Assembly (NCBI GenBank): GCA_010093995.1 | Contig: ML992501.1 | Span: forward strand, 2,545,320-2,609,319 | DNA from: Elsinoe ampelina | Taxonomy: Eukaryota | DNA: 64,000 nucleotides | Direction: 5' to 3' | Shown here: in pieces, positions 1 to 64,000 of the stretch | How the letters are laid out: every line of letters starts with the position of its first letter | Position numbering within the stretch: position 1 is the stretch's first letter | The notes under the pieces: generated by a model | What the model was told of the DNA's origin: nothing | What the model saw: the letters and a program-made list of their open reading frames with translations, nothing else | Database searches by the model: none | Position numbers and translations under genes: made by a program

Positions 1-205
1 ATACACCATCGTGAGTATATTATCGCCTTTTTGGGCCTGTTAGTATATCGAAAAGTACTGCCACATGTGGGATATACTATGGTCGAATATGTTACGTGCA
101 TACACAGTGTGTGGTACTACGTGGCAGCTCCATGTTGCGGCTCTTTTCATTACGAGCGTGGCTCGACAGTGTTGGTACAATGGTAGACCAGGCTTGTGCT
201 AATGT

Positions 206-712
206 TCAAGCTGCAGGGCGGGTATATACAGTGTCGCTGGAATAGTCCTTCTCGGGTCCCTTGACCAGATGCTTCAGTCCCCACATGGTGAGCTTGTCGC
301 CGTCTATTCGAAAGTCGTAGAAAGCCCAATACATATCGTTGACGCACAGATGGTCACCCCTGGCGACCCACCGATCGTGTTCCAGATCAAATTCGAGTTC
401 ATGGTAGAGATAGTCTACATCATCCTTGCCGTCAACCTCTTTCACGAACCAGGCAGAGATCTTTTCGTCGTCCGGAGAGAGCCGATATATGTACTTACGG
501 TTCGCATTGAGTTGGAAGCCTTGGTCAGTCACCAGAGTGCCGACTTCGTGGTAGAGGTATGCCGACTTGTTGAATGCTTCTGAAGGGCTGAAGGTTGCTG
601 TGCCCTCGAATGTGCCAGACGGGTAACCTGGTAGTTTGGAGGTCAAGGTTCGTCGAAGATTCCATTTGCCGGCCAGGCCGTTGAAGATGACCTTCAAAGG
701 TGCTTTGCTCAT
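206..712 (-). CDS. DUF6314-like hypothetical protein
   Basis: 168-aa ORF with GKWNLRRTL..GTFEGTATF, YLYHEVG, RKYIY, HLCVNDMY and VKGPEKDY segments, recalled as typical of this fungal/bacterial family. Confidence 0.7.
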   Translation of the reverse strand: MSKAPLKVIFNGLAGKWNLRRTLTSKLPGYPSGTFEGTATFSPSEAFNKSAYLYHEVGTLVTDQGFQLNANRKYIYRLSPDDEKISAWFVKEVDGKDDVDYLYHELEFDLEHDRWVARGDHLCVNDMYWAFYDFRIDGDKLTMWGLKHLVKGPEKDYSSDTVYTRPAA

Positions 713-721
713 TTTGCGACA

Positions 722-989
722 GGATCAGCCTGGTATTTTGCCTGAAGATCCTACCAGCCTGGTAGTTTGGTTGGAGATTCTACCAGCCTGGTAGTTCGAT
801 TTGAGATGTCACCAGCTTGGTACCGGTCGGAAACACTACAAGTCTGGTATGGGTCGGGAATACTACCAGACCGGTTGATCAGTGGAAGAAACTACCAGCG
901 ATGGTACGCCCAGGGATGACACTTGGAAGCTCTTATGGGTACTTGGTGTTCACCCTGGTAGTAAAGGAGGAATGCTACCACCTAGAGGT
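722..989. repeat. Phased array of 15-bp palindromes (CTACCAGCCTGGTAG), period 27-29 bp
   Basis: Perfect units at 751-765 and 780-794; variant units at 722, 809, 836, 863 and 892; weaker ones near 947 and 975. Confidence 0.8.
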
Positions 990-1301
990 CATACTTGTTC
1001 AGTTCCTAATTCTTGGATATTGGCTCCGGTAATATGCAATCATCTCGCGAGTGTGTTGTCATTGTTGAGGCTTTTCCAGTGCGCCGCATGAAGCATTCCT
1101 TCGGTGGTCCGTGCATCCGGTCTCGAGTTTGTGGTCTTTGGCTGGGATGAGCTGCACAGTCAAGTTGCGGAATGAGCTGAGTTCATTGTTGGAAGTGCTA
1201 TAGCTATGGACACTGTTATCAAGTCTCTCTTCGTCGCCAGTCATCGTCAGGCCTGCAATCTTATCGCGATGTACGAGACCTCCACACCTTACGCGATTCG
1301 T

Positions 1302-1592
1302 CTATTTGCCCTCCAAATCCTTGAGGTCCTTCTCGTCCTTGGCCAATTGCTCCTTTGATGAAGCAATCTTTGCCTTGAGCTGTTTGAGCTTCTCCTGCTC
1401 CTGCTGCTTGATATAAAGGTTCTCCGAAGCTTCCTCGCGCTTGGTGAAGGCATCGCCCTGCGAAGCACCCCCCGATCGTGGCGCACCGGCGTCACCACCA
1501 GCCATTCTTCGAGCTGCTACTGAGAAGGATGCGGTCTGAAGTCGTGGAGCGGAGGAGCGGACGGTGCGGAATGTCCTGAGGGCGGCAGTCAT
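1302..1592 (-). CDS. INH1: Mitochondrial F1Fo-ATPase inhibitor (IATP/IF1 family)
   Basis: Arg/Ser/Thr-rich presequence, then GDAGAPRSGG..GDAFTKREEASENLYIKQQEQEKLKQLK and a coiled coil. A branch site and acceptor (gctgac..ccag) just before the ATG suggest a 5'UTR intron. Confidence 0.9.
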   Translation of the reverse strand: MTAALRTFRTVRSSAPRLQTASFSVAARRMAGGDAGAPRSGGASQGDAFTKREEASENLYIKQQEQEKLKQLKAKIASSKEQLAKDEKDLKDLEGK

Positions 1593-2099
1593 GACTGGAT
1601 GTGTCAGCTATGGTCGACCCCTGGCCGTGTGTAGTTTCGCACTTGTGGATGAGCTTGTGAGCGAGATCTGTGCTTGTTGGAAATATGCTTGCGTGATATT
1701 CTCGAGTTTTCAGGTTGATATGGAGCTGTGGGAAAAGTTATCCTCGTCCAAACTCGAACGAAGAGCTCAGGTACGCACCTCAGCAACGTCAGAGCGGGTC
1801 TAGCCGTGATATTCTTGTGCCCAAAAATCGCGGGATAAGCTTGGCGTTTTAGATAGCTGCACCCACCAAAATCCACCAATATTTGCCCATTTCGTGAATT
1901 ATTCATCCATCTCGCATCCATTTGAAGCCGAACTGGTCTATACTATTAATCCATCTCGGAGGCCAAGTTAGACATCTATCTAGCGCAAATTGGACCCTAT
2001 CTTAGATTACGAACTAGACGCGAGCTAGATTGCTATCTTATAGCGCTATAACTATCTCAGCTATCTATCTAAGATTAATGCGATCTCTAAGCCTTTTTT

Positions 2100-3085
2100 G
2101 AGAATAGAAGGACAATAGATAGCATATATAGGCTTATACCTTACCTCTTACGTAGCGCTATTAGCTAGAGGTGTAAAAATTAGCGTAATACTAGCTATAT
2201 TAAGCTTCTAATAGCCCTCTAAGATAGGGGTTAGCTAAGGACCCTTACTAACGAGATACTTAATAATCTTAAGCGGCTTATAATAGATAAGCCTAATATG
2301 TACTTAGACAAGTACGTAGAGTACCTTAAGCTTAAATAGAGAGTATTAGTGTTATAATCTACTATTAGTTATAGCCTCCTTTCTCGAGATTTACTACTTA
2401 AGGTAATAGGTCGGATTACTAGCTAGAGAGACAAGGGATTATATAGTACTTAGCGTAAGGATATTAAGTACTATTAGAGCAACTAGCTCGTCTTTGTTAA
2501 CAAGGCTATAGTAAGCAAAAGGTGCTTAATAAGGCGCTAAGGTCGTACTACACAAGGCGTACTAGTAGTAGATTAGATAGGCCGGCATATTAGTAAGCGC
2601 TTCTTAGTGCTTCTAGCTATTACTAAGGAGGGGTAGTTAAAGGATCCTATAGTCTTCTAAGGCTTAATTACTACTAAGATCTTCGAGGATTAGTTTTAGA
2701 ACTGCCTAATACTATAGTATATACCTTTTCTAGGCCCGTAGTCAGTAGTAGTACTAGATAATTACTCGATTCACTAGCGTGAAGTAAGCAAAATCGAATA
2801 TAAGTAAGCGCTAAGCTAACACTTTAGGTACTTATATATATTGCTTGTAGTTATAGGGTCGCTATTATCTTCCTACTAGCCTATTTACTAGATCTTAATC
2901 TAATAGAGAAGAGCTTCTACCTATTAAAGTAGTAGATGCGCTATTACTACTACCTTACGCTAGAGTAGCTATTACTAGAGTATTATAGCGATTTTATAGA
3001 CTTTATACAAGAGGCAGCTAATAGGTTTAGCGACAGTATAGATTAGAAGGCTATCTTTAGGAGTTGCGCAGTAAACGTGTAATAT
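2100..3085 (+). pseudogene. RIP-inactivated Tc1/IS630-type DDE transposase (boundaries approximate)
   Basis: Reads LVFVNKA (de-RIP LVFVDEA, ~2488-2507), PFLGP*SVVVLDNYSIH (PFPGPRSVVVLDNCSIH, ~2725-2775) and, after a probable intron, FLLAYLLDLNLIEKSF (FLPAYSPDLNPIEKSF, ~2870-2917). Confidence 0.85.
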
Positions 3086-3227
3086 TAACAGAAGGACTAT
3101 ATAAGCTTATTATTATCTATATTAGTCTTAATATTAGTCTTATTATTACGCTACGTATTATTCTATAGTGCTCTATTAATAGGTGGCAAATACTTACGTA
3201 TAAACCTCTAGAGAGACAACTAGATAA

Positions 3228-3733
3228 CGTCACGAAAACACTTTTCGTGGGGAATTGCATTAGATTGCATTAGATTGCGTTAGAAATGGACCTAGAGGTT
3301 TTTTTGCTTAGAAGTGCTTAGAAGTGAATCAGAACTACGTTTTTCTACTTTCCTGCTTTCAATTTAGAGTTTCTTGGCATATATTATATATTATAATAAA
3401 CTAGAAAAAATTCTACGTTTTTTGATATATAATTTGCTTATGTAATATAACTAGATTATTTTTAGAATTAGACTTAAAGTTTAAAACCTTATTTACTAGT
3501 ACTTAGAGTAGTATTATGTAAGCAAACTATATATCAAAAAATGCAGAATTTTTTCTAGTTTATAATAATATATAGGGAAAGTAAATTTACTCTAAATAGA
3601 CACGTAAAATCGCGAAAAACGCGAAAATAGTACGAAAAATAGTAAGGTAATATAACTCTTTTAGGATTTTCCAACGCAATCCTAAGCAATAAACCTAATT
3701 CCCTAACTCCCTACGAAAAGTGTTTTTGTGACG
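3228..3733. mobile_element. 506-bp foldback MITE with CGTCAC termini and 2-bp AA target duplication
   Basis: TIR cgtcacgaaaacacttttcgtgggga (3228-3253) vs 3708-3733 (2 transition mismatches); AA at 3226-3227 and 3734-3735; internal inverted arms ~3386-3447 / 3512-3573. Confidence 0.85.
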
Positions 3734-5909
3734 AAGGCTACAAAGGCTAAATTGTAGTATAGCCTCTTTAACATTGTTCTTTAATACCTTTTAAAGTAGC
3801 CTTATATTCTAATAGCTATACTTGAGGTCCGTAAAGGTGGCACTAAGCTGTGCTTAGTAAGCCGGATTTTTATGCTTAAGAAACTCGAAAAATTGGTAGA
3901 GGTAGGCTAGAGAGTTAAGTCCCTTAGCGTATAAGGAGAATCTATTACTTTAAGAGTATAGTAACCTTAAACTACGTTAAGCTAGATAATAAGAGTTAGT
4001 AGAGGTATTAGTAGAGGTCGGAAGAGGTGCTATAGGACTATAGCTATTTATAAAGAATTGTTAGTAGAGAGGGGGGGAGTAGAGGGGGTATAGTAGAGCC
4101 CTAGAGAAAGAGAAGAAGAACTAGCCTTTAATACCTTAGCGTTAGTTATGTTGTTTCTAAATCTAGTAATAGGCCTTCTAAATTTGCTTAATTACGTACT
4201 TTAAAGGCTGCTAGATAGTCGAATTGCTAGTGTAGAGGTCCTTACGCTATGTAAAAGCCACGTCCTTAGTAATAGAATAGTATATAATCGACTTAGTGTT
4301 ATCTATAGGGAAGTACGCTACTCGACGCTTATTTAGATAGTACACGCTAGTACAACTCTAAAAACTTCTTATATTAAGCTAGAATTAGTCTCGGAAGTGC
4401 GTCTTAGCCTAGTAATTACGTGCTAAGTTAGTGTGCACCTCCCTAAGGTTGTTCTAGCTTATTTAAGCATCTAGTAGTACGTACTTAGTCGGCGGAGAAG
4501 GCGCTAACTACTAAGATTATAACACCTCTAGAGAAGCGCTTAGCGTGACTAGCGTAACTAGCACCTCTACCGCTAGTGTAATCTATAACTCTCTAACAAT
4601 AAGCTTAAGGTACCGGACCTTAATATTGCTATAAAATTACAGCTGCTACTTAAGTCTATAATAGGAAGAGTCGAGGGCACTAAAGTCCTTAAAGACGGCG
4701 CATAGTTTAAGGGTATTTACACGGTTAAAGAGCTTAGCATTACAGTCCTTAATACGTGACTCGACCCCTATCTCGCTAGTAGTATAGTCGACGAGGCGGC
4801 TTAAATCTAGCTAGAGGCCTAATAGACCCTTAGTAGTGTTCCTAGCACTCTCTACGTTACTAATTATACCTCTATTAAGTTCGGTAATTCACTGCAAAAG
4901 GAAATTAACAACCCGTAGCTACGAGGAGGCTAGTAGTAAAGTCTTCTACTAGCTTAACACTTGCCGACTCCTCGGCGACAACGACATAACACTACGAGCA
5001 CTAGAGAAGTTAGAAATAGAGCGCTAGGTACCTTTCTAACTCTCTAAAGCCCCTTGTAGTGTTTGTTTGTTTATATTACTATCTTATAGTACTCTAAGAG
5101 GTTGTTAAGAGTTACTCTTAGCGTAAGTATAGGTTCTTAGACTATTAGTATTCTTAGCTCCCTTTTTTAGCTATCTTAGTAGAGTCTTTTTAATAGCCTT
5201 TATAACCGGCGCGTTCTTCTCTTTACTAGTTTCTATAGTTGTAGCTTAAGGTTTTCTTCTCTTACAACTAGTCGGCAGTTTCGAATAGATAGGCTTAGGC
5301 TCGAAGGTAGATAGTAGCTTGCTAGCTATTAAGTAGCTAGAGCGACATAAATTACTTAGAGAGTGTTTATTAGGCTCCTCTAATGCTAGAGAGTCTTAAA
5401 ATCGAACGTTCTAAGCACTTAACCGAGTGTTACTATCGCTTAGCGGAGTAGGTGTTTACTCTAAGTTCGAGAGCGGCAACGACCTTCTAGTAGCTAATAA
5501 AGTATACAATTGTATTACGCGTTAGATAGAACGTATAGTTAACCTCTCTTTATTAATCTTATAACTACTCTCTAGCTAAGGAGTTAGAGATTACTTAGAA
5601 CTCTCGATTAAGCTATCTAGTAGTAGTAATACTATAGAGAATTCAAGTAAACTATTTAGAGCGCGCTAATAGCTAATTCGAGCTTAGGTAGAAATATCGG
5701 TTAATAGGGACATTAGTACACCCTTAAATCCTATATTAGTTAGTTATCTAGCTTGATTATAGCTTCATAGGGGGTGTAAACCGTGTTAGGAGTATTATTT
5801 AGGGGTAAATTAGTGTCTACGTCACGAAATCCCTAAGCGTAGAGAGTTAGAATATTAAGTTTCCCTACGTTAGACTAAGTTCAACTACGTTAGGTCGCTG
5901 TAAACGCAT

Positions 5910-5995
5910 CCCACCTACCTGAATTTAGTTTAACACACCTCTACCTACTTAAATTCAGTTTAACGCACTAAACCTACCTTAATTTAGTTAAAGGC
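5910..5995 (+). repeat. Subterminal ~30-bp tandem repeats of the Plavaka element
   Basis: Three copies resembling acctacc/ttgaatttagtttaac.cac. Confidence 0.6.
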
Positions 5996-6169
5996 GTTAG
6001 CGAGATTAAGCGTAGAAGCGCTTTTGTAAGGGTATAAAAGTAGACATTTCCTACTTAGTTCTCTACCTTCCGATATAAGTAATAGACTAAACTAAAATAA
6101 CTTTGTTTTATTATACTCTACTATCTCTACTCTACTACTAAGGGGCTTAGTGTTATTAGCTATAAGTAG

Positions 6170-7750
6170 TTTTATGCGACTATCTAGCTAGGGACTAAGC
6201 TTATTCGCAACGAGAAGTAGCTCTATATAGCTATCGCCTATAAGTTCTACTACCTAGTAACTCGTATCGTTACTAGTGTAGAGGACTCTTACGGAGTAGT
6301 ATTCCTAAGCTAGAGTCGTAAATGTAAAGTAGCGTTCCTAGAAAAGGAGTTTGTCGTAATAGCTAAGACTAGGTATAAGATAGAGTATATATACCTTTAG
6401 GTCTATTCTAGTAGCTATTAGTCTATAGCGGTTATATAGGAGAAGAACGACAACGAAAGCTAGATATACTACGTTAACGGCGGCCGTAGTAGCGAGGTTA
6501 AGGCCTACTCTAAGAAGATTAACACTAATATAGATAGGTATAAGAGATGTAGTAGATATCTAGTTTAGGTTAAGCCGACTTCTTTTAGGTCGACTAACAC
6601 TAACTAGTACACCTACTAGAAGACGTACTTTAGGGCCGCTAAAGAGTAGCTTAAGAAGTAAGGCCTAATAGATCTCGGCATACTCTCGGAGTAGCCTAGA
6701 AGGTAGTACTAGAGACATCTACCCTCTATTAAGGGGAGCTACCTTATCCTTATACCGCCCCCTCGATTGCCTCGCTACATAATATAGCTAGCAAGGAGGT
6801 AACTACTAATAACTATAGGCTCCTTCCCCTCTCTCTCCTTAACCTCCTTCTAGCTTAATACTAGCGTTAGCCTCTGCCTTGCTAGCCTATCTAGTACTAG
6901 TTCCGGCAATTAGAGAAGTAAAGGAAGTAGCGCCTAGGTTAAGCTTGCCGCTCTTAAATATAGTACTATATGTCGAAGACAAGGCCACCTCGAAGCGCAC
7001 TAATCTCCCTAGCGTGACCCGCTGTAAAGTCGTGTCTATAGTAGATAAGGTAGTAGTAGTAACTTCCGCGGAGGACGTAGTAGTAGTAGCTTTAGCTACG
7101 GTGTACCTCTCTATAGCGGAGAGCGTAGATAAGAGTAGAGAGGAGAAGAGAGATATCCCCTACGCGGAGGCAAGTATAATAATACTTTCTTTTACTATAT
7201 CCCGCTACTCTACTATAACTACTACTAAGTAGTAGTAGTAGTAGAGCTAGTAATAGTACGTATAAGGATAATCTAGTTTATAATCTTATAGACAGGATCT
7301 GTCGCACATATTATGTACTAATAATCTTATAAGTAAATACTTACGATCTATATAGATATAGAGAAGACTTTAGGGGACAAGAAAGAGGCTACTCGCTATA
7401 CTAACGAAGATAACGCCTAAGTTTTCTCTCCTCCTAGGCTTAAGCGGCTCTATACCTATATTACGTAGCTACTTACAGTTATAGTTATATACTATATTAT
7501 CCCCTACTCTCTAGAAGGCGTTAAGTAGGAACTCTCTAGCGTTATTACTCTCTATAGAGGTAAGTCCTTCTTCGATAAGCTTCCCGTAGCTAGAATAGAT
7601 ATTAAAATCGATAAGCATCTTTCGGAGAGAGTCTTATAAGCTAGTCTTATCGGGGGACTTATAATAGAGAAGGAGTAAACCTCTTAGATCGCCGACTTAA
7701 GTCTATCTACGAAACTAACCTAATAACTACTTATTTACCTACACTTTTCA
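6170..7750 (+). pseudogene. RIP-degraded cargo ORF, possibly with a Ulp1/C48-like protease domain
   Basis: One frame is interrupted mainly by TAG/TAA of RIP type; IYL*VYSSSY*SIAVI*..IYYVNG de-RIPs to I.L.VHSSGHWSMAV...IYYVDG at ~6389-6481. Confidence 0.35.
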
Positions 7751-7959
7751 CCGCCGTTGTAAAATATGCATAGGATACCTAAACTTCTTAAAGGCCGAGA
7801 GATATCTATAACGCCTCGCTATAATTTTCTAAGCTATTGTAATTAGTATAGGGGTAAACTGGCCCTTTAACGGGAGATCGTTATAAGGCGTCTTATGCTG
7901 CCTACTATATATAGTTTAGCGACTAACCTAATAACGTACAGGTGTAAACTAACTAGCTA

Positions 7960-10900
7960 GAGTAATACCTACGAATATTATCTTATCTTTTTTACCTAAC
8001 ATAGTTTAGTAGTCGACCTAAGCGTACCTAAGGCGAGGCAGTTAACGTAAGAGACGACCGTTCTAGCTACAGAAGAAGTGCTTAAGCTTCGTTAATGCCT
8101 CTTACGCTTGCTAACTACGCCTAGGGATCTTAGCCTCTCTCGTTTAGAAGCCTTAGCTAGGTAGAGCTACTTAGACTCCTACGACTTATTCTATAGCATG
8201 TTATATATGTTAAAGTCGGCCGTATTATTAATATATATCTAGCTATTCGGCCTTGTCTTATCTACTAGCACAACGTGGATACTATAGTAGATTTGCGAAG
8301 TAGAGTAGACACGCCTACTAGTAAGTGTGTTTCGTCTAGCTCTATCGCGTCGATTCGTCTAAGGCTTAATTAGTGTTATACTATGCTCTCGATTAGCTAC
8401 TCTATCCGGCCGAGTAGGCTAGTATAGATCTACTAGCGCTCCTATATAGTATAGGCGTTAACGTCGACTCGATCTACTAGACTAGAAGCTATCCTCTATA
8501 GTTATTATAAACACAATTCGAGCTAGTAACTTACCTTAGAGACTATTAGGTAATACTCTAATAGTGCCTTCGTTATTCGTTGTCTATTCTTATACCTAGA
8601 GCTAGTCTCGCCTCTTATTGCTACGTATCTCTTACTATTTAGTTATACACTAGATAAAGTTTAGTTTGTCTATATTAGAATTATTAGGATTATAGTCGGA
8701 TAGCTTTCTACACTTTAAAGAATAGTAGAACTTAACGTAGAGGTCGCTAACCTAGGAAGAATCTAGTTCGAGTCTATCGGGATCTAGTTTAGCGTCGAAC
8801 TAATTAGAGTATTTAGTTATTAAGCTAGAGCCTATGTCGGCTATACCTTAACGAGCCTCGCGGACAAACACTACTATTACTTGCTACAATAATAGCCTAG
8901 GTAGCATATTAATAAGCGCCTCTAGTTCTCTAACTATACGCTATATAGCCTCCCCCTTAGTACTAGGCTAGCCGAACTAAGAAGTAACATTAACTGTATT
9001 ACTTACGCTAACCGGCGTACTCTAGATCTTAATTAGTTTAGTAGCCGATAGCCTAACTAACTTCGAGGGGTCGTCGAATACTACTAATATATTTGCTAGT
9101 TTAGTGTTATAAGTAGTAACCTAGTCTTCCTATCTAGCCTTCTTATTCGTAAGTTTAAAGGCGTCCTTAATAAAGCGAACATAGTTATACTCTGAATAAT
9201 TAGAATCGAGGCTAGTAACTACTTCGAAATTATAGATAGCCTTTAAAAAATGTATTATTAAGTACTATTTCGGAAAGTTAAAGTTACTCTCTTCTTTTCT
9301 ATCGCTATAGTAGGCCCGGAAGGTCTCTTTATACTTGTTTATTCTAAAGAGCGCGAGGTTAATATACTAGAGTATATTATTGTTGTAGGTCTTATAGTTC
9401 GCTAGTAATATAAAGTCAACTAGTGCGTATATAAATTTAATAGCTTAAGGCGCCTTAACCTTCTTAAGTAATAGCATAAATACTAGGAGTATCTAGCGTA
9501 TAATACTCTTCTACTCTTAACCTATCTATTACTTAACGGCCAAGTAGTACGGGAAGTGTCGAATGCTAGGAAACACTAGTATACTATCGAAGCGCTTATC
9601 GATAATATTAAGCATAATCTTCTTTGCCGAGCGCTAGTAGCCTGTTCGCTATATAGTCTCTCTAGCCCTTATATACCGTAGTAATTTATATATAGGTATT
9701 AAATTCTAGAGCAATTTTCAAATCTAGTATAGGACGTACATTAAAACGCCTTTAAGAAGTTAGTATAGAATATCTAGCACTATCGCGTAGTAAATATTAG
9801 TACACGGAAGATCCTACGTAAAGTAACTAACCTTATAAACCTAAGAGCTCGTATCTAGCTTTTCGCTCTACTACTAACTCTCGCGTGCCTCTCTCTATAA
9901 GCGCTATTATTGCTACGTAGAGTAGTAAGTTCGGAACGGTGTAGTAACTACTAGGTCCTCTCTCTCGTCTTTGCTAATAAGGTAGCTTATACAATAATAC
10001 AGTAACTTTACACCTGTTATAGTGACCTATTCGGCGTAATTCGTAGGTATAGCGGCAAGTATAGAGAAGCACCTCCGCCTCTTTCTATCTATATAGGAGA
10101 TTATTTTGCTCTCTCTTAAGTAACAATCAACGACGGGGTTAAAGATTTTCTTTATATAAGTGTAGTAGATCTTCTTCTTAACGACATTTCTACTGTCTTT
10201 AATAATAGAAAGTAAGCCGATTAGTAACTACCCCGGCTAGTTGTTGCTATTACGTGCTTCTACCTTTAGGTTGCCTAATAATAGATAGACGGCGTGTGCT
10301 ATAAGATCCTCTTAATAGTTTATTACCTAGGTCTAATCACTCGCGACGATTAATGGGATAATAGTAGCTCTAGCTATCCTAAGTCGCTCTTGTACGTCCT
10401 ACTACTAGTCGCCGCTTACTATTTCGGTGTATACTTGTCATAGTAGCTTACTCTCGACAGCTTCTATAAAGACTCTATATAGGCTATAGTCTATGTCTAC
10501 TACGAAGCTACAATAACCGAGTAAGAAGCGTATCGCTAGAAGAATATCTAGATACTAGAACGTATGTCTTTTAGGCCCACGATTAGTGTTTAGTATAAAG
10601 CTTAAGGTCTGCTAGCTATTAATACCTCCGGCCGTATCTAAATTTTCTATCTTCTCTACTAGTTCATTCGTAGTTCGCTAACTAAGGCTCTCTACTAGAG
10701 GTTATATACGTAGGTCTTTAAGTAATTACGTAATTACGGCTTTACTAAGTTTTTCCTTAACGAGCTACTAGGCAAGACTAGCGTCTATGCTATTAATAAA
10801 GGCTTCCTTTAGTTAAGTATCGCCTAACTAATTATAATTTAGTTTATTATATATGTCGGTGTACATGTTATGCACTTAAGGAGATCTAGATAACGTTAGT

Positions 10901-11630
10901 CGACGTAGACTAAGCATAAACTATATCTATTACTAACTCTTCGCTACTAGCCGGTATACTAGTAACTGTCTCGAACGTAATACGATCGGATGTAGCTCTA
11001 CTAGACGAGGACAATCTCCTAGCACTCCGCCCTATAGATGTACTGCTAGTTATGCTTGCTGTAATTACTTACTCTTCCTCGTGCGTACCTTCCCTTATAA
11101 CCTCTTCTATGCCCTTCTCTTCCTTATACGCGATGTGGCCGAGCCTACCGCTACTATCGCTGTCTACTTTACGTGCTAGAGGATAATAGTCGAGGTTAGC
11201 AAAGAGACTAAGGGGATCGTCCGCTATAGTATGCTATATAGTAGGCGAAGAGGGGAGGACACCCCGCGCTAACTATAGACTATTGTCTCTACCTCGTTGT
11301 TTAGTTCGGTTCTTAGTCCTTGTAGTTAGCGGCGAAGTTAAGTAGACTACTAGGTCATTTAGCGTCGGCGGATTATGCTATGCATTGCTACTAATACTAC
11401 GTCGTTAGTCTTTATTAGATAGTAAGCGCTCTTCTCTATTAGAGAAGAGAGAGTTATTACTAGCGTTATCTTCGCGGAGATATCTATTAGTACATTAATC
11501 TAGTAAGACTTACGCCTTATTACTTATTAGTAGCTCTCTCCTCTAGTAATACAGTAGATGTTAGACGAGGCCTCTACTAGATTATATAATCTTTCTATAG
11601 GCCGAGCATTTAGTAATACGCTTTAGCATA
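7960..11630 (-). pseudogene. RIP-inactivated Plavaka transposase (boundaries approximate)
   Basis: Ordered motifs after de-RIP: FWY.DIL.AIRFLLG (~10520-10560), YTEMVSGDWWWDVQERL..GATIIPLIVASDQTQ..AVYLSLGN (~10270-10435), PDILHQLLKGV (~9745-9780), IDKRFDS.PVFPGIRHF..QWTG (~9520-9605), FNFPKWH..H (~9255-9285). Confidence 0.9.
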
Positions 11631-11779
11631 TTAGTTCTTATTATTTAATATTTACATTTGTAGTTAGAATTAGCACTTCGGATTTGTAACGATAGTAGGA
11701 AGTAAGACGTTTAGGCGCTATATTATATTAGTTTACCTAAAAGATAGTTTAACATATACTAGCACCTAAATCGGTCTAC

Positions 11780-14700
11780 TAAACTAAGGAATTATATTCT
11801 TAGGTAATATAGTTAGGCTATTTATCTAGTAATATTAATTATTTCTCTAGATTAACCGTATTCTTCTTCGCTATAGCTTGTACGCGTGTCTATATCTTAG
11901 CCCTCTACTTCTCTATTTCTTCGTAAATAACTTTCTATACTATTAACGGCCTACCCTATCTACTATTAAGCCACTTCTAAGGCCTATAGAATAGAGCTAT
12001 TAGCTTTATTATAAACGCCTCTATGTGGTTAGCCTTCTAAGACTTAATATTCCTACGGACCTAGGCGAGACACTAGAGGACTAATCGTAGCACCGACGCT
12101 ATATTAAGCAAGATTATAGTGTCGAAGCGGTTAAGGTTTAGACTAGTCTTAATCGCCCTACCCTAAGCAATTAGGATCCTTAAACCTTCTAGCCTCGGGG
12201 GCTTAATAAACATATTATTAAATATAGCTACGTTAACAATGTCTATACGGGAAGGTATAGGTGTTATTCTATAGTAGATAACAACTATATTAGAATCCTT
12301 ATCGATCTTAATTGCTTTACCGTCTAGGTGCTACTCGAGCTATTTTAGATACTATGCCCTTGTTAGTAATAACCTAATTAAACTAAATAGTTTAAACTAA
12401 CTATCGTAGCGACTGCTAGCACTAAAGGTATAAACGTATAGACGATTACTTGCCTCTTTAACTACTTCGAGTAGGAGACATTCTACTTAATAATCTCAGA
12501 AATAACACTACGAAGGACTTATATCTAAGGACTAGCGTGAATCTTGTCTATATGCTACTATAACGCTGTCGCCGAGGAGTTACGTATAATATCGTAGGCG
12601 TACTTAATAGTGTAGTTGCTAAACTCCTCTTTAACCGTAGGGCTATTCTAGAAGATATCTATAAGAGCGAGAAACATAGAGAAAAGTAGTAGCGGCGTAA
12701 CTAGGCTTAGTATTTGCTCCTTAGTCTTCTTATTAAGAATCGTCTCTAATATAACTTTAGACTTATTAGGTTTATCCTTTTACTTCTCGATCGCCTCCTA
12801 TATACTCTTATCTATATCCTTTTCGATCTTCTTCTATGTAGCTATAAGACTATAAAGATACTTATTCTCGATAGTAATCTCTAGGTCGAATGTTAAATGC
12901 GGTAGGACTCTAACTACTAGCAGACCGGGGGTAGTATCGAATAGTTTCTAGACATAGTCTACATTTATCTTAATAAGAATTTCAGTAAGAATGTAGCCCT
13001 ATTTAGTAACTGTTATAGAGATCTCTACTATAAACTCTATACTCCTCTTTTTGTTAAACTTACTAGAGTCGTTATTCGCCTTATACTATTTGTTAATTAC
13101 GTAGGCATAGTCCGATGCCTCTTAGAAGTTAAGCTTATTAGCGATAGCTCGTCGAGTAGCGTCTAGTTCTTTCTTCGGCCTTACTTAAACTAGGTTGTCC
13201 TTAGACTTAGTTAGCTTCTAACTAGATTTATAGATATAGGTGTTAATATATTATCCTATTCCTTTTCTATTTTTAAGCTTCTCTAACCTAAAGTCCTTAT
13301 ATATAGTAGCCGTTAAGAACGCTACTACGTTTAAGCACTTAACAAATAGCGTCCCGCTTATACCTAGTATAAAAGGCCTCTCTAGTAGCATTCCTAGACA
13401 GGACTAGGTCTACGTCTTCTAGCTAGTGACCTAGTGGAACTCATTGAAGATAACAGCGGCCTAATAGATAGAGATAGCCCCCTTCTTCCTCTTAGCTCCC
13501 CTAGGAACAAAGTTCTAGTTATTAGTATCTACGTTGTCTTTGCTAAGGAAGTAGTTAATTATAGTATCGCAAGTAGTAAAGAAGAACTAATTATTTATCT
13601 ATGCTTTCTTAGGGTACTTATTACGTATATCGACGAGGTCTATAACTCTAATAGTGTTAATAGGCTTACTAGTCTTTCGATCTTTTAGCTAAGTCTCCTA
13701 TTTATAGTAGCCTTTAGGTAGATCCTCTTCGTAAACTAAAGAGTCTATGTTATATACGTTACTATACTCTGTCTTTTACACTTCTTTGTTTAAATTTCCC
13801 TAGCATAGGACGATCTTTGCCTTAGGCATAAACTTACGTGTCTCTTACGCTTACTATTTTATTACGTTTAATTCTCTAAGAATTAGATTATAGCTAATAG
13901 TATCGGCAGAACTAATAGTTAGCTATAGGTTGTCGACAAGTGTCGTTGCCTTCTAGTACTTGCTCTATTACTCCTCGGATATAGTAGCATATCTACAATC
14001 CTTTAGCACCTCTTTATTTAAGAGTAAAAGGAGATAGAGTATAAAGAGGCCTATCGGAGTCTTCCCGAATTCTATCTTATATGTAAACACAAATACTAGG
14101 TAGCCTTCGAGGTACTTCTTAATTGTAATAAGCGCTAAGTACATCTATGCTGCCTCGACTAGATACTTCTTGTTCTAATACTAATAAAATACACTAGCGT
14201 TCGGTAAGTAAATGTCTTTCTTAAAGCCTATAAAGTTATAGCCTCTTTCCTAGAACTCTTCGGACTAGTAATTGATTCTAGTACCTACGGGGATAAAGCT
14301 CTAGTAGGCTAGATCATTACTAGTTTACTTGTCGTTATTGTTGTTAATAGTATAAAGTTCGACGAAGTTAGAGCTGCTAAGGGTCTTATTAAACGTGCAT
14401 TTTGCTAGTGCTAGTATAGGTATAGATAGCTCCTTAGGGACTAGCGGAATATAGTATCTAGCTAACTCTTTGCTTAGTATAACTATAAAGGGATATTTAT
14501 CTATGTCTCGGCATTGCTTGTAGTATTTATCTTCTATCACTCGAGTAGGGCGCTACTCGATAGTAGGATTATCGTCGGCTAGCGGTAGAGGAGTAATTCG
14601 CTTTTTAGGGGTAGAGTTACGTAGTAGTATAACCTTAGTCGGAGATAGAGGAGCTAGAGGATTATCTTCTTCTTTACCCTCGACTAGGGCTAATAGCTTC

Positions 14701-15820
14701 CAACTATTACGATACTAGAGGGGGTCGACTAAGTATGTTAGTAAACACCCGAGTTAAACTAAGTGTTAAACTTATAAAGTACTTTAGTAGAAAGTTTCTT
14801 AACGAGATTCGTACTAGGCGTAAGATAGAAGAAGATTAGGTTAGAACCTTCCGTTAGGGAGTTAACATAGTTAATAATAGCGGCACGTAGGTCGTAATTA
14901 TCGATAATAGGGAGGATCTTATATAGCTCTATATAGTCTATCTACACAAGTATAATGTTATTACTAATTAATTTCTTCTCCTTTAGAAATAGCCTAATTT
15001 TGTTAAGGCTATATATATTTAGATCGTAAGTGTCCTTATCTCGTCGATAGTACTATAGACTTAACGCCTATAGACGATATAAATATTCTCTTTTTATAAT
15101 TATGCCCGGACTAACGTCTAAATACTTAACGCTTATAAACTTAATAATAGTTTTGTCGATGATACTCTAGACTAGATAGGACGTGTCTTCTAGCATTTGC
15201 TACTAACGTATAGGCTAACTAGTGCAGCTATTAAGACCTATACCTACGAGTCCGCTACTAAGTATAGAAGTCTCTAATCTTTCGGAGAGTCTACTATTAG
15301 ACTAGGTAGTAGAGTAGCGCTTTCTAATCTACTTCTTAGGATATACTCTCTCGTCTACTTCGGTCTAGTTCTTCTCGTTCCTAAGCTCTTACGCCTTAAT
15401 ACTAAGGACGAAATCCTTAATAACATTACGGCCGGATATATCGTTTATAACGCCGACGTTCTTCTTAAACTAGTCTTAATCGTAATAGTTTAGTCTCCTA
15501 AAGAAGATCTCTATATAGCCTTACTAAGGGTCCTATAGGTTATTCTTAATGTTAATTATAATCGTAGCTATATTAGCGTTGCTAGTCTAAGGTTCCTTAT
15601 AATCTAATTCGAAAGACGTATAGGTATCCTTATATAGTTCCTATGCTCTTACGCGTGCGGCGGTGTATATATCGTCGTCCTAGTTAAAGAATTTAAGGAA
15701 GAATGCCTTAAGCTTAATGTTCTAATCGAGCTATGCTTAAATATCTATAGGAGATCTCTCGTAGAGCGGAATTTCGCTTATAGCCTAGCTAGCGCCGTTA
15801 GGCTAATTCTTAGACATATT
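11780..15820 (-). pseudogene. RIP-inactivated SNF2-family (SF2) helicase/ATPase carried by the Plavaka element (boundaries approximate)
   Basis: Motif I FTYKIEFGKT -> FAHEMGFGKT (14058-14087); Ia QWAQETRKFMPKAKIVLCWG (~13797-13857); II VIFNEFH -> VIFDEFH (13434-13454); III ISGTL -> MSGTP (~13347-13362); V ILIA.GRAI.TGLNLNRFDT.ILLD and VI QCLARVRR (~12050-12180). Confidence 0.8.
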
Positions 15821-17094
15821 ATATACGTTTATAAGCTTAGTATATACTATAAATAAGGCTTTAAATAATGTCTAGTAAACAGATCGAGTAGGTACGATAG
15901 ATGTTAAGTAAGAGATCTTACGAAGGTATAGCGTGTTTATAAGTTTAGAAGAATTAAGGAGAGGATTTATTAACGTAGCGAGTCTATACACTTTGTAATA
16001 TATGTCTAACTAAGACTTGACTAAAAGAAGAGATATCCTATTTAAGAGCACTTAAAATAGAGATTAAAGAGGTTAAAGAAGTGCTAAAGAACTGCATAAG
16101 TTACTTGTTTATAGCTAAGAGAGGGTAAATAAAGATAAATAATAGCGACAAGTAAGAAGAGTAGTAACCTAAATTTAGTCGATTTAGGTCGGGCCCTAAA
16201 CTAAGTACGTAGGTAGTGTACTAGATACAGCGTACATGTAACAGTAGATAACTTAGTTTAGACACTAAACTAATAGTAACTATAGTCCGTACACTTAGTT
16301 ACCTTTCGTTTTATATAATGTGTAAACTAAGGATACTACTATTGTTATTAGGTACTTAACGTAAATAGATTAAACTATATTTTAGTAGCGGAACTAAATT
16401 CGTATACGAGGCATAAATAGAATATAATTAGACAGTATATAGCGGAATAAGGGACATAGTATAGCTTATAGACGCTAGTAAAGGAATAAAGAAAGTTATA
16501 TACTACTATCTAATTGTCTAAACTTTATAATTGCTATATGCGAAGCTAAGGGGTAGAGTAGAGTAATAGCTATATATTCCGCATAATAAGCAATTAATAG
16601 TACATTTCACAAAATTATATATACGCTTTATTCCTCGCCTAGCTCCGCTATAGAGGCAATAGCGAAGGAGGACGCTACGGGTATAGCTCCGCCTAAGACG
16701 CCTTCTACTATAAGCTTATAGCTCGAAGGAGGTAGTAGGCGTACCCTTACCTACGATATGCTTCTATATTTCCCCCTTTGTTACACTAGTTGTAACTCTA
16801 CTATCCTGTCCTAAACATTCTTATCTTATAAGGTAGGCACTCCCTAGTAGACACCTTCTTCTCTATTCTCTTCGTATATGCTAGAACCCCTAATAGCGTA
16901 GTTAGCAGCGTAGGAGAGCGCTCTATAATAGATTCGTTTAGTCGTAGCTACTAGGCGGAGACAGTATTAGATTCTACCGATACTACGTAGCTAGTATAGA
17001 GAATACTATAGAGGAAGGTAAAGACGGCGAAAGGGAGAGAGCCGTTAAAATCTCCTACGTATATAGAAGCCTATATCGGCGCAGTCGGCAAGAT

Positions 17095-17405
17095 AGAGAG
17101 GTATATTAACATAGCTTTACTTAGGTATAACTACTAGGTAGAGACGGTGTTTAATCCTACTAACACTACGCTATTAGTGTAGAGGATGCTATAGGGGGCA
17201 GTAGTAACGTCGAGAGAGAAGAAGGTGTCGAGGTCTCCCTATATATACTTAGGCGCGCGGCGGCGTAGTCGGCATAATAGAGAGGTACACTATAATAGAT
17301 TTGCTTAGGTGTAACTACTAGGAGGAGACAGTGTTTAATCCTACTAACACTACGCTACTAGTATAGAGGATACTAATAGAGGCGGTAGTAGCGGCGAGAG
17401 AGAAG
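17095..17405. repeat. Two diverged copies of a ~125-bp segment about 183 bp apart
   Basis: cttaggt.taactactagg..gagac.gtgtttaatcctactaacactacgcta..agt.tagaggat at ~17120-17188 and ~17304-17371. Confidence 0.8.
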
Positions 17406-20400
17406 TCGATATTAACGTCGCTATTATAGATACGACAATAGATAATTGTAGTACACTAGGCAGGGGCGTCGCTTTAATAGATAGTTAGCTATTGTCGAGG
17501 TTAGATAGAGGGGAGAGTATAGGTTACACTAGTAACGCTAACGTCTATAATTAGGTTAGTGTAGGCAGAGAGTACAAACTAAGGCGTTATTACGCATTAT
17601 ATATACAGTGTAGCTCTGTCGCTACAGATCGAGTATATAATATAAATATAAGGAGATAGAGTTAGATACGTCGAACTTTAAAATTTTACAAGTTTTAGTT
17701 TAGGCTAACTAATTATAACTAAGTAACACTTAGGTATATACCCCTTATAAACTAAGACTTACGACTTCTAAGGCTAATCTATCTCGAGCGACACTCCTAC
17801 CTAACTGCTAACTATACTGCCGCTTCCCCCTTTCCTCTCTACTCTCCTTAGCTACACTTACATCTACTTCTTATTAACTAGCGATGTACTTAATCGAAGC
17901 TATTAAGTAAGCCCTCGCCCTCGACGACAAAGGCTATAGAGACTTATATAGTCTCTTAGAGGATATCATAGTAAGTAAAGGCATAGTTAGAAGAACATTT
18001 AGGTTAATTTCTAATAGGAGAAGACTAGAGAAGAAGATGCTTCCGGTAGTACTAGACAGTAATAACATTCGATGTACGTTTCGGCATACGATAGAGCTAT
18101 TAGAGAGCGGCGACAGTTAAGCTACCTTCTATACTCTCGTCTATAAGATAAGTACGAACTTTAGACGTTAGTAGGTATAGTTACACTTAAGATTATATAA
18201 GCCTAGAGGGACATAAAATAATACTAACACGCCTACCTCGATTAAATCCTCGGATCGCTAATTGTAATTATAAGCGCCTTCGCTCTCTAATCGATTAAAC
18301 AATATGCTATTAGTAGTTCGTAAGGATAGAGAGATACGCCCTGTCTACTCGATTAGAGATCTCCTACTTATACGTCGTAAAGCTATAGCTAACATGTCTA
18401 AAGAGAACGTAGATATCGAGTTTAATTAGCTAAGAGTAATATCGATTATAACGGACTACTATATATACAATAGGCAAAGCGATATAATAGGGTAGAAGGA
18501 CGATAGAACGCTATATTTCGCTACGATAGAGAATGCTATTTAGTTTAAGGCTGTTATCTTGTCTAAGATATTACATAGTTCGCCTCTATATATCCTAATA
18601 AGGCGACGAGATTAAGGGAAGCATCTAGCGGAGACAAGTATAAAGCATAATAGTCCGGTAGTAGACTAAGTCGAACTAAAACGTAGTAGGTAAGCCCTGC
18701 TAAGCCGTACCTACTACTAAACCCTAAGGATTTAGTTTAACTAGCACGCTTTATCCTTCCTTACCTTCTAACTAGATCGACCTATAGAATTATTCGTATA
18801 AGCTATCTTTCTATAATTAATTTATTTAGTCTAGTAGTATCCTTATATAAGGCTCCTAAGTATAGATATTAACTACACCGACCTTGTTTCTTTAGTAGCT
18901 AACATCTAGACTATAGAATTAAGCACGTAGGCTTCTCTTATTTGTTTAGGTATAGAAGTATAGTCTTCCGACGGTCTACCTAACTAGTTCGGGCCTTAGC
19001 TTAGAAGCTCTCTACTAGACACGTAAGAAGAAGAGTATAATTACGTCGGTAGCTAGTAAAAGCAACATAGGACTCGGTGGCCTAAATAGCTTAATAGATA
19101 GCAACTCTTAGAGGAAGACATTACACTTATATAGTAGAAGGTAGGCTAATTACGAATAATAATAGAGGAAAACGCTAGCGCGATTAGACAACTATAGTAA
19201 GAGAACTTTATACTTAGGGAGCATATTAGTAAAGCTTTTCGGGGGTTTAGTGTTGCCTCTACGGACCTTACTAGGGAGTTTAGGGGCTTATTTAGATTAG
19301 ACAAGAGTATACGGCGCTATACTAATAGTACTACTCTACTATTACTAAGTATAGTTACCGATAGCTAATCGACGCTCGCCTCTCGTAGTAATATAATTAG
19401 TAGATAATAAGTATCTCCGTCTAGCGTACCCTATTTAGACACACTAGACTACGAGGTAGAGAGCGATTAGTGCTTTTAACACTTAGAAGACGTTCTACTT
19501 AGTAAAGGGGGGGCTACTAGCGTAATTAGTAAGGGAGCTATAGTATAAATTATACTACCTATCTATATATAGAAGAGCTAATATCTATAGTCTCTCGAAT
19601 TAGTTTATAATTGCTTAGTATAAGTTTAATCTACAATTTCTCTCTATAATATTCTACCTCTAGTATTGCTTAACGTAACTATAAATGCCTTGTTTAGTTT
19701 AAGTATTTAGTCTAAGTAAGTTCGAGCATCTTTCTTTTTTAGTTTAGGTTCTAATAATTAGCACGCCGCGAGTTAGAACTAGCTATAAGTTCAATTTAAT
19801 ACTCTTGCTAGTTACAATTTCTGTAGAGTATAGGCGGATATAACTAGATTTAATTAGAAGAAAGTCGCGTACTCTAAACACTAAACTAAGCCGTTATCTA
19901 ACTTAAACTAACGCTAAGTTACTATAACTCGTATAAGACGACTATTCCCGTTATAGTATACATTGTTAGGGCCCGTCGTGCTAAACTCTCTTATACCTAT
20001 ATACCTCTTAACTAAAACGATTAGAATAAGTAATGTCCTAGTTACGTTAGCGTCGGCATAGCTTAGGCTATAAGGCCGATAATTATTACAAAGATGACAA
20101 TTTAAGTTAGGTAGACTAGAACGAAGAAGAGTATAGCTTTATTAGTAAGGAGAGCTAGGCTAACTATATAGGCCGCAAATACAATATTAAAGACAAAGGA
20201 GAAGGTATAGATCGGACATCGCTACGCTTAATCTAAGATTAAGAGAGCTATAAGCCGATAAGAATAGCCTAGCGTTAGCCTCTATACTAGTTCGGTTAGT
20301 AAAACGACATTTATAGGACATACTAAACAAGTATAGTAACATCTTCGTAGTAGTATAAGACAAATTATATATAAGTACAGCTATTAGGTAGAATTATAAT

Positions 20401-23046
20401 ACAATGTTACTAACGTTAAGTAATCGATAGCTCCTTATGCGAATTATAAGGCACTAGCGCTCGATCCGTAAGTAGCTACTAGTAGCTTATCTATAGAGGA
20501 CAATAGGTAAATACTCTTCCGCAATTATAGCTAGTAAAGTATATTACTTACTAAAGTTAATTACTTGCTAATAACGTCTAGCTCCGAGAGACGCTCTACT
20601 ATAGTTATAATAACATTACACGATTAGTAAGCGAGATACTCTAGCGCGAATAGCTTATATAAGGGCTAGAGGATAGCGAGCTACCGAATTAGGCACGTAA
20701 GCTACTAGAGGAACAAATGTATTAATATAAGGATAGTAATCTAGTATACAATAGATGTACTTATTAATTAACTACTAACGTATAGCAGCGGAAACGCTTT
20801 AGAAGTTCTTTAATATATAAAGCCTTCCGAGTAGCCTTTATTAGACGTAGAGGCTTAGCTATAATAGATAGCACTCGCTATTACTTCTAGGAACTAACAC
20901 TCTTTCTCGTCTTCTCCCTTCTAGTAACAATTTATATACTCTTAGTTAAGTAAGCAAATAGTGTTAAGTTCTACTTACCTAAGGGAGTAGTAGTGTTCTA
21001 TCGTATTAAACCCTTAGAACTCGATTATGTCCGACTAAGTATTTAAAATAACTTTCTTACGTAGATTAGCTAGAGATAAGCTCTTATTTTTCGTTAGCTA
21101 AAGCTTAGCTTTACTAAGTGTATCGAGAAGAATAGGCTTACTATTATTATAGTAGTATCGAATATTTCTCTTTATACTACTACTATAGAAGGGTTATTAG
21201 ATAAGAAGGATATATACTAAAGGTGTATAGATACCTTCCTATTTTAGTTTAGTCTATCTAAATTTAAACTAACCTATAGAGAAGTTACGTGCTTAAGGGC
21301 GGACCTAATTGTAAAGGGGATAGCTATAATATAGCGCCGGCACGTAATGCTTCTACTAAGTAGCTAGTATAAGGTAGGCTTAATCGTCCTATTAGCTTTT
21401 TAGTCTTAATATAAATAGATAGAGAAGAGCGTTAAGCTAATAATAAACACTTAATCGCTGTATATTAAGGTACTACTTAGTTCGTGTATAGGAACGGAGT
21501 ACTAAAACACTATATAGCTACTTCTATAGTATAAGCGTAACTAGCGTAAGTGCCTAATATAGACAATAACCTTGCCGTAACTATAACTACAACTGCGACT
21601 ACTCCTAAACTAGGTTAGGTTGTAGTTAGAGTATATAAGGAGGATTAATAGACTTATTAACAACATTCTTATAGGCTACTTAATTATACACGTACTATAC
21701 TATCCTAAGAACCTAATAGCGATTTACTAATAATAGAGGCATAGTAGAAGGATTTCTTAAATATATAAACATAGATAAATTTTTTGTCCTTTATACGTAA
21801 GGAGTTTAGAGGCTTATTACGTAAACTAGTATTATAGTACTAAATAGCCTAGGGGCGTAGTAGTAGTAGCTTAGTAATAGAAGGGGATAGACAACTACTA
21901 GATAGAGATGCTTTCCTAGAACTAATAAGAAGGGATATTAGATCGTAAGTAAATAATATATACATTGTTATTAAGAGGAGCGTCACGTAGAACATTAAGT
22001 AATATATATATACTCTTAATAATCTCGTATCCTTACTAGACGTAATAGATAGTTAATAAGGCTTTGTGTGTTTTATAGACATACGTGATACATACTACGA
22101 GGTAGGTAGTCCAAAATCGAGCTGATTGCCTTTATAACAACGAACTAATGGATCTGTGAACTAAGAGACACCCTAACTAAGACGAACTAATGCGTCGGGA
22201 TGCGCTATACACCATCGCATTTTGCGTGTGCTACGTTTGGTAGGTTCTTGCAAAAAAAAATGCGTTGCTTCCAAGCAGGACCCAGGGGTGACTAGGGAAT
22301 TGCATCGAACTGAATCGGACTGAGTTAGTTGCTTGGAAGCAGTCCAACGCAGCTCCCTAGCGTTAGGGATTTCGTGACGTAGTCACGCAAATTCGCGGAG
22401 GGCTTGCCAAGCTTATCCCGCGATTTTTGGGCACAAGAATAGAGCCGAAACAGTCCGAGCTCCAACTGGCGATGACGGTGGGAGAGACTTGTTGCTCCGG
22501 CCCTCAACACTCCACTCGATATCGCACCCATTGAGTGACCACTTCTTCACCACCGTGCCTGTACATATACATCCTCTTTCTCAACCAATTCTGAGCACTC
22601 TGCTTCTTTCATCGAGCTGTCGCCGCACTCGCCACGCGTGGGAACAGCGACAAATACTTTTTTTTGACCCCTCCGAGAAATAAAGCGGGGCACTTTCCTT
22701 CAATTCGACGACACATCACAAAGACACGCCACGACAGAACAAGACCATTGAGGTTCAGGAACGCAGAGAGGGATAAAGTAGTACATGTGAGTATAACCTC
22801 TTTATCTTTGCTGCCGCCGCCTCGCCGAACATCGCTGCCCTGGAGATCTCGCCGACGACGCTTCACCGCTGAATAATCCTGGATATCTGGATTGCATAAA
22901 GGACCATGGACAGCTCCTCCAAGCTTTCATCGACAGCACGTGTTGAGGATAGCACCAATTCAGCGACGGATGAATCACAAGAAAGGTACATTGCAACACA
23001 TGACGAGACTAACACGCTAGGAGAGAACATCAGCTTCAACTACAGA

Positions 23047-24789
23047 ATGGTCGGACGTAAGCCACCATCCCGCAAGGGTAAGTATTATCTATCTAGGCGT
23101 TCAGAACGGATGCTGAATATCGAACAGGATCCATGGCCGATGTGCCTCGCGACTTGCTCGACGAAATCACTCGCCTGGAGGAGCTCTTCAAGGTCCCGAC
23201 AGAGAAGTTGAAGGAAATTACCGATCACTTTGTCAAGGAAATGATCAGAGGTGAGTTCGATGACCATATAAGGTAGTTCATAGCTCGAGCTAACAATTTC
23301 ATCTAGGCTTGTCAAAGGAGGGCGGAACCATTGTAAGGATACAGTGGACCGGTCATCTGATCAGGCTGACATTCCTAGCCCATGAACCCGACTTGGTGCA
23401 TGAGCTTCCCCACTGGTGACGAGACTGGAACGTTCCTCGCCCTCGACATGGGTGGCACAAACCTTCGTGTCTGTGAGATTGTGCTTACCGACGAGCCTGG
23501 AGAGTTCGAAGTCATCCAGTCGAAGTACCGCATGCCTGAGGAGCTCAAAACAGGGACAGCGGACGAGCTGTGGGGATACATTGCCGATTGCTTGCAGCAA
23601 TTCATTGAGTACCACCACGAAGGGGAGAAGCTTGATCAGATGCCTCTCGGTTTCTGCTTCTCCTACCCTGCCACCCAGGACTACATCGACCATGGTGTCC
23701 TCCAACGCTGGACCAAGGGTTTCGACATCGAAGGAGTTGAGGGCAAGGATGTTGTGCCACCATTCGAGGAGGCTCTCAAGGAGAGGGTGAGTTCTTCGTA
23801 ACACAGGCAAAGTCACCGGCTGACATGTCTAGGGCGTACCTATCAAACTCACCGCGTTGACCAACGACACCACCGGCACACTGATCGCCTCCAGCTATAC
23901 AGACCCAGAGATGAAGATTGGTTGTATCTTCGGCACTGGCTGCAATGCTGCCTACATGGAGAACTGCGGATCCATTCCAAAGCTTGAACACATGAAGCTT
24001 CCAGCCGATACGCCCATGGTCATCAACTGCGAGTGGGGTGCTTTCGACAATGAGAACAAGGTCCTTCCCAGGACTGAGTACGATAAGATCATCGACAGGG
24101 ACTCTCCCCGTCCAGGACAGCAAGCTTTCGAGAAGATGATCGCAGGGCTTTACCTTGGTGAGGTCTTCCGTCTTGTTCTTGTGGATCTGCACGAGAACAG
24201 GGACTGCAAGATCTTCGAGGGTCAAGACATCAGCAAGCTCAAGAAGGCATACTCGCTAGATTCTGGATTCCTTGCTGAGATCGAAGAGTGAGTAGAACCA
24301 CCAACGAAACCATCACTCAGCTGACAATGTCCTAGGGACCCCTTCGAGAACTTGGAAGAAACCCGCAACCTGATCCAGAACACCCTAAGCATCACCTGCA
24401 CCAAGCCTGAGCTGGAGTTGATCCGTAAGCTTGCGGAACTTATTGGTACTCGTGCTGCTCGTCTCTCAGCGTGTGGTGTCGCTGGTATCTGCAAGAAGAA
24501 GGGATGGGAGACTGCACATGTCGGCGCCGATGGTAGTGTCTTTAACAAATACCCTCACTTCAAGGCCCGTGGAGCTCAAGCTCTGAAGGAGATTCTCGAC
24601 TGGCCTGCAAGGAGGAGGGGTCAGAAGGAGGACCCGATCGAGATTCTGCCCTCTGAAGACGGTAGCGGTGTTGGTTCGGCGCTCATCGCAGCTCTCACTC
24701 TGGAGCGTGTGCAGAAGGGTAATCATTATGGTATTCGAGATGCCGCCGGCATGGTGGAAGGCACCGCAGCAGCCAAGTCTTCGGCTTAG
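23047..24789 (+). CDS. HXK1: Hexokinase (multi-exon)
   Basis: MVGRKPPSRKGSMADVP N-terminus; LALDMGGTNLRV, LGFCFSYP, WTKGF, NDTTGT, GCIFGTGCNAAY, INCEWGAFD, FEKMIAGLYLGE and EDGSGVG motifs; several GT-AG introns. Confidence 0.95.
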
Positions 24790-25136
24790 TTCTGCCTCAA
24801 CGAGGTGGTAACAGAGGTTGCGCGAGGACCATCTCCACACTCACGACTTCACATGAGCGATGTCAAACCGCGAGAAGAATCGCATGTCACAATAGAAACT
24901 ACCTACAATAAACCTAGGCGGAAGTCAATACGGATTCCACAATGGACATACGATTGTTCGCACATGCCCGGCTCCACCTATTGCTTGCTTGACAATAGCA
25001 CACAACCACCATTGACCAACGTGCATATTACATTACTTCTCTCCCTACCGCTGCATATCTACCCGCAACCACTGCTTACCTAGACTTCGAAATACCTCAT
25101 CATCGACCACGTTCACTTTAAAGCACATCATTCAAC

Positions 25137-25805
25137 ATGCCATCCCTCGACGCCACCCTCGCAGTCCAATTCGACAAAGCCACCCTCGGCCTTACCATCG
25201 CCGTAATGCGCAAGCAGATCCTCGGTCCGCACACCCACCTTTTCTCGTTCTCAGCCGACTGACACTTCCCAGCCAACATCGAAACCCTCACCATTCCCCA
25301 CCGCCCGTCTCTCCACAACATCCACGGCCTCCATCCGACCCCCGCACCACGCTACAACGTCATCCTCTCCGAGCACGAACTCACCAGTATGCCTCTACTC
25401 CAGTACCAGGCTGCTGTCATCTGCTCCGACGCCGAAGGGATGCGCATGATTCTCCACGGAAAGAAAGAAGCGACCATCTGGGCGGCATACCGGGATTTGA
25501 TGAGGATCACGATGAGAGAAGTGGGGAAGAGGATGAGTGGTGGCTCGCCTGGGAGTGCTACCAGTGGAGTTATGGGGGATCGCGAAGGGCAGAGAGGAGG
25601 GATGAGGATGGAGATGGGACACAGGAGGGGTGGGAGTGGGGATAGTGGTGTTGCTGGGTTGGAGAGTCCGACTTCTGTTGGTGGAAGGGTGGAGGGATCG
25701 GTGCTTGGGGGGATGGGAGAGAGGGCGAGTTATGCTGGTGCTGAGAGGGAGGTAGGGAAGGGGGCGAAGAGCTTGAGGGTGTTGGGGCTTGAGGGGATGG
25801 AGTGA
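25137..25805 (+). CDS. Hypothetical protein (probably two exons)
   Basis: ATG in good context at 25137; short intron with ctgac branch and ccag acceptor near 25271, leading into the 25389-25805 frame. Confidence 0.55.
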
Positions 25806-26047
25806 GAATGCAGAACACCTACGAGATAGATTGGAGAGCAGATTTGGGAGCTTTGCGTATTGACTTCTCGAAATGCACACTTTGAGGCACTTTTCATGAT
25901 CATGTTGTGCGTGCCTGAAGGAGAGGTAGCCTTGTCATGAGTGACTGCACGTGAACGTCGGCCTTGGCGCGTCACTGGCTCAAAAAAGTTCGGTGCATTT
26001 CAGTCACTCCTCTCCACCTTACTCCCGCCGCTCATTTCATTCTCAAC

Positions 26048-28978
26048 ATGTCTGGACGGAAAGATTTTTTGAGCCAGCCGGCTCCGGAGAACTACGTCGC
26101 CGGTCTTGGTCGTGGTGCGACCGGCTTCACCACTCGTTCAGATCTAGGACCAGCCCGAGAAGGACCCAGCGAAGAGCAGATCAAGGAAGCTCTCGCGAAA
26201 CGCGCGGCAGCTTTGGGAGGTCCCGCACCAACGGCATATGGGCTCCCAGAGAAGAAGAAAGAGGAAGAAGAGGACGAGGCACGATTTCAAGATCCAGAGA
26301 ACGAGACCGGGCTGTTTGCTTCTGGGAACTACGACAGAGACGACGATGAAGCAGACCGGATATACCAAACGGTGGATGAGAAGATGGACAAGCGACGGCG
26401 AGCAAGAAGGTTAGTGTCCCCTACCCCTTTCCCCATTTCTGGCTTCTGCATTCTGCGTTCCAAAGAACAAGCGTTGAAGATCCAAAAGTCCTTGTCTGGC
26501 CAGATTACCGACGTGAAATTTCTCAACAGGGAAGAACGCGAAAAACGAGAACGAGACGAATACGAGCGCAACAACCCGAAGATCCAGCAGCAGTTTGCCG
26601 ACCTGAAACGAGCACTTGGAGGAGTGACGGATGAAGAATGGGCGAGCATACCAGAGGTGGGCGACCTGACGGGAAAGAATCGAAGGAGCAAGCAGCAGAT
26701 GCGAGAACGATTCTATGCTGTGCCGGATAGTGTACTTGCTGGAGCGAGAGATGCTGGGCAGATGGACACGACTGTGCAGGACGATGCGCCAAATGGAACA
26801 GCGAATGGTGCAGACGGGCTTGACGGGACGATCACGAACTTCGCAGACATCGGAGCGGCAAGAGATAAGGTATTGCAAGTCAGGCTGGACCAAGCTGCGG
26901 AAGGCACAGGCACAGAGACTGTTTCTGGGACGTCGACGACGATAGACCCGAAAGGATACCTCACATCGCTCACCAAGTCGGAGATCAAGGCTGGAGAGAT
27001 CCCGATAGCGGATGTCAATCGTGCGAGGACACTTTTGGACTCGGTGATCAAGACGAACATGAAGCACGGTCCTGGATGGATCGCTGCTGCTCGTCTGGAG
27101 GAATTTGCAGGCAAGATCGTCGCAGCGCGGAATAAGATTGCGCAAGGTTGCGAACACTGCCCGAAGAGCGAAGATGTCTGGTTAGAGGCCATCCGACTCA
27201 ACAGCTCTGGTGACCTGCACAACGCAAAAGTGATTGCGGCAAATGCTATCAAGAACAACAACCGATCAGTGCGACTCTGGATTGAAGCAATGAAGCTTGA
27301 GAACCTCCCAGCTGCGAAGAAAAAGGTACTCCGACAAGCGCTTGATCATGTGCCGCAGTCTGTGGCTATTTGGAAAGAAGCTGTCAATCTGGAAGAGGAC
27401 CCGGCTGATGCTCGTCTGCTACTTTGGAAGGCCACCGAGATTATCCCGTTGTCTGTCGAACTGTGGCTAGCGCTGGCTCGGCTAGAAACACCTGACAACG
27501 CGAAAAAGATTCTCAACAAAGCGTTGCAAGCTATTCCCACATCGCACGAGATCTGGATTGCGGGTGGTCGATTACAGGAACAGATGCGCAATGAGAACAT
27601 GGTGTCGAATATGATGAAGAACGCCATGAAGTCGCTCGCCAAGAAGAGCGCCATGTTGTCGCGCGAGGAGTGGATCGAGCAGGCTGAGCTGTGCGAGGAA
27701 GAAGGCGCACCACTCACCTGTAAGGCGATCATCGAGAACTCGCTTGGCTGGACGCTAGACGAGGACGACGACAGGAAGAAGATCTGGCTGGACGACGCGA
27801 AGAGCAGCATTGCGAGAGGAAGATATCAGACTGCTCGAGCCATCTATGCCTATGCCCTACGGGTCTTCAGCAATAGCAGCACCATCTGGATGGCGGCAGC
27901 GGACATGGAGCGTAATCATGGCGACCGGGACTCGTTGATCGATCTGCTAGAGAAGGCAGTTGAGGCATGTCCTAAGAACCACGAGCTTTGGATGTCGCTC
28001 GCCCGTGAGAAATGGCATGCAGGGAACCTCGACGATGCGAGAATTGTGCTTGGCAGAGCTTTCCAGGAGAACCCGAACAATGAGGACATTTGGCTAGCTG
28101 CTGTGAAGCTTGAAGCAGACAATGAGCAGTTCGACCAAGCTAGAGAATTGCTGGCCACGGCGAGACGAGAAGCGGGCACAGATCGTGTGTGGATCAAATC
28201 GGCCGCATTCGAGAGACAGCTTGGCGATCGAGAAGCGGCACTGGACCTGGTGAACCAAGCGCTGAACCTATACCCGAAGGCTGCTAAATTATGGTTGATG
28301 AAGGGTCAGATTTACGAGAGCAAGGGCATGATACCACAAGCGAGGGAAGCCTACAGCGCAGGCACGAGAGCATGCCCGAAGAGCGTACCACTCTGGCTGC
28401 TGGCTGTGAGACTGGAGGAGAAGGCTGGCGTCACAGTGAAGGCAAGGAGTATCCTCGATCGAGCACGCCTGGCGGTACCAAAGAATGGAGAGCTGTGGAC
28501 CGAGTCGGTGAGGTTGGAGAGAAGAGCTGGGAATATGCAAGCGGCAAATCAGAAGATGGCACAAGGTCTACAGGAAGTCATAGACAGTGGTCTGCTCTGG
28601 AGCGAGAAGATCTGGCACTTGGAGCCACGGACACAGAGGAAGCCGCGGTCATTGGAAGCGATACGGAAGGTCGACAATGATCCAATCTTGTTCGTCACAG
28701 TGGCACGCATCTTCTGGGGCGAGCGGAAACTTGACAAGGCTGCGACATGGTTCCAAAAAGCTGCGGTGCTCGATCCAGATTACGGCGATACCTGGGCCTG
28801 GTGGTACAAATTCTTGCTACAGCACGGGACAGAGGAGAAGCAGCAGGAGGTCATTAGCAAGTGTGTCATGAACGAGCCCAAGCATGGTGAGATCTGGCAA
28901 GCTGTGGCTAAGGCCCCGGAGAATGCCAGGCTCAGTGTGGAAGAGGTACTCAAGCTGGTCGTGGCTAAGCTGGAGTAG
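26048..28978 (+). CDS. PRP6: Pre-mRNA splicing factor Prp6 (U5/tri-snRNP, HAT/TPR repeats); intron 26410-26529
   Basis: DFLSQPAPENYVAGLGRGATGFTTRSDLGPA, KIQQQFADLKR and IDPKGYLT, followed by many HAT repeats. Confidence 0.97.
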   Translation: MSGRKDFLSQPAPENYVAGLGRGATGFTTRSDLGPAREGPSEEQIKEALAKRAAALGGPAPTAYGLPEKKKEEEEDEARFQDPENETGLFASGNYDRDDDEADRIYQTVDEKMDKRRRARRLVSPTPFPISGFCILRSKEQALKIQKSLSGQITDVKFLNREEREKRERDEYERNNPKIQQQFADLKRALGGVTDEEWASIPEVGDLTGKNRRSKQQMRERFYAVPDSVLAGARDAGQMDTTVQDDAPNGTANGADGLDGTITNFADIGAARDKVLQVRLDQAAEGTGTETVSGTSTTIDPKGYLTSLTKSEIKAGEIPIADVNRARTLLDSVIKTNMKHGPGWIAAARLEEFAGKIVAARNKIAQGCEHCPKSEDVWLEAIRLNSSGDLHNAKVIAANAIKNNNRSVRLWIEAMKLENLPAAKKKVLRQALDHVPQSVAIWKEAVNLEEDPADARLLLWKATEIIPLSVELWLALARLETPDNAKKILNKALQAIPTSHEIWIAGGRLQEQMRNENMVSNMMKNAMKSLAKKSAMLSREEWIEQAELCEEEGAPLTCKAIIENSLGWTLDEDDDRKKIWLDDAKSSIARGRYQTARAIYAYALRVFSNSSTIWMAAADMERNHGDRDSLIDLLEKAVEACPKNHELWMSLAREKWHAGNLDDARIVLGRAFQENPNNEDIWLAAVKLEADNEQFDQARELLATARREAGTDRVWIKSAAFERQLGDREAALDLVNQALNLYPKAAKLWLMKGQIYESKGMIPQAREAYSAGTRACPKSVPLWLLAVRLEEKAGVTVKARSILDRARLAVPKNGELWTESVRLERRAGNMQAANQKMAQGLQEVIDSGLLWSEKIWHLEPRTQRKPRSLEAIRKVDNDPILFVTVARIFWGERKLDKAATWFQKAAVLDPDYGDTWAWWYKFLLQHGTEEKQQEVISKCVMNEPKHGEIWQAVAKAPENARLSVEEVLKLVVAKLE

Positions 28979-29526
28979 AGGGGCAAATCGTGGACAGATT
29001 AATGAGCCCTAGATAGGCGATATGATACCCGGTAGATCATGAAGCTTAGCTTACGACCTCACTTCTTGCCTCTCACAAGACGGTGTCAAAGTCCGATGGA
29101 AAAGGCCGATGTCTTACCGACTGTTGCTTTCTTTTGTTCCTACCCCAATTTTCGCGTTGGAGTAAAAGTGTTCGTGATGCGTTCCTGCAGAATCGAGTGA
29201 CGTCAAGGCGTTTTGAGTGCCGGGCTGAGGACATTCCTGCATCATCCGTTTTATATTTGCTCTTGCTCCTTCATCTGTCGATCTCCAATTTGCGAATTTT
29301 GACACTCTCAAGGTGAGTTCAGTCACTACATCCTCTTGAGCTTCTGCCACTTCAAGACCTCCTGTAGGACGTTGGGAAGGACAACGTCATGTCACTCTCT
29401 GCCCCACTTCGCAGACGCTTACCCCTCGTCACAAACAAAGCTTCACCGACGGCTTCACTTACACGAATTAGACCAAGCTATTCCCACAAGACTCCAACCA
29501 GATCCTTCACCACCACATACCCAACC

Positions 29527-30243
29527 ATGTCTTTCAGCAACACCTCCACTGGCGACAAGCCCGCCGACCCCTATGTCAAGAAGAACATCGACCCCGCAGA
29601 CCTCAAGGAGAAGGTAGAGGACCTCATCAGCTTCGTCGAGAAGCAAAAGTTCTGCCTGATGACCACCCGCATCGGTAGCACTGGACAACTGGCATCTCGT
29701 TGCATGGCTCTGGCCGCAAAGGTACAATACACTCTACCCTCCGCTCCTCTGGCCAACACTAACCGTCCCCCAGGAAGGCAACGGCGTCGACCTCATCTTC
29801 CACGCCAACTCCGAATCCGGCAAGACCGACGACCTCGAATCCGATCCCAAGATCAACCTTGGATTCCTCGCCAGCTCAGGCGAATGGGCCTCCATCTCCG
29901 GCGATGCCTCCATCGAGTCCGATCGCGAGAAGGTCCGCAAGTACTACTCCGCACACCTCAAGGCGTGGATCGGTGACCTTGGTGACGGCAAGCACGATGG
30001 TGGACCAGAAGATCCCAGGATCGTCGTCATCAAGGTCAAGGCTCAGACTGTGCAATATGCCATCAGTCGCAGGACGGCGATTGGTAGCGCGGTCGAGGTT
30101 GCCAAGGGTGTGGTGACTGGTGAGGCGCCGCAGATCAACAAGCTGAGGCATTTAGATGAGAGCGAGTTGCAGCAGTGTACGTATATCGGCAAGGACACTC
30201 GGAGGGACCATACTGACAATATCTAGGGCGCTCTTCTGCATAA
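29527..30243 (+). CDS. bli-3: BLI-3-like protein (FMN-binding split barrel); possible N-terminal extension from 29389
   Basis: MSFSNTSTGDKPADPY, LASRCMALAAK, GVDLIFHANSESGKTDDL, KAWIGDLGDGKHDGGPEDPRI; two introns. Confidence 0.9.
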
Positions 30244-30587
30244 GCGACACGAATTCAGCGTCATACACAGGAGAATGCATATCGAGCTGATGGAAGAGTG
30301 ACGGTCAAGCGACCTCAAGACAAAATCGACAGCGGGTATACCTTAGATACAGCTTCATCATACTTCAACCATAATGCCAGCCATTGAACTCCATACCGTC
30401 GGAAACGCTACAATGTTGCCAACCCGCCCAATCCCATGCCACCATCCCCAAAGTTCCCTGCTCATTCATATCCCAATTCCAAAACCAAAACGCCTGCCAT
30501 TGCTGGCCCCATCTATCCCCTCCAAAACAGAAAAGGCAGAGGTACAGTCCTCCCTCCACCTACCCCATTGCACTGTCGTTCAAAATC

Positions 30588-31739
30588 TCATCCCTTCTTC
30601 CCACCCAACAATCCCCCAACCCCCCTCTGCCCCGCGCCCCCAGTAGCCACAGCCTCATACCCCCCCTCCCCCACCCTCTTCCCCCGTCTCACACACTCCA
30701 ACACCCATTCCGCGCTCACGTACCTCACCCCCTTCCCGCCCGCGCTCCTCACCCTCGAAATCTCCTTCTGTATCTTCCCCGCAGCCAACGCGCCTCCCGC
30801 CCCTCGCCCGGAAACATTGGGTGTGCTCGCGAAACTAGTGGAGGAAGAAGTGGAAGGGAGGCCGAGGATGACGTGCGTGACGGCGCGGCGGGAGAGGGAG
30901 ATGGAGAGATTGGCGCCGTGGGTGGAGAGGAGGTGTTTGAGTTTGTGGTCGGAGATTAAGGGGTAGGTGGAGCCGTTGATGTAGATTGTTAGGTTGCGGA
31001 AGATTTGAGGGGGGGCAGGGGGGTGGGTGAGGGTTGGGTCGGGAGGGGGTGAGGGAGGGGAGGAAGCGGGGTTGGAGGGGTGGGGAGGATCGAGGGGCCG
31101 GCGGATTGTGTCGGGAGAGGAGAGGGAGGAGTTGGGTGAGAAGGAGGCGAGGAGGGTGTCGTCGAAGTCGGGGGAGGGGGGGGCTGGAGGGTTGGGGTCC
31201 TGGCGGGAGGGAGGGGAGGGTGGTGTGGAGATTGGAGGGTTCTGAGGTGGTGGCATCTTGGTCGGAGATGGCTTCGTGTGGCTGGTCGCTTTCGGGGGAT
31301 TGAGAGGTGGTGATGGGCTGCGTGAACCGTAGGCTGGAGTCTCGAACGAGAGGTTTCGTTTCATCCTCTTCGACTCCCTCTCAACTGTCGCTCGTTCGTC
31401 CGCTGCTGTGCCAGGCCCGGGCTTGACTCCAAAGCTCTCCCAAAGACTGACTTGTCCCGTGCCTCGATCCCTGACGACGCCCCTCTTCCATCCCCCATTG
31501 GCTGTCCTCTCACCCTTGACAAAACTCTCGCTCCCAGCTCCCACAGTGTCTGCAACTCGCTTTCCACCAGTCAGACCAGCCCTGAACTGCTCGCATAGTT
31601 TTGCCGAGCGCGAGTCACGCCATGAAGTGCTCCCAGAGAGCCTGTTCTCTGCACGCTGATGGCCAGTAGAGGACGAATTCCATGGATCAAAGATTTCTCG
31701 TTTTGGCTTCGCTGCTGTCGGAAAATTGGGTGGAGCCAT
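30588..31739 (-). CDS. BRCT-domain protein with Pro-rich linker
   Basis: FDPWNSSSTGHQRAE N-terminal motif; IFRNLTIYINGSTYPLISDHKLKHLL..HGA..VTHVIL..YVSAEWVLEC BRCT pattern. Confidence 0.85.
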   Translation of the reverse strand: MAPPNFPTAAKPKREIFDPWNSSSTGHQRAENRLSGSTSWRDSRSAKLCEQFRAGLTGGKRVADTVGAGSESFVKGERTANGGWKRGVVRDRGTGQVSLWESFGVKPGPGTAADERATVERESKRMKRNLSFETPAYGSRSPSPPLNPPKATSHTKPSPTKMPPPQNPPISTPPSPPSRQDPNPPAPPSPDFDDTLLASFSPNSSLSSPDTIRRPLDPPHPSNPASSPPSPPPDPTLTHPPAPPQIFRNLTIYINGSTYPLISDHKLKHLLSTHGANLSISLSRRAVTHVILGLPSTSSSTSFASTPNVSGRGAGGALAAGKIQKEISRVRSAGGKGVRYVSAEWVLECVRRGKRVGEGGYEAVATGGAGQRGVGGLLGGKKG

Positions 31740-32124
31740 TGTATGAGTTGTGCTGTATTCGAGCTTGTTTACGATTAGACGGGGGTGGCGAACTGCATTG
31801 TTTGGTTCATGGTCTAGTAGCAAGTGGTCAATCGAAGTGATGACCAGCAATTTGCGTGATTTTACGACCGTCTAATAACGGCCATTCGTTGTTGAAAGGT
31901 AATATGAGAAAAGAAAATGGTGTCGAGTGTGGTGGTACAGGACGAGCACGCGTAAAGTGGGTCGCGGTATCATGTGATTGCCAAGAAAACAATTAAGATT
32001 CCCGATTTGGGACGCGTCTGACTACAGGTGCTCTTGTTGTCTTTCACTTTGACAGCAACTCTCAGAATCGCACAGCCAGGCCCTTCTGCCGGTCTGCAGC
32101 GATGCACTCGGACTTCAGACAACC

Positions 32125-33411
32125 ATGGAAGCCTTTGTGACGAAGAAGAGACCATGCCCAACCCAAACTTCTGAACAACTTAGCGAGGAGGATTCAACCG
32201 AGGTCAAGCTGGTCATTTTGGAGTCTCTACAGCCTGGACTGTCTCAAGACATTCTTCTGGAGGCATTGCTGGCCAGTGATGGCGATGTGGAGAAAGCAGC
32301 AGCATCTTTGAGCGGCGAAGAAATTGTGCCACCTCCAACCAAGCGCTTTCGGAGTGTAGGATATCAGTCATCTCTGTCAAGCACATTCAAAACTCCTGAT
32401 GGAGCGCCTGTATCTGGTACGCCTAGACAGCTGACCAAGAAGGGTCGGACCCTCCACCTGTTCACCCCCGAGGACATTGAAAACCACACGCCATGCTCGA
32501 TCATCCACAATTTCTTGCCACCTGCTCAGGCCGATGCACTACTACTCGAGCTACTCGAGGAAGCCCCAACTTACTGGAAAGGCGAGTTTCAGCTTTTCGA
32601 TCGGACCGTGATCTCGCCACATACCTTCTGCTTCTATGTTACGGACGAGAAGGCGGCCGACGAGCAAAGAAAGGACTACTACTACCAGGGCGCAGAAGTG
32701 CCAGACGTCCGAATCCTCAAACCAGAGATGCAGAAGATACGAGGCCGCGTAGAGGAGACAGTCAACAACGAAATCCAACGACGCATCCGAGACTTCTACC
32801 CAGGCGGCAAGAAGCTCCGCTACCAAAACCCCAAGCCCTTTGACGCCAACTGCGCCTTCGTCAACGTCTACGCGGGCGGCGCCGAAAACGTAGGCTACCA
32901 CGCAGACCAGCTCACCTATCTCGGACCACGGGCAGTCATCGGCTCCCTCTCCCTCGGCGTCGCTCGCGAATTCAGAGTCCGCCGCATCGTCCCCCGAGAC
33001 AAGGACGACAAAGCCGCCGACGACGCCGCGGCGGATGCTCAAGGGCAAATCGCAATTCATCTACCGCACAACTCTCTACTCGTCATGCATGCAGAGATGC
33101 AGGAGGAATGGAAGCACAGCATCGCTCCTGCGGCGAGTATAGATCCTCATCCTCTGGCGGGGAATAAGCGGATCAATATCACCTACAGGCATTACAAGGA
33201 GAGTATGCATCCGCGTTTCACGCCGAGGTGTAAGTGTGGTGTTCCGGTGAGTCTGAAGTGTAGCATGAAGAGCGCGGTGAACAGGGGCCGGTATATGTGG
33301 ACGTGCGATATGAGCTATCAGATCGGGCAGAAGGGGTGTAATTTCTTTGAATGGGCGGAGTTTGATGATGATGGGGAGCCTTTGTGGCCGGCTAAGCGGG
33401 GAGGGAAGTGA
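32125..33411 (+). CDS. AlkB-family 2OG-Fe(II) dioxygenase with N-terminal CUE-like and C-terminal GRF zinc-finger domains
   Basis: VGYHAD (HxD), SLSLG..REFRVR, WKHSI, RINITYR; C-terminal CKCG..NRGRYMWTC..GCNFFEW; N-terminal LLEALLASDGDVEKA. Confidence 0.9.
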   Translation: MEAFVTKKRPCPTQTSEQLSEEDSTEVKLVILESLQPGLSQDILLEALLASDGDVEKAAASLSGEEIVPPPTKRFRSVGYQSSLSSTFKTPDGAPVSGTPRQLTKKGRTLHLFTPEDIENHTPCSIIHNFLPPAQADALLLELLEEAPTYWKGEFQLFDRTVISPHTFCFYVTDEKAADEQRKDYYYQGAEVPDVRILKPEMQKIRGRVEETVNNEIQRRIRDFYPGGKKLRYQNPKPFDANCAFVNVYAGGAENVGYHADQLTYLGPRAVIGSLSLGVAREFRVRRIVPRDKDDKAADDAAADAQGQIAIHLPHNSLLVMHAEMQEEWKHSIAPAASIDPHPLAGNKRINITYRHYKESMHPRFTPRCKCGVPVSLKCSMKSAVNRGRYMWTCDMSYQIGQKGCNFFEWAEFDDDGEPLWPAKRGGK

Positions 33412-33539
33412 GAAACATGTTTCATGGATGAAATGTAGGTGCTTGGGCTGGTTGGATAGATCCAATGGGAACAACAAAAGCTGCATTACCTCATGTGTCA
33501 TCATCATTCGTCATGCGTATATGTGCAGGGATGTTAGAA

Positions 33540-36500
33540 CTACATCAACAGCCACGGCCAACGCATCGGCAATGGCTTCTTCTTCACCCCTTTGCTCAAC
33601 AGATAACGAACCACTTCAACATGGTTCTTCTGAACCGCCACGTCCAAGGGTCTGATCTTCGCATCTTCGCCGCCATGTAGATCTGCTCCCGCATTGACGA
33701 GTACTTTGACAGCCTCTAATTGCCCCGCTGCGGCTGCGACGCAGAGCGCTGTGCCTTCGGAAGTCACGCGATCAACAGCGAGACAACCCTTCTTCAAGTA
33801 CCAACTTAATCTTCCAACTCTCCCGTCGCTGGCATGCTTGCATAAGTAGTACTGGTAGCTCTCGTGTCCTTCATGGATGATTCTTGGACCGAAATGCTCC
33901 ACAAGAATCGCAGCCAAATGCTCATGTCCAGCTTGCACGGCGTAGCAATGTGCAGTGCAGCCTCGTTTCTTCTCTGTTGTCGCTGTGACGCCTGCGTCAA
34001 GTAGCCATCTCAAGAGGTCTCCTCGGCCCCTGTATGCGGCAAAGTGGAGTGGAGTCAGACCGTCGTTGTCTGCAAGGTTGACATCCGCGCCCCGGGAAAG
34101 CAGCAATTGTACGACCTCCAAGTGTCCCCAATTGACTGCACGACTCAACGCTGTAGATCCCCTGGCGGTCTGCTCGTTGATCTCGGCACCCCGGTCAAGT
34201 AACAGTCTCGCGGTGTCGGGCTCTCCTGACTTCATGGCAGCGTGTAGTGGATGACTGCCGCGACGATTTGCCAAGTTCACGTGCGCTCCGTGATCTAGCA
34301 ATGCAGGCAGTACGTTTGTTTTACCCTCCGCACAAGCGAATATGATCGCCAGTTCCTCTCCGCAAGCGAGTGATTTGATGGACGCACCGCTTTTCAGTAG
34401 GAGCTCTACCAGAGGCAGGTCACCGCGTCTAGAAGCGATCGAAAGCGCTGTTGTGAAGGTCGTACTGTGATACGCTTCTAGCTCGGCTCCATAGGACAAG
34501 AGAAGACTGACCAACTCCGCCTTTCCAGCAATCGCAGACTGCATCAAAGGAGTTATGTTGTACTTTTGGCGCACGTTCACGTCCGCTCCACGTTCCAGTA
34601 GCATTCTGACGATCTCAACATGACCCATGTAAACAGCATTTGCCAGTGGGGTACCTCCTTCGCTGTCTTTGACATCGATAAGTGCTCCAGCAAGTAATAG
34701 AATCCTCACTACCTCAATCGAACCATTCCAGGTGGCATGAAACAGAGGTGGGGACTTCTCGTCTGCTGCGTTGACGTCTGCACCATGGTCCAGCAGTAAT
34801 TTCAACACTGCTACGTGCCCCTGGTCTATTGCTGCAGTCAAAGCGGTCATGCCGGATTTGGCGTTAATATCCTGAACATCTGGAAACATGAGCCCGACGA
34901 TTTCAAGCTCACCCTCGTAACAGGCATTTACAAATGCCCACACGCGAGCGTCGGGGACTGTCGAGTCTCCAAGCTTCGCGCCGTATGAAAGTAGCAGCCT
35001 CGCTACATCCCACTTCCCAGAAACACACATACGACATAACGGTGTCAACATGTTGCTGTCAATGGTGTTGGGACTCGCTCCAGCTTCGAGAAGCAGCCGT
35101 GCGACATCGAGATTGTCCATTAGTGAAGCCATTAACAATACGGAAAGATCCCCGTCGCAGACAGCGTTGACGTCCGCGCCAAGGTTGATCATTGTCTTTG
35201 TAGCGCTGACAGCGTCGGGATTAGACACAGCACAGAAAAGAGGTGTAAATCCGCTCTTGTCACGGTTGTTGACGTCTGCTCCTTTGGTGAAACAATATGT
35301 TAGCAAAGAGATGCGACTGTGTTCGGCGGCAATATGGATTGCCGATACTTTATCACCATCAGGTGTGCCTACCAGCTTGTTGAGTTGTCCTGCTGCTGGC
35401 AAATGAATAACATTACTAAGCGGGTTTTGATCGTTGTGGTGGCCGTTGTGCAGACCGCTGGCGTCTCCGCTCTCGTAGGGACAGCTGTCATGGTCATCGC
35501 TGCAAGGACCAAATCCGTCCCTCTGAAGTAGAGCTCGCACAATACTTGACAGATTGTTCTGGAGGGCAATGTGCAATAGGCTCCTACCGTCCGCTTGTTG
35601 AATATTGGAACCGTCGTCTCCCAGCATTAATCTACACATCGTATACAGTCGAAGCCAGCTTCGGATTGTAGTATCGGTACCCCACTGTAGTACTTGGACC
35701 GCGTACTCGCAATCGGGATCGTGCAACTCGCATTGAATTGCATGATATAACCAAGCCTGCACAGCGTAGGCTAAGAAAGGATACTGGTGGAAGACGATCG
35801 AGGTAAGTATCTTCTGATGGGCTAAGTCTAGTATGATGGGAGATCCAAGGTAGCTCAAGCAAGCCTGCAGGAGCAAAAGATTGGCGGAAGCGTCCCAATG
35901 CGGTTTCACCATGGAATCATTCGTTCTGCGAACGTTGGAACTTTCTCTGAGAACAAAGTCGCGAGCAGTTTGATGAATGAACTGCACCGCCGAATCTGGT
36001 GCTGAGGACTTGATCTCGACCAATCCTCGGGAAAGGCGTTTAATCCTCTTAATGGTATGTCGGCGACCTGTGTTGCCCAGGGAGTAGTTCACAGGCTTTA
36101 CAGAAGTGGCAGTAGCAAGATTGAACGCGATCAAGAATTCGTCTGTCGACAACGGCCTGCAACTGTAGCATATCAGCTGCATAATGATAGAAGCATCGTT
36201 GATGTCTTCTGGCCTGATGCTTGCAACTAGACCGTGGTACATTGCGCTCAGTTCAGAAGGCATCGCGTTGATATGTCGAAGCAGATCGTCCTCGTCATAC
36301 TCGCTAGCCTTTTCATCTTGTATCATGTCGAATGTGACTAGCCGTACCCAATGCATCACGCCCAGCGCTCGGTCACAGATGCGCTCCGTAATGGCGTCGC
36401 TATCTTCTCGCGGAAGACCCAGCGGATCAAGCCAGTATTTGACTGCAAGATTGATGTCGCCGCTGTTATGCTCATCGACATGGATTAGATGATCAAATGA

Positions 36501-37305
36501 TGGAATAATTTCTGGCCAAGCGCGGCCGGATATGATTGTCTCAAGTCGATTGATCCCCTGAGATTCTAGCGTGGATAGGTTGAAAAAATACTGTGAAAGC
36601 GCTCGTAGCTCATGTGTTGGATGCGAGCTTTCATCCAGTGCGTCGATGAGGATGGTCAAGTTTTCAAGTTCCAGACACTGTTTGGCCAGAAATTCAAAAT
36701 CCATTTCCAACCATTGTATTGACCACGAAAGATCCGCCAGATTGGGGAGGTTTTCATCTACACATCGCCGATAGAGTCGAATGAGGTAGGCCACAAAATG
36801 ATCGTCAGACGCCAAAGTTATCAGCTGATAGATGAACTTGCGATACATGCCTCGTTTAGTGCGTTGGACGCCTTGGTCTCTAGCATCGAAGAAGTGCGCC
36901 AAGAGGAAACTACTCCTAGTCATATCCGCATTGAAGTGAGACTCCAGTGCTTTCATCAGAGTCGATTTCCCAGCGCCGGGTTTGCCAGACAACCAGAGCA
37001 GGCCACCTTGCTCGCACCATGACTGGTAGTTCTCGTCTTGGAAGATCCACTGGCAGGTTCCTGGGATTGGTCTGGTCACGTCGTTTTCACGACTACGCAT
37101 CCCGTTGAAAGCCATTATTTTCATGACATCTACTGACATGTCAGAGAAGGTCTCTGGCGGAAGATCCCCCAACACCACTTGCCTTGTCTCTCTTGGAGAA
37201 TGACGCTTTGGTCTAGCACAGACCCGGTCACTTGAAGGGTCATACCCGATGGCGTCGCTCGCTTGTCCAGTTCTCTCAGCCTTCCTAGAGGGGTCGAAGA
37301 CATCC
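33540..37305 (-). CDS. NACHT NTPase + ankyrin repeats (3' part of a fungal NLR-like gene)
   Basis: GTCQWI..LLWLSGKPGAGKSTLMK Walker A, ILIDALDE Walker B, VQFIHQTARDF, many ANK repeats; frame open upstream to ~37305. Confidence 0.9.
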
Positions 37306-38485
37306 TACCAGAGGTGTGACTCCCATGCATTTTCGACGGGAGAGAATCAAATGCTCGATCGTCGCTGACGAGGGTGATACCTTCTGATCGTTTCAGACCA
37401 CCATTCATCTTGGCCATGAGGGGAGAATAATTGTTGGTTGTGGATAGAAACGAGTCGTTGACTGTATCAGGCACAGGGCGAGTGGTTCGCGCTGGCTTGA
37501 AGACGCAGAGAAACTCCTTTGCGTACCAAGCTGCTCTCATGGCAGCCCATGGTTGCCAGATCTTATTCTTGTGTGAGTCTGCGTAGTCGCAAATACCCCG
37601 GATCACCAGGTAATTGGACTCAAACGCATTCGCGATTCCGACTGCCTCCATCTCGAAGCACAAGAGATCGTATTGCCTGGCAATGTTATCCCTGACCACA
37701 GCGTCCTTCACCACTTGGTCACCGGACCCAATATTGCCATAGAAGATGAAGGGCCTGCTCGAAACTCTGGGCATGCGCTCCACGATGAAGCGCTTGTCGC
37801 AATGGTGGCATGACGGATACTCGTTGGGGTGGACGTACTCCGGCGAGAACAGAATGTCCAGTTGTGGATCTGGGGCTTTGCAGCCAGCTGGTTCGAGGTG
37901 CGGCTGTCTCTTTCGAAGCCCGGAAATGTGCTCATTCAGGACGTTGTCTTCTGCAGTATGTTTGCCTTGCACCTGTTGAAGGCAGTGTAGTATGATCCGA
38001 TTTGGCCGATTCAGCGATCCTCGCCGCACAAAGCCGCCCGCCCCTGCCTTACCCGCGTCCCACTCGACCAGACCTGGATGAGATCCTTCGGGCTGACTGA
38101 CAACAATGTCCCCGAGTCTGATGTCGTGTTTGCGGCTTGGCACGCCTCCACCCACGCCGACCATAAGAACGATCTCGACGGCCGGGAAGCTATGGCGCAT
38201 GTTATTTGCGATGCGGGTAGATTCTACCTTTCCGATGACACCAGCCGGCAAGCAGGTCACGACCACATCATGGCCTGACATGGTCCCGAAGCGGTAGAAG
38301 TTGTCATCACTTGGGAGTCCCGGTAGTTCGAGATGTGTCGAATCCAGCATCGCAGTCACAGCGGCCTCCTCCACACCTAAGGCGCAGACAATTCCCACCC
38401 GATAGTCATCGCGGCGTCTCTCCTTTACGTCAGATTTTTCGTCGTCGACCCGGTTCAACGCCGACATTGTGGCACTGCGTTTCAA
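37130..38485 (-). CDS. PNP_UDP_1 (nucleoside phosphorylase) effector domain (5' part of the same NLR-like gene)
   Basis: YRVGIVCALGVE, LMVGVGGGVP..DIRLGDIVVS, LCFEMEAVG, VIRGICDYADSHKNKIWQPWAA. Confidence 0.9.
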   Translation of the reverse strand: MKRSATMSALNRVDDEKSDVKERRRDDYRVGIVCALGVEEAAVTAMLDSTHLELPGLPSDDNFYRFGTMSGHDVVVTCLPAGVIGKVESTRIANNMRHSFPAVEIVLMVGVGGGVPSRKHDIRLGDIVVSQPEGSHPGLVEWDAGKAGAGGFVRRGSLNRPNRIILHCLQQVQGKHTAEDNVLNEHISGLRKRQPHLEPAGCKAPDPQLDILFSPEYVHPNEYPSCHHCDKRFIVERMPRVSSRPFIFYGNIGSGDQVVKDAVVRDNIARQYDLLCFEMEAVGIANAFESNYLVIRGICDYADSHKNKIWQPWAAMRAAWYAKEFLCVFKPARTTRPVPDTVNDSFLSTTNNYSPLMAKMNGGLKRSEGITLVSDDRAFDSLPSKMHGSHTSGRMSSTPLGRLRELDKRATPSGMTLQVTGSVLDQSVILQERQGKWCWGIFRQRPSLTCQ

Positions 38486-39067
38486 GAGGGGGACTCAGTA
38501 CTCAGCAGCAGCGAAGAAACACGCGAAGGCGAGCTCGTGACCCAGTCGAGAAGCATGATACTTCCAGAAGCAGTGGCCGGACCACACACTGCAGGGAGTT
38601 GTACCGTGGCAAGCATGTTGAGCCATCATGCCAGCGCTTCCGAAGTCCCGGCTGAAGGATAAAGCCAGCTGACTCGACGAGTCACGAAATGCCGCCAGCC
38701 TCGAGTCAGGCATGAAGGACACAAAGCGACTCACCAAAGCCTCATAGAAGCCATCATATATCATATGATAATGTAGACACACCAGATGTCTTCGAAGGTG
38801 TGGTGATTGATGGTGACAGACAGGAGAGTGAAGTGCAGATGGAAAAAGTCTATTGCGGACTGCACTTGTCCCTTTCGTTGGAACCGGCCCCTACAAGCCG
38901 CGAGACATCCGTTAAAACATGTGCCCGAGGGGACAGCACTCTCCGCAACCAGGCCCCGGAAGTTTTCCGTCTCCGCAATCGTCATTGGGAAAAAAGTTCA
39001 CAACAACTTTTCCCAAAATCCTACCTTGATCTGAGATACTGTTGAGCGGCCTCAGGACCTCCCTAGA

Positions 39068-41257
39068 ATGGCGCCAAAACCGCGTGCTAAAGGCGACGAT
39101 CGCTTTGCTGCGCTCTCTTCGGATCCGCGCTATCGCATCCCGAATAGCAAGAATGCCCGCGTCGCTGTGGACAAGCGCTTCAGCCGCATGTTCAAGGAAG
39201 GCGACAAGGACTTCAATAGGCAAGCCAGAGTGGACAAGTATGGTCGCCCGGTACAAAAGGAGAAGTCGAAGGAGTTGAGGGGACTGGAAAGGGTGTACCG
39301 CGCCGAAGACGAAGAGTCTGAGGAGGGGGATGAAGACGAGGAAGATAATGAGGAAGAGGAGAAGCTAGCGAGACGAAAGGGACGTGGGAGGGAGAAGAAG
39401 AGAGAGATCATGATAGAGGATGAGAGCGTGGACGAAGACGAGGAGGTGGAGGCTGAGCTGCAGAGGGTAGGAAGAGAGTACGATCCAGCTAGAGAGGGAG
39501 GATTCGAGTCTAGCTCGGAAGAAGAATCGAGTGACGAAGACGACGCGGTAGAGGCTGAATTACCCGAGGAAGGAGATGAGGAGGCACAGGTTCCCATGGG
39601 GGAGGTATCGAGAAGATTGGCGGTAGTGAATCTGGATTGGGACAACATTCGGGCGACAGACATTATGGCAGTTGCAGGCAGCTTTGCGCCGCCAGATGGG
39701 CGGATAAACAGCGTGGTGGTATATCCGAGCGAATTCGGCAAGGAGAGGCTAGAGAGGGAAGAGCTAGAGGGTCCACCGAAAGAGATCTTCGCCGCAAGCA
39801 AGAAGGCCGAGGACGGTGAGGACACCAGTGAAGAAGAGGACGACGAGGAGATCAAGGAAAAGCTGCAAAAGGGTGACACAGGGGAAGAATTCGACTCGGC
39901 AGCACTCAGACGGTATCAGCTGGACAGGTTACGATACTACTATGCGGTCATCACATGCTCGGACGAATCAACAGCAGAATCGATATACAAGGCACTTGAC
40001 GGACGAGAATATCTGAGCTCTGCGAACTTTTTCGACCTGCGCTTCATTCCGGACGAGGTCAGCTTCGATGACGACAAGCCACGAGAGGAATGTAGCGTCT
40101 TGCCCTCCGGCTACAAGCCCAACGAATTTGTCACGGAGGCCTTGACCCACAGTAAAGTCAAGCTGACCTGGGATGCCGACGATGCCACGCGGAAAGAAGC
40201 ACAGAAGCGGGCCTTCACCAGAGCAGAGATCGACGAGAACGATCTCAAAGCCTACATCGGCGGCGACAGCGACAGCGAAGAGGAACCCGCTGAAGAGCCT
40301 ACCGAAGGCGGCGAGCAGCTCAGTAAGAAAGAAGCCGAACGACAACGCATGCGCGCTCTCCTTGGCCTCAGCTCTTCCTCCGACAAGAAAGAGCCCAAAG
40401 AAAAGAAACCCCTCGGCGACATGCAAATCACCTTCACCAGCGGCCTCTCCACCGGCCGCGAAGGCCGCAACGGCGTCTTCGAGAACAGCCCACCCCGTGA
40501 CGAATCCACGCGCGAACGCTATATCCGCAAAGAGAAAGAGCGTAAAGCCAAGCGGCGCGAGCGTGCCAAAGCCAAACGCAGCGGCGAAGACGCCACGTCC
40601 GACAAAGCAGACACCTCGGGCTCCGAATCGGACGGCGACAGCGAAATCGTCGTCGTGGACAAAACCAATAACGACGACGACGAGAAAGACCCCTTCGACG
40701 ATCCCTTCTTCAACACCGAAGACGCCCCCAGCAAATCCAAGAAAGACAAGCAACGCAAAGAAGACCGCCTGAAGAAGCGCGAAGCGCGGGAGAAGCAACT
40801 CGCGAAAGAAGAAGCCCAACGACGAGAACTGGAATTGCTCATGGAAGACGGGAACGATGATAAGATCAAGCATTTCGACATGAAGGAGATTCAGAAAGCT
40901 GCCAAGGAGAAGAAGAAAGCGAAGGGAAAGAAAGATCGGAAAGGCAAGAAAGGCCGGGACGACGAGGGGGAGGCAGCGCAGGGAGCGGATGATGTGGTGG
41001 AGACGGCGGATCCGAGATTCGCGGGCTTGTTCGAGAGTCATGAGTATGCGATTGATCCGACGAATCCGCGGTTTCAGAAGACGGAGGGGATGCAGAAGTT
41101 GTTGGAGGAGGGGAGGAAGAGGAGGAGGGATGGGGGAGGGGAAGAGGCGGGAAGGGGGAAGAGGTCGAGGAAGGATGATGGGGAGGGTGATGGGGCTGAT
41201 GATACCCAGAAGTTGTTGGCCAGGGTCAAGGCGAAGAGTAAGAAGGCGGGGAGGTAA
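39068..41257 (+). CDS. ESF1: Pre-rRNA processing protein Esf1
   Basis: RLAVVNLDWDNIRA, VYPSEFGKER, YQLDRLRYYYAV, FFDLRFIPD, and C-terminal DPRFAGLFESHEYAIDPTNPRF (NUC153). Confidence 0.95.
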   Translation: MAPKPRAKGDDRFAALSSDPRYRIPNSKNARVAVDKRFSRMFKEGDKDFNRQARVDKYGRPVQKEKSKELRGLERVYRAEDEESEEGDEDEEDNEEEEKLARRKGRGREKKREIMIEDESVDEDEEVEAELQRVGREYDPAREGGFESSSEEESSDEDDAVEAELPEEGDEEAQVPMGEVSRRLAVVNLDWDNIRATDIMAVAGSFAPPDGRINSVVVYPSEFGKERLEREELEGPPKEIFAASKKAEDGEDTSEEEDDEEIKEKLQKGDTGEEFDSAALRRYQLDRLRYYYAVITCSDESTAESIYKALDGREYLSSANFFDLRFIPDEVSFDDDKPREECSVLPSGYKPNEFVTEALTHSKVKLTWDADDATRKEAQKRAFTRAEIDENDLKAYIGGDSDSEEEPAEEPTEGGEQLSKKEAERQRMRALLGLSSSSDKKEPKEKKPLGDMQITFTSGLSTGREGRNGVFENSPPRDESTRERYIRKEKERKAKRRERAKAKRSGEDATSDKADTSGSESDGDSEIVVVDKTNNDDDEKDPFDDPFFNTEDAPSKSKKDKQRKEDRLKKREAREKQLAKEEAQRRELELLMEDGNDDKIKHFDMKEIQKAAKEKKKAKGKKDRKGKKGRDDEGEAAQGADDVVETADPRFAGLFESHEYAIDPTNPRFQKTEGMQKLLEEGRKRRRDGGGEEAGRGKRSRKDDGEGDGADDTQKLLARVKAKSKKAGR

Positions 41258-41379
41258 GGGAATGGCAAAATGGGGTATCTTGATTGTACATGTATACTAG
41301 AAGCTGGTCGGAATGTACGGCTTGCTCTGGATGGTTTCGTGGTGTATCGTCTATGCGTGACTCGGTATGGGCATGAGAA

Positions 41380-42828
41380 TTAGAGGAAGTAGCTGGAAGC
41401 AGTTAGCGGGATCATTGAATGACGAAAGTCGTGAGACGTACTCTGCAGCTGGACGCTTAGCTGGCATTCCACGGCTGTCCTGCGGCGCGGCGTCGAAAAC
41501 TCTGTACCGCCGCCCTGGTCCTTGTCGAATCGTGACGACTTCGTCATCCCGCTCTGCCAGCCCCTTTGGTGGTTCTCTCGCCTTCCTCCTCGCCATTGGA
41601 TCTCCGTTCGAACGCGGGTGGAAACCTGCGTTGCTCCCATCCTCACTCAGCTCTAGGATTGCAGCAACATTGCCGCATCGGTAGCAGTAGTTGGGAGCGC
41701 TCCAGACTGTGACGATAGAACTATCGAACATTTCCTTGAAGCCTTCCATGACGAGCTGATGAGCACGAGCAACCAGATTAAGGTCGTTGCGATGGTTGAA
41801 TTTCTTGACAATCTCTGCGCCAAACAGATAACCGGCACCGCGAGGCGAAAGACCCCAGCCTTCGATATCGTCAGGATCTGACCACAGCAAATCGCACATG
41901 GGTCCTTCATGAGGCACCTCCTGTTTGCGATCGATGAGCCGTATCCGGTCTATTGTCTCGACCTGTGGCGATAGTCCGCCATGTACACACAGCACTGCAC
42001 CTGTGCTTGTGCCGTTGGAGCCACCGCTTGAACTTGTGGCGCCTGTGCCTGCAGGGCCCGTTTTTTGAGGTGTTACTTGCGAGCTCGGAGAAGATGACAG
42101 CGTAGAAGAGGGCGGATCTGAGCTCTTCCGTCGCTGTCTATGGATAAGCCGGTTGTCTGAATTTAGGACCTCGATCTCGGTCTCGCTCAGAGGCATGTCC
42201 ATGGGAGCACCTTGTTCACCGGGTGTGGGTGAGACTGGACGATCGTTGTCTAGTTCTGTAGAGGCGCCAGTGATTAGAGCGCCTAGCGCTAAGTAGTCAA
42301 AGACCTCGCAGCAATATCGCCAGACATTTGCAGAGCCGTATTTCCTCAGACATTCATCATAAAAGCCATATACTGTCGTGATTTGTCGTGACTCGTGGTT
42401 GCCACGAATAAGTGTAATTCGGTCTGGATAGCGGACCTTCAAACATAATAGAAGGAGGAATGATTCAAGACTGTAGAAGCCTCGGTCGACAAAATCGCCC
42501 ATGAAGAGGTAGTTGGTTTCGGGCACATCGCCACCGACTCGGAAAAGCTCCATGAGGTCGTGGAATTGGCCATGAATGTCGCCACATATCTGTGTCATGT
42601 CTCAGCTCTTGTGTGTAATCTTGAACAATTCTCTTACCGTTACAGGTGCATTTACACCCACAACGTTGCCCTCTTCGATCAATAGCTCTCGTGCTTTGTA
42701 GCACACTTCGCGAACTTGGTTCTCTGGGATCGGTCGACACGCGCGCAATTGTGCGATGGCCCTGCATTACTGGTCAGTATACATCGGCTGAATGGTCTAC
42801 TCTTCACGCACTTGTCGAGGTCGCTCAT
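41380..42828 (-). CDS. PPH3: Ser/Thr protein phosphatase 4 catalytic subunit (multi-exon)
   Basis: [19 protein letters not shown] start; [32 protein letters not shown]; last intron restores a C-terminal DYFL. Confidence 0.9.
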
Positions 42829-43729
42829 CTTGGCTGCCAGACAAATATATCACCCGCGCAGGTCTGTCGCACGAGACCCCAGTGAAGGAGGCTTGGGAGG
42901 CGGTCCAAGGATAGGAGGGTGCGTGGAGAAGATTGCGGGGCGGGAGCGACACCTAATATGAAGGGAACAGATCTCTACGGGCTTCACGTCGCACTTTGCC
43001 TTCAGAGAAGAGCCACAGTTGGATGTAACAGATTCGGCCACGGCCAAAGCTCCAGAATTTCCCCCAGACGTGACAATCCCGAGATCCGAGACCCACTCAG
43101 AAGCGGATGATCCCGTTAGGACGGTCGTGCATACGGTAGCTTCCGCCAAAACCGTCAAAACCATCAAAACACTCAAATCCCTAAATCATCAAAGTTTGGA
43201 GGCCTCTAACTCCCTCAATTCTGTCAATATTGATATACAATTAACAGTAAATTGATTAGATTAATCTATTCTATCATCCTCTAACTTTAAGCATTTTTTT
43301 TGAGCTAATTTTAGTACTAGTGTAATTAGTGCGTGTTATAGCGGCTAGGCGGCGAGGTGCTTGGCACTCCGCTAGCACTCCTACCTCTAACACCTTGATA
43401 TTGCCTACATCATGCAACTACGGCGGCGAATGCACTACGAATACTATTAGAATAGATCTCTATTGTCCTCTATTTAAGCTACTAAGAGTAAGGCTTAATC
43501 CGGTGGGTGTTTATTGTTCCTTGCCGCTTTTAGGTCTTTATATTGTCACTATTGTCACTATTGTCACTATTTAAACTAGCAACAATAATAGTAGCTTTAA
43601 TATATATAAGCTTATAGTTACTATATAGTTTAATTAGAACTCTACTATACTATTATAACCCTGTTAAATTCAATTAAATATTTACTATAGCTAACACTAC
43701 TAAAGCAACCTCTACTAAGTATGTATTAT

Positions 43730-44390
43730 AGCATGTTCGTAGCTAGTTCGCTACTAACTTTGCCTTCTAGAAGATACAATCTACAAGCGCTAGATGCTAT
43801 AATTAATAATAATCCCTATGCCTCCGATACCTCTAAGGAAACAACTAGTAACTCTAAGGCCGTATATGTCTTTATAGCTCCTTAGGCTAGTGTTCGCTAC
43901 TGATTCGTATAGCTACCCTATTATATACTTATACCGCTGCCCTAAGACTAAGAATCTAGCTAGATTTTAGTTTATCTCCGAGTTAAACTAGTTTAAGCTT
44001 ATTAACACCTACGAGACTAGTAGCAATAAGTATAGTAAGGACTTCGTAACGCTCCGTATATACGACGCTATCGGCTATATTATAGAGACAGACAAAGGCG
44101 GCATTAGCAAACGCGCCTACGAATAGTGTATAAAGGTAAACGAGCTATGTACTTACTTCCTTAATAAGCCGTCTAAGTTGTGTATATACTGCCGCCGCTA
44201 CTATCGCTAGGAGTACGCCCCTTAGCTTACGAAGGAGAAGCTAGAGGATTAGAAGCTAGTAACTACAGGCCGCATTAAGGAGCTTAAGTAGAGAGTAGAG
44301 GCGCTAGAGGATAATACGCTCGCTACTAAGGCTAAGCTATAGTAGCTAAGGGATAGAATTACGAAACTTGCGAATAGGCCTATAAACTAG
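43730..44390 (+). pseudogene. RIP-degraded ORF with Cys-cluster (Zn-binding-like) motif and coiled coil
   Basis: KRAYE*CIKVNELCTYFLNKPSKLCIYCRRYYR*EY -> KRACEQC.KVNELC.....PSKLC..CRR..RQEC, then RIKELK.RVEALEDNTLATKAKL..LRDRITKL. Confidence 0.45.
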
Positions 44391-44499
44391 TAGCGAACAT
44401 AATACCTATATATTCTCCTAGAGTTTATAGACTATAATTTTACCCCCTTTATATCGCCTCCTCTAGTCGATATTAAATCGTAACTATACGTACTACGAA

Positions 44500-44730
44500 T
44501 TGCTTAGCGAACTACTAGCGATCCTACTTACACTATCTACCTTGTACTATCTAACTTACACACCGCTATCTAACTCGTTACTGCCGTCTAGCTCGTACTA
44601 CTATCTAACTTATTACCGCTATCTAACTCGTATACTGCCGTCTAGCTCGTACTGCGAACTAGTCTACTACCTATTTAGCTTGCACCGTAAACTGTTCTAC
44701 TACTATCTAACTTACACTGTCTAATTCGTA
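44500..44730 (+). repeat. Degenerate tandem repeats (ctatctaact../actgccgtctagctcgtact) inside the element
   Basis: Recurrent ctatctaact and ctgccgtctagctcgtact units. Confidence 0.7.
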
Positions 44731-44999
44731 TACCTCTAACTAACACCTTTGCCTCTAACTCTACCCCTACTGCTACCCCTACCCCTACCCCCCCTCGTAT
44801 CCCCCCTCTCTACCCTACTACTCTAATAGTAAGGCGGTAGGATATAGTAGAGAGTACTTATACCCTCCGCTGCGTAGGGGGCTCTTACTCTCTCTCTCTT
44901 TCTCCTCTTCCTCTATAAAGAGGTTTTTTACTAGAAGAGAATTATTAGTAAGAAGAAGTATATATATAGGGTGTCAAACCACGCCTTACCCTTTTAGGT

Positions 45000-46600
45000 A
45001 AGCCTATAACTCTAGTATAGACTTGTAAGGCCTTTTAGCCTTATAGCTAGTATAACTACGGAGAGTATAGTTAGTTAGATTAACTATAGTCTTTTAACGC
45101 TTACTAGCCTTAACCGAGTAATTGCTTTATATTTGCTTATGTGTTCGAGGTTAATGTAATTGCTTAGGCTCGTTAACTTGCTCGTACTGTTCTTAATGCT
45201 CCTTAGAGGTTGCCTTAGTCTTAATCCTTTACTCTAATCCTATAGACAACTTAGCTTTAAAGAGAGAGCTATATAGTAAGTTTATTAGCCTACCGAGGGT
45301 CTCCTTACTTAGCACTATACGCTGTGGCTACTAAGGGGTGTTAAAAGGTAGTAGAGGCTTAGTAGTACTATCTAAGTTAAAGAGATTATCCTATATAGTT
45401 AATAACTTAACACTGCCGACTATGCTAGTCGATATACTTACAAGAAGGCTCCTAGTACAAAGCTAGAAGCGTAGAGTCTCTAGTGGTAGAGCTAGCACAG
45501 CAGTAGTAGGTGTAGCTAGTAAAGACTCTATAAGGTCGATAGTCTCCTTACTGTCGACAAGCTAGCTAGGCTACTTCTCCTTCCCCTTTGCCCTAGCTAC
45601 TAAAACTTGCTATGTACGCTCCTCGATTAAGGCCTTAATCTTATTATTAACTAACGAGGGTTCCGGCTTAATATTAACGTCGTTAGAAGTATTTAAAAAC
45701 GAGAAGTTAGTGTCCTCTATAAAAAGATTTTTATTCTATAAATTAGCCTTAATATTCGCTTTAGTGTTCGTAGCTAGAGATATTATTGTGTTTATATCGG
45801 CGTTTATAGCGTAACTCGGAGATTCTAACTCTCTCTATAGATACTCTATACGCTCCTACTATTCCTTCGACTTGTTATCCTTAGCTCGTTTAATTACGAC
45901 GTAAAGGAGATACTCGATAGTAGTACGCTTCGATTTCGGCTTGCGCGGGAGGCTAACTAACATCTTCTAGATGCTCGGCTACTAGAAGACGTTATCGGTA
46001 ATAGGCATAGCCTTATCGTCCTCTATTAGTGCGAAATAGCGCTTCGTAAAGCGTAGTATTACTATTTCTAGATCGCGGATAGCAGGATTAAGGCAGTGAC
46101 TATAGACTAAATTTAATAAGAAGAACGTTCTTTAGTAGTTACTCTCTAGTAATTCGGTATTAAACTTCGATAGCGTAATCTAGTCCGTCTACTTAGTTAG
46201 CTCTAGCTAAGAGATAATCTTTTTATAAGGTATGCTATACTTAAGCTTGTACTCTATCTCGATTATTAGGCCGTAGAGGTAAAGTCTAATCCTTTGCTCT
46301 TTATTAGCCTTTAGTCCTTTAGGAGTTTCTTCGTTAGGCAAATCGTTCGGCGAGTTCTTATATAAACGCTAAGAGACTAGCAAAGATCCTACATGTAGCA
46401 ATTGTGCTACTACGCCTTTAGCCTTTTTGCCCTTCTAGTATCTAGTACGCCTTACTATATCGGCTTTAGTCGAGAGACTACTATATACGGTTAGCGCCGG
46501 CGCTATAAATTACTTTATATTCGCCGCTGTAATTGCGAGTTAGTCTATATTAGCCTAAGATAGCGCGCGAGTTAAACCACTAGATAGTGCGCGAGATAAA
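45000..46600 (-). pseudogene. RIP-degraded ORF of unknown function (second ORF of the element)
   Basis: Protein-like frame over ~45850-46360 broken only by sparse TAG/TAA; no family recognised. Confidence 0.45.
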
Positions 46601-46949
46601 CTAGCCTATATAGGTTAGTACTAAGGCTCTTCTAGCGTTAATGCTATACTTACTTATTAATAGTTTAGATTAGTCTTATAGTAAATAGGACACTTAGCGA
46701 GGTGTCTATATTTAACTACGTAATTAGAGCCTTTATATTTGCAAAAAGGTGCCTAAGAAGGTAGTAGCATCTCGCTAGTAGTGACAAATAAATAATATAG
46801 TAGTAATAAGCAAAAACCGCAGAGAAAATAGAGTAGAAAAGCCCTAGTATATTAGAGAGGGGATTTAATATACATAAGTTAGATATTTATAGTATATTTA
46901 CTTAGCGTTTATAATTTGCTCGGCAACTTCTATACGCAATCGATAGCCT

Positions 46950-48560
46950 TAAGAATTATCTAGTTTTTAGCACTCTAATAGTAGAGAATAGCGCTACTAT
47001 TAATCGTGCTCGATTAGTGTATTACGAAGCATAAAATAAGCCCTCTAGTAGAGTCTAACACCGCAAGCATTAGTTGCTCGACTATTATAAGGCTAGAGGC
47101 CAGCAGCGGAGAGGATTAAGGTATAGAGATTAAGGGTATTAGAGGGTAGATATTACTCGTAATCTAGTGCTTAATTAGCTACAAATATCTATTAGCACTT
47201 GCACCTTACCGAATTCGCTAGTATACTAGTCTAAATTGTCGAATTAGTTAGGTAGTATAGCAATAGTATAGTCCTATACGCTAACTACCCCTAGATAATA
47301 ATATAGGAGCCTCGGCACCTCTATAATTGTATACGGTTGTCTTAGCTACTTCTAGATACAGTAATAGTTCTATTAATACACGAATTGCTACACCTCTATA
47401 CGAAGGATAGGCGTGTATATAGCTATAAGAGCGACTTAGTAAGCGATAAGATTACGCTTCTAGCGCTTTAACTTCTTTAGCTTAGTAAACTATCTTCGCT
47501 AGCGGTTCGTAGTACTCTTCGCAAGCTAGGCCTACTATAATTTAATACGCTAATTCTACTTACTTGTGCCGAATAAGAAGGCTTTATTCACCTCTAAAGG
47601 GAGACTACTTAGCTAACGCCGAGCGTCGAGATACACTTATAAGACTATTATAGTCTTGCCCCCTCTATCCGTATAGATCTCGAGGGGGATCTAGCTATAT
47701 AAGGCAGTAATAGTAGTGTACTACTTTACAATTAATATAGCCTTTCTTACTAAGAAGCCTATATAGGCCTAAATAATATAGTGTAAAAATTCGTTAATTG
47801 TGGTGTAAATCTTAATACTATACTCCTTAAGCTTATAATAGGCATCTATCGACTAGGTATAGTTTAGCTCTAGCACGTCTCGTACGCTGTAACTAGTAGG
47901 CCGCTAGTTACTACAAATCTAGAACGCTAAGGGATTAATTACAATTATAGCGCAGTAAAGGCGCTAACTAGGTTAGAGTTAGTAAACTAACTAGCGAACG
48001 CATTATAAACACGTATTACCTCCTAACAATCCTATGCTTCTGCCTTATATAGGTGTAAAGGTGGCCGAGACTCTAATTCTTAATATTACTAGTGTTATAT
48101 TTACTTTGTAGTAGCTACTATATTTACTTATACTTAACCTCGTTCTCTTCTTAATTAATCTAATAGATGAGGCCTAACTCTTTACGTAGGCGCTTTAGCG
48201 TCCCTAACGATATATTAAAGCCTTACTCTTTTAGTACCTCTAGTGTCTCTTACTAGCTAATACGTAGCTAAAATAGCTCCTTAATGCTATAGTAGAGGGC
48301 CTCGGAGTTGACTAGTACCTTAGGGTAGGTAGAGAGCTACTAGCCTTATAAGAGGCGCTAGAGCGTTCTAAGTAATAGAGTGTAACTATGCCTTAATAGC
48401 CTCTAGAGTACTTTAGGCTAATTATAGCACTTATGTAGCAACTAGTACTCGATAAGAGGCCTATCCACCTCGATTGTAGCGGATTGTAAAGCTATATCGA
48501 GTAGTGTAGTATATTAGGGAGTAATAGGAAGGAAGGTATAGAAAACCAGCGCACCTAGCT
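46950..48560 (-). pseudogene. RIP-inactivated integrase-core DDE transposase with N-terminal HTH-like region
   Basis: GFNISLGTLKRLRKELGL (~48170-48223); VPGPNYTWS.DAH.KLKEYGIEIYAAIDEFSRYIIW after de-RIP (~47770-47880); TDRGGKT -> TDRGGET (47652-47672); GTSKQNQRIESWW (~47533-47571). Confidence 0.85.
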
Positions 48561-48905
48561 TTTATACCGGCGCCAAGCCACAAAAAACTAAAGGTATACA
48601 ATAAGAGAATAATACTTACATCAAACGATAGAGCGTTATAAGAGCTGTCGATTGCAATAAGAATCATTGCAATAAGTGGTATAGGTAGTGCGCGGGGAGG
48701 TGGTGTAATAGCAAATGCTGGGTTTGAGCGTTTTGATGGTTTTGAGCGTTTTGACTGTTTTGACTGTTTTGGCGGAAGCTACCGTATGCATGACGGTGGT
48801 TAGTGCTCGCATAAGGCTGAGCTAAATTTGCCCTGGTCGGAAAAAGTCCGAAAGAGGAAATCTTTTTCTCTCCAACCAGTCTCCGTTCCACAAGCAAAAC
48901 CGAAC

Positions 48906-51900
48906 ATGGGCGGGAAACGAACTCGAGAGGTGGGCGAAGAGAAGCCTCGCAAGGCACCGAAGAGACATGAAAAGATAGAGGAGATCCTGCCTGTCCCCAT
49001 TGAGTCTGCTCGTCAACTGCGAACCTTGCTTCACTTTCGACAGGACGATGATTATGCTCTCAGAACTGGTAGCCATGATCCCAGAGATCCGTGTTGGAAG
49101 CTATGTGCTAACACCCGCTAGGTCAAGCATCTTTGAAGGCATTTCTAGAATCAATCGCGAATGTCAAGGCCGATGCTGATCCCGATCGTGCTAATAAATT
49201 GGCCATCTTGAAGGACTTCACCGGGCACGAGCAATTCGACCTTCATCAGACATGGTCATTCGCTGCACAGACCGACAATGAGAGACTTGTCATTGCTGTG
49301 ACATCCAACCTGGCACTCTTGCTAAGGACACTGTCTGGCCTCTTAGACTTTCGGGATCAAGGACTAGCTCTGGCCAAATCACTCTTGCAGCGAGAACAAT
49401 TGAAGCTCTTCTCCAGAGGTCTAAGTTCTGAAAGTCACAAAGAGGCACTGATCTCACCATGCCTTCGAATGTTAATCGAGATTGTTTCTTTCGATGGCGG
49501 AGTGCTGGCTGGCCAGGTGTTCCGATTCCAGGACTTTACCTTCAACTCCAAATTCCTGGACAGAAATCTTCGGCTCTACAGGTCTGGTGGAGACGAAGAC
49601 CGACGAAAGCCCTCGGTAAGATCGAACACTGTGCGGTACATCTTGAGCCATCTCAAGTGTCTCAGCGTTGATGATCGTATATCAATGCTCAGCATCCGCA
49701 CAGTCTTTCGAAATCTGTTTGAGAACATCAGACACGATCCACCAGAGCTAGTGCAAGAAATAGTAAAGGTCATCGAAGTGTCTGTGCTGATACAGCAAGA
49801 CGTACCGCGAAAATTGAAAAGCTCCATGCTTTCCGAGAGGGCCTTGATATCCCTCGTTGATGCAAGCCGTTCACTCCCTGAAGGCTCGTCTGTTGATGCA
49901 GCTATCAGAAGTTTCCTGTTGAAAGTTTGCACTGACTCTGATCTTGGTGTCCACCTTCCCTCGAGCTGGTATCCGCCAAGTAAGGACAACAACGCCGGCG
50001 ACATCGACCGGCCACACTCTGGATCTGATTCTGCAGATATACGAAATATCATACTCTCCAAGTTTCTGCCGTATCTACGAGCTCATTCAGATCTACAAGA
50101 GCGAGCTCTACTGCTGTCTACATTCGAAGCTACACCGGAACTTGTCGCGGACTATTTGAGGCAGACTGCAGTCAAGCTATCCTTACAGCCAAAGCTGACA
50201 AATACTTGGCTCGGATATGCATCTCTCATGTATGCTATCGTTCAACTTCCGGTCCCCGACTTCTTTGGTCTCTCCAGCTATCGTGGGTTCCCACCTGAGA
50301 TGGACGTCATACTCGAGAACATCGTACCAGCACCACTGACTGTAGATGTGTTGACGAGATGTTTAAATCAAAATTCGACACTCATCACTTTCTTTTCACT
50401 GCGTCTTCTGGTCGTAGCGTTACAAAAAGCCTCTGAGATACACGGGAAGCTCAAGGCTGCTGCATCGGAATTCAGCTCATACGAGAATACTCTTGCCTCG
50501 TTCGAATACGCAGTAGCGAAGCGTCTCCCTGTATTCAAGGATGTCGCAGCCACGTATCGGGAGGTGGTCAAATACGATGATCAGAGAATGTCCCAAGAGG
50601 CCGCGGCTCATGCTCTCAGCTTGTACCAGCATGTCATGCCAGAGGCAGTCGTAGAAGAAGTCGATGTCGCAGGTCCTCTCGCAGCAGTTTTGGAAGCTCT
50701 GCAGAAATCAGATCTGTCTGTCGACGATCGAGCCTTGGTAGAGCTTCAGCTCGCTCATCTGCTGAAACTGGCAAAGTCCTCGTCCAACATGCTATGGTGG
50801 CAGCGTCAGGGAAAGATGGTCTTCTCCCCTTTCGTCACCATCGTGAAGATTCTAGTTGAGTCTCCAACATCAGCCAATTCCGGGACGGTTGTGGATCTCA
50901 TGTCGACGATATCAGCAGAAGATGGAGTTCTCCAGTCATCGACTGAACTTTCGGCCATGGATGCATTACTGGCAAGCTTGGAGCCCAACAAGCACTGGAA
51001 ACCAAACCTTGAAGTCTGGCGCTTCCTGGATGACTGCGTTGGCAGATTATACAAGAAGCCTATCAAATATCTGGATGACTTAGACAACGTTACCTCTACC
51101 GATGGTACAACAGGAAGAGACTCGACGTCCAGCCTACTCGCCCTCGTGCTCATTGAGCAAGTCCCGTTTGCTTCAAGGCTTACCGAGTCTGATAGGGACA
51201 TTGTTCTCAACTGGTCTGCCAGATTTGCAAAGGCGCTCGAAAAGATCGGCGAGGACGAGCGAGTAGTATCTGCTCTGTCCAAACAGATCAAAGCCCAGAA
51301 ATTCAACAGCAGCAAAGCTAAGCTCCGGGATCTACAATCTCGGCCAGATTCGGCGAGCAACATCAATGGAACGGCTACAGGTACTCTCAATGGAGACAAG
51401 GTGCAAGCCATGAACGCACAATCAGACAAGGGATTGCACGTTGTGTTCGATCCGCCTCCTCAAGAAAGTGACAAGCACCCGTCGTTAACTCGATACAAGC
51501 GACACGACGTAGAGGAAGTCGTTCAGGGTGAAGTACTTGACAGCCTGATCCTGTGTCTATGTTCGGAGTACCCAGAGATCCGTAGGCAAGGCATTATTGC
51601 TGTTCAGGACATAATGGAACATTTGCAGGCATCCAACCTGGAATTCAAGGACCAGCTTTGGCTGTTGCTCGGCGACTTGATTGAAACGGCTGCTTTTGGT
51701 TCTGAGGAGCGACCGCTCTCCTACCTTGCTGGAAGTTTTGCGACAGCCAGCAGGAAGATCATCTTAGATCCCGCCAGCTTCATGTTCCCTCTGGTCAACA
51801 GGTACCTGCTGAAAGATCCATACTGGGAAGTCCGAAAGCTTCCAGACTACTTTCTGCGCAAGACACTTCTTGAACCACCTGGAGAGGACGATAAGTTCTG

Positions 51901-52279
51901 GCTACAAATCGAATGGATACTCACCTTTATGGTTGATGGAGTAAGGAAGACGGAGGACGCTCTCATCTTTCGCCATCGGAACGTCCTTGAGCGCATCTTG
52001 GCACTTGTGCATTCACCAAATGTCACTGTCAAGGCTGTGACGCTCATACTACAGCTCGTGCACCGCCTCTGTATCGTTGGAGGCAGCACAACACTGATCA
52101 CGAATGCCGGAATTGACGCTTGGATATCTAGTCTCGCGAGGATGCCAAGAGCTGTGAGCTCAGAGACTCGTAAGGAACTCGAGGCAGTGGTCGAGCAGAA
52201 TGCGGATGTGAATCGGGTAGCGCAATGGCGTGGTACTGTGGGAACGTCAAAGGCAGCAGAGAGTAAAAGGACCGACTAG
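48906..52279 (+). CDS. URB1: Nucleolar pre-ribosomal-associated protein Urb1/Npa1 (intron ~49069-49121)
   Basis: PCLRMLIEIVSFDGG, RKPSVRSNTVRY, PELVADY, PKLTNTWLGY, LTRCLNQNSTLITFF, FLDDCVGRLYKKPIKYLDD. Confidence 0.85.
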
Positions 52280-53046
52280 GAGATCACCATCAATGCCGAT
52301 ACATCATGAGAATATTCCATAGCTTCTTCAACGACAGTGGTGGCTCCGCGAGTCATTCAAAGCTCTTTGGTGACGGTTCGAAGTGGGACGGTATTCTTGG
52401 TAGTGGCGGGTCTCTCAGTGTGAAGAACCCACGTAGGAGGTGATTCAATGACCAGATCATGTGAATATATAGAATACATTGGAATCGAGATGTCTTGCCA
52501 GAGTCTTTTTTGTTGTCACGTAGAAAAAGAGACATTGCCACATGTTCGCAAAAGGCCGACGTGAGCGTGGTCGAAGCTCCCGCACCTTGAACCTCACCTC
52601 TGAAACACCTCATCCTGTGTCCTTCTCCCACGTCACACCTTCATTGTTCTTACACTCTTCTGCTACAGCATCGCAGACTCCCCGCTCACACATAATTGCT
52701 TAAGCCCCGTCGAGAACGAGCCGTAGAAGATTCCCTACCCCGCTCCTTCGTCATGGCACAATGACTTTCTCAAGGCACGAGGCCGGGCAACAACGTCCGC
52801 CATTGCTCTTCGTCACAAACTTGAGGTTCACTTGATGCGATCCGCTTGCCATTCTGTTGGAAATACCCTCGTCAAAGAGCAGCGACGCTCGACACTGCCC
52901 ACAGTCCTTCAGCCTTTTGCGATTAGCTCAAGCCTCCAGAGCTTCAGCCCTCCCCACTCGATCATTCAAGACCACATTTAGCTTTCTCAAAGACACAGCG
53001 CACTATTTCGACGAAGCCCACGCTATATTGAGTGGCCAGCGCCGCC

Positions 53047-55508
53047 ATGGTGCGCACTCGAATCGTATACACAAAGGAGCAACTCATCCACTTGCGCGAC
53101 TCTCCTCTCATCACAAAGCCTGAATCGCTTCCCTCGATAGACCAATGGTTAGAGTATGCTGGCACATCCCCTCGTCATGATCATCCGCTCACAAGGCTCA
53201 GCACACCACAAGAGAATAATCAGCGCAAACCGCGGACACAAAATGGCCGTCCAGACGAGTCTGGTCCCATGGGCAATTTTGGTTCGCAGCGACCGACTCT
53301 ATTAAACACCAGACAGAACCGCACATCTAATGGAGGTTGGCATAATCATTTCACACTACTTGCTCTCGGCTGACAACTCCAAAAGAAGACATAGTACTCG
53401 GTCCGCCAAAAACAGCCTTCGCTTCAGCCCGAAATATTCGTAAGTCGGGCGAAGATGTAGGATCAGCTGCACAGACGCCTGGAGATGAAGACTTCAGCTT
53501 GGAGGCTATGTCGGCAAGGACGCGGCAGCCCCTCGACGATGACGGAGGGCGCAAGAGAGGATTTGGCGCAGATAAGGATAAGGAAGGTTGGACTACAGCG
53601 AGGGGCGGGCGAAATTTTGAGAACAGAGGTCCGACGAGTGACAAGGAACGCATCTTTGGTCGCAATACACGAGACAGGAATGACAAGGCCACACCGGGCG
53701 AAGAGGACTCCGGCAAACGCAATGGCTTTGGACAACGGACTGAGCAGCGTTGGACACGTGATGGGGACGACAAGAAGCCACAACGAATGTCTGGCAGAGA
53801 AGGAGGTTGGCGCGATCGCGAGAAGCGAAATGACCGAGAATCCTTCAGAGATCAACCGCAGGAGAAAAAGCCGGAATGGATGGAGGAAACATTCGTGGAC
53901 AACGAGCCACAAGCTCGTAGTGCGGCCGACTTTGAGAAGTGGAAAGCCAAGATGAAGGGCCAGAAGTATGAGGCACCAGAAGAAAAGGTCAAGATACCAT
54001 TGCCCGAGAAATCGCCAGGTATCGCCAAAGCCACCGCCCCTCTCTTGTCCGATGCCATGTTTGGTACGTGGGGGGACTCGAAGAAGGCGGATGTGGTAGC
54101 CCAGCAAGAACCTGCTCAGGCGAAAGCGGCAGGGAACAAGAAGTCTTCTCGATTCGCATCCATGTTTGCGCCAAAGGAGGAGGCCCGTCAGCCCGAGCCA
54201 GACCTACCTGCCCTTCTGGCGCAGCATTCTCAATCCATGCTCCCTACCGAGGATCAACAGGGCTTCCAGAATATTCTCATGAAGCTGAGAGGTACCAATA
54301 TGGGGTCATCGCAGGAGTCGATCACTCCGCGACCAACGTCGGGCCCACCTCCAGGGTTTAGCCCAGGTCCTCAAGAGGCTCGTCCGAATCAAGGGCCTTC
54401 GCCGATTCCTTTACTGCAAGCTATGCTGGCAGCGAAGTCTGAAGGAAGACCAAACAGTCGTGCAGGATCGAATCTAGATGCAACACCTTCGCCCAGCCTA
54501 GGTCCACCCAGTTCAGGCGAGCAGCAGCAGCATCACCAGCAGCCGCCACCTCAGCACCGTCGACAGGAGTCAGGCAGCCAACCACCACGTAACCTCACAC
54601 CTGAAGCTCAAAGCATCCAGAACTTACTGGCTGCTCAGCGCCCACGCCAACAAGGTGGCTTGAGCAAGGATTCCGAGTTCCTGCTCAATCTCATCAATGC
54701 AAAAAGTGCAAGCCGCCCATCACAGCAACAACCGCAAGAACACGATCCAAATTTTCAGCTGTTCCTAGATCAGCCACCTCGAACTCATACGCAAGGCGCA
54801 CCACGTCAACAGCCACCTGGTCTCGGGCATGGTCCGCAGGAGCCGATGTTCTCCCCTCACCACAACACTGATCAGCCGGATCGCCGTCAAGCAAGCACTC
54901 AGCCTCCACCGGGGTTCTTTGACGGACCACACATGCCTCAGGGCCAACTTCCACAACAGCGCCGTCCCCAGAACGGCCCGCCAGGCTTCGGCCCACCTCC
55001 AGGTGACTTCTTCAACCCCGAAGACCCCCGCCACCACCAAGACCGCGGCCCAGGGCCCAACGCACCACCCGGCTTCCCACCACACCTCCGCGGACCGCCA
55101 GGCATGCCCAACCTCTTCCACGGCGGTCCACCAGGCGGTCCCAACGGCCCACCACCACCTCACTTCCTCCAACAACGCGGTCCACCAGGCCTCTCCCAAC
55201 CGCCAGGCCACGGCCACCCACAACCACCGCCCGAGCACTTCTCGACCAACGGCCCAGGCGGCCCAGGGGGTCCCGGCATCGCGCCCCCACCTGGCTTCGC
55301 TGCGGGACCAAATTATGTCCCTGGTGCGCCGCCTGGGTTTGGGCCGCCGCCGGGGCAAAGGGGCGTGCCTGGGTCGAATATGGCAGGGTTAGGGGGGATG
55401 GGGTTTGGGCCTGGACCGGGCCCACAGGGGATGAAGAGTCCGGTTGAGCAAGGGCAGGGGTTGAGGAGTCCGATTGAGGGGTTTGGGGGGTTTGGGAGGG
55501 GGAGGTAG
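53047..55508 (+). CDS. Low-complexity protein with N-terminal eIF4E-binding motif and repeated PPGF motifs (4E-T/Eap1-like), multi-exon
   Basis: IVYTKEQLIHLRDSPL (YxxxxL-phi), DIVLGPPKTAFASA, KPEWM, DFEKWKAKMK, SSRFASMF; Pro/Gly-rich tail. Confidence 0.7.
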
Positions 55509-56167
55509 TGGATGTACTTGACGTGGGATGAGAAATTGGAAGGTCCTGGTAAGGGCAGGAGGAGGGAGGGATCAGGTGCTCGCATGAAGGGGCAGGTGTA
55601 TGATGTGGGATGAGCGTGCGATGAGATGGCTCCGAGAGGGAGGAGAATGGGTCCATGATACTATACGTATGTCAATGGATCTGAACGTCGATGAGAATGA
55701 TCTATATTCGTGTGCTCGTTCATATACAACGCCATGCGCTTGCTTTGATGGTGAGATGTCAGCTTTGGTTGACTTCGCTCTCATCTGTGGAAAGTTTAAC
55801 GAGAGTTCAACCAGACTTTCGTTGAAAGACCGTGCATCGCACCTTCCTCGGTCAAAACAGAAATCAAAGCTTCAAAGTCTTTCGTTCTTCATTGCACTTA
55901 TGAAAATGTCGAACAGAACTTAGTATCAATTCAACACGATGGAATCGATGAAAGGTAGGTCACTGTGCGACCAAGACTATAGCAGGTCAAGGGCGGTGGC
56001 GTTGGCTGCTCAGCCGCAGGCGCTTAAATTCAGGCAAAGCGAAGCTGCTGTACCCTTGTTCATCAACAATCTTCAATAGCAACGACCCCTCCTTACAGCT
56101 CGACCATCTGGAAGATGTGATATCGAATCTGAATGGAGATTGCCACTCAGGCACGTCGACACCTACT

Positions 56168-58339
56168 ATGGACATGGAAGATCCAATATGCCCGTCCATC
56201 GAGAGCTACCAGGTCGGCTGGATCTGCGCCATCGACATCGAACACAGGGTAGCAATGGCACTCCTTCGACCGAGGGTTGGCAGTCCAGTCACTCCCAAGG
56301 AGGACACAAACAATTACACATGCGGCAAAATAGCCGGTCACAATGTCGTAATAGCTTGCATCGCCAAAGGCCGATATGGGATTGCGAACGCAGCATCAAC
56401 TGCACAGAACATGCAAAGATCCTTTCCCAGTCTTCGATTCCGCCTGATGGTCGGTATAGGGGGCGGCGCTCCGACTCCCACTCAGGACATTCGACTTGGT
56501 GATGTGGTAGTTAGCTCGCCTGCAGGGAGGAGGCCTGCTGTCATACACTACGAGTTCGGCAAGACGATACAAAACGAGGAATTTCAGCCGTTAGGTATTC
56601 TTGCGTCGCCACCTGTCATGCTACTTAATGTTTTAAATACCGTGGATAATTTGCACAAACTCAAAGGTTCCAGGCTCCGCCGCACCATCAAGACGATGAT
56701 CGATTCGTATCCGAGGATCGAGCAGGACATCGCAAGACCAGATCCGACCTCCGACATCTTGTTCGCCTCTGGATCCGTGCACAAGGATGCCTCTTCTTCC
56801 TGCGGCAAGCTTGGCTGTGCTTCTCATCATCCCGCGGTGGCGCGACCTCGCCGGACACTGGATGAGACAGAGCCGTATATCCACTATGGCTTGATTGCAT
56901 CGGCGGATAGGCTCATGAAAAACGCCGTGCAGCGTGATCGATTGGCCGAGCGACATGGCGCACTGTGCTTCGAGATGGAGGCAGCGGGACTGATGGACAA
57001 TTTCCCATGCCTGGTAGTCAGAGGCATTTCCGACTATTCCGATACTCACAAGAACGATGAATGGCAAGGTTATGCCGCCGCTGTAGCAGCAGCATATGCC
57101 AAAGAGATACTCAAGACAATCCCAAGTGCGCACCATCTGTCTTATCTAGGAGGCAGTAAGGTGAGCCTAGCATCTAGTCAGTGTCTCTAAAGCATATTCT
57201 CCTTGCGTTGTCACTGACATGGACAGGTCTGACTGATTACTATGCTGAGGAGGAAGCCTACTCCGAAGTATTTTCAGCTCACGCTGAACCAATCAGTCCT
57301 CAATACACAACAGAGGCCAGAGGCAAACGGTACCCGGACATTGGAGCGCCATTCATTGCTGCTGCAGCTCAAGACGAGCCTCTGGCACAGCCGAGCATCG
57401 AATGGCCCAAGCATCGACCTATACGTGTTCTAAGCCTCGACCACTATTTCGCATTCGATACCGCACTCAGCCAGCTCAGATTTGCGATGACAAAGGTTGG
57501 CTCTCCCAAACCGTGCGACTTCTTTGACATCATTGGTGGTGTGGGTTTTGGCGGGTGAGTAACATGGTTTCCCTCTTGCACTCGCCAGACTGACACTGCT
57601 AGAGGCTGCTCGCGGTGATGCTTGGTCGCTTGCAGATGAGCATTGATGAATGCAAGAATGAGTTGTCCTCACTTGTCCCGATGGAGCTCTTCTCGTCCAA
57701 GTATCCTGGCAGGAGGGATACGATCCAAGGCATCATCTCACGCGCTGGGGTCAGTCCGGGGTCTGCGTTTGCAAGAGTTGGGTCCGAATTTGCATGCCGC
57801 ACGTCAGTAGCTCATTTACTCTTGTTTGAATGTGAGCTGATATGTGCAGTATTGTTTATGCTCAAATGCACAGTCAGCCAACCACGGTCTCCATTGCCGA
57901 CTGGCAGCGTGAAGAGAGCCGTTGCTTGATGCCCAGCAGCAAATCACGAATGTGGAGGCAATTGTGTGGCAGCCGCTTAAGCGTCTCTGAGGCAGCTCTG
58001 GCTACTTGTCTGGTGGATTTTTACCGTGGACCCGACTTGAAGATCGCCGGGATCAACGAGAAATTTATCCCTACCATTTCACTCAGTGAGTGGTTGGAGA
58101 ATACATCCGAACATATCTGTGCAGAGGTGTTGAAGTCTATGTCAGGGTCTGAACTGCAAGACTGCCTGTCTCCGGTGGTGTTAAGCATGGGTAGCTATGA
58201 TCATGGTGGCGGTCTGGAAATACCTCACTCCGGTGTAAGATGTCATCGACTCCCACCTAACCTTGATGGTCGACAGAGAGCAAGTAGGGTGATCAAGTGG
58301 GTCCAAGATATCAAAGAACTACCAGATACAAATACCTGA
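56168..58339 (+). CDS. PNP_UDP_1 domain joined to a degenerate patatin-like domain (multi-exon; 3' splicing uncertain)
   Basis: YQVGWICAIDIE, LMVGIGGGAP..DIRLGDVVVS, LCFEMEAAGLM, RGISDYSDTHKNDEWQGYAA; intron 57156-57226 joins in frame to IRVLSLD..KPCDFFDIIGGVGFGG / LLAVMLGRLQMSIDEC. Confidence 0.75.
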
Positions 58340-58807
58340 TTCAAGGCATAAACAACAACCCTTACTCAAGGAGAGTATTGCTACAACACCCAGTCGTCTA
58401 GCCGGGGTCTAGACCGAGTCATCGACTTGACGTTAGCAGTCTTGTGCAAGCTTGGTGCACTGCGGCCCTCACTGCAAGGTAAAAGCAGTCAAGCCTGCCA
58501 AAAAGAAGGCGGCTCAGCCGGTGTTCGCAACAGCGAACAAGTCTGTATAGCCTGCAGCCTGTACAGCATGAATACAAGTCGAGCAAGACGCAGAGGCGAC
58601 TGCCCACAGGCCCGTCACGATTGGCTGTTACGAGGAAGAGCATCTGAGGCATCGACTTTGAAATATATAGATTCGCAAATGCAGCACAACTAAAATCAAC
58701 CGGGTATAATCGCACCGTATCCCTCCATACCCTGTTTGCATCTACTCTATGCTTCCACTTGCCCCTCTCACTTCTTTCGCATCTTGATTCACCCAACGCA
58801 ATACCAT

Positions 58808-61012
58808 CTACTCCATCTCCCCCCTAACCTCATCCTCCGTCCTCCCCAACACCCTGAGTCGGTACACACAAGTCTTCTCCCCACCCCAATTCCCCAACAC
58901 CCTCACCACAACCTTCTGCACCATCTGGCCCCTCCCCTCCAACCCAAACGTCTGCATCCAGTTCTGCGCATGCAAATCATACCCCGCCTTACCCAGACAG
59001 ATCCATCCTTTACCCTGTTCCGGTTCGGGGCCAGTGCACTCCCCTTGCCTCTCCTCCTTGCTGGCAATGGGTGGGGAGGAGAAGCCCTCGATGCTGAGAT
59101 TCGCGGGGAGACCCCACACCTCGAGGTCGCGGGGGGCGGAGGCGATGTCTAGTGTCGAAATGGCCGGGACGTGTTCGACTACCAACGCGGTCGGGTCGAC
59201 GGGCGTGACGAGCAGGGCCGCGATTTGGGCCGCGCCGGGGTGCGTGATGGAGCGGGCGGCGCACCAGCAGTCGCCTGCTTCGGACCAAGGGGCGAGAGCC
59301 ATGGCTGGTGGGTGGGGGACGCGGACAGTGGACCAGGGGGTGTACGTCCATGCTTTGGCGAGGATGTTGGGTTGGGGGATCGCGAAGGTAGGGGAGGTGA
59401 GGTGGGGGTCGATGACGGCGCCGAGGCCGGCGGAGAGGAAGTTACGTTCGCGTGAGAGGAGGTGGTTGCGGGCGAGGGTGAGGAGGGTGATGTCTTCGAG
59501 GTAGGCGGGGGTGGATTTGGACGGGGTCTGGCGAGAGGGGAGCGAGGCGGCGATGGAGGAGGCGATGGTTTTGGCGGTGCGGGTGGCGTCGGCGCGGATG
59601 GTGGAGAGTTCGCGGCGGAGTTGGGCGGTGTTTTCGTCGAGGGCGGCGAGGAACATTTCTTTGGAGACGATGGTGCCGGAGGTGGAGAGTTTGGAGAGGT
59701 GGGATTTGGTGGCTTCGTCGGCCTTGGCGGAGAGCATGATGTTGATCTTCTTTTGGTTGGTGCGGACGAAGGAGTCCCACGCTGTAGCTGCGCCAGGGGT
59801 GGAGCCTGGGGTGAGTGAGTAGTCGGAGTTGAGCTTGGATTCGATGGCGGTCCAGAAGGTGGGTGGGATATCCCAAGTACCGGTCTGTGAATTCTTGGAG
59901 ACCATGAACTGCTCGGGCAGGATGTCTTTGATCTCGGACCATTGGACCTTGAGGTTCTTGACATCAGAGTCCAGTCTGTCTACGCGTGCGTGAAGATTGG
60001 CATCAAAAGCCGGGCTGTACATGGTGGCATTCCTTGCCTTTGCGGCCTGCTCGCCGATAGAGTCCGCGAGATTCTGAACTGTGCGGATGATGTTGATGTT
60101 GGCGGGAAGGAGATTGTGAAGGAACAAGAGGAAGGAGAAGAGGAATGGCGAGATCAGGGCGAACATGATGGCGCCGCGGATTTCAGGACCAGCTTCGTCC
60201 CATAGACGGGGAATGGTCTCCTTGATGACCCGTGTGAACCAAGGGCGAGCGGCCTCGACTTCTTCCTGAGTGGCGGGAGGATCGATTCTCAGTCGGCTGG
60301 CGATCTCTAGGTTGCGACGTTGATTCGGAGAAAGAACAGGGATGGTGGGAGTTCTGGGAATGTGATGTGACTCTCCTGGAGGCACGTAGGAGAAAGTGGA
60401 TCCTATGCCAGTGAGAGACTCGTCGGGGTTTGGGACAGAGACGGAAGTGCGACGAACGTCGGTAGGTCGCTCTGTCGTCGTCGGGTTTTCAACACGGGGT
60501 TTGAATATCGGCTGTGTCCTTCGCGAAGGTGGCTGTTCGCCATCGGATTCCTCGTTGATTGGGTCCTCGACAGCGACAGGCTTGCGACCGGTCGGGCGGC
60601 GTGGGCGGCCAGAAGTGGTGGAGCCAGCTCTGGAACCTGGTCTTGACGATCCTTGGCTACGAGTCTCGCTTGGTGCTGGGCTGGTGCGGGCCTCTTCATT
60701 GTTGTTTTCGTTCTCCTCGGGCTCTGTTCGAATGCCTCGTCGTCGATTGGCTGCTGCTGTCGCTGCTGCAATATCCTGCAGGACAGTACCGCGCGCACCA
60801 GTGGTCTTGACCTGGCTGGTGATCTCAACTCGCCCGACAGCTCCGTATGACGTGTTGATACCAGTCGGGACCGCCGGTAGCGTGCCATCCCCTACTGGAC
60901 GACCACGGCGTCCCCCAGTACGAGGAGTGGCCACTACCGGGGCCGCGACTGGAGCCGGCGTGGCGGATGTGCGGCTACCCGCGCGAGTGCGACGGGCAGG
61001 CGTGTCGCTCAT
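58808..61012 (-). CDS. SUN-domain nuclear envelope / spindle pole body protein (Sad1/UNC-84-like)
   Basis: Disordered N-terminus, one TM segment, coiled coil, then NFLSAGLGAVIDPHLTSPT, PWSEAGDCWCA, VVEHVP..SAPRDLEVW, NWGGEKTCVYRLRVLG. Confidence 0.9.
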   Translation of the reverse strand: MSDTPARRTRAGSRTSATPAPVAAPVVATPRTGGRRGRPVGDGTLPAVPTGINTSYGAVGRVEITSQVKTTGARGTVLQDIAAATAAANRRRGIRTEPEENENNNEEARTSPAPSETRSQGSSRPGSRAGSTTSGRPRRPTGRKPVAVEDPINEESDGEQPPSRRTQPIFKPRVENPTTTERPTDVRRTSVSVPNPDESLTGIGSTFSYVPPGESHHIPRTPTIPVLSPNQRRNLEIASRLRIDPPATQEEVEAARPWFTRVIKETIPRLWDEAGPEIRGAIMFALISPFLFSFLLFLHNLLPANINIIRTVQNLADSIGEQAAKARNATMYSPAFDANLHARVDRLDSDVKNLKVQWSEIKDILPEQFMVSKNSQTGTWDIPPTFWTAIESKLNSDYSLTPGSTPGAATAWDSFVRTNQKKINIMLSAKADEATKSHLSKLSTSGTIVSKEMFLAALDENTAQLRRELSTIRADATRTAKTIASSIAASLPSRQTPSKSTPAYLEDITLLTLARNHLLSRERNFLSAGLGAVIDPHLTSPTFAIPQPNILAKAWTYTPWSTVRVPHPPAMALAPWSEAGDCWCAARSITHPGAAQIAALLVTPVDPTALVVEHVPAISTLDIASAPRDLEVWGLPANLSIEGFSSPPIASKEERQGECTGPEPEQGKGWICLGKAGYDLHAQNWMQTFGLEGRGQMVQKVVVRVLGNWGGEKTCVYRLRVLGRTEDEVRGEME

Positions 61013-62677
61013 TGTGCTGGGAGATTGTCAGTGTCTGGCTATAAGAAATGGTTCGTGATCAGTCCAGGGGGCTAGTCGCATACACGGCTGAAGGAATGCT
61101 TAGACAAGAGCAGACGGGAAAGGAGATCGAGGTGGTGTATGAAGAAGGAAGGGAAGAGGAAGGGTGTATGTCCAAGAGCAGGTCAGATGGAAATGTGCGT
61201 GTTATGCGAAGCCCATTGCTACCACAATAGTCTATTGATGACTATAGCGATGAATGGGCAGCGCTCTACACAATACCAATAATTTGCTGGTACATGATTT
61301 GCGCATTTGGCCATTGAAGCCGTGATTTTATGGTAGGTGTTGACTGATGGAGAGGTCCACTTACTGCTGGTATGATGCGGTGCTATAATGGTGATGTCCA
61401 ATGTGGTAGACGCGAGACGCGATGCTTCAACGCGGTGGAGGTGATGGCGGTAACGAAGATGCGCATGGCGGTCCAGATAGTCATGAGGAGATGGACAAGA
61501 TCCAGGACAAAGAGGGTGGATCGATTGTGTCTACAATTGTTGTTTGCGGCGCAATTGAAAATGTATCATTCCTATTGACATTGTTCACCTGACAATTGCA
61601 GCTTTTGCACGTTGTTTGCTCTGGTCGTGGAATGCTTCTGTAGCGTCAAGTCTAGCCGCATCTCGTCTAGCTGCGCGGGACGGCGCGAGTTCCTTCTGGC
61701 AAAAATGGCCGGCCGCCGGGTCTTTATCGGCCGTTAGTCAGCTTTGGCGTGGGTTCACTTGCTCGGTCTTCGCCTGCGCTTCGCCTCTGGTTTGCCTTGA
61801 CGGTTTGCTGAAGACTTGCCTTCCAGGGCTGCACGGTCGTCGTTTGCAGGTCGCAGCGGTTCGTACAGGTCTCACTTTGCGTAGCCCTTCTCAGGGCGTC
61901 TACCGAGTCCAATTTGCAACATCCACTAGTCGTTCGGTGTTTGCGAATTGTTCTAGTGATACAAGTGCGTCTCCTGTTCGCATAGACTGCACTCTAAAGG
62001 ATGCTGTACCATGCCTCCACAACGAAGATGCTTCGGCCGAGGACCAGATCATCTAGCATGTGCCTTGGCAGGACCATCGAGCCGCCAATCGCCCCTCATA
62101 TCTGGAGGTGATGGACACGGTAGAAGTGGACACTTGTGCTGCTCTGCGACCTGACCCACCAGACGATTCGACACGCGGCTTGTGCTCGATGCTCGATATT
62201 TTGTTTACACTGAATGAACAGTCCAATTTCACGTGCTCAGCACAATCAGTAGTACCCTGTCGGTGTTTGGCAGTAAACGGCCGCAAGCGCAATAAGAGCG
62301 ATAGACCAAAGGCGCAACAGTCGTCGGGAAGAAAAGGAGATTGTGCAGAGTCCATGCCCGGAACACCCCGCCGGCTCAAAAGCAAAAGCCAAAATCCTGT
62401 GACATGTATAGAAATGAAGATCCCTGTCTCAGCTTGTCGCTGTTGCAATTACCTGTCTCACTGCTGACGAGTCTAAACCAGACGCCAATCGTTGTTGGGT
62501 CCCGCCAACGAAATTTCACTAGACAAGGCCCTAGACATCTGCGAGAAGATCGTCTTCTCCTTTCTTGCAATCATACCAGTCCAACTCACTTCGGTCTTTC
62601 CTGCCTGGCCTTTCAATACCCTCTACCACGCCGTCAACTACTTTCGCAACCCGCGCAACATTGATCAAAACCTCAAG

Positions 62678-64000
<1,323 letters not shown>

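Follow-up and report, generated by a model that had tools for sequence, protein, structure and literature searches.

A probable full-length but inactive Plavaka-family transposon with the relic of an SNF2-like ATPase gene in an Elsinoe-like ascomycete

Overview

The 16.56-kb AT-rich element described here is very probably a full-length but dead cut-and-paste transposon of the Plavaka family (CACTA/EnSpm-related, CMCT clade), resident in the genome of an Elsinoe-like Dothideomycete. It lies in a 64-kb window, this being the whole stretch of DNA that was analysed, and all coordinates below are window positions. Its contents, read 5' to 3' on one strand, are a coding-like stretch, the gene for a divergent SNF2-like ATPase and, last, that for the transposase. 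About as likely as not is a wider proposal, that the element represents an ascomycete Plavaka lineage in which a highly divergent ATPase of the SNF2 family is the conserved partner upstream of the transposase, with a sister locus carrying an SF1 helicase beside the transposase instead. The ascomycete host named in the initial annotation is supported by the flanking PRP1 gene, which is 90% identical to that of Elsinoe australis, 87% to Sphaceloma murrayae and 82% to Myriangium duriaei.

As a transposon copy per se the element is ordinary and inactive. Its value lies in being a cleanly bounded Plavaka element, verified by empty sites, in a Dothideomycete, and in the SNF2-like ATPase, which is the more interesting lead.

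Ends of the element and the insertion event

The element is delimited by the following features:

5818..5819 (no strand): left TSD copy, TA, 2 bp, at the empty-site joint 5817->22380
5820..5836 (plus strand): left TIR, 17 bp exact, with imperfect continuation to ~5846
22363..22379 (minus strand): right TIR, exact 17-bp inverted copy
22380..22381 (no strand): right TSD copy, TA, 2 bp

When up to two mismatches are allowed, the 17-bp repeat CGTCACGAAATCCCTAA has two matches in the 64-kb window, at 5820-5836 (plus) and 22363-22379 (minus), against a chance expectation of 0.02, and none of 100 shuffles reached two matches, confirming the exact TIRs with TA on both flanks that had been reported initially. 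The pair also bounds most of the AT-rich block, as claimed: GC content is 0.32-0.40 across ~2000-22000 and 0.48-0.63 elsewhere in the window. The tips read 5'-CGTCA..TGACG-3' (exact tip CGTCACGAAATCC).

That the element is structurally complete, as first proposed, is borne out by paralogous copies of its host element in the same organism that lack the insert, with a 2-bp duplication; these insert-free copies, the check that the initial annotation had suggested, were found among same-organism contigs of ~300 bp each. Three further sequencing runs, two of them seemingly transcript-derived, matched only 36-129 letters and yielded no empty site from another strain. The large empty site occurs in two variants, each seen in a single contig. 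The first has the joint 5817->22380, with 16,562 letters skipped and two letters fitting either side; the second has the joint 5818->22382 with a G between, TG being present at the homologous site in ~4 copy-equivalents of the host element. Because host-element contigs without the insert join 5817 to 22380, the 16,560 bp must have entered together, duplicating 2 bp of the target. An alternative reading of the large element, with TIRs of 19 bp and GTC duplicated as 3 bp, also fits but is ruled out by the two-letter empty sites and by the AA/AA flanks of the miniature relative described below.

The element that received the insertion is itself flanked by TIRs and has been invaded twice:

1810..1845 (plus strand): left TIR of the host element, 36 bp, 100% inverted-repeat match
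22406..22441 (minus strand): right TIR of the host element, 36 bp, pairing with 1810-1845; a unique 8,699-bp contig begins at 22413
3228..3733 (no strand): 506-bp non-autonomous MITE-like relative of the large element, with the same first 10 bp (CGTCACGAAA) and AA/AA flanks

This host element comprises 1810-5819 plus 22380-22441 and received both the 16.56-kb and the 506-bp insertions, the larger 24 bp internal to the right-hand TIR of this older TIR element. In four of the six frames of 1810-5819, no Pfam domain was found at E <= 0.01. The 506-bp relative shares a CGTAGGGAG-like box with the large element, and its own empty site is seen as the joint 3225->3734 in four contigs, with two letters fitting both sides. 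It may have been mobilised by the same transposase or by a sister transposase.

Both identified genes of the large element are full of stop codons, the element being heavily RIP-mutated and long dead. Its RIP indices are 1.98 for TA/AT and 0.30 for (CA+TG)/(AC+GT), compared with 0.54 and 1.28 in the flanking genes, and the differences listed between contigs and window comprise 1,811 transitions and 119 transversions. One family and its miniature derivative have in this way built an AT-rich RIP island beside housekeeping genes.

The Plavaka transposase relic

Two features are relevant to the transposase gene:

8134..10803 (minus strand): Plavaka DDE transposase relic, 890 codons in one frame with 66 in-frame stops
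10890..11490 (minus strand): possible N-terminal (upstream) transposase exon in another frame, coding-like only (codon log-likelihood 14 per 150 codons)

Pfam was scanned with translated frames in which stops were read as X. PF18759 matches nt 10671-9739 on the minus strand (E 5.7e-33, 114.9 bits against a cut-off of 26.3, profile positions 4-318 of 325), so that the minus-strand Plavaka transposase recognised initially stands, in a single frame. The relic (10803-8134) aligns with the intact 934-amino acid ORF of L001, the closest metagenomic relative, at E 1.6e-130 and ~33% identity, and with three PF18759-bearing proteins (P0001-P0003) at E 1e-105 to 1e-124. At 38 of the 60 aligned stops the relatives have W, Q or R, compared with a background of 15%. 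The positions of the C(2)C and H(3)H motifs can be recognised: where the intact relative has HCTMC and FHAMSH, the relic reads YCISY and XYLIIH, so that each pair has lost one residue to a RIP-type change. No catalytic E was identified in this alignment.

The initial estimate of ~3.7 kb for the transposase is not confirmed: ~2.7 kb (10803-8134) aligns to intact relatives, and from there up to ~11490 the signal is one of codon usage only, with no homology for 10890-11490 in tblastx or in comparison with intact relatives. A tblastx search of 1800-22500 against 47 metagenomic Plavaka loci gave matches confined to 8173-10599, and the six frames of 5820-22500 contain no Pfam domain besides Plavaka at E <= 0.1.

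Size and internal composition

Outside its genes the element contains:

5913..5989 (plus strand): subterminal 30-bp tandem repeats identified by TRF, 2.6 copies, motif RATTYARTTYRA, candidate transposase-binding sites
22305..22316 (minus strand): right-end subterminal motif, inverted relative to the left-end copies
16894..17405 (no strand): internal tandem array found by repeat search, ~183-bp period, ~2.8 copies
16000..22362 (no strand): ~6.4 kb without coding signal or homology, genome-repeated like the rest of the element

The RATTYARTTYRA motif has four matches in the window where 0.26 are expected, at 5922 (plus), 5952 (plus), 22305 (minus) and 18729 (plus). Contig pieces with at least 80% likeness, 3,825 in number, cover all 30 bins of the contig comparison, with a summed depth that is uneven, at ~1,700 at the ends and ~12,800 over the transposase, and some internal parts may also belong to other repeats or subfamilies. 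The full-length layout is read from this single copy.

It is conceivable, though unlikely, that 16.56 kb is not the native size and that a smaller Plavaka element consisting roughly of transposase, helicase and ends was enlarged by unrelated nested repeats, mainly between 16.0 and 22.4 kb. The absence of coding signal or homology across 16,000-22,362 would fit such a history, as would the several-fold variation in summed contig depth, which has a local peak at 17,675-18,341, and the size of other elements: metagenomic relatives measure 5.9-6.7 kb and published fungal Plavaka consensus sequences are apparently ~9-10 kb. Against such a history, internal TIR or LTR pairs amount to weak, chance-like matches, and no frame contains a Pfam reverse transcriptase, integrase or second transposase. 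The single listed internal skip joint, 17009->17475, is a 465-bp length variant of the tandem repeat, reflecting copy-number variation of the internal array among copies. The two best-supported loose ends, at 11980 and 13112 (six contigs each), were weighed as possible nested-element borders and rejected, the loose letters being RIP-type variants of the window sequence and the contigs RIP-diverged copies. Giant Plavaka elements of 17-19 kb are moreover described in other organisms.

The SNF2-like ATPase relic

On the reading that the 16.56-kb element is a single Plavaka transposon, its second gene lies upstream of the transposase:

12378..14282 (minus strand): divergent SNF2-like (SF2) ATPase/helicase relic, 635 codons with 42 stops, GKT and (D->N)EFH motifs
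11878..12177 (minus strand): candidate extension of the ATPase at its C-terminal end, in a different frame, a weak match (E 0.014, HMM 823-922 of 957) within a coding-like region, 12540-11640
14490..15990 (minus strand): coding-like stretch upstream of the ATPase, either a third gene or an N-terminal exon (log-likelihood 15-38 per 150 codons)

First matches to the ATPase relic were weak, the matched proteins carrying SNF2-rel_dom, ResIII and Helicase_C domains. An HMM built from four members of this helicase family has a sole match in the six frames of the window, at 14282-12378 (E 2.2e-32, 99.9 bits, HMM 113-707 of 755), and in this alignment GKT and NEFH fall at the motif positions. The relic itself had no Pfam match in the frame scan, and its C-terminal lobe is discernible only faintly, in another frame. 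Its intact relatives score 47.8, 38.7 and 34.5 bits with SNF2-rel_dom (cut-off 24.9) and 22.5 and 21.4 bits with Helicase_C, below the cut-off of 23.5, and the family profile weakly matches Snf2/Rad54, Rad5 and CHD1L chains. For the upstream stretch (14490-15990, minus strand) no Pfam match was found, and a PDB sequence search returned none at E <= 1.

At least four relic reading frames besides the transposase had been proposed at the outset. One of these, the ATPase at 14282-12378, is upheld by homology and one more (15990-14490) is coding-like only. The multi-gene cargo suggested at the same time thereby reduces to a single identified extra gene, and this looks like a conserved companion gene of a Plavaka lineage, not captured cargo.

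Capture of host fragments is known for CACTA-type elements. The ATPase gene might have been acquired from the host by a single accidental capture in this copy or its family, although we consider this a still less likely reading than enlargement by nested repeats. The helicase family is rare, with four clusters found, as accidental capture would have it. A transposase companion is the better fit to the L001 locus, in which a member of the helicase family is present as its C-terminus, reaching to 635 and 94.8% identical to the helicase P0127. A Plavaka transposase ORF begins downstream of it at 2207, with strand and spacing as in the present element; L001, a contig without element ends, is the one locus beyond the present element at which this pairing is seen. 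The relic, furthermore, is no fragment: it spans the full domain (HMM 113-707 of 755) and stays collinear with it in a single frame. An intact paralogue is absent elsewhere in the window. In favour of capture, Kojima (2025) describes no Plavaka helicase, the word appearing once in the main text, in connection with Helitrons.

That this is a Starship, or some other giant mobile element with cargo, in place of a DDE transposon is brought to mind by the 16.6-kb size and the ascomycete host but is scarcely credible: the hallmark of Starships is a tyrosine recombinase (DUF3435-type), the captain, whereas the six frames contain neither this nor any Pfam domain except Plavaka, and short TIRs, a 2-bp duplication and a DDE transposase fully explain the insertion.

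Proposed mechanism

In the preferred reading, the DDE transposase would have recognised the TIRs and the subterminal motifs, cut the element out and opened the target with a break staggered by 2 bp. A speculative role for the SNF2-like ATPase is that of a lineage-specific accessory gene aiding transposition or countering chromatin silencing, comparable to the TET/JBP and PAG genes that accompany other Plavaka elements. Accessory genes are rare in DNA transposons, and in Plavaka the known ones target DNA or chromatin marks; a remodeller-type companion gene would fit this theme. If the proposal is correct, helicase or remodeller accessory genes would constitute a recurrent Plavaka strategy for opening or protecting chromatin, beside the TET/JBP and PAG cassettes.

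Comparison with known Plavaka and CACTA elements

The complete architecture of a Plavaka element is less novel than the initial annotation supposed: termini and TSDs have been published (Kojima 2025, Biology 14:1741, PMC12730594), as have giant elements (preprint, 10.1101/2025.02.11.637652). The seemingly new part is that a lineage in ascomycetes combines CGTCA..TGACG tips with a helicase as companion gene; in the limited collection of literature searched, no SNF2 or helicase accessory gene of Plavaka or EnSpm was found.

According to PMC12730594, PlavakaA elements have a 2-bp TSD and TGT..ACA tips and PlavakaB elements a 2-3 bp TSD and CATCA..TGATG tips. The 2-bp TSDs of the 16.56-kb element and its 506-bp relative conform to this rule, and the CGTCA..TGACG tips are a variant that matches neither published terminal type exactly. 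PlavakaB, described from Agaricomycotina, shares the PF18759 transposase and differs at the tip by one transition (CGTCA here, CATCA there), both tips being followed by an A-rich stretch. PlavakaB elements measure ~6-10 kb and reside in Agaricomycotina, whereas the present element, at 16.56 kb, has a Dothideomycete ascomycete host, an SNF2-like ATPase gene and no TET/JBP gene, and is RIP-inactivated. With PlavakaA it shares the 2-bp TSD, and the PlavakaA consensus starts given there (TGTCGGAAATCTC and TGTCGGAAAAATCC) resemble xGTC..GAAATCC here, although the tip is CGT..ACG in place of TGT..ACA. The published rules for ends and duplications (2-bp duplication, C-R-T-C-A-type tip) can thereby be carried from mushrooms to RIP-active ascomycetes.

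The tips of the present element also resemble the TIRs of two metagenomic elements, L006 and L009, which read CATCAGCAAAAGTGTG. CATCACCAAACCC, considered as the left end of L005 and L011, was rejected, these being the same locus with 52 of 52 letters identical outside it.

EnSpm/CACTA elements (CMC superfamily) are alike in having a DDE transposase, short TIRs with repeats next to them, and several genes arranged on one strand; the C(2)C and H(3-4)H motifs of their transposases have recognisable, RIP-altered counterparts here. The CAC..GTG tips and 3-bp TSDs attributed to them in PMC12730594 are not found here, and Pfam matches the protein to Plavaka alone at E <= 0.1.

In size the closest parallel comes from the red alga Bostrychia moritziana, in which giant Plavaka elements of 17.4-19.1 kb with three accessory genes are described in the preprint (10.1101/2025.02.11.637652). 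The two share the transposase, the 17-19 kb size class and the presence of accessory genes and of a tandem array in the interior, and in both most copies are degenerate. The algal elements differ in belonging to another host kingdom, in lacking RIP and in the identity of their accessory genes, which are PAG1-3 (N6-adenine methylase/SET, ParB-like/2OG oxygenase) and not an SNF2-like ATPase.

Boundaries and insertion

The large Plavaka element (5820-22379, 16,560 bp) is real and precisely bounded. GC content is 0.32-0.40 across ~2000 to 22000, and the initial annotation had placed exact 17-bp terminal inverted repeats (TIRs) with TA flanks around most of this AT-rich block. This holds: the 17-letter word CGTCACGAAATCCCTAA has exactly two occurrences in the window with up to two mismatches allowed (0.02 matches expected by chance; two matches in 0/100 shuffles), both bordered by TA, and imperfect likeness continues for ~10 bp more.

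Features of the large element (coordinates, strand, feature)
5820-5836, plus, left TIR, match to CGTCACGAAATCCCTAA
22363-22379, minus, right TIR, match to CGTCACGAAATCCCTAA
Left end (two, plus), right end (one, minus) and internal (one), 12-bp motif RATTYARTTYRA
10671-9739, minus, PF18759 match in a single frame
12540-11640, minus, coding-like frame 3 (codon model)
14790-12390, minus, coding-like frame 2 (codon model)
15990-14490, minus, coding-like frame 1 (codon model)
14282-12378, minus, SNF2-like ATPase relic (four-protein HMM)

Logan contigs from four public sequencing runs were compared with 3001-23000 at 80% likeness. Run X1, which may be the source sample, contained 0.77 of sampled words and placed 3,825 contig pieces covering 30/30 bins, with 1,811 transitions and 119 transversions among the listed differences; this coverage and transition excess indicate that the large element, or parts of it, is multi-copy and RIP-diverged in the organism. 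X1 contigs lacking the insert also supplied the proposed empty site (GTGTC-TA-GTCACG). One contig joins 5817 to 22380, skipping 16,562 letters with two letters compatible with either side, and another, of higher depth, joins 5818 to 22382 with a G in between, so that empty copies of the host element read ..GTGTC-TA-GTCACG.. or ..GTGTC-TG-GTCACG... These insert-free host copies show that 16,560 bp inserted as a unit with duplication of 2 bp. Given the TG variant, the TA at the flanks may be a product of RIP, and thus no TA target preference is demonstrated.

At the left end lie 2.6 copies of a 30-bp repeat (5913-5989), and RATTYARTTYRA, with RIP transitions tolerated, turns up four times in the window, where 0.26 would be expected. 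Such a layout is usual for subterminal transposase-binding sites in CACTA-like elements, and the RATTYARTTYRA copies are putative sites of this kind, judging by their arrangement.

A miniature relative and the host element

Four contigs join 3225 to 3734, skipping 508 letters with two compatible with either side, which marks the site, empty in these copies, of a 506-bp element (3228-3733). The first 10 bp of its TIRs (CGTCACGAAA) and a CGTAGGGAG-like box are common to it and the large element; this miniature relative likewise duplicated 2 bp (AA). That AA duplication rules out an alternative delimitation of the large element, with a 19-bp TIR and a 3-bp GTC duplication. The 506-bp element also holds a long internal inverted repeat within 3359-3600, whose arms are 94 nt at 80% (blastn: 192 bp at 78%), and can thus mostly fold back on itself.

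The older host element (1810-5819 plus 22380-22441) ends in a perfect 36-bp inverted repeat (TATTCTTGTGCCC..., 1810-1845 and 22406-22441), and the large element sits 24 bp inward of its right TIR. Its interior bears RIP mutations; the organism has multiple copies of it. It has a possible TA duplication and gave no Pfam domain in the four of six frames scanned.

The transposase gene and its inactivation

Six frames of 5820-22500 were scanned against Pfam with stops read as X (E <= 0.1). Plavaka (PF18759) matched at E 5.7e-33 (114.9 bits, profile positions 4-318 of 325), bearing out the RIP-altered minus-strand Plavaka transposase first recognised from the sequence alone, and no other Pfam family was found at that threshold. 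A protein database search with the transposase found four proteins, three of them strong (E 1e-105 to 1e-124, 32-34% identity; one from the Dothideomycete Polychaeton citri) and the fourth weak (E 3.9e-15, 24%); by tblastn each strong protein aligned as one segment, 10545-8128. The intact 934-aa ORF of the metagenome locus L001, the closest intact transposase relative found among such loci, aligns to 10803-8134 (E 1.6e-130), so that the relic measures ~2.7 kb and not the ~3.7 kb originally estimated. Upstream of it, a 0.6-kb stretch (11490-10890) is coding-like in a different frame and may be an N-terminal transposase exon; L001 has a zinc-finger-like ORF at the corresponding position.

The large element is dead. 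RIP indices are extreme (TA/AT 1.98 versus 0.54 in neighbouring genes; (CA+TG)/(AC+GT) 0.30 versus 1.28), and the transposase relic carries 66 stops over 890 codons, the SNF2-like relic 42 over 635. When the 60 alignable transposase stops are compared with the intact relative, 38 fall on W, Q or R, residues that make up 15% of that protein; such an excess is what RIP should leave behind. Both motifs, C(2)C and H(3)H, can still be recognised by position, with one residue in each altered in the RIP direction.

A probable helicase companion gene

A codon-usage log-likelihood model trained on the RIP-mutated transposase frame picked out a long same-strand stretch upstream of the transposase with scores equal to the transposase's own, and no comparable signal in 16,000-22,379. 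The 6.4 kb between 16,000 and the right TIR contain a tandem array of ~183-bp period, and no coding signal, homology or convincing internal TIR or LTR pair was found there; this right-hand part may be native to the family or may have been added by nesting.

With 14900-12201 (stops as X) as query, phmmer gave three weak matches (E 2e-6 to 1e-4), all SNF2-rel_dom/ResIII proteins, one also with Helicase_C. One additional family member was found, and an HMM of the four proteins matched the six-frame window once (E 2.2e-32, 99.9 bits, positions 113-707 of 755), at 14282-12378, with GKT at Walker A and NEFH at the DExH position. Being independent, this match also confirms the codon model there. Against Snf2/Rad54, Rad5 and CHD1L chains the family profile scores weakly (E 4.5e-4 to 4e-3), and on sequence likeness the second gene is a predicted, very divergent SNF2-like ATPase. 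Of the multi-gene cargo proposed initially, this one companion gene is verified; the remainder comes down to one coding-like stretch, 15990-14490, with no Pfam or PDB match.

The ATPase gene could be chance cargo. In L001, however, a partial member of this helicase family, its C-terminal 210 residues (94.8% identical to the family protein P0127), ends at 635 on the strand that also bears the transposase ORF (start 2207), and order and spacing match the large element. The pairing is thus conserved between two elements whose transposases are ~33% identical, which argues for a companion gene.

Host and neighbourhood

In the flanks are ordinary housekeeping genes of eukaryotes; their PRP1 orthologue shares 90% identity with that of Elsinoe australis (87% Sphaceloma murrayae, 82% Myriangium duriaei), placing the window in an Elsinoe-like Dothideomycete, in keeping with the ascomycete host originally assumed. 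Contigs of runs X6 and X7 match exons only, at 22658-23060, and look transcript-derived; one passes from 22786 directly to sequence from near 23031-23060, indicating an intron in the gene to the right of the element.

Neighbour genes (32053-33408, 33543-37304) encode a fusion of a 2OG-Fe(II) oxygenase (2OG-FeII_Oxy_2) with a GRF zinc finger, and an NPHP3_N and ankyrin-repeat protein of 1,254 aa whose layout is NLR-like. Between 43121 and 48797 lies another AT-rich block of RIP type (GC 0.38, TA/AT 2.01); delimited by 60-bp inverted repeats of 88% identity, it forms a TIR element of its own (5.7 kb) that shows no DNA likeness to the large element and gave no match to Plavaka proteins.

Comparison with known Plavaka elements

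A metagenome contig scan gave 47 loci with Plavaka relatives, and in tblastx of these against 1800-22500 the transposase core alone matches. Two of them, L006 133-6039 (5.9 kb) and L009 34-6712 (6.7 kb), have exact 16-bp TIRs (CATCAGCAAAAGTGTG) and are apparently complete elements with a PlavakaB-type tip; their flanking dinucleotides mismatch. Tips starting CATCAGCAAA occur in at least five further loci. A single locus represented twice (L005 1471-4353 = L011 5492-8374), on contigs without element borders, carries a 961-aa SF1 helicase ORF (AAA_11/AAA_12, E 1e-27 to 5e-41) on the strand of a Plavaka transposase and 0.8 kb upstream of it, a second helicase beside such a transposase and unrelated to the SNF2-like one.

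In the literature searched, including the text of Kojima 2025, we found neither a Dothideomycete Plavaka lineage with these tips nor a Plavaka element with a helicase, SNF2-like or other, among its accessory genes. The initial view that the family's architecture was undescribed does not hold, since architecture, duplication length and giant gene-carrying members are in print (PMC12730594; 10.1101/2025.02.11.637652). Plavaka has been extended to Archaeplastida in the Spirogyra paper (PMC13519894), and the Bostrychia preprint (10.1101/2025.02.11.637652) describes 17.4-19.1-kb families that contain tandem repeats and carry three accessory genes. Complete families reconstructed in Agaricomycotina comprise PlavakaA, with a 2-bp target site duplication (TSD) and tips TGT..ACA, and PlavakaB, with a 2-3-bp TSD and tips CATCA..TGATG (Kojima 2025, PMC12730594). 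By transposase and duplication length the large element is a Plavaka with a variant tip, CGTCACGAAATCCC, which resembles consensus starts in the supplement to that paper (TGTCGGAAATCTC.., CATCGGGGCAAATCCCGG.. and CATCAGCAAAACGG..).

Follow-up and report, generated by a model that had tools for sequence, protein, structure and literature searches.

The window, a stretch of 64,000 nucleotides, contains a discrete DNA transposon of 16,560 bp that encloses both a Plavaka transposase relic and the relic of a putative SNF2-type ATPase gene (Table 1). The empty site of this element is present in contigs of the same organism (runs X1 and X2, from one sample), in which position 5817 is joined to 22380, 16,562 bases are absent and two letters are shared at the joint. 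The terminal inverted repeats (TIRs) are identical at 17 of the 17 terminal bases and at 24 of 30 overall, or 27 of 30 in purine/pyrimidine code, and the termini read 5'-CGTCACGAAA..TTTCGTGACG-3' (CGTCAC..GTGACG). This terminal motif occurs five times in the window, at four termini and one other place, against 0.42 expected. TIRs combined with a 2-bp target-site duplication (TSD), as found here, are the pattern of Plavaka and CMCT-clade transposons, whose TSDs measure 2-5 bp. The internal tandem repeat gave repeat scores of 129-131 in purine/pyrimidine space, and X2 contigs carry a copy-number-variant joint there (17009 to 17475).

Table 1. Features of the giant element and of the two gene relics inside it (positions in the window).
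Feature	Position	Strand	Basis
Plavaka-type (CMCT clade) DNA transposon, fully RIPed	5820..22379		Empty-site contigs, TIRs, TSD
TSD, TA	left 5818..5819; right 22380-22381		Sequence; 2 ambiguous letters at the empty-site joint
Left TIR, 5'-CGTCACGAAATCCCTAA...	5820..5849	+	Compared with the reverse complement of the right end
Right TIR	22350..22379	-	Sequence comparison of the element ends
Tandem repeat, ~184 bp, three copies, within the element, upstream of the putative SNF2 gene	16868..17415		Self-BLAST
Transposase gene relic, approximate	8100..11400	-	RIP-invariant purine/pyrimidine coding potential; rough boundaries
Plavaka transposase domain relic	9739..10671	-	PF18759, E=5.8e-33, one read-through frame
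Putative SNF2-type ATPase gene relic, approximate extent	11780..15600	-	RIP-compatible motifs, coding measure, profile chain
Motif I (Walker A), TYKIEFGKT, compatible with A[HY]EMG[LF]GKT	14058..14084	-	Unique RIP-compatible site
Motif II and upstream W, *AAVIFNEFH, compatible with WAAVIFDE[FL]H	13434..13463	-	RIP-compatible site, codons
Motif III site (a), SGTL, compatible with SGTP	13347..13358	-	29 codons past DE.H, in frame
Site (b), a further II-III-like pair, VINK*Y and LTEILIKINVDYV*KLF	12951..13111	-	Extended block III score
Motifs V and VI, SLNL ... *CLA*VRR	12052..12144	-	RIP-compatible, 23 codons apart, one frame

The giant element is itself inserted into an older Tc1/mariner-like element of 4.06 kb (1812-5817 plus 22382-22439), which has perfect 34-bp TIRs and TA at either flank. 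A Pfam search of this outer element (1801-5702) returned no domain; on its plus strand, LVFVNKA... and VVVLDNYSIH at 2745, read by eye, presumably represent a DDE_3-type transposase. Also inside the outer element lies a 506-bp miniature element with the termini of the giant element, indicating that those ends were mobilised. Its 2-bp TSD is AA, so TA may not be obligatory.

In read-through frames spanning 1801-22202, PF18759 was the sole family within the Pfam cut-off, scoring 114.9 bits where 26.3 is the cut-off and matching profile positions 4-318 of 325; the one other row listed, ENTH, was sub-threshold (E=0.18; 12.3 bits where 24 are required). The transposase gene relic follows the Plavaka frame over 8100-10800 and a different minus frame over 10800-11400. 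A word-index search with the RIPed translation found no intact fungal transposase relatives. Since the Plavaka domain (9739-10671) is on the minus strand, an earlier description of this DNA, made by a sequence-only reading, was correct in placing a helicase gene upstream of the transposase and co-oriented with it.

The same reading had drawn that gene over 11780-15820, in agreement with a RIP-invariant purine/pyrimidine coding measure that marks minus-strand frames over ~12000-15600. As delimited here, the relic comprises lobe 1 in frame A (12561-14699), lobe 2 in frame B (~11800-12560), which is also the frame of the Plavaka domain, and an N-terminal region in a third minus frame (14700-15600); motifs I, II and III fall in one frame and V and VI in one. 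The motif strings originally quoted (AHEMGFGKT, DEFH, SGTP, GLNL and QCLARVRR) have no literal copy in the six frames of 11000-16500, and within 2000-23000 only GLNL is literal, twice and outside the relic (4798, plus strand; 6505, minus strand). When RIP reversal was allowed per codon (T from C, A from G), all became readable on the minus strand in the canonical order I, II, III, V, VI, and each of the long ones, AHEMGFGKT, DEFH and QCLARVRR, had one RIP-compatible site on both strands of 2-22 kb, always minus. The strings thus hold as RIP-compatible reconstructions, the long ones at unique sites, and not as literal sequence; for motif I, AYEMGLGKT is a possible original form in place of AHEMGFGKT.

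Several residues of the motifs are unmutated. In motif I, GKT and the subsequent P-I-G are literal, and SNF2 block I scores 14.4 bits there, rank 1 of ~120,000 positions. In motif II the E and H are literal, DEFH is read from NEFH at 13445, and the codon six places ahead of the D is a TAG that RIP could have made from TGG. Motif III site (a) has the codons AGC GGG ACG CTA, that is S-G-T-(L from P) with G-T literal, and a weak block score of 0.8-2.7 bits. It is outscored by site (b), where VINK*Y is compatible with VIDE.H and LTEILIKINVDYV*KLF with LTGTPI.N..D..W.LF; the extended block III reaches 10.9 bits (rank 4 of ~120,000), 282 codons before motif V. SNF2 proteins are marked by [ST]GTP, and not SAT or TAT, in motif III and by a W about six residues ahead of DE.H, and the relic has both signatures, allowing RIP reversal. 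The C-terminal lobe is less distinctive. Motif V at 12144 (8.4-11.3 bits) is compatible with GLNL or GLDL, the N possibly deriving from D so that GLDL, generic to SF2, is equally possible; motif VI at 12075 is compatible with QCLA[RQW]VRR and fits the profile poorly (-14 bits); all SF2 helicases share the 23-codon distance between the two; and a WNP signature could not be read in this lobe. The spacing elsewhere is non-canonical, with 209 codons from I to II and 405 from III(a) to V.

Short motifs are frequent in this block under RIP-compatible matching (77 SGTP and 15 GLNL sites), a point in favour of reading the motifs as chance products of permissive RIP reversal in AT-rich, coding-like DNA, or as parts of another P-loop or SF2 protein. 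We compared the relic with an SNF2 profile built without reference to the window, from the 73 of 120 prokaryotic loci that passed a length filter, scoring at three RIP rates r. The chain I-Ia-II-III, in one frame, scored 19.5, 21.4 and 17.9 bits at r=0.25, 0.35 and 0.45, against -14, -12 and -13 bits (sd ~5.3) for codon shuffles, none of 3000 reaching the score at any r. The chain falls exactly on the sites of the earlier sequence-only reading. In a tiling of the block into 90 real segment-frames it was the only clearly positive one, at 20.6 bits against at most 1.4 elsewhere. From coding-frame codon frequencies, frame A is expected to hold 0.012 copies of [ED]MG[LMIF]GK[TS] and 0.005 of W..[LIVM][LIVM].DE.H, and holds one of each. 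In the relic, motifs I, Ia, II and III thus follow one another in a single frame and fit the SNF2 profile as an N-terminal RecA-like lobe should, and the earlier claim of SNF2 motifs in the right order within RIP-scrambled DNA is upheld both by the RIP-compatible sites and, for lobe 1, by the independent chain.

A DEAD-box profile (22 proteins) showed no signal, at -13.6 and -7.8 bits with 1856 and 1349 of 2000 shuffles equal or better, consistent with an SNF2-type rather than a DEAD-box helicase; DEAD-box was the one alternative SF2 family profiled. A single RapA sequence gave no significant match to the relic. Block V alone was equalled by 4-6 of 1000 shuffles at r=0.25 and 0.35, the V-VI chain of the C-terminal lobe was not significant (126, 467 and 1585 of 3000 shuffles reached its score), and gapped whole-profile alignments were either not significant or dominated by a compositional artefact. 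Markov-chain nulls proved too lenient, and several early statistics were artefacts. These points, together with the C-lobe results and the raw searches described below, speak for the absence of an SNF2 gene; set against the lobe-1 chain, the negative DEAD-box control, the literal residues of motifs I, II and III and the presence of its motif I variant in genuine PF00176 proteins, they leave that explanation very unlikely. Specifically, EMG[LF]GKTP[IVM]G recovered 12 metagenome loci, with DE.H in nine and [ST]GTP in eight at SNF2 spacing, and five of the five loci tested encode PF00176 plus PF00271 proteins.

Standard searches with the RIP-mutated translation were negative throughout. Pfam, including PF00176 and PF00271, gave no family at E<=1 in six read-through frames (stop = X) of 11001-16501; phmmer with 720 frame-A residues gave no match among 1.84 billion representative proteins; and a self-built SNF2 HMM with filters off gave nothing at E<=100. 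Under simulated RIP (39-44% G/C loss) strong SNF2 members stayed detectable, falling from 299 to 120, 234 to 66 and 249 to 83 bits, and only a weak member was lost (115 to 7 bits). Blindness of the raw HMMs where simulated RIP spares strong members implies either a divergent ancestor or decay beyond RIP, and divergence of the relic from canonical SNF2 is thus indirectly indicated. Five SNF2-related metagenome proteins of ~470-570 aa (L159, L160, L161, L163 and L166), probably prokaryotic or viral and all with PF00176 and PF00271, share the Walker A EMGLGKTP[IV]G with the relic, a likeness that exists by construction because they were fished with motif I. Three of them (L159, L163, L166) also have A-Y ahead of it and the S-G-T-P form of the relic, and all except L160 have DE.H followed by [ST]GTP 30-31 residues on. 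Beyond motif I, pairwise RIP-aware alignments with the relic are weak (z 1.1-3.5), and motifs I and II lie 89-106 residues apart in these proteins against 209 in the relic.

RIP indices are alike over helicase and transposase (TpA/ApT 1.8-2.1; (CpA+TpG)/(ApC+GpT) 0.26-0.34), confirming that the two were RIPed equally heavily. Mapping of short contigs to 3000-22600 at >=80% identity placed 4908 from X1 and 3825 from X2, and it bore out the earlier view that the helicase relic was repeated along with the transposase. The giant element is multi-copy, and the differences between its copies are nearly all transitions (X1: A>G 465, T>C 456, C>T 504, G>A 537, with each transversion type seen 1-30 times). 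Summed word depth is ~4,100-6,100 in the SNF2 bins, compared with ~180 for a contig identical to this copy, and ~7,900-11,100 over the transposase, about twice that of the SNF2 region, which may mean that the SNF2 gene is missing from some copies. None of the copies seen is intact and the SNF2 gene is dead in each; in this genome it is by itself a fossil and not a working system.

The uneven depth would also be expected if the helicase relic came from another mobile element, nested or inserted beside the Plavaka gene by accident. Nesting is proven in this block, where the giant and miniature elements both sit inside the outer one, and RIP hides the short termini of other families. Yet among the four joints listed none lies near 11.7-15.9 kb, no further CGTCAC-family termini were found within the giant element, no repeat pairs bracket the helicase region in purine/pyrimidine space, Pfam searches of read-through frames found no other transposase or reverse-transcriptase domain in 5.6-22.2 kb, and the two genes share a strand with abutting coding regions. 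Such an origin is, if anything, less probable still than the absence of an SNF2 gene.

A host gene or retro-copy captured by transduplication, and amplified as passive cargo without serving the element, would likewise lie inside it with the same RIP level and multi-copy state, and the twofold depth of the transposase is as expected for a dispensable gene. Moreover, searches including phmmer and a metagenome motif search found no intact relative of the relic and no second transposase-linked example, hence no second lineage with this linkage. Gene captures by transposons are usually fragments, whereas here ~3.8 kb of sequence that directly adjoins the transposase gene, in its orientation, seems to include both lobes as well as coding sequence for an N-terminal region. 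The relic also seems too divergent for general SNF2 HMMs even with RIP taken into account; long residence in the element with fast evolution would explain this better than recent copying of a conserved host remodeller. Neither argument is decisive, and we regard cargo as unlikely.

With an SNF2-type signal, equal RIP, a multi-copy state and both genes in one TIR- and TSD-bounded element of 16.56 kb that has an empty site, the proposal that the element carried an SNF2-type gene is well founded. We put at roughly 70% the probability that the relic was a complete, divergent SNF2-family ATPase gene, an accessory borne by the transposon beside a Plavaka-type DDE transposase and since destroyed by RIP. 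This suggests that the transposon family formerly bore its own chromatin-remodeller-type enzyme.

Giant Plavaka-type transposons with chromatin-related accessory genes were known before, and an SNF2-type accessory gene would be new. Among fungal Plavaka transposons, those with a TET/JBP dioxygenase gene, known from mushrooms and rusts (Kojima 2025, PMC12730594), resemble the present element in their Pfam Plavaka transposase, cut-and-paste mode, TIRs, 2-bp TSD and the chromatin- or DNA-modification-type gene beside the transposase. They differ in that gene, TET/JBP there and apparently SNF2-type here, and in their termini, TGT..ACA in PlavakaA and CATCA..TGATG in PlavakaB as against CGTCAC..GTGACG, and we therefore file the element as Plavaka-type (CMCT clade), in neither subgroup. 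The Plavaka families of that report are from Agaricomycotina, whereas ours lies among Pezizomycotina-like flanking genes in a RIP-active fungus, with all seen copies dead.

The red alga Bostrychia has giant Plavaka elements with the accessory genes PAG1-3 (bioRxiv 10.1101/2025.02.11.637652), which at 17.4-19.1 kb are similar in size (16.6 kb here) and share several kb of extra coding beside the transposase, an internal tandem repeat array and a chromatin/DNA-modification theme of the accessory genes. Two of these genes, however, encode a DNA methylase-SET protein and a ParB-like 2OG-oxygenase, the third has no known identity, and the host belongs to a different kingdom; SNF2 is mentioned once in that text, on an unrelated matter. 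Accessory genes of giant Plavaka-type elements (TET/JBP, methylase-SET, 2OG-oxygenase) have been read as counters to host silencing.

EnSpm-like ESTA elements (TA TSD; Kojima 2025) share the TA TSD of the giant copy and a transposase of the wider CACTA/EnSpm-Mirage-Chapaev-Transib group, but our miniature element has an AA TSD, and ESTA transposases are described as RAG1/Transib-like by HHpred. AcademH, KolobokH and Helitron (PMC10799480) are likewise eukaryotic DNA transposons encoding an SF1/SF2 helicase beside, or fused to, a transposition enzyme; their helicases are DEAD/Helicase_C- or Pif1-type, in other transposon superfamilies, and SNF2_N is given in that paper only as a host partner domain. 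In primate CSB-PGBD3 (PMC3459987) an SNF2-family protein and a DDE-type (piggyBac) transposase also share one expression unit, but there a host gene trapped a transposon and contributes only the N-terminal part of CSB, whereas here the transposon would have carried the SNF2 gene.

In an active family, the transposase would have used the CGTCAC termini to cut the element out and integrate it, and the SNF2 ATPase would have been an element-encoded accessory protein. Its most likely mechanism would be that of an ATP-driven DNA translocase opening or remodelling chromatin at the element or its targets, which may have helped the element to be transcribed, to transpose, or to evade silencing by heterochromatin and DNA methylation. 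Other Plavaka elements would offer a parallel in their TET/JBP, methylase-SET and 2OG-oxygenase genes. Once amplified to tens of copies, the family would have been inactivated by RIP in all those seen. A broader and rather doubtful proposal is that of a giant autonomous cut-and-paste family of RIP-competent ascomycetes whose own Snf2-type remodeller served as a counter-silencing or integration factor, perhaps expressed in one unit with the transposase or even fused to it; this would make it an ATP-driven equivalent of the TET/JBP, methylase-SET and 2OG-oxygenase genes and a fourth independent solution to the problem that they address. Fusion is conceivable because the helicase C-lobe and the Plavaka domain lie in one frame, 1.4 kb apart.

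The relic also carries two lessons of method: RIP-aware and purine/pyrimidine-invariant scoring with frame-matched nulls recovered a gene that ordinary HMM and sequence searches had missed, and naive nulls gave false confidence. If the main reading is true, the accessory repertoire of Plavaka-type transposons would gain nucleosome or DNA translocation through an SNF2 motor of their own, and the accessory-gene pattern of their giant members would extend to RIP-active ascomycetes. The relic would then offer a concrete candidate for an intact form in related fungi, a transposon with its own remodeller.

The ordinary fungal genes of the window, which include Prp1, ESF1, Npa1, hexokinase and a NACHT/ankyrin NLR as neighbours, have GC contents of 0.50–0.58, and they are accompanied by two AT-rich blocks. 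In the block at about 2000–22100, bounded by composition switches at about 1950–2050 and 22100, GC is 0.33–0.39, TpA/ApT is 1.8–2.6 and (CpA+TpG)/(ApC+GpT) is 0.22–0.40, against 0.4–0.7 and 1.2–1.6 for the two ratios in its flanks; this pattern is a textbook mark of RIP. For this 20-kb block, both an LTR retrotransposon and a Starship were considered and rejected: long direct repeats are lacking, also in purine/pyrimidine space, and RT, integrase and tyrosine-recombinase domains are absent from Pfam searches of its read-through frames. Elsewhere, the region of 32053–33408 (plus strand) and 33543–38494 (minus strand) has an intact flanking gene for an AlkB-like 2OG-Fe(II) oxygenase that bears a GRF zinc finger, alongside an intact NLR-type pair of genes (PNP_UDP phosphorylase-like, NPHP3_N/NACHT, many ankyrin repeats) of a kind typical of filamentous ascomycetes. 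The second RIPed block (about 5.7 kb, 43121–48797) is bracketed by a 60-bp inverted repeat (88% identical; CATACGGTAGCTTCCGCCAAAAC...) and gives on the minus strand a weak, sub-threshold match to the PF24764 rva_4 integrase core (E=0.0014, 18.8 bits, cut-off 26); probably this block is a dead DNA transposon as well.

Contigs of two DNA sequencing runs (X1 and X2) from one sample of the same organism were compared with 3000–22600 at 80% identity or more. Contigs of both runs bridge 5817 to 22380, omitting 16,562 bases with two shared letters, and so represent an empty site. The sequence at the joints is TA followed by CGTCACGAAATCCCTAA... at one end and ...TTAGGGATTTCGTGACG followed by TA at the other, and the terminal repeats, with termini CGTCACGAAA, are identical at 17 of 17 bases, at 24 of 30, and at 27 of 30 in purine/pyrimidine code. 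Together, the empty-site joint, the terminal repeats and the TA define 5820–22379 as a discrete transposon of 16,560 bp with a 2-bp target-site duplication (TSD).

This giant element is inserted 24 bp inside the right end of an older, outer element of 4.06 kb (1812–5817 plus 22382–22439), which has perfect 34-bp terminal inverted repeats (TIRs; TTCTTGTGCCC...) and TA on both outer sides. A 36-bp inverted repeat at 1810/22441, tried as the ends of a single 20.6-kb element, is assigned to the outer element by the empty-site joint and the second TIR pair. On the plus strand of the outer element, at about 2000–2900, a putative Tc1/mariner (DDE_3-like) transposase relic can be read by eye (LVFVNKA..., VVVLDNYSIH at 2745); Pfam found no domain in that region. 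The target beside the giant-element insertion (22382–22395, GTCACGCAAATTC) resembles the element's own terminus (CGTCACGAAATCC), which could reflect chance or a preference for such targets. A further joint, 3225 to 3734 (four contigs per run), marks a 506-bp insert (3228–3733, GC 0.28) with an AA 2-bp TSD, whose ends begin with the CGTCACGAAA of the giant element (CGTCACGAAAAC... / ...GTGACG) and which is its miniature relative; the insert contains an internal hairpin (3384–3448 / 3511–3575).

The terminal motif in RIP-degenerate form occurs five times in the window, once at each of the four termini and once at an unrelated place, where 0.42 occurrences are expected. Inside the giant element there are no further termini of its family, and the helicase region is not flanked by any pair of repeats, also when compared in purine/pyrimidine space; that the helicase relic is part of a nested foreign element is highly improbable.

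Short contigs matching 3000–22600 number 4908 in X1 and 3825 in X2. Those of X1 comprise 1010 at 99% identity or more, 1035 at 95–99%, 1718 at 90–95% and 1145 below 90%, and they differ from the window almost only by transitions (A>G 465, T>C 456, C>T 504 and G>A 537, against 1–30 for each type of transversion). Summed word depth, which is a rough guide only, is about 4,100–6,100 in the SNF2 bins and about 7,900–11,100 in the transposase bins, and about 180 for a contig identical to the window copy. It is clear that the sequence exists in tens of copies, each RIPed in its own way; the sequence-only reading had likewise proposed that the relic was repeated along with the transposase. Two other runs, guessed to be RNA (X3 and X6), gave 1 and 4 contigs, at the right edge and at 5399–6519, and speak neither for nor against expression.

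The transposase of the element was recognized in the minus-strand read-through frame of 5602–11301 as Plavaka (PF18759; E=5.8e-33, 114.9 bits, profile positions 4–318 of 325). It was the only family within the Pfam cut-off in read-through frames covering 1801–22202, the only other row being a sub-threshold ENTH match (E=0.18, 12.3 bits, cut-off 24). Its detection in a RIPed frame shows that RIP at this level does not erase a strong family match. A word-index protein search with the RIPed transposase read-through returned nothing at E≤0.001 among 8000 candidates. The SNF2-type gene lies upstream of the transposase gene and both are on the minus strand, so that the arrangement originally described holds, and both genes fall within one bounded, multi-copy transposon, which bears out the view that the element carries the SNF2-type gene. 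Motif V of the helicase C-lobe (12144) shares a minus-strand frame with the Plavaka domain 468 codons away, and the ATPase and transposase may once have been fused.

Layout of the giant element in gene orientation (first six rows) and positions of the recognized domain and motif sites
Feature	Position	Strand	Basis or relation
TIR	22379		
Segment with 184-bp x3 tandem repeat			~6.8 kb
SNF2 gene	~15600–11780	minus	
Transposase gene	~11400–8100	minus	
Segment			~2.3 kb
TIR	5820		
AHEMGFGKT-compatible site	14084	minus	RIP-degenerate search
DEFH-compatible site	13445	minus	RIP-degenerate search
SGTP-compatible site (a)	13358	minus	29 codons past DEFH, in frame with DEFH
Site (b), second DE.H-like and LTGTP-like pair	12951–13111	minus	Frame of first pair, 117–124 codons downstream
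GLNL-compatible site	12144	minus	23 codons ahead of motif VI, in frame with motif VI
QCLARVRR-compatible site (motif VI)	12075	minus	RIP-degenerate search
Plavaka transposase domain	9739–10671	minus	PF18759

Upstream of the SNF2 gene lies a 184-bp tandem repeat in three copies (16868–17415; about 74% letter identity, clear in purine/pyrimidine code), with a copy-number variant in one contig (17009 to 17475). In one plus-strand frame of 18300–22200, the RIP-invariant coding measure described below is positive at 18301–18600, 19201–19500, 21301–21600 and 21901–22200; these intervals hint at a further, opposite-strand gene inside the giant element, and no recognizable domain was found on that strand of 18300–22200.

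None of the helicase motif strings quoted in the sequence-only reading occurs literally in any frame of the relic; GLNL alone is literal in the block, at two places outside it. Pfam gave nothing at E≤1 in six read-through frames (stops as X) of 11001–16501. When every T is allowed to derive from C and every A from G, AHEMGFGKT, DEFH and QCLARVRR each have exactly one compatible place when both strands of 2–22 kb are scanned, in every case on the minus strand. Many key residues stand unmutated, namely G-K-T-P-I-G, E and H in DE.H, and G-T in SGTP. Six places ahead of the D of DE.H is a TAG codon compatible with tryptophan, a residue typical of SNF2 motif II at that position. In frame A, the minus-strand frame of the first lobe (12561–14699), [ED]MG[LMIF]GK[TS] and W..hh.DE.H are each found once, with composition-matched expectations of 0.012 and 0.005. 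Frame A and frame B (the second-lobe frame, below about 12560) contain long stop-poor stretches, and stop-codon density per frame gave no discrimination. The change of frame near 12,560 may mark an intron or an indel. A RIP-invariant coding measure based on purine/pyrimidine triplets and trained on eight intact flanking ORFs marks minus-strand coding at 12001–12300, 12601–14400 and 15001–15600; it also flags the transposase frame and the Tc1-like relic, which serve as internal controls. The motifs can therefore be read in the order first claimed, on the minus strand and after RIP reversal, as reconstructions and not literal strings. The placement of the gene was likewise right, since motif sites, stop-poor frames and the coding measure agree, and the SNF2 observation is confirmed.

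For a statistical test, an SNF2 profile independent of the window was built from a DEAH.IKN scan of prokaryotic genomes (120 loci; 73 ORFs past a length filter; an HMM of 576 columns), and each codon was scored by how probable it is that each profile column gave rise to it through C>T/G>A decay. Markov-2 nulls (z 3.5–6.1) were dropped after nucleotide-level codon shuffles outscored the real sequence in 1552/2000 and 1000/1000 cases, because shuffling makes RIP-depleted trinucleotides out of frame; both nulls were therefore replaced by an in-frame test, with background codon frequencies taken from both frames, A and B, and codon permutation as null. The I-Ia-II-III chain then scored 19.5, 21.4 and 17.9 bits at RIP rates of 0.25, 0.35 and 0.45, against null means of -14, -12 and -13 (sd about 5.3, maxima 8.4–12.7), and 0 of 3000 permutations matched it at each rate. 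It falls at 14099, 13892, 13460 and 13373, the very sites first read by eye. Among 90 real segment-frames tiled over the block, this chain is the sole clearly positive one, at 20.6 bits, and all others score 1.4 or less. A DEAD-box profile (22 prokaryotic proteins), the single rival helicase family put through the chain test, gave no signal, being equalled or bettered by 1856/2000 and 1349/2000 shuffles. Whole-profile gapped alignment was abandoned as a test, as it was not significant or was captured by the compositionally odd insert at 3200–3750, the composition of the 506-bp insert causing false high scores in gapped RIP-aware alignments. RIP-aware Smith-Waterman alignment to E. coli RapA was not significant, and among 14 proteins aligned pairwise just the two fished by motif I reached z 3.1–3.5.

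The N-lobe thus has the SNF2-type motif arrangement with the [ST]GTP and W-DE.H signatures, and no Pfam match is obtained on the RIP-mutated sequence. A chance reading of the motifs, or a relic of some non-SNF2 protein, is very unlikely beside the chain result. The C-terminal lobe alone is not significant (V-VI chain equalled by 126–1585 of 3000 shuffles; block V alone by 4–6 of 1000 at rates of 0.25 and 0.35), motif VI fits the profile poorly, WNP is not readable, and the N of GLNL could come from D. The spacings I to II (209 codons) and III to V (405 codons) are both long. The two parts of site (b), VINK*Y and LTEILIKINVDYV*KLF, are RIP-compatible with VIDE.H and LTGTPI.N..D..W.LF respectively; as motif III the site scores 10.9 bits (rank 4 of about 120,000) versus 0.8 for site (a), and it lies 282 codons from motif V, the canonical distance. 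The second pair could stem from sequence inserted between motifs II and III, from an old duplication within the gene, or from chance. A phmmer search with frame A against 1.84 billion representative proteins gave 0 matches, and our own SNF2 HMM found none on raw translations. Under simulated RIP with 39–44% G/C loss, strong SNF2 members keep 28–40% of their score (299 to 120, 234 to 66 and 249 to 83 bits) and a weak member is erased (115 to 7 bits); since strong members survive and the relic gives no raw match, its ancestor was a divergent SNF2-like protein or the relic has decayed further.

Metagenome contigs scanned for the motif I variant EMG[LF]GKTP[IVM]G gave 12 loci, with DE.H at +89 to +106 in nine and [ST]GTP at +120 to +136 in eight; all five tested are PF00176 plus PF00271 proteins. 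Five motif-fished loci read AYEMGLGKTPIG, to which the relic's TYKIEFGKTPIG is close. The giant element's TIR had 0 matches in metagenome contigs, and protein and metagenome searches found no intact relative or second Plavaka-linked SNF2 example.

The best reading is that of a giant Plavaka-type (CMCT-clade) cut-and-paste transposon, with the transposase domain, TIRs and short TSD of that group, carrying a divergent SNF2-family ATPase gene beside its transposase. The element with its accessory ATPase gene would have been amplified to tens of copies and then killed by RIP. We suggest, by analogy, that the ATPase may have been an ATP-driven DNA translocase that worked for the element, on chromatin either at the element itself or at its targets; this role is adopted because the known Plavaka accessory genes all act on DNA or chromatin marks, and because the SNF2 gene appears complete and is co-oriented with the transposase. 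That it is passive captured cargo instead is unlikely. Accessory genes described for Plavaka include TET/JBP in fungi (PMC12730594) and, in red algae, methylase-SET and a ParB-like 2OG-oxygenase (bioRxiv 10.1101/2025.02.11.637652). The red-algal elements, as described there, measure 17–19 kb and have tandem repeat arrays beside their accessory genes, much as the giant element has 16,560 bp and a 184-bp array. Its termini differ from those given for both named Plavaka subgroups (TGT..ACA; CATCA..TGATG), and its TA duplication recalls ESTA (PMC12730594), so no subgroup is assigned.

Known helicase-bearing fungal DNA transposons, as listed in one survey, are AcademH, KolobokH and Helitron, whose helicases are of other types than SNF2 (PMC10799480). 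Searches of the main text of openly available papers yielded no report of SNF2 encoded by an element of the Plavaka/EnSpm type; one paper names Plavaka and SNF2 together, and its SNF2 is unrelated (bioRxiv 10.1101/2025.02.11.637652). The SNF2 gene is seen here only as a fossil, assigned to its family by RIP-aware statistics; on that assignment, an element-borne SNF2 would plausibly be a new type of accessory gene for giant transposons.
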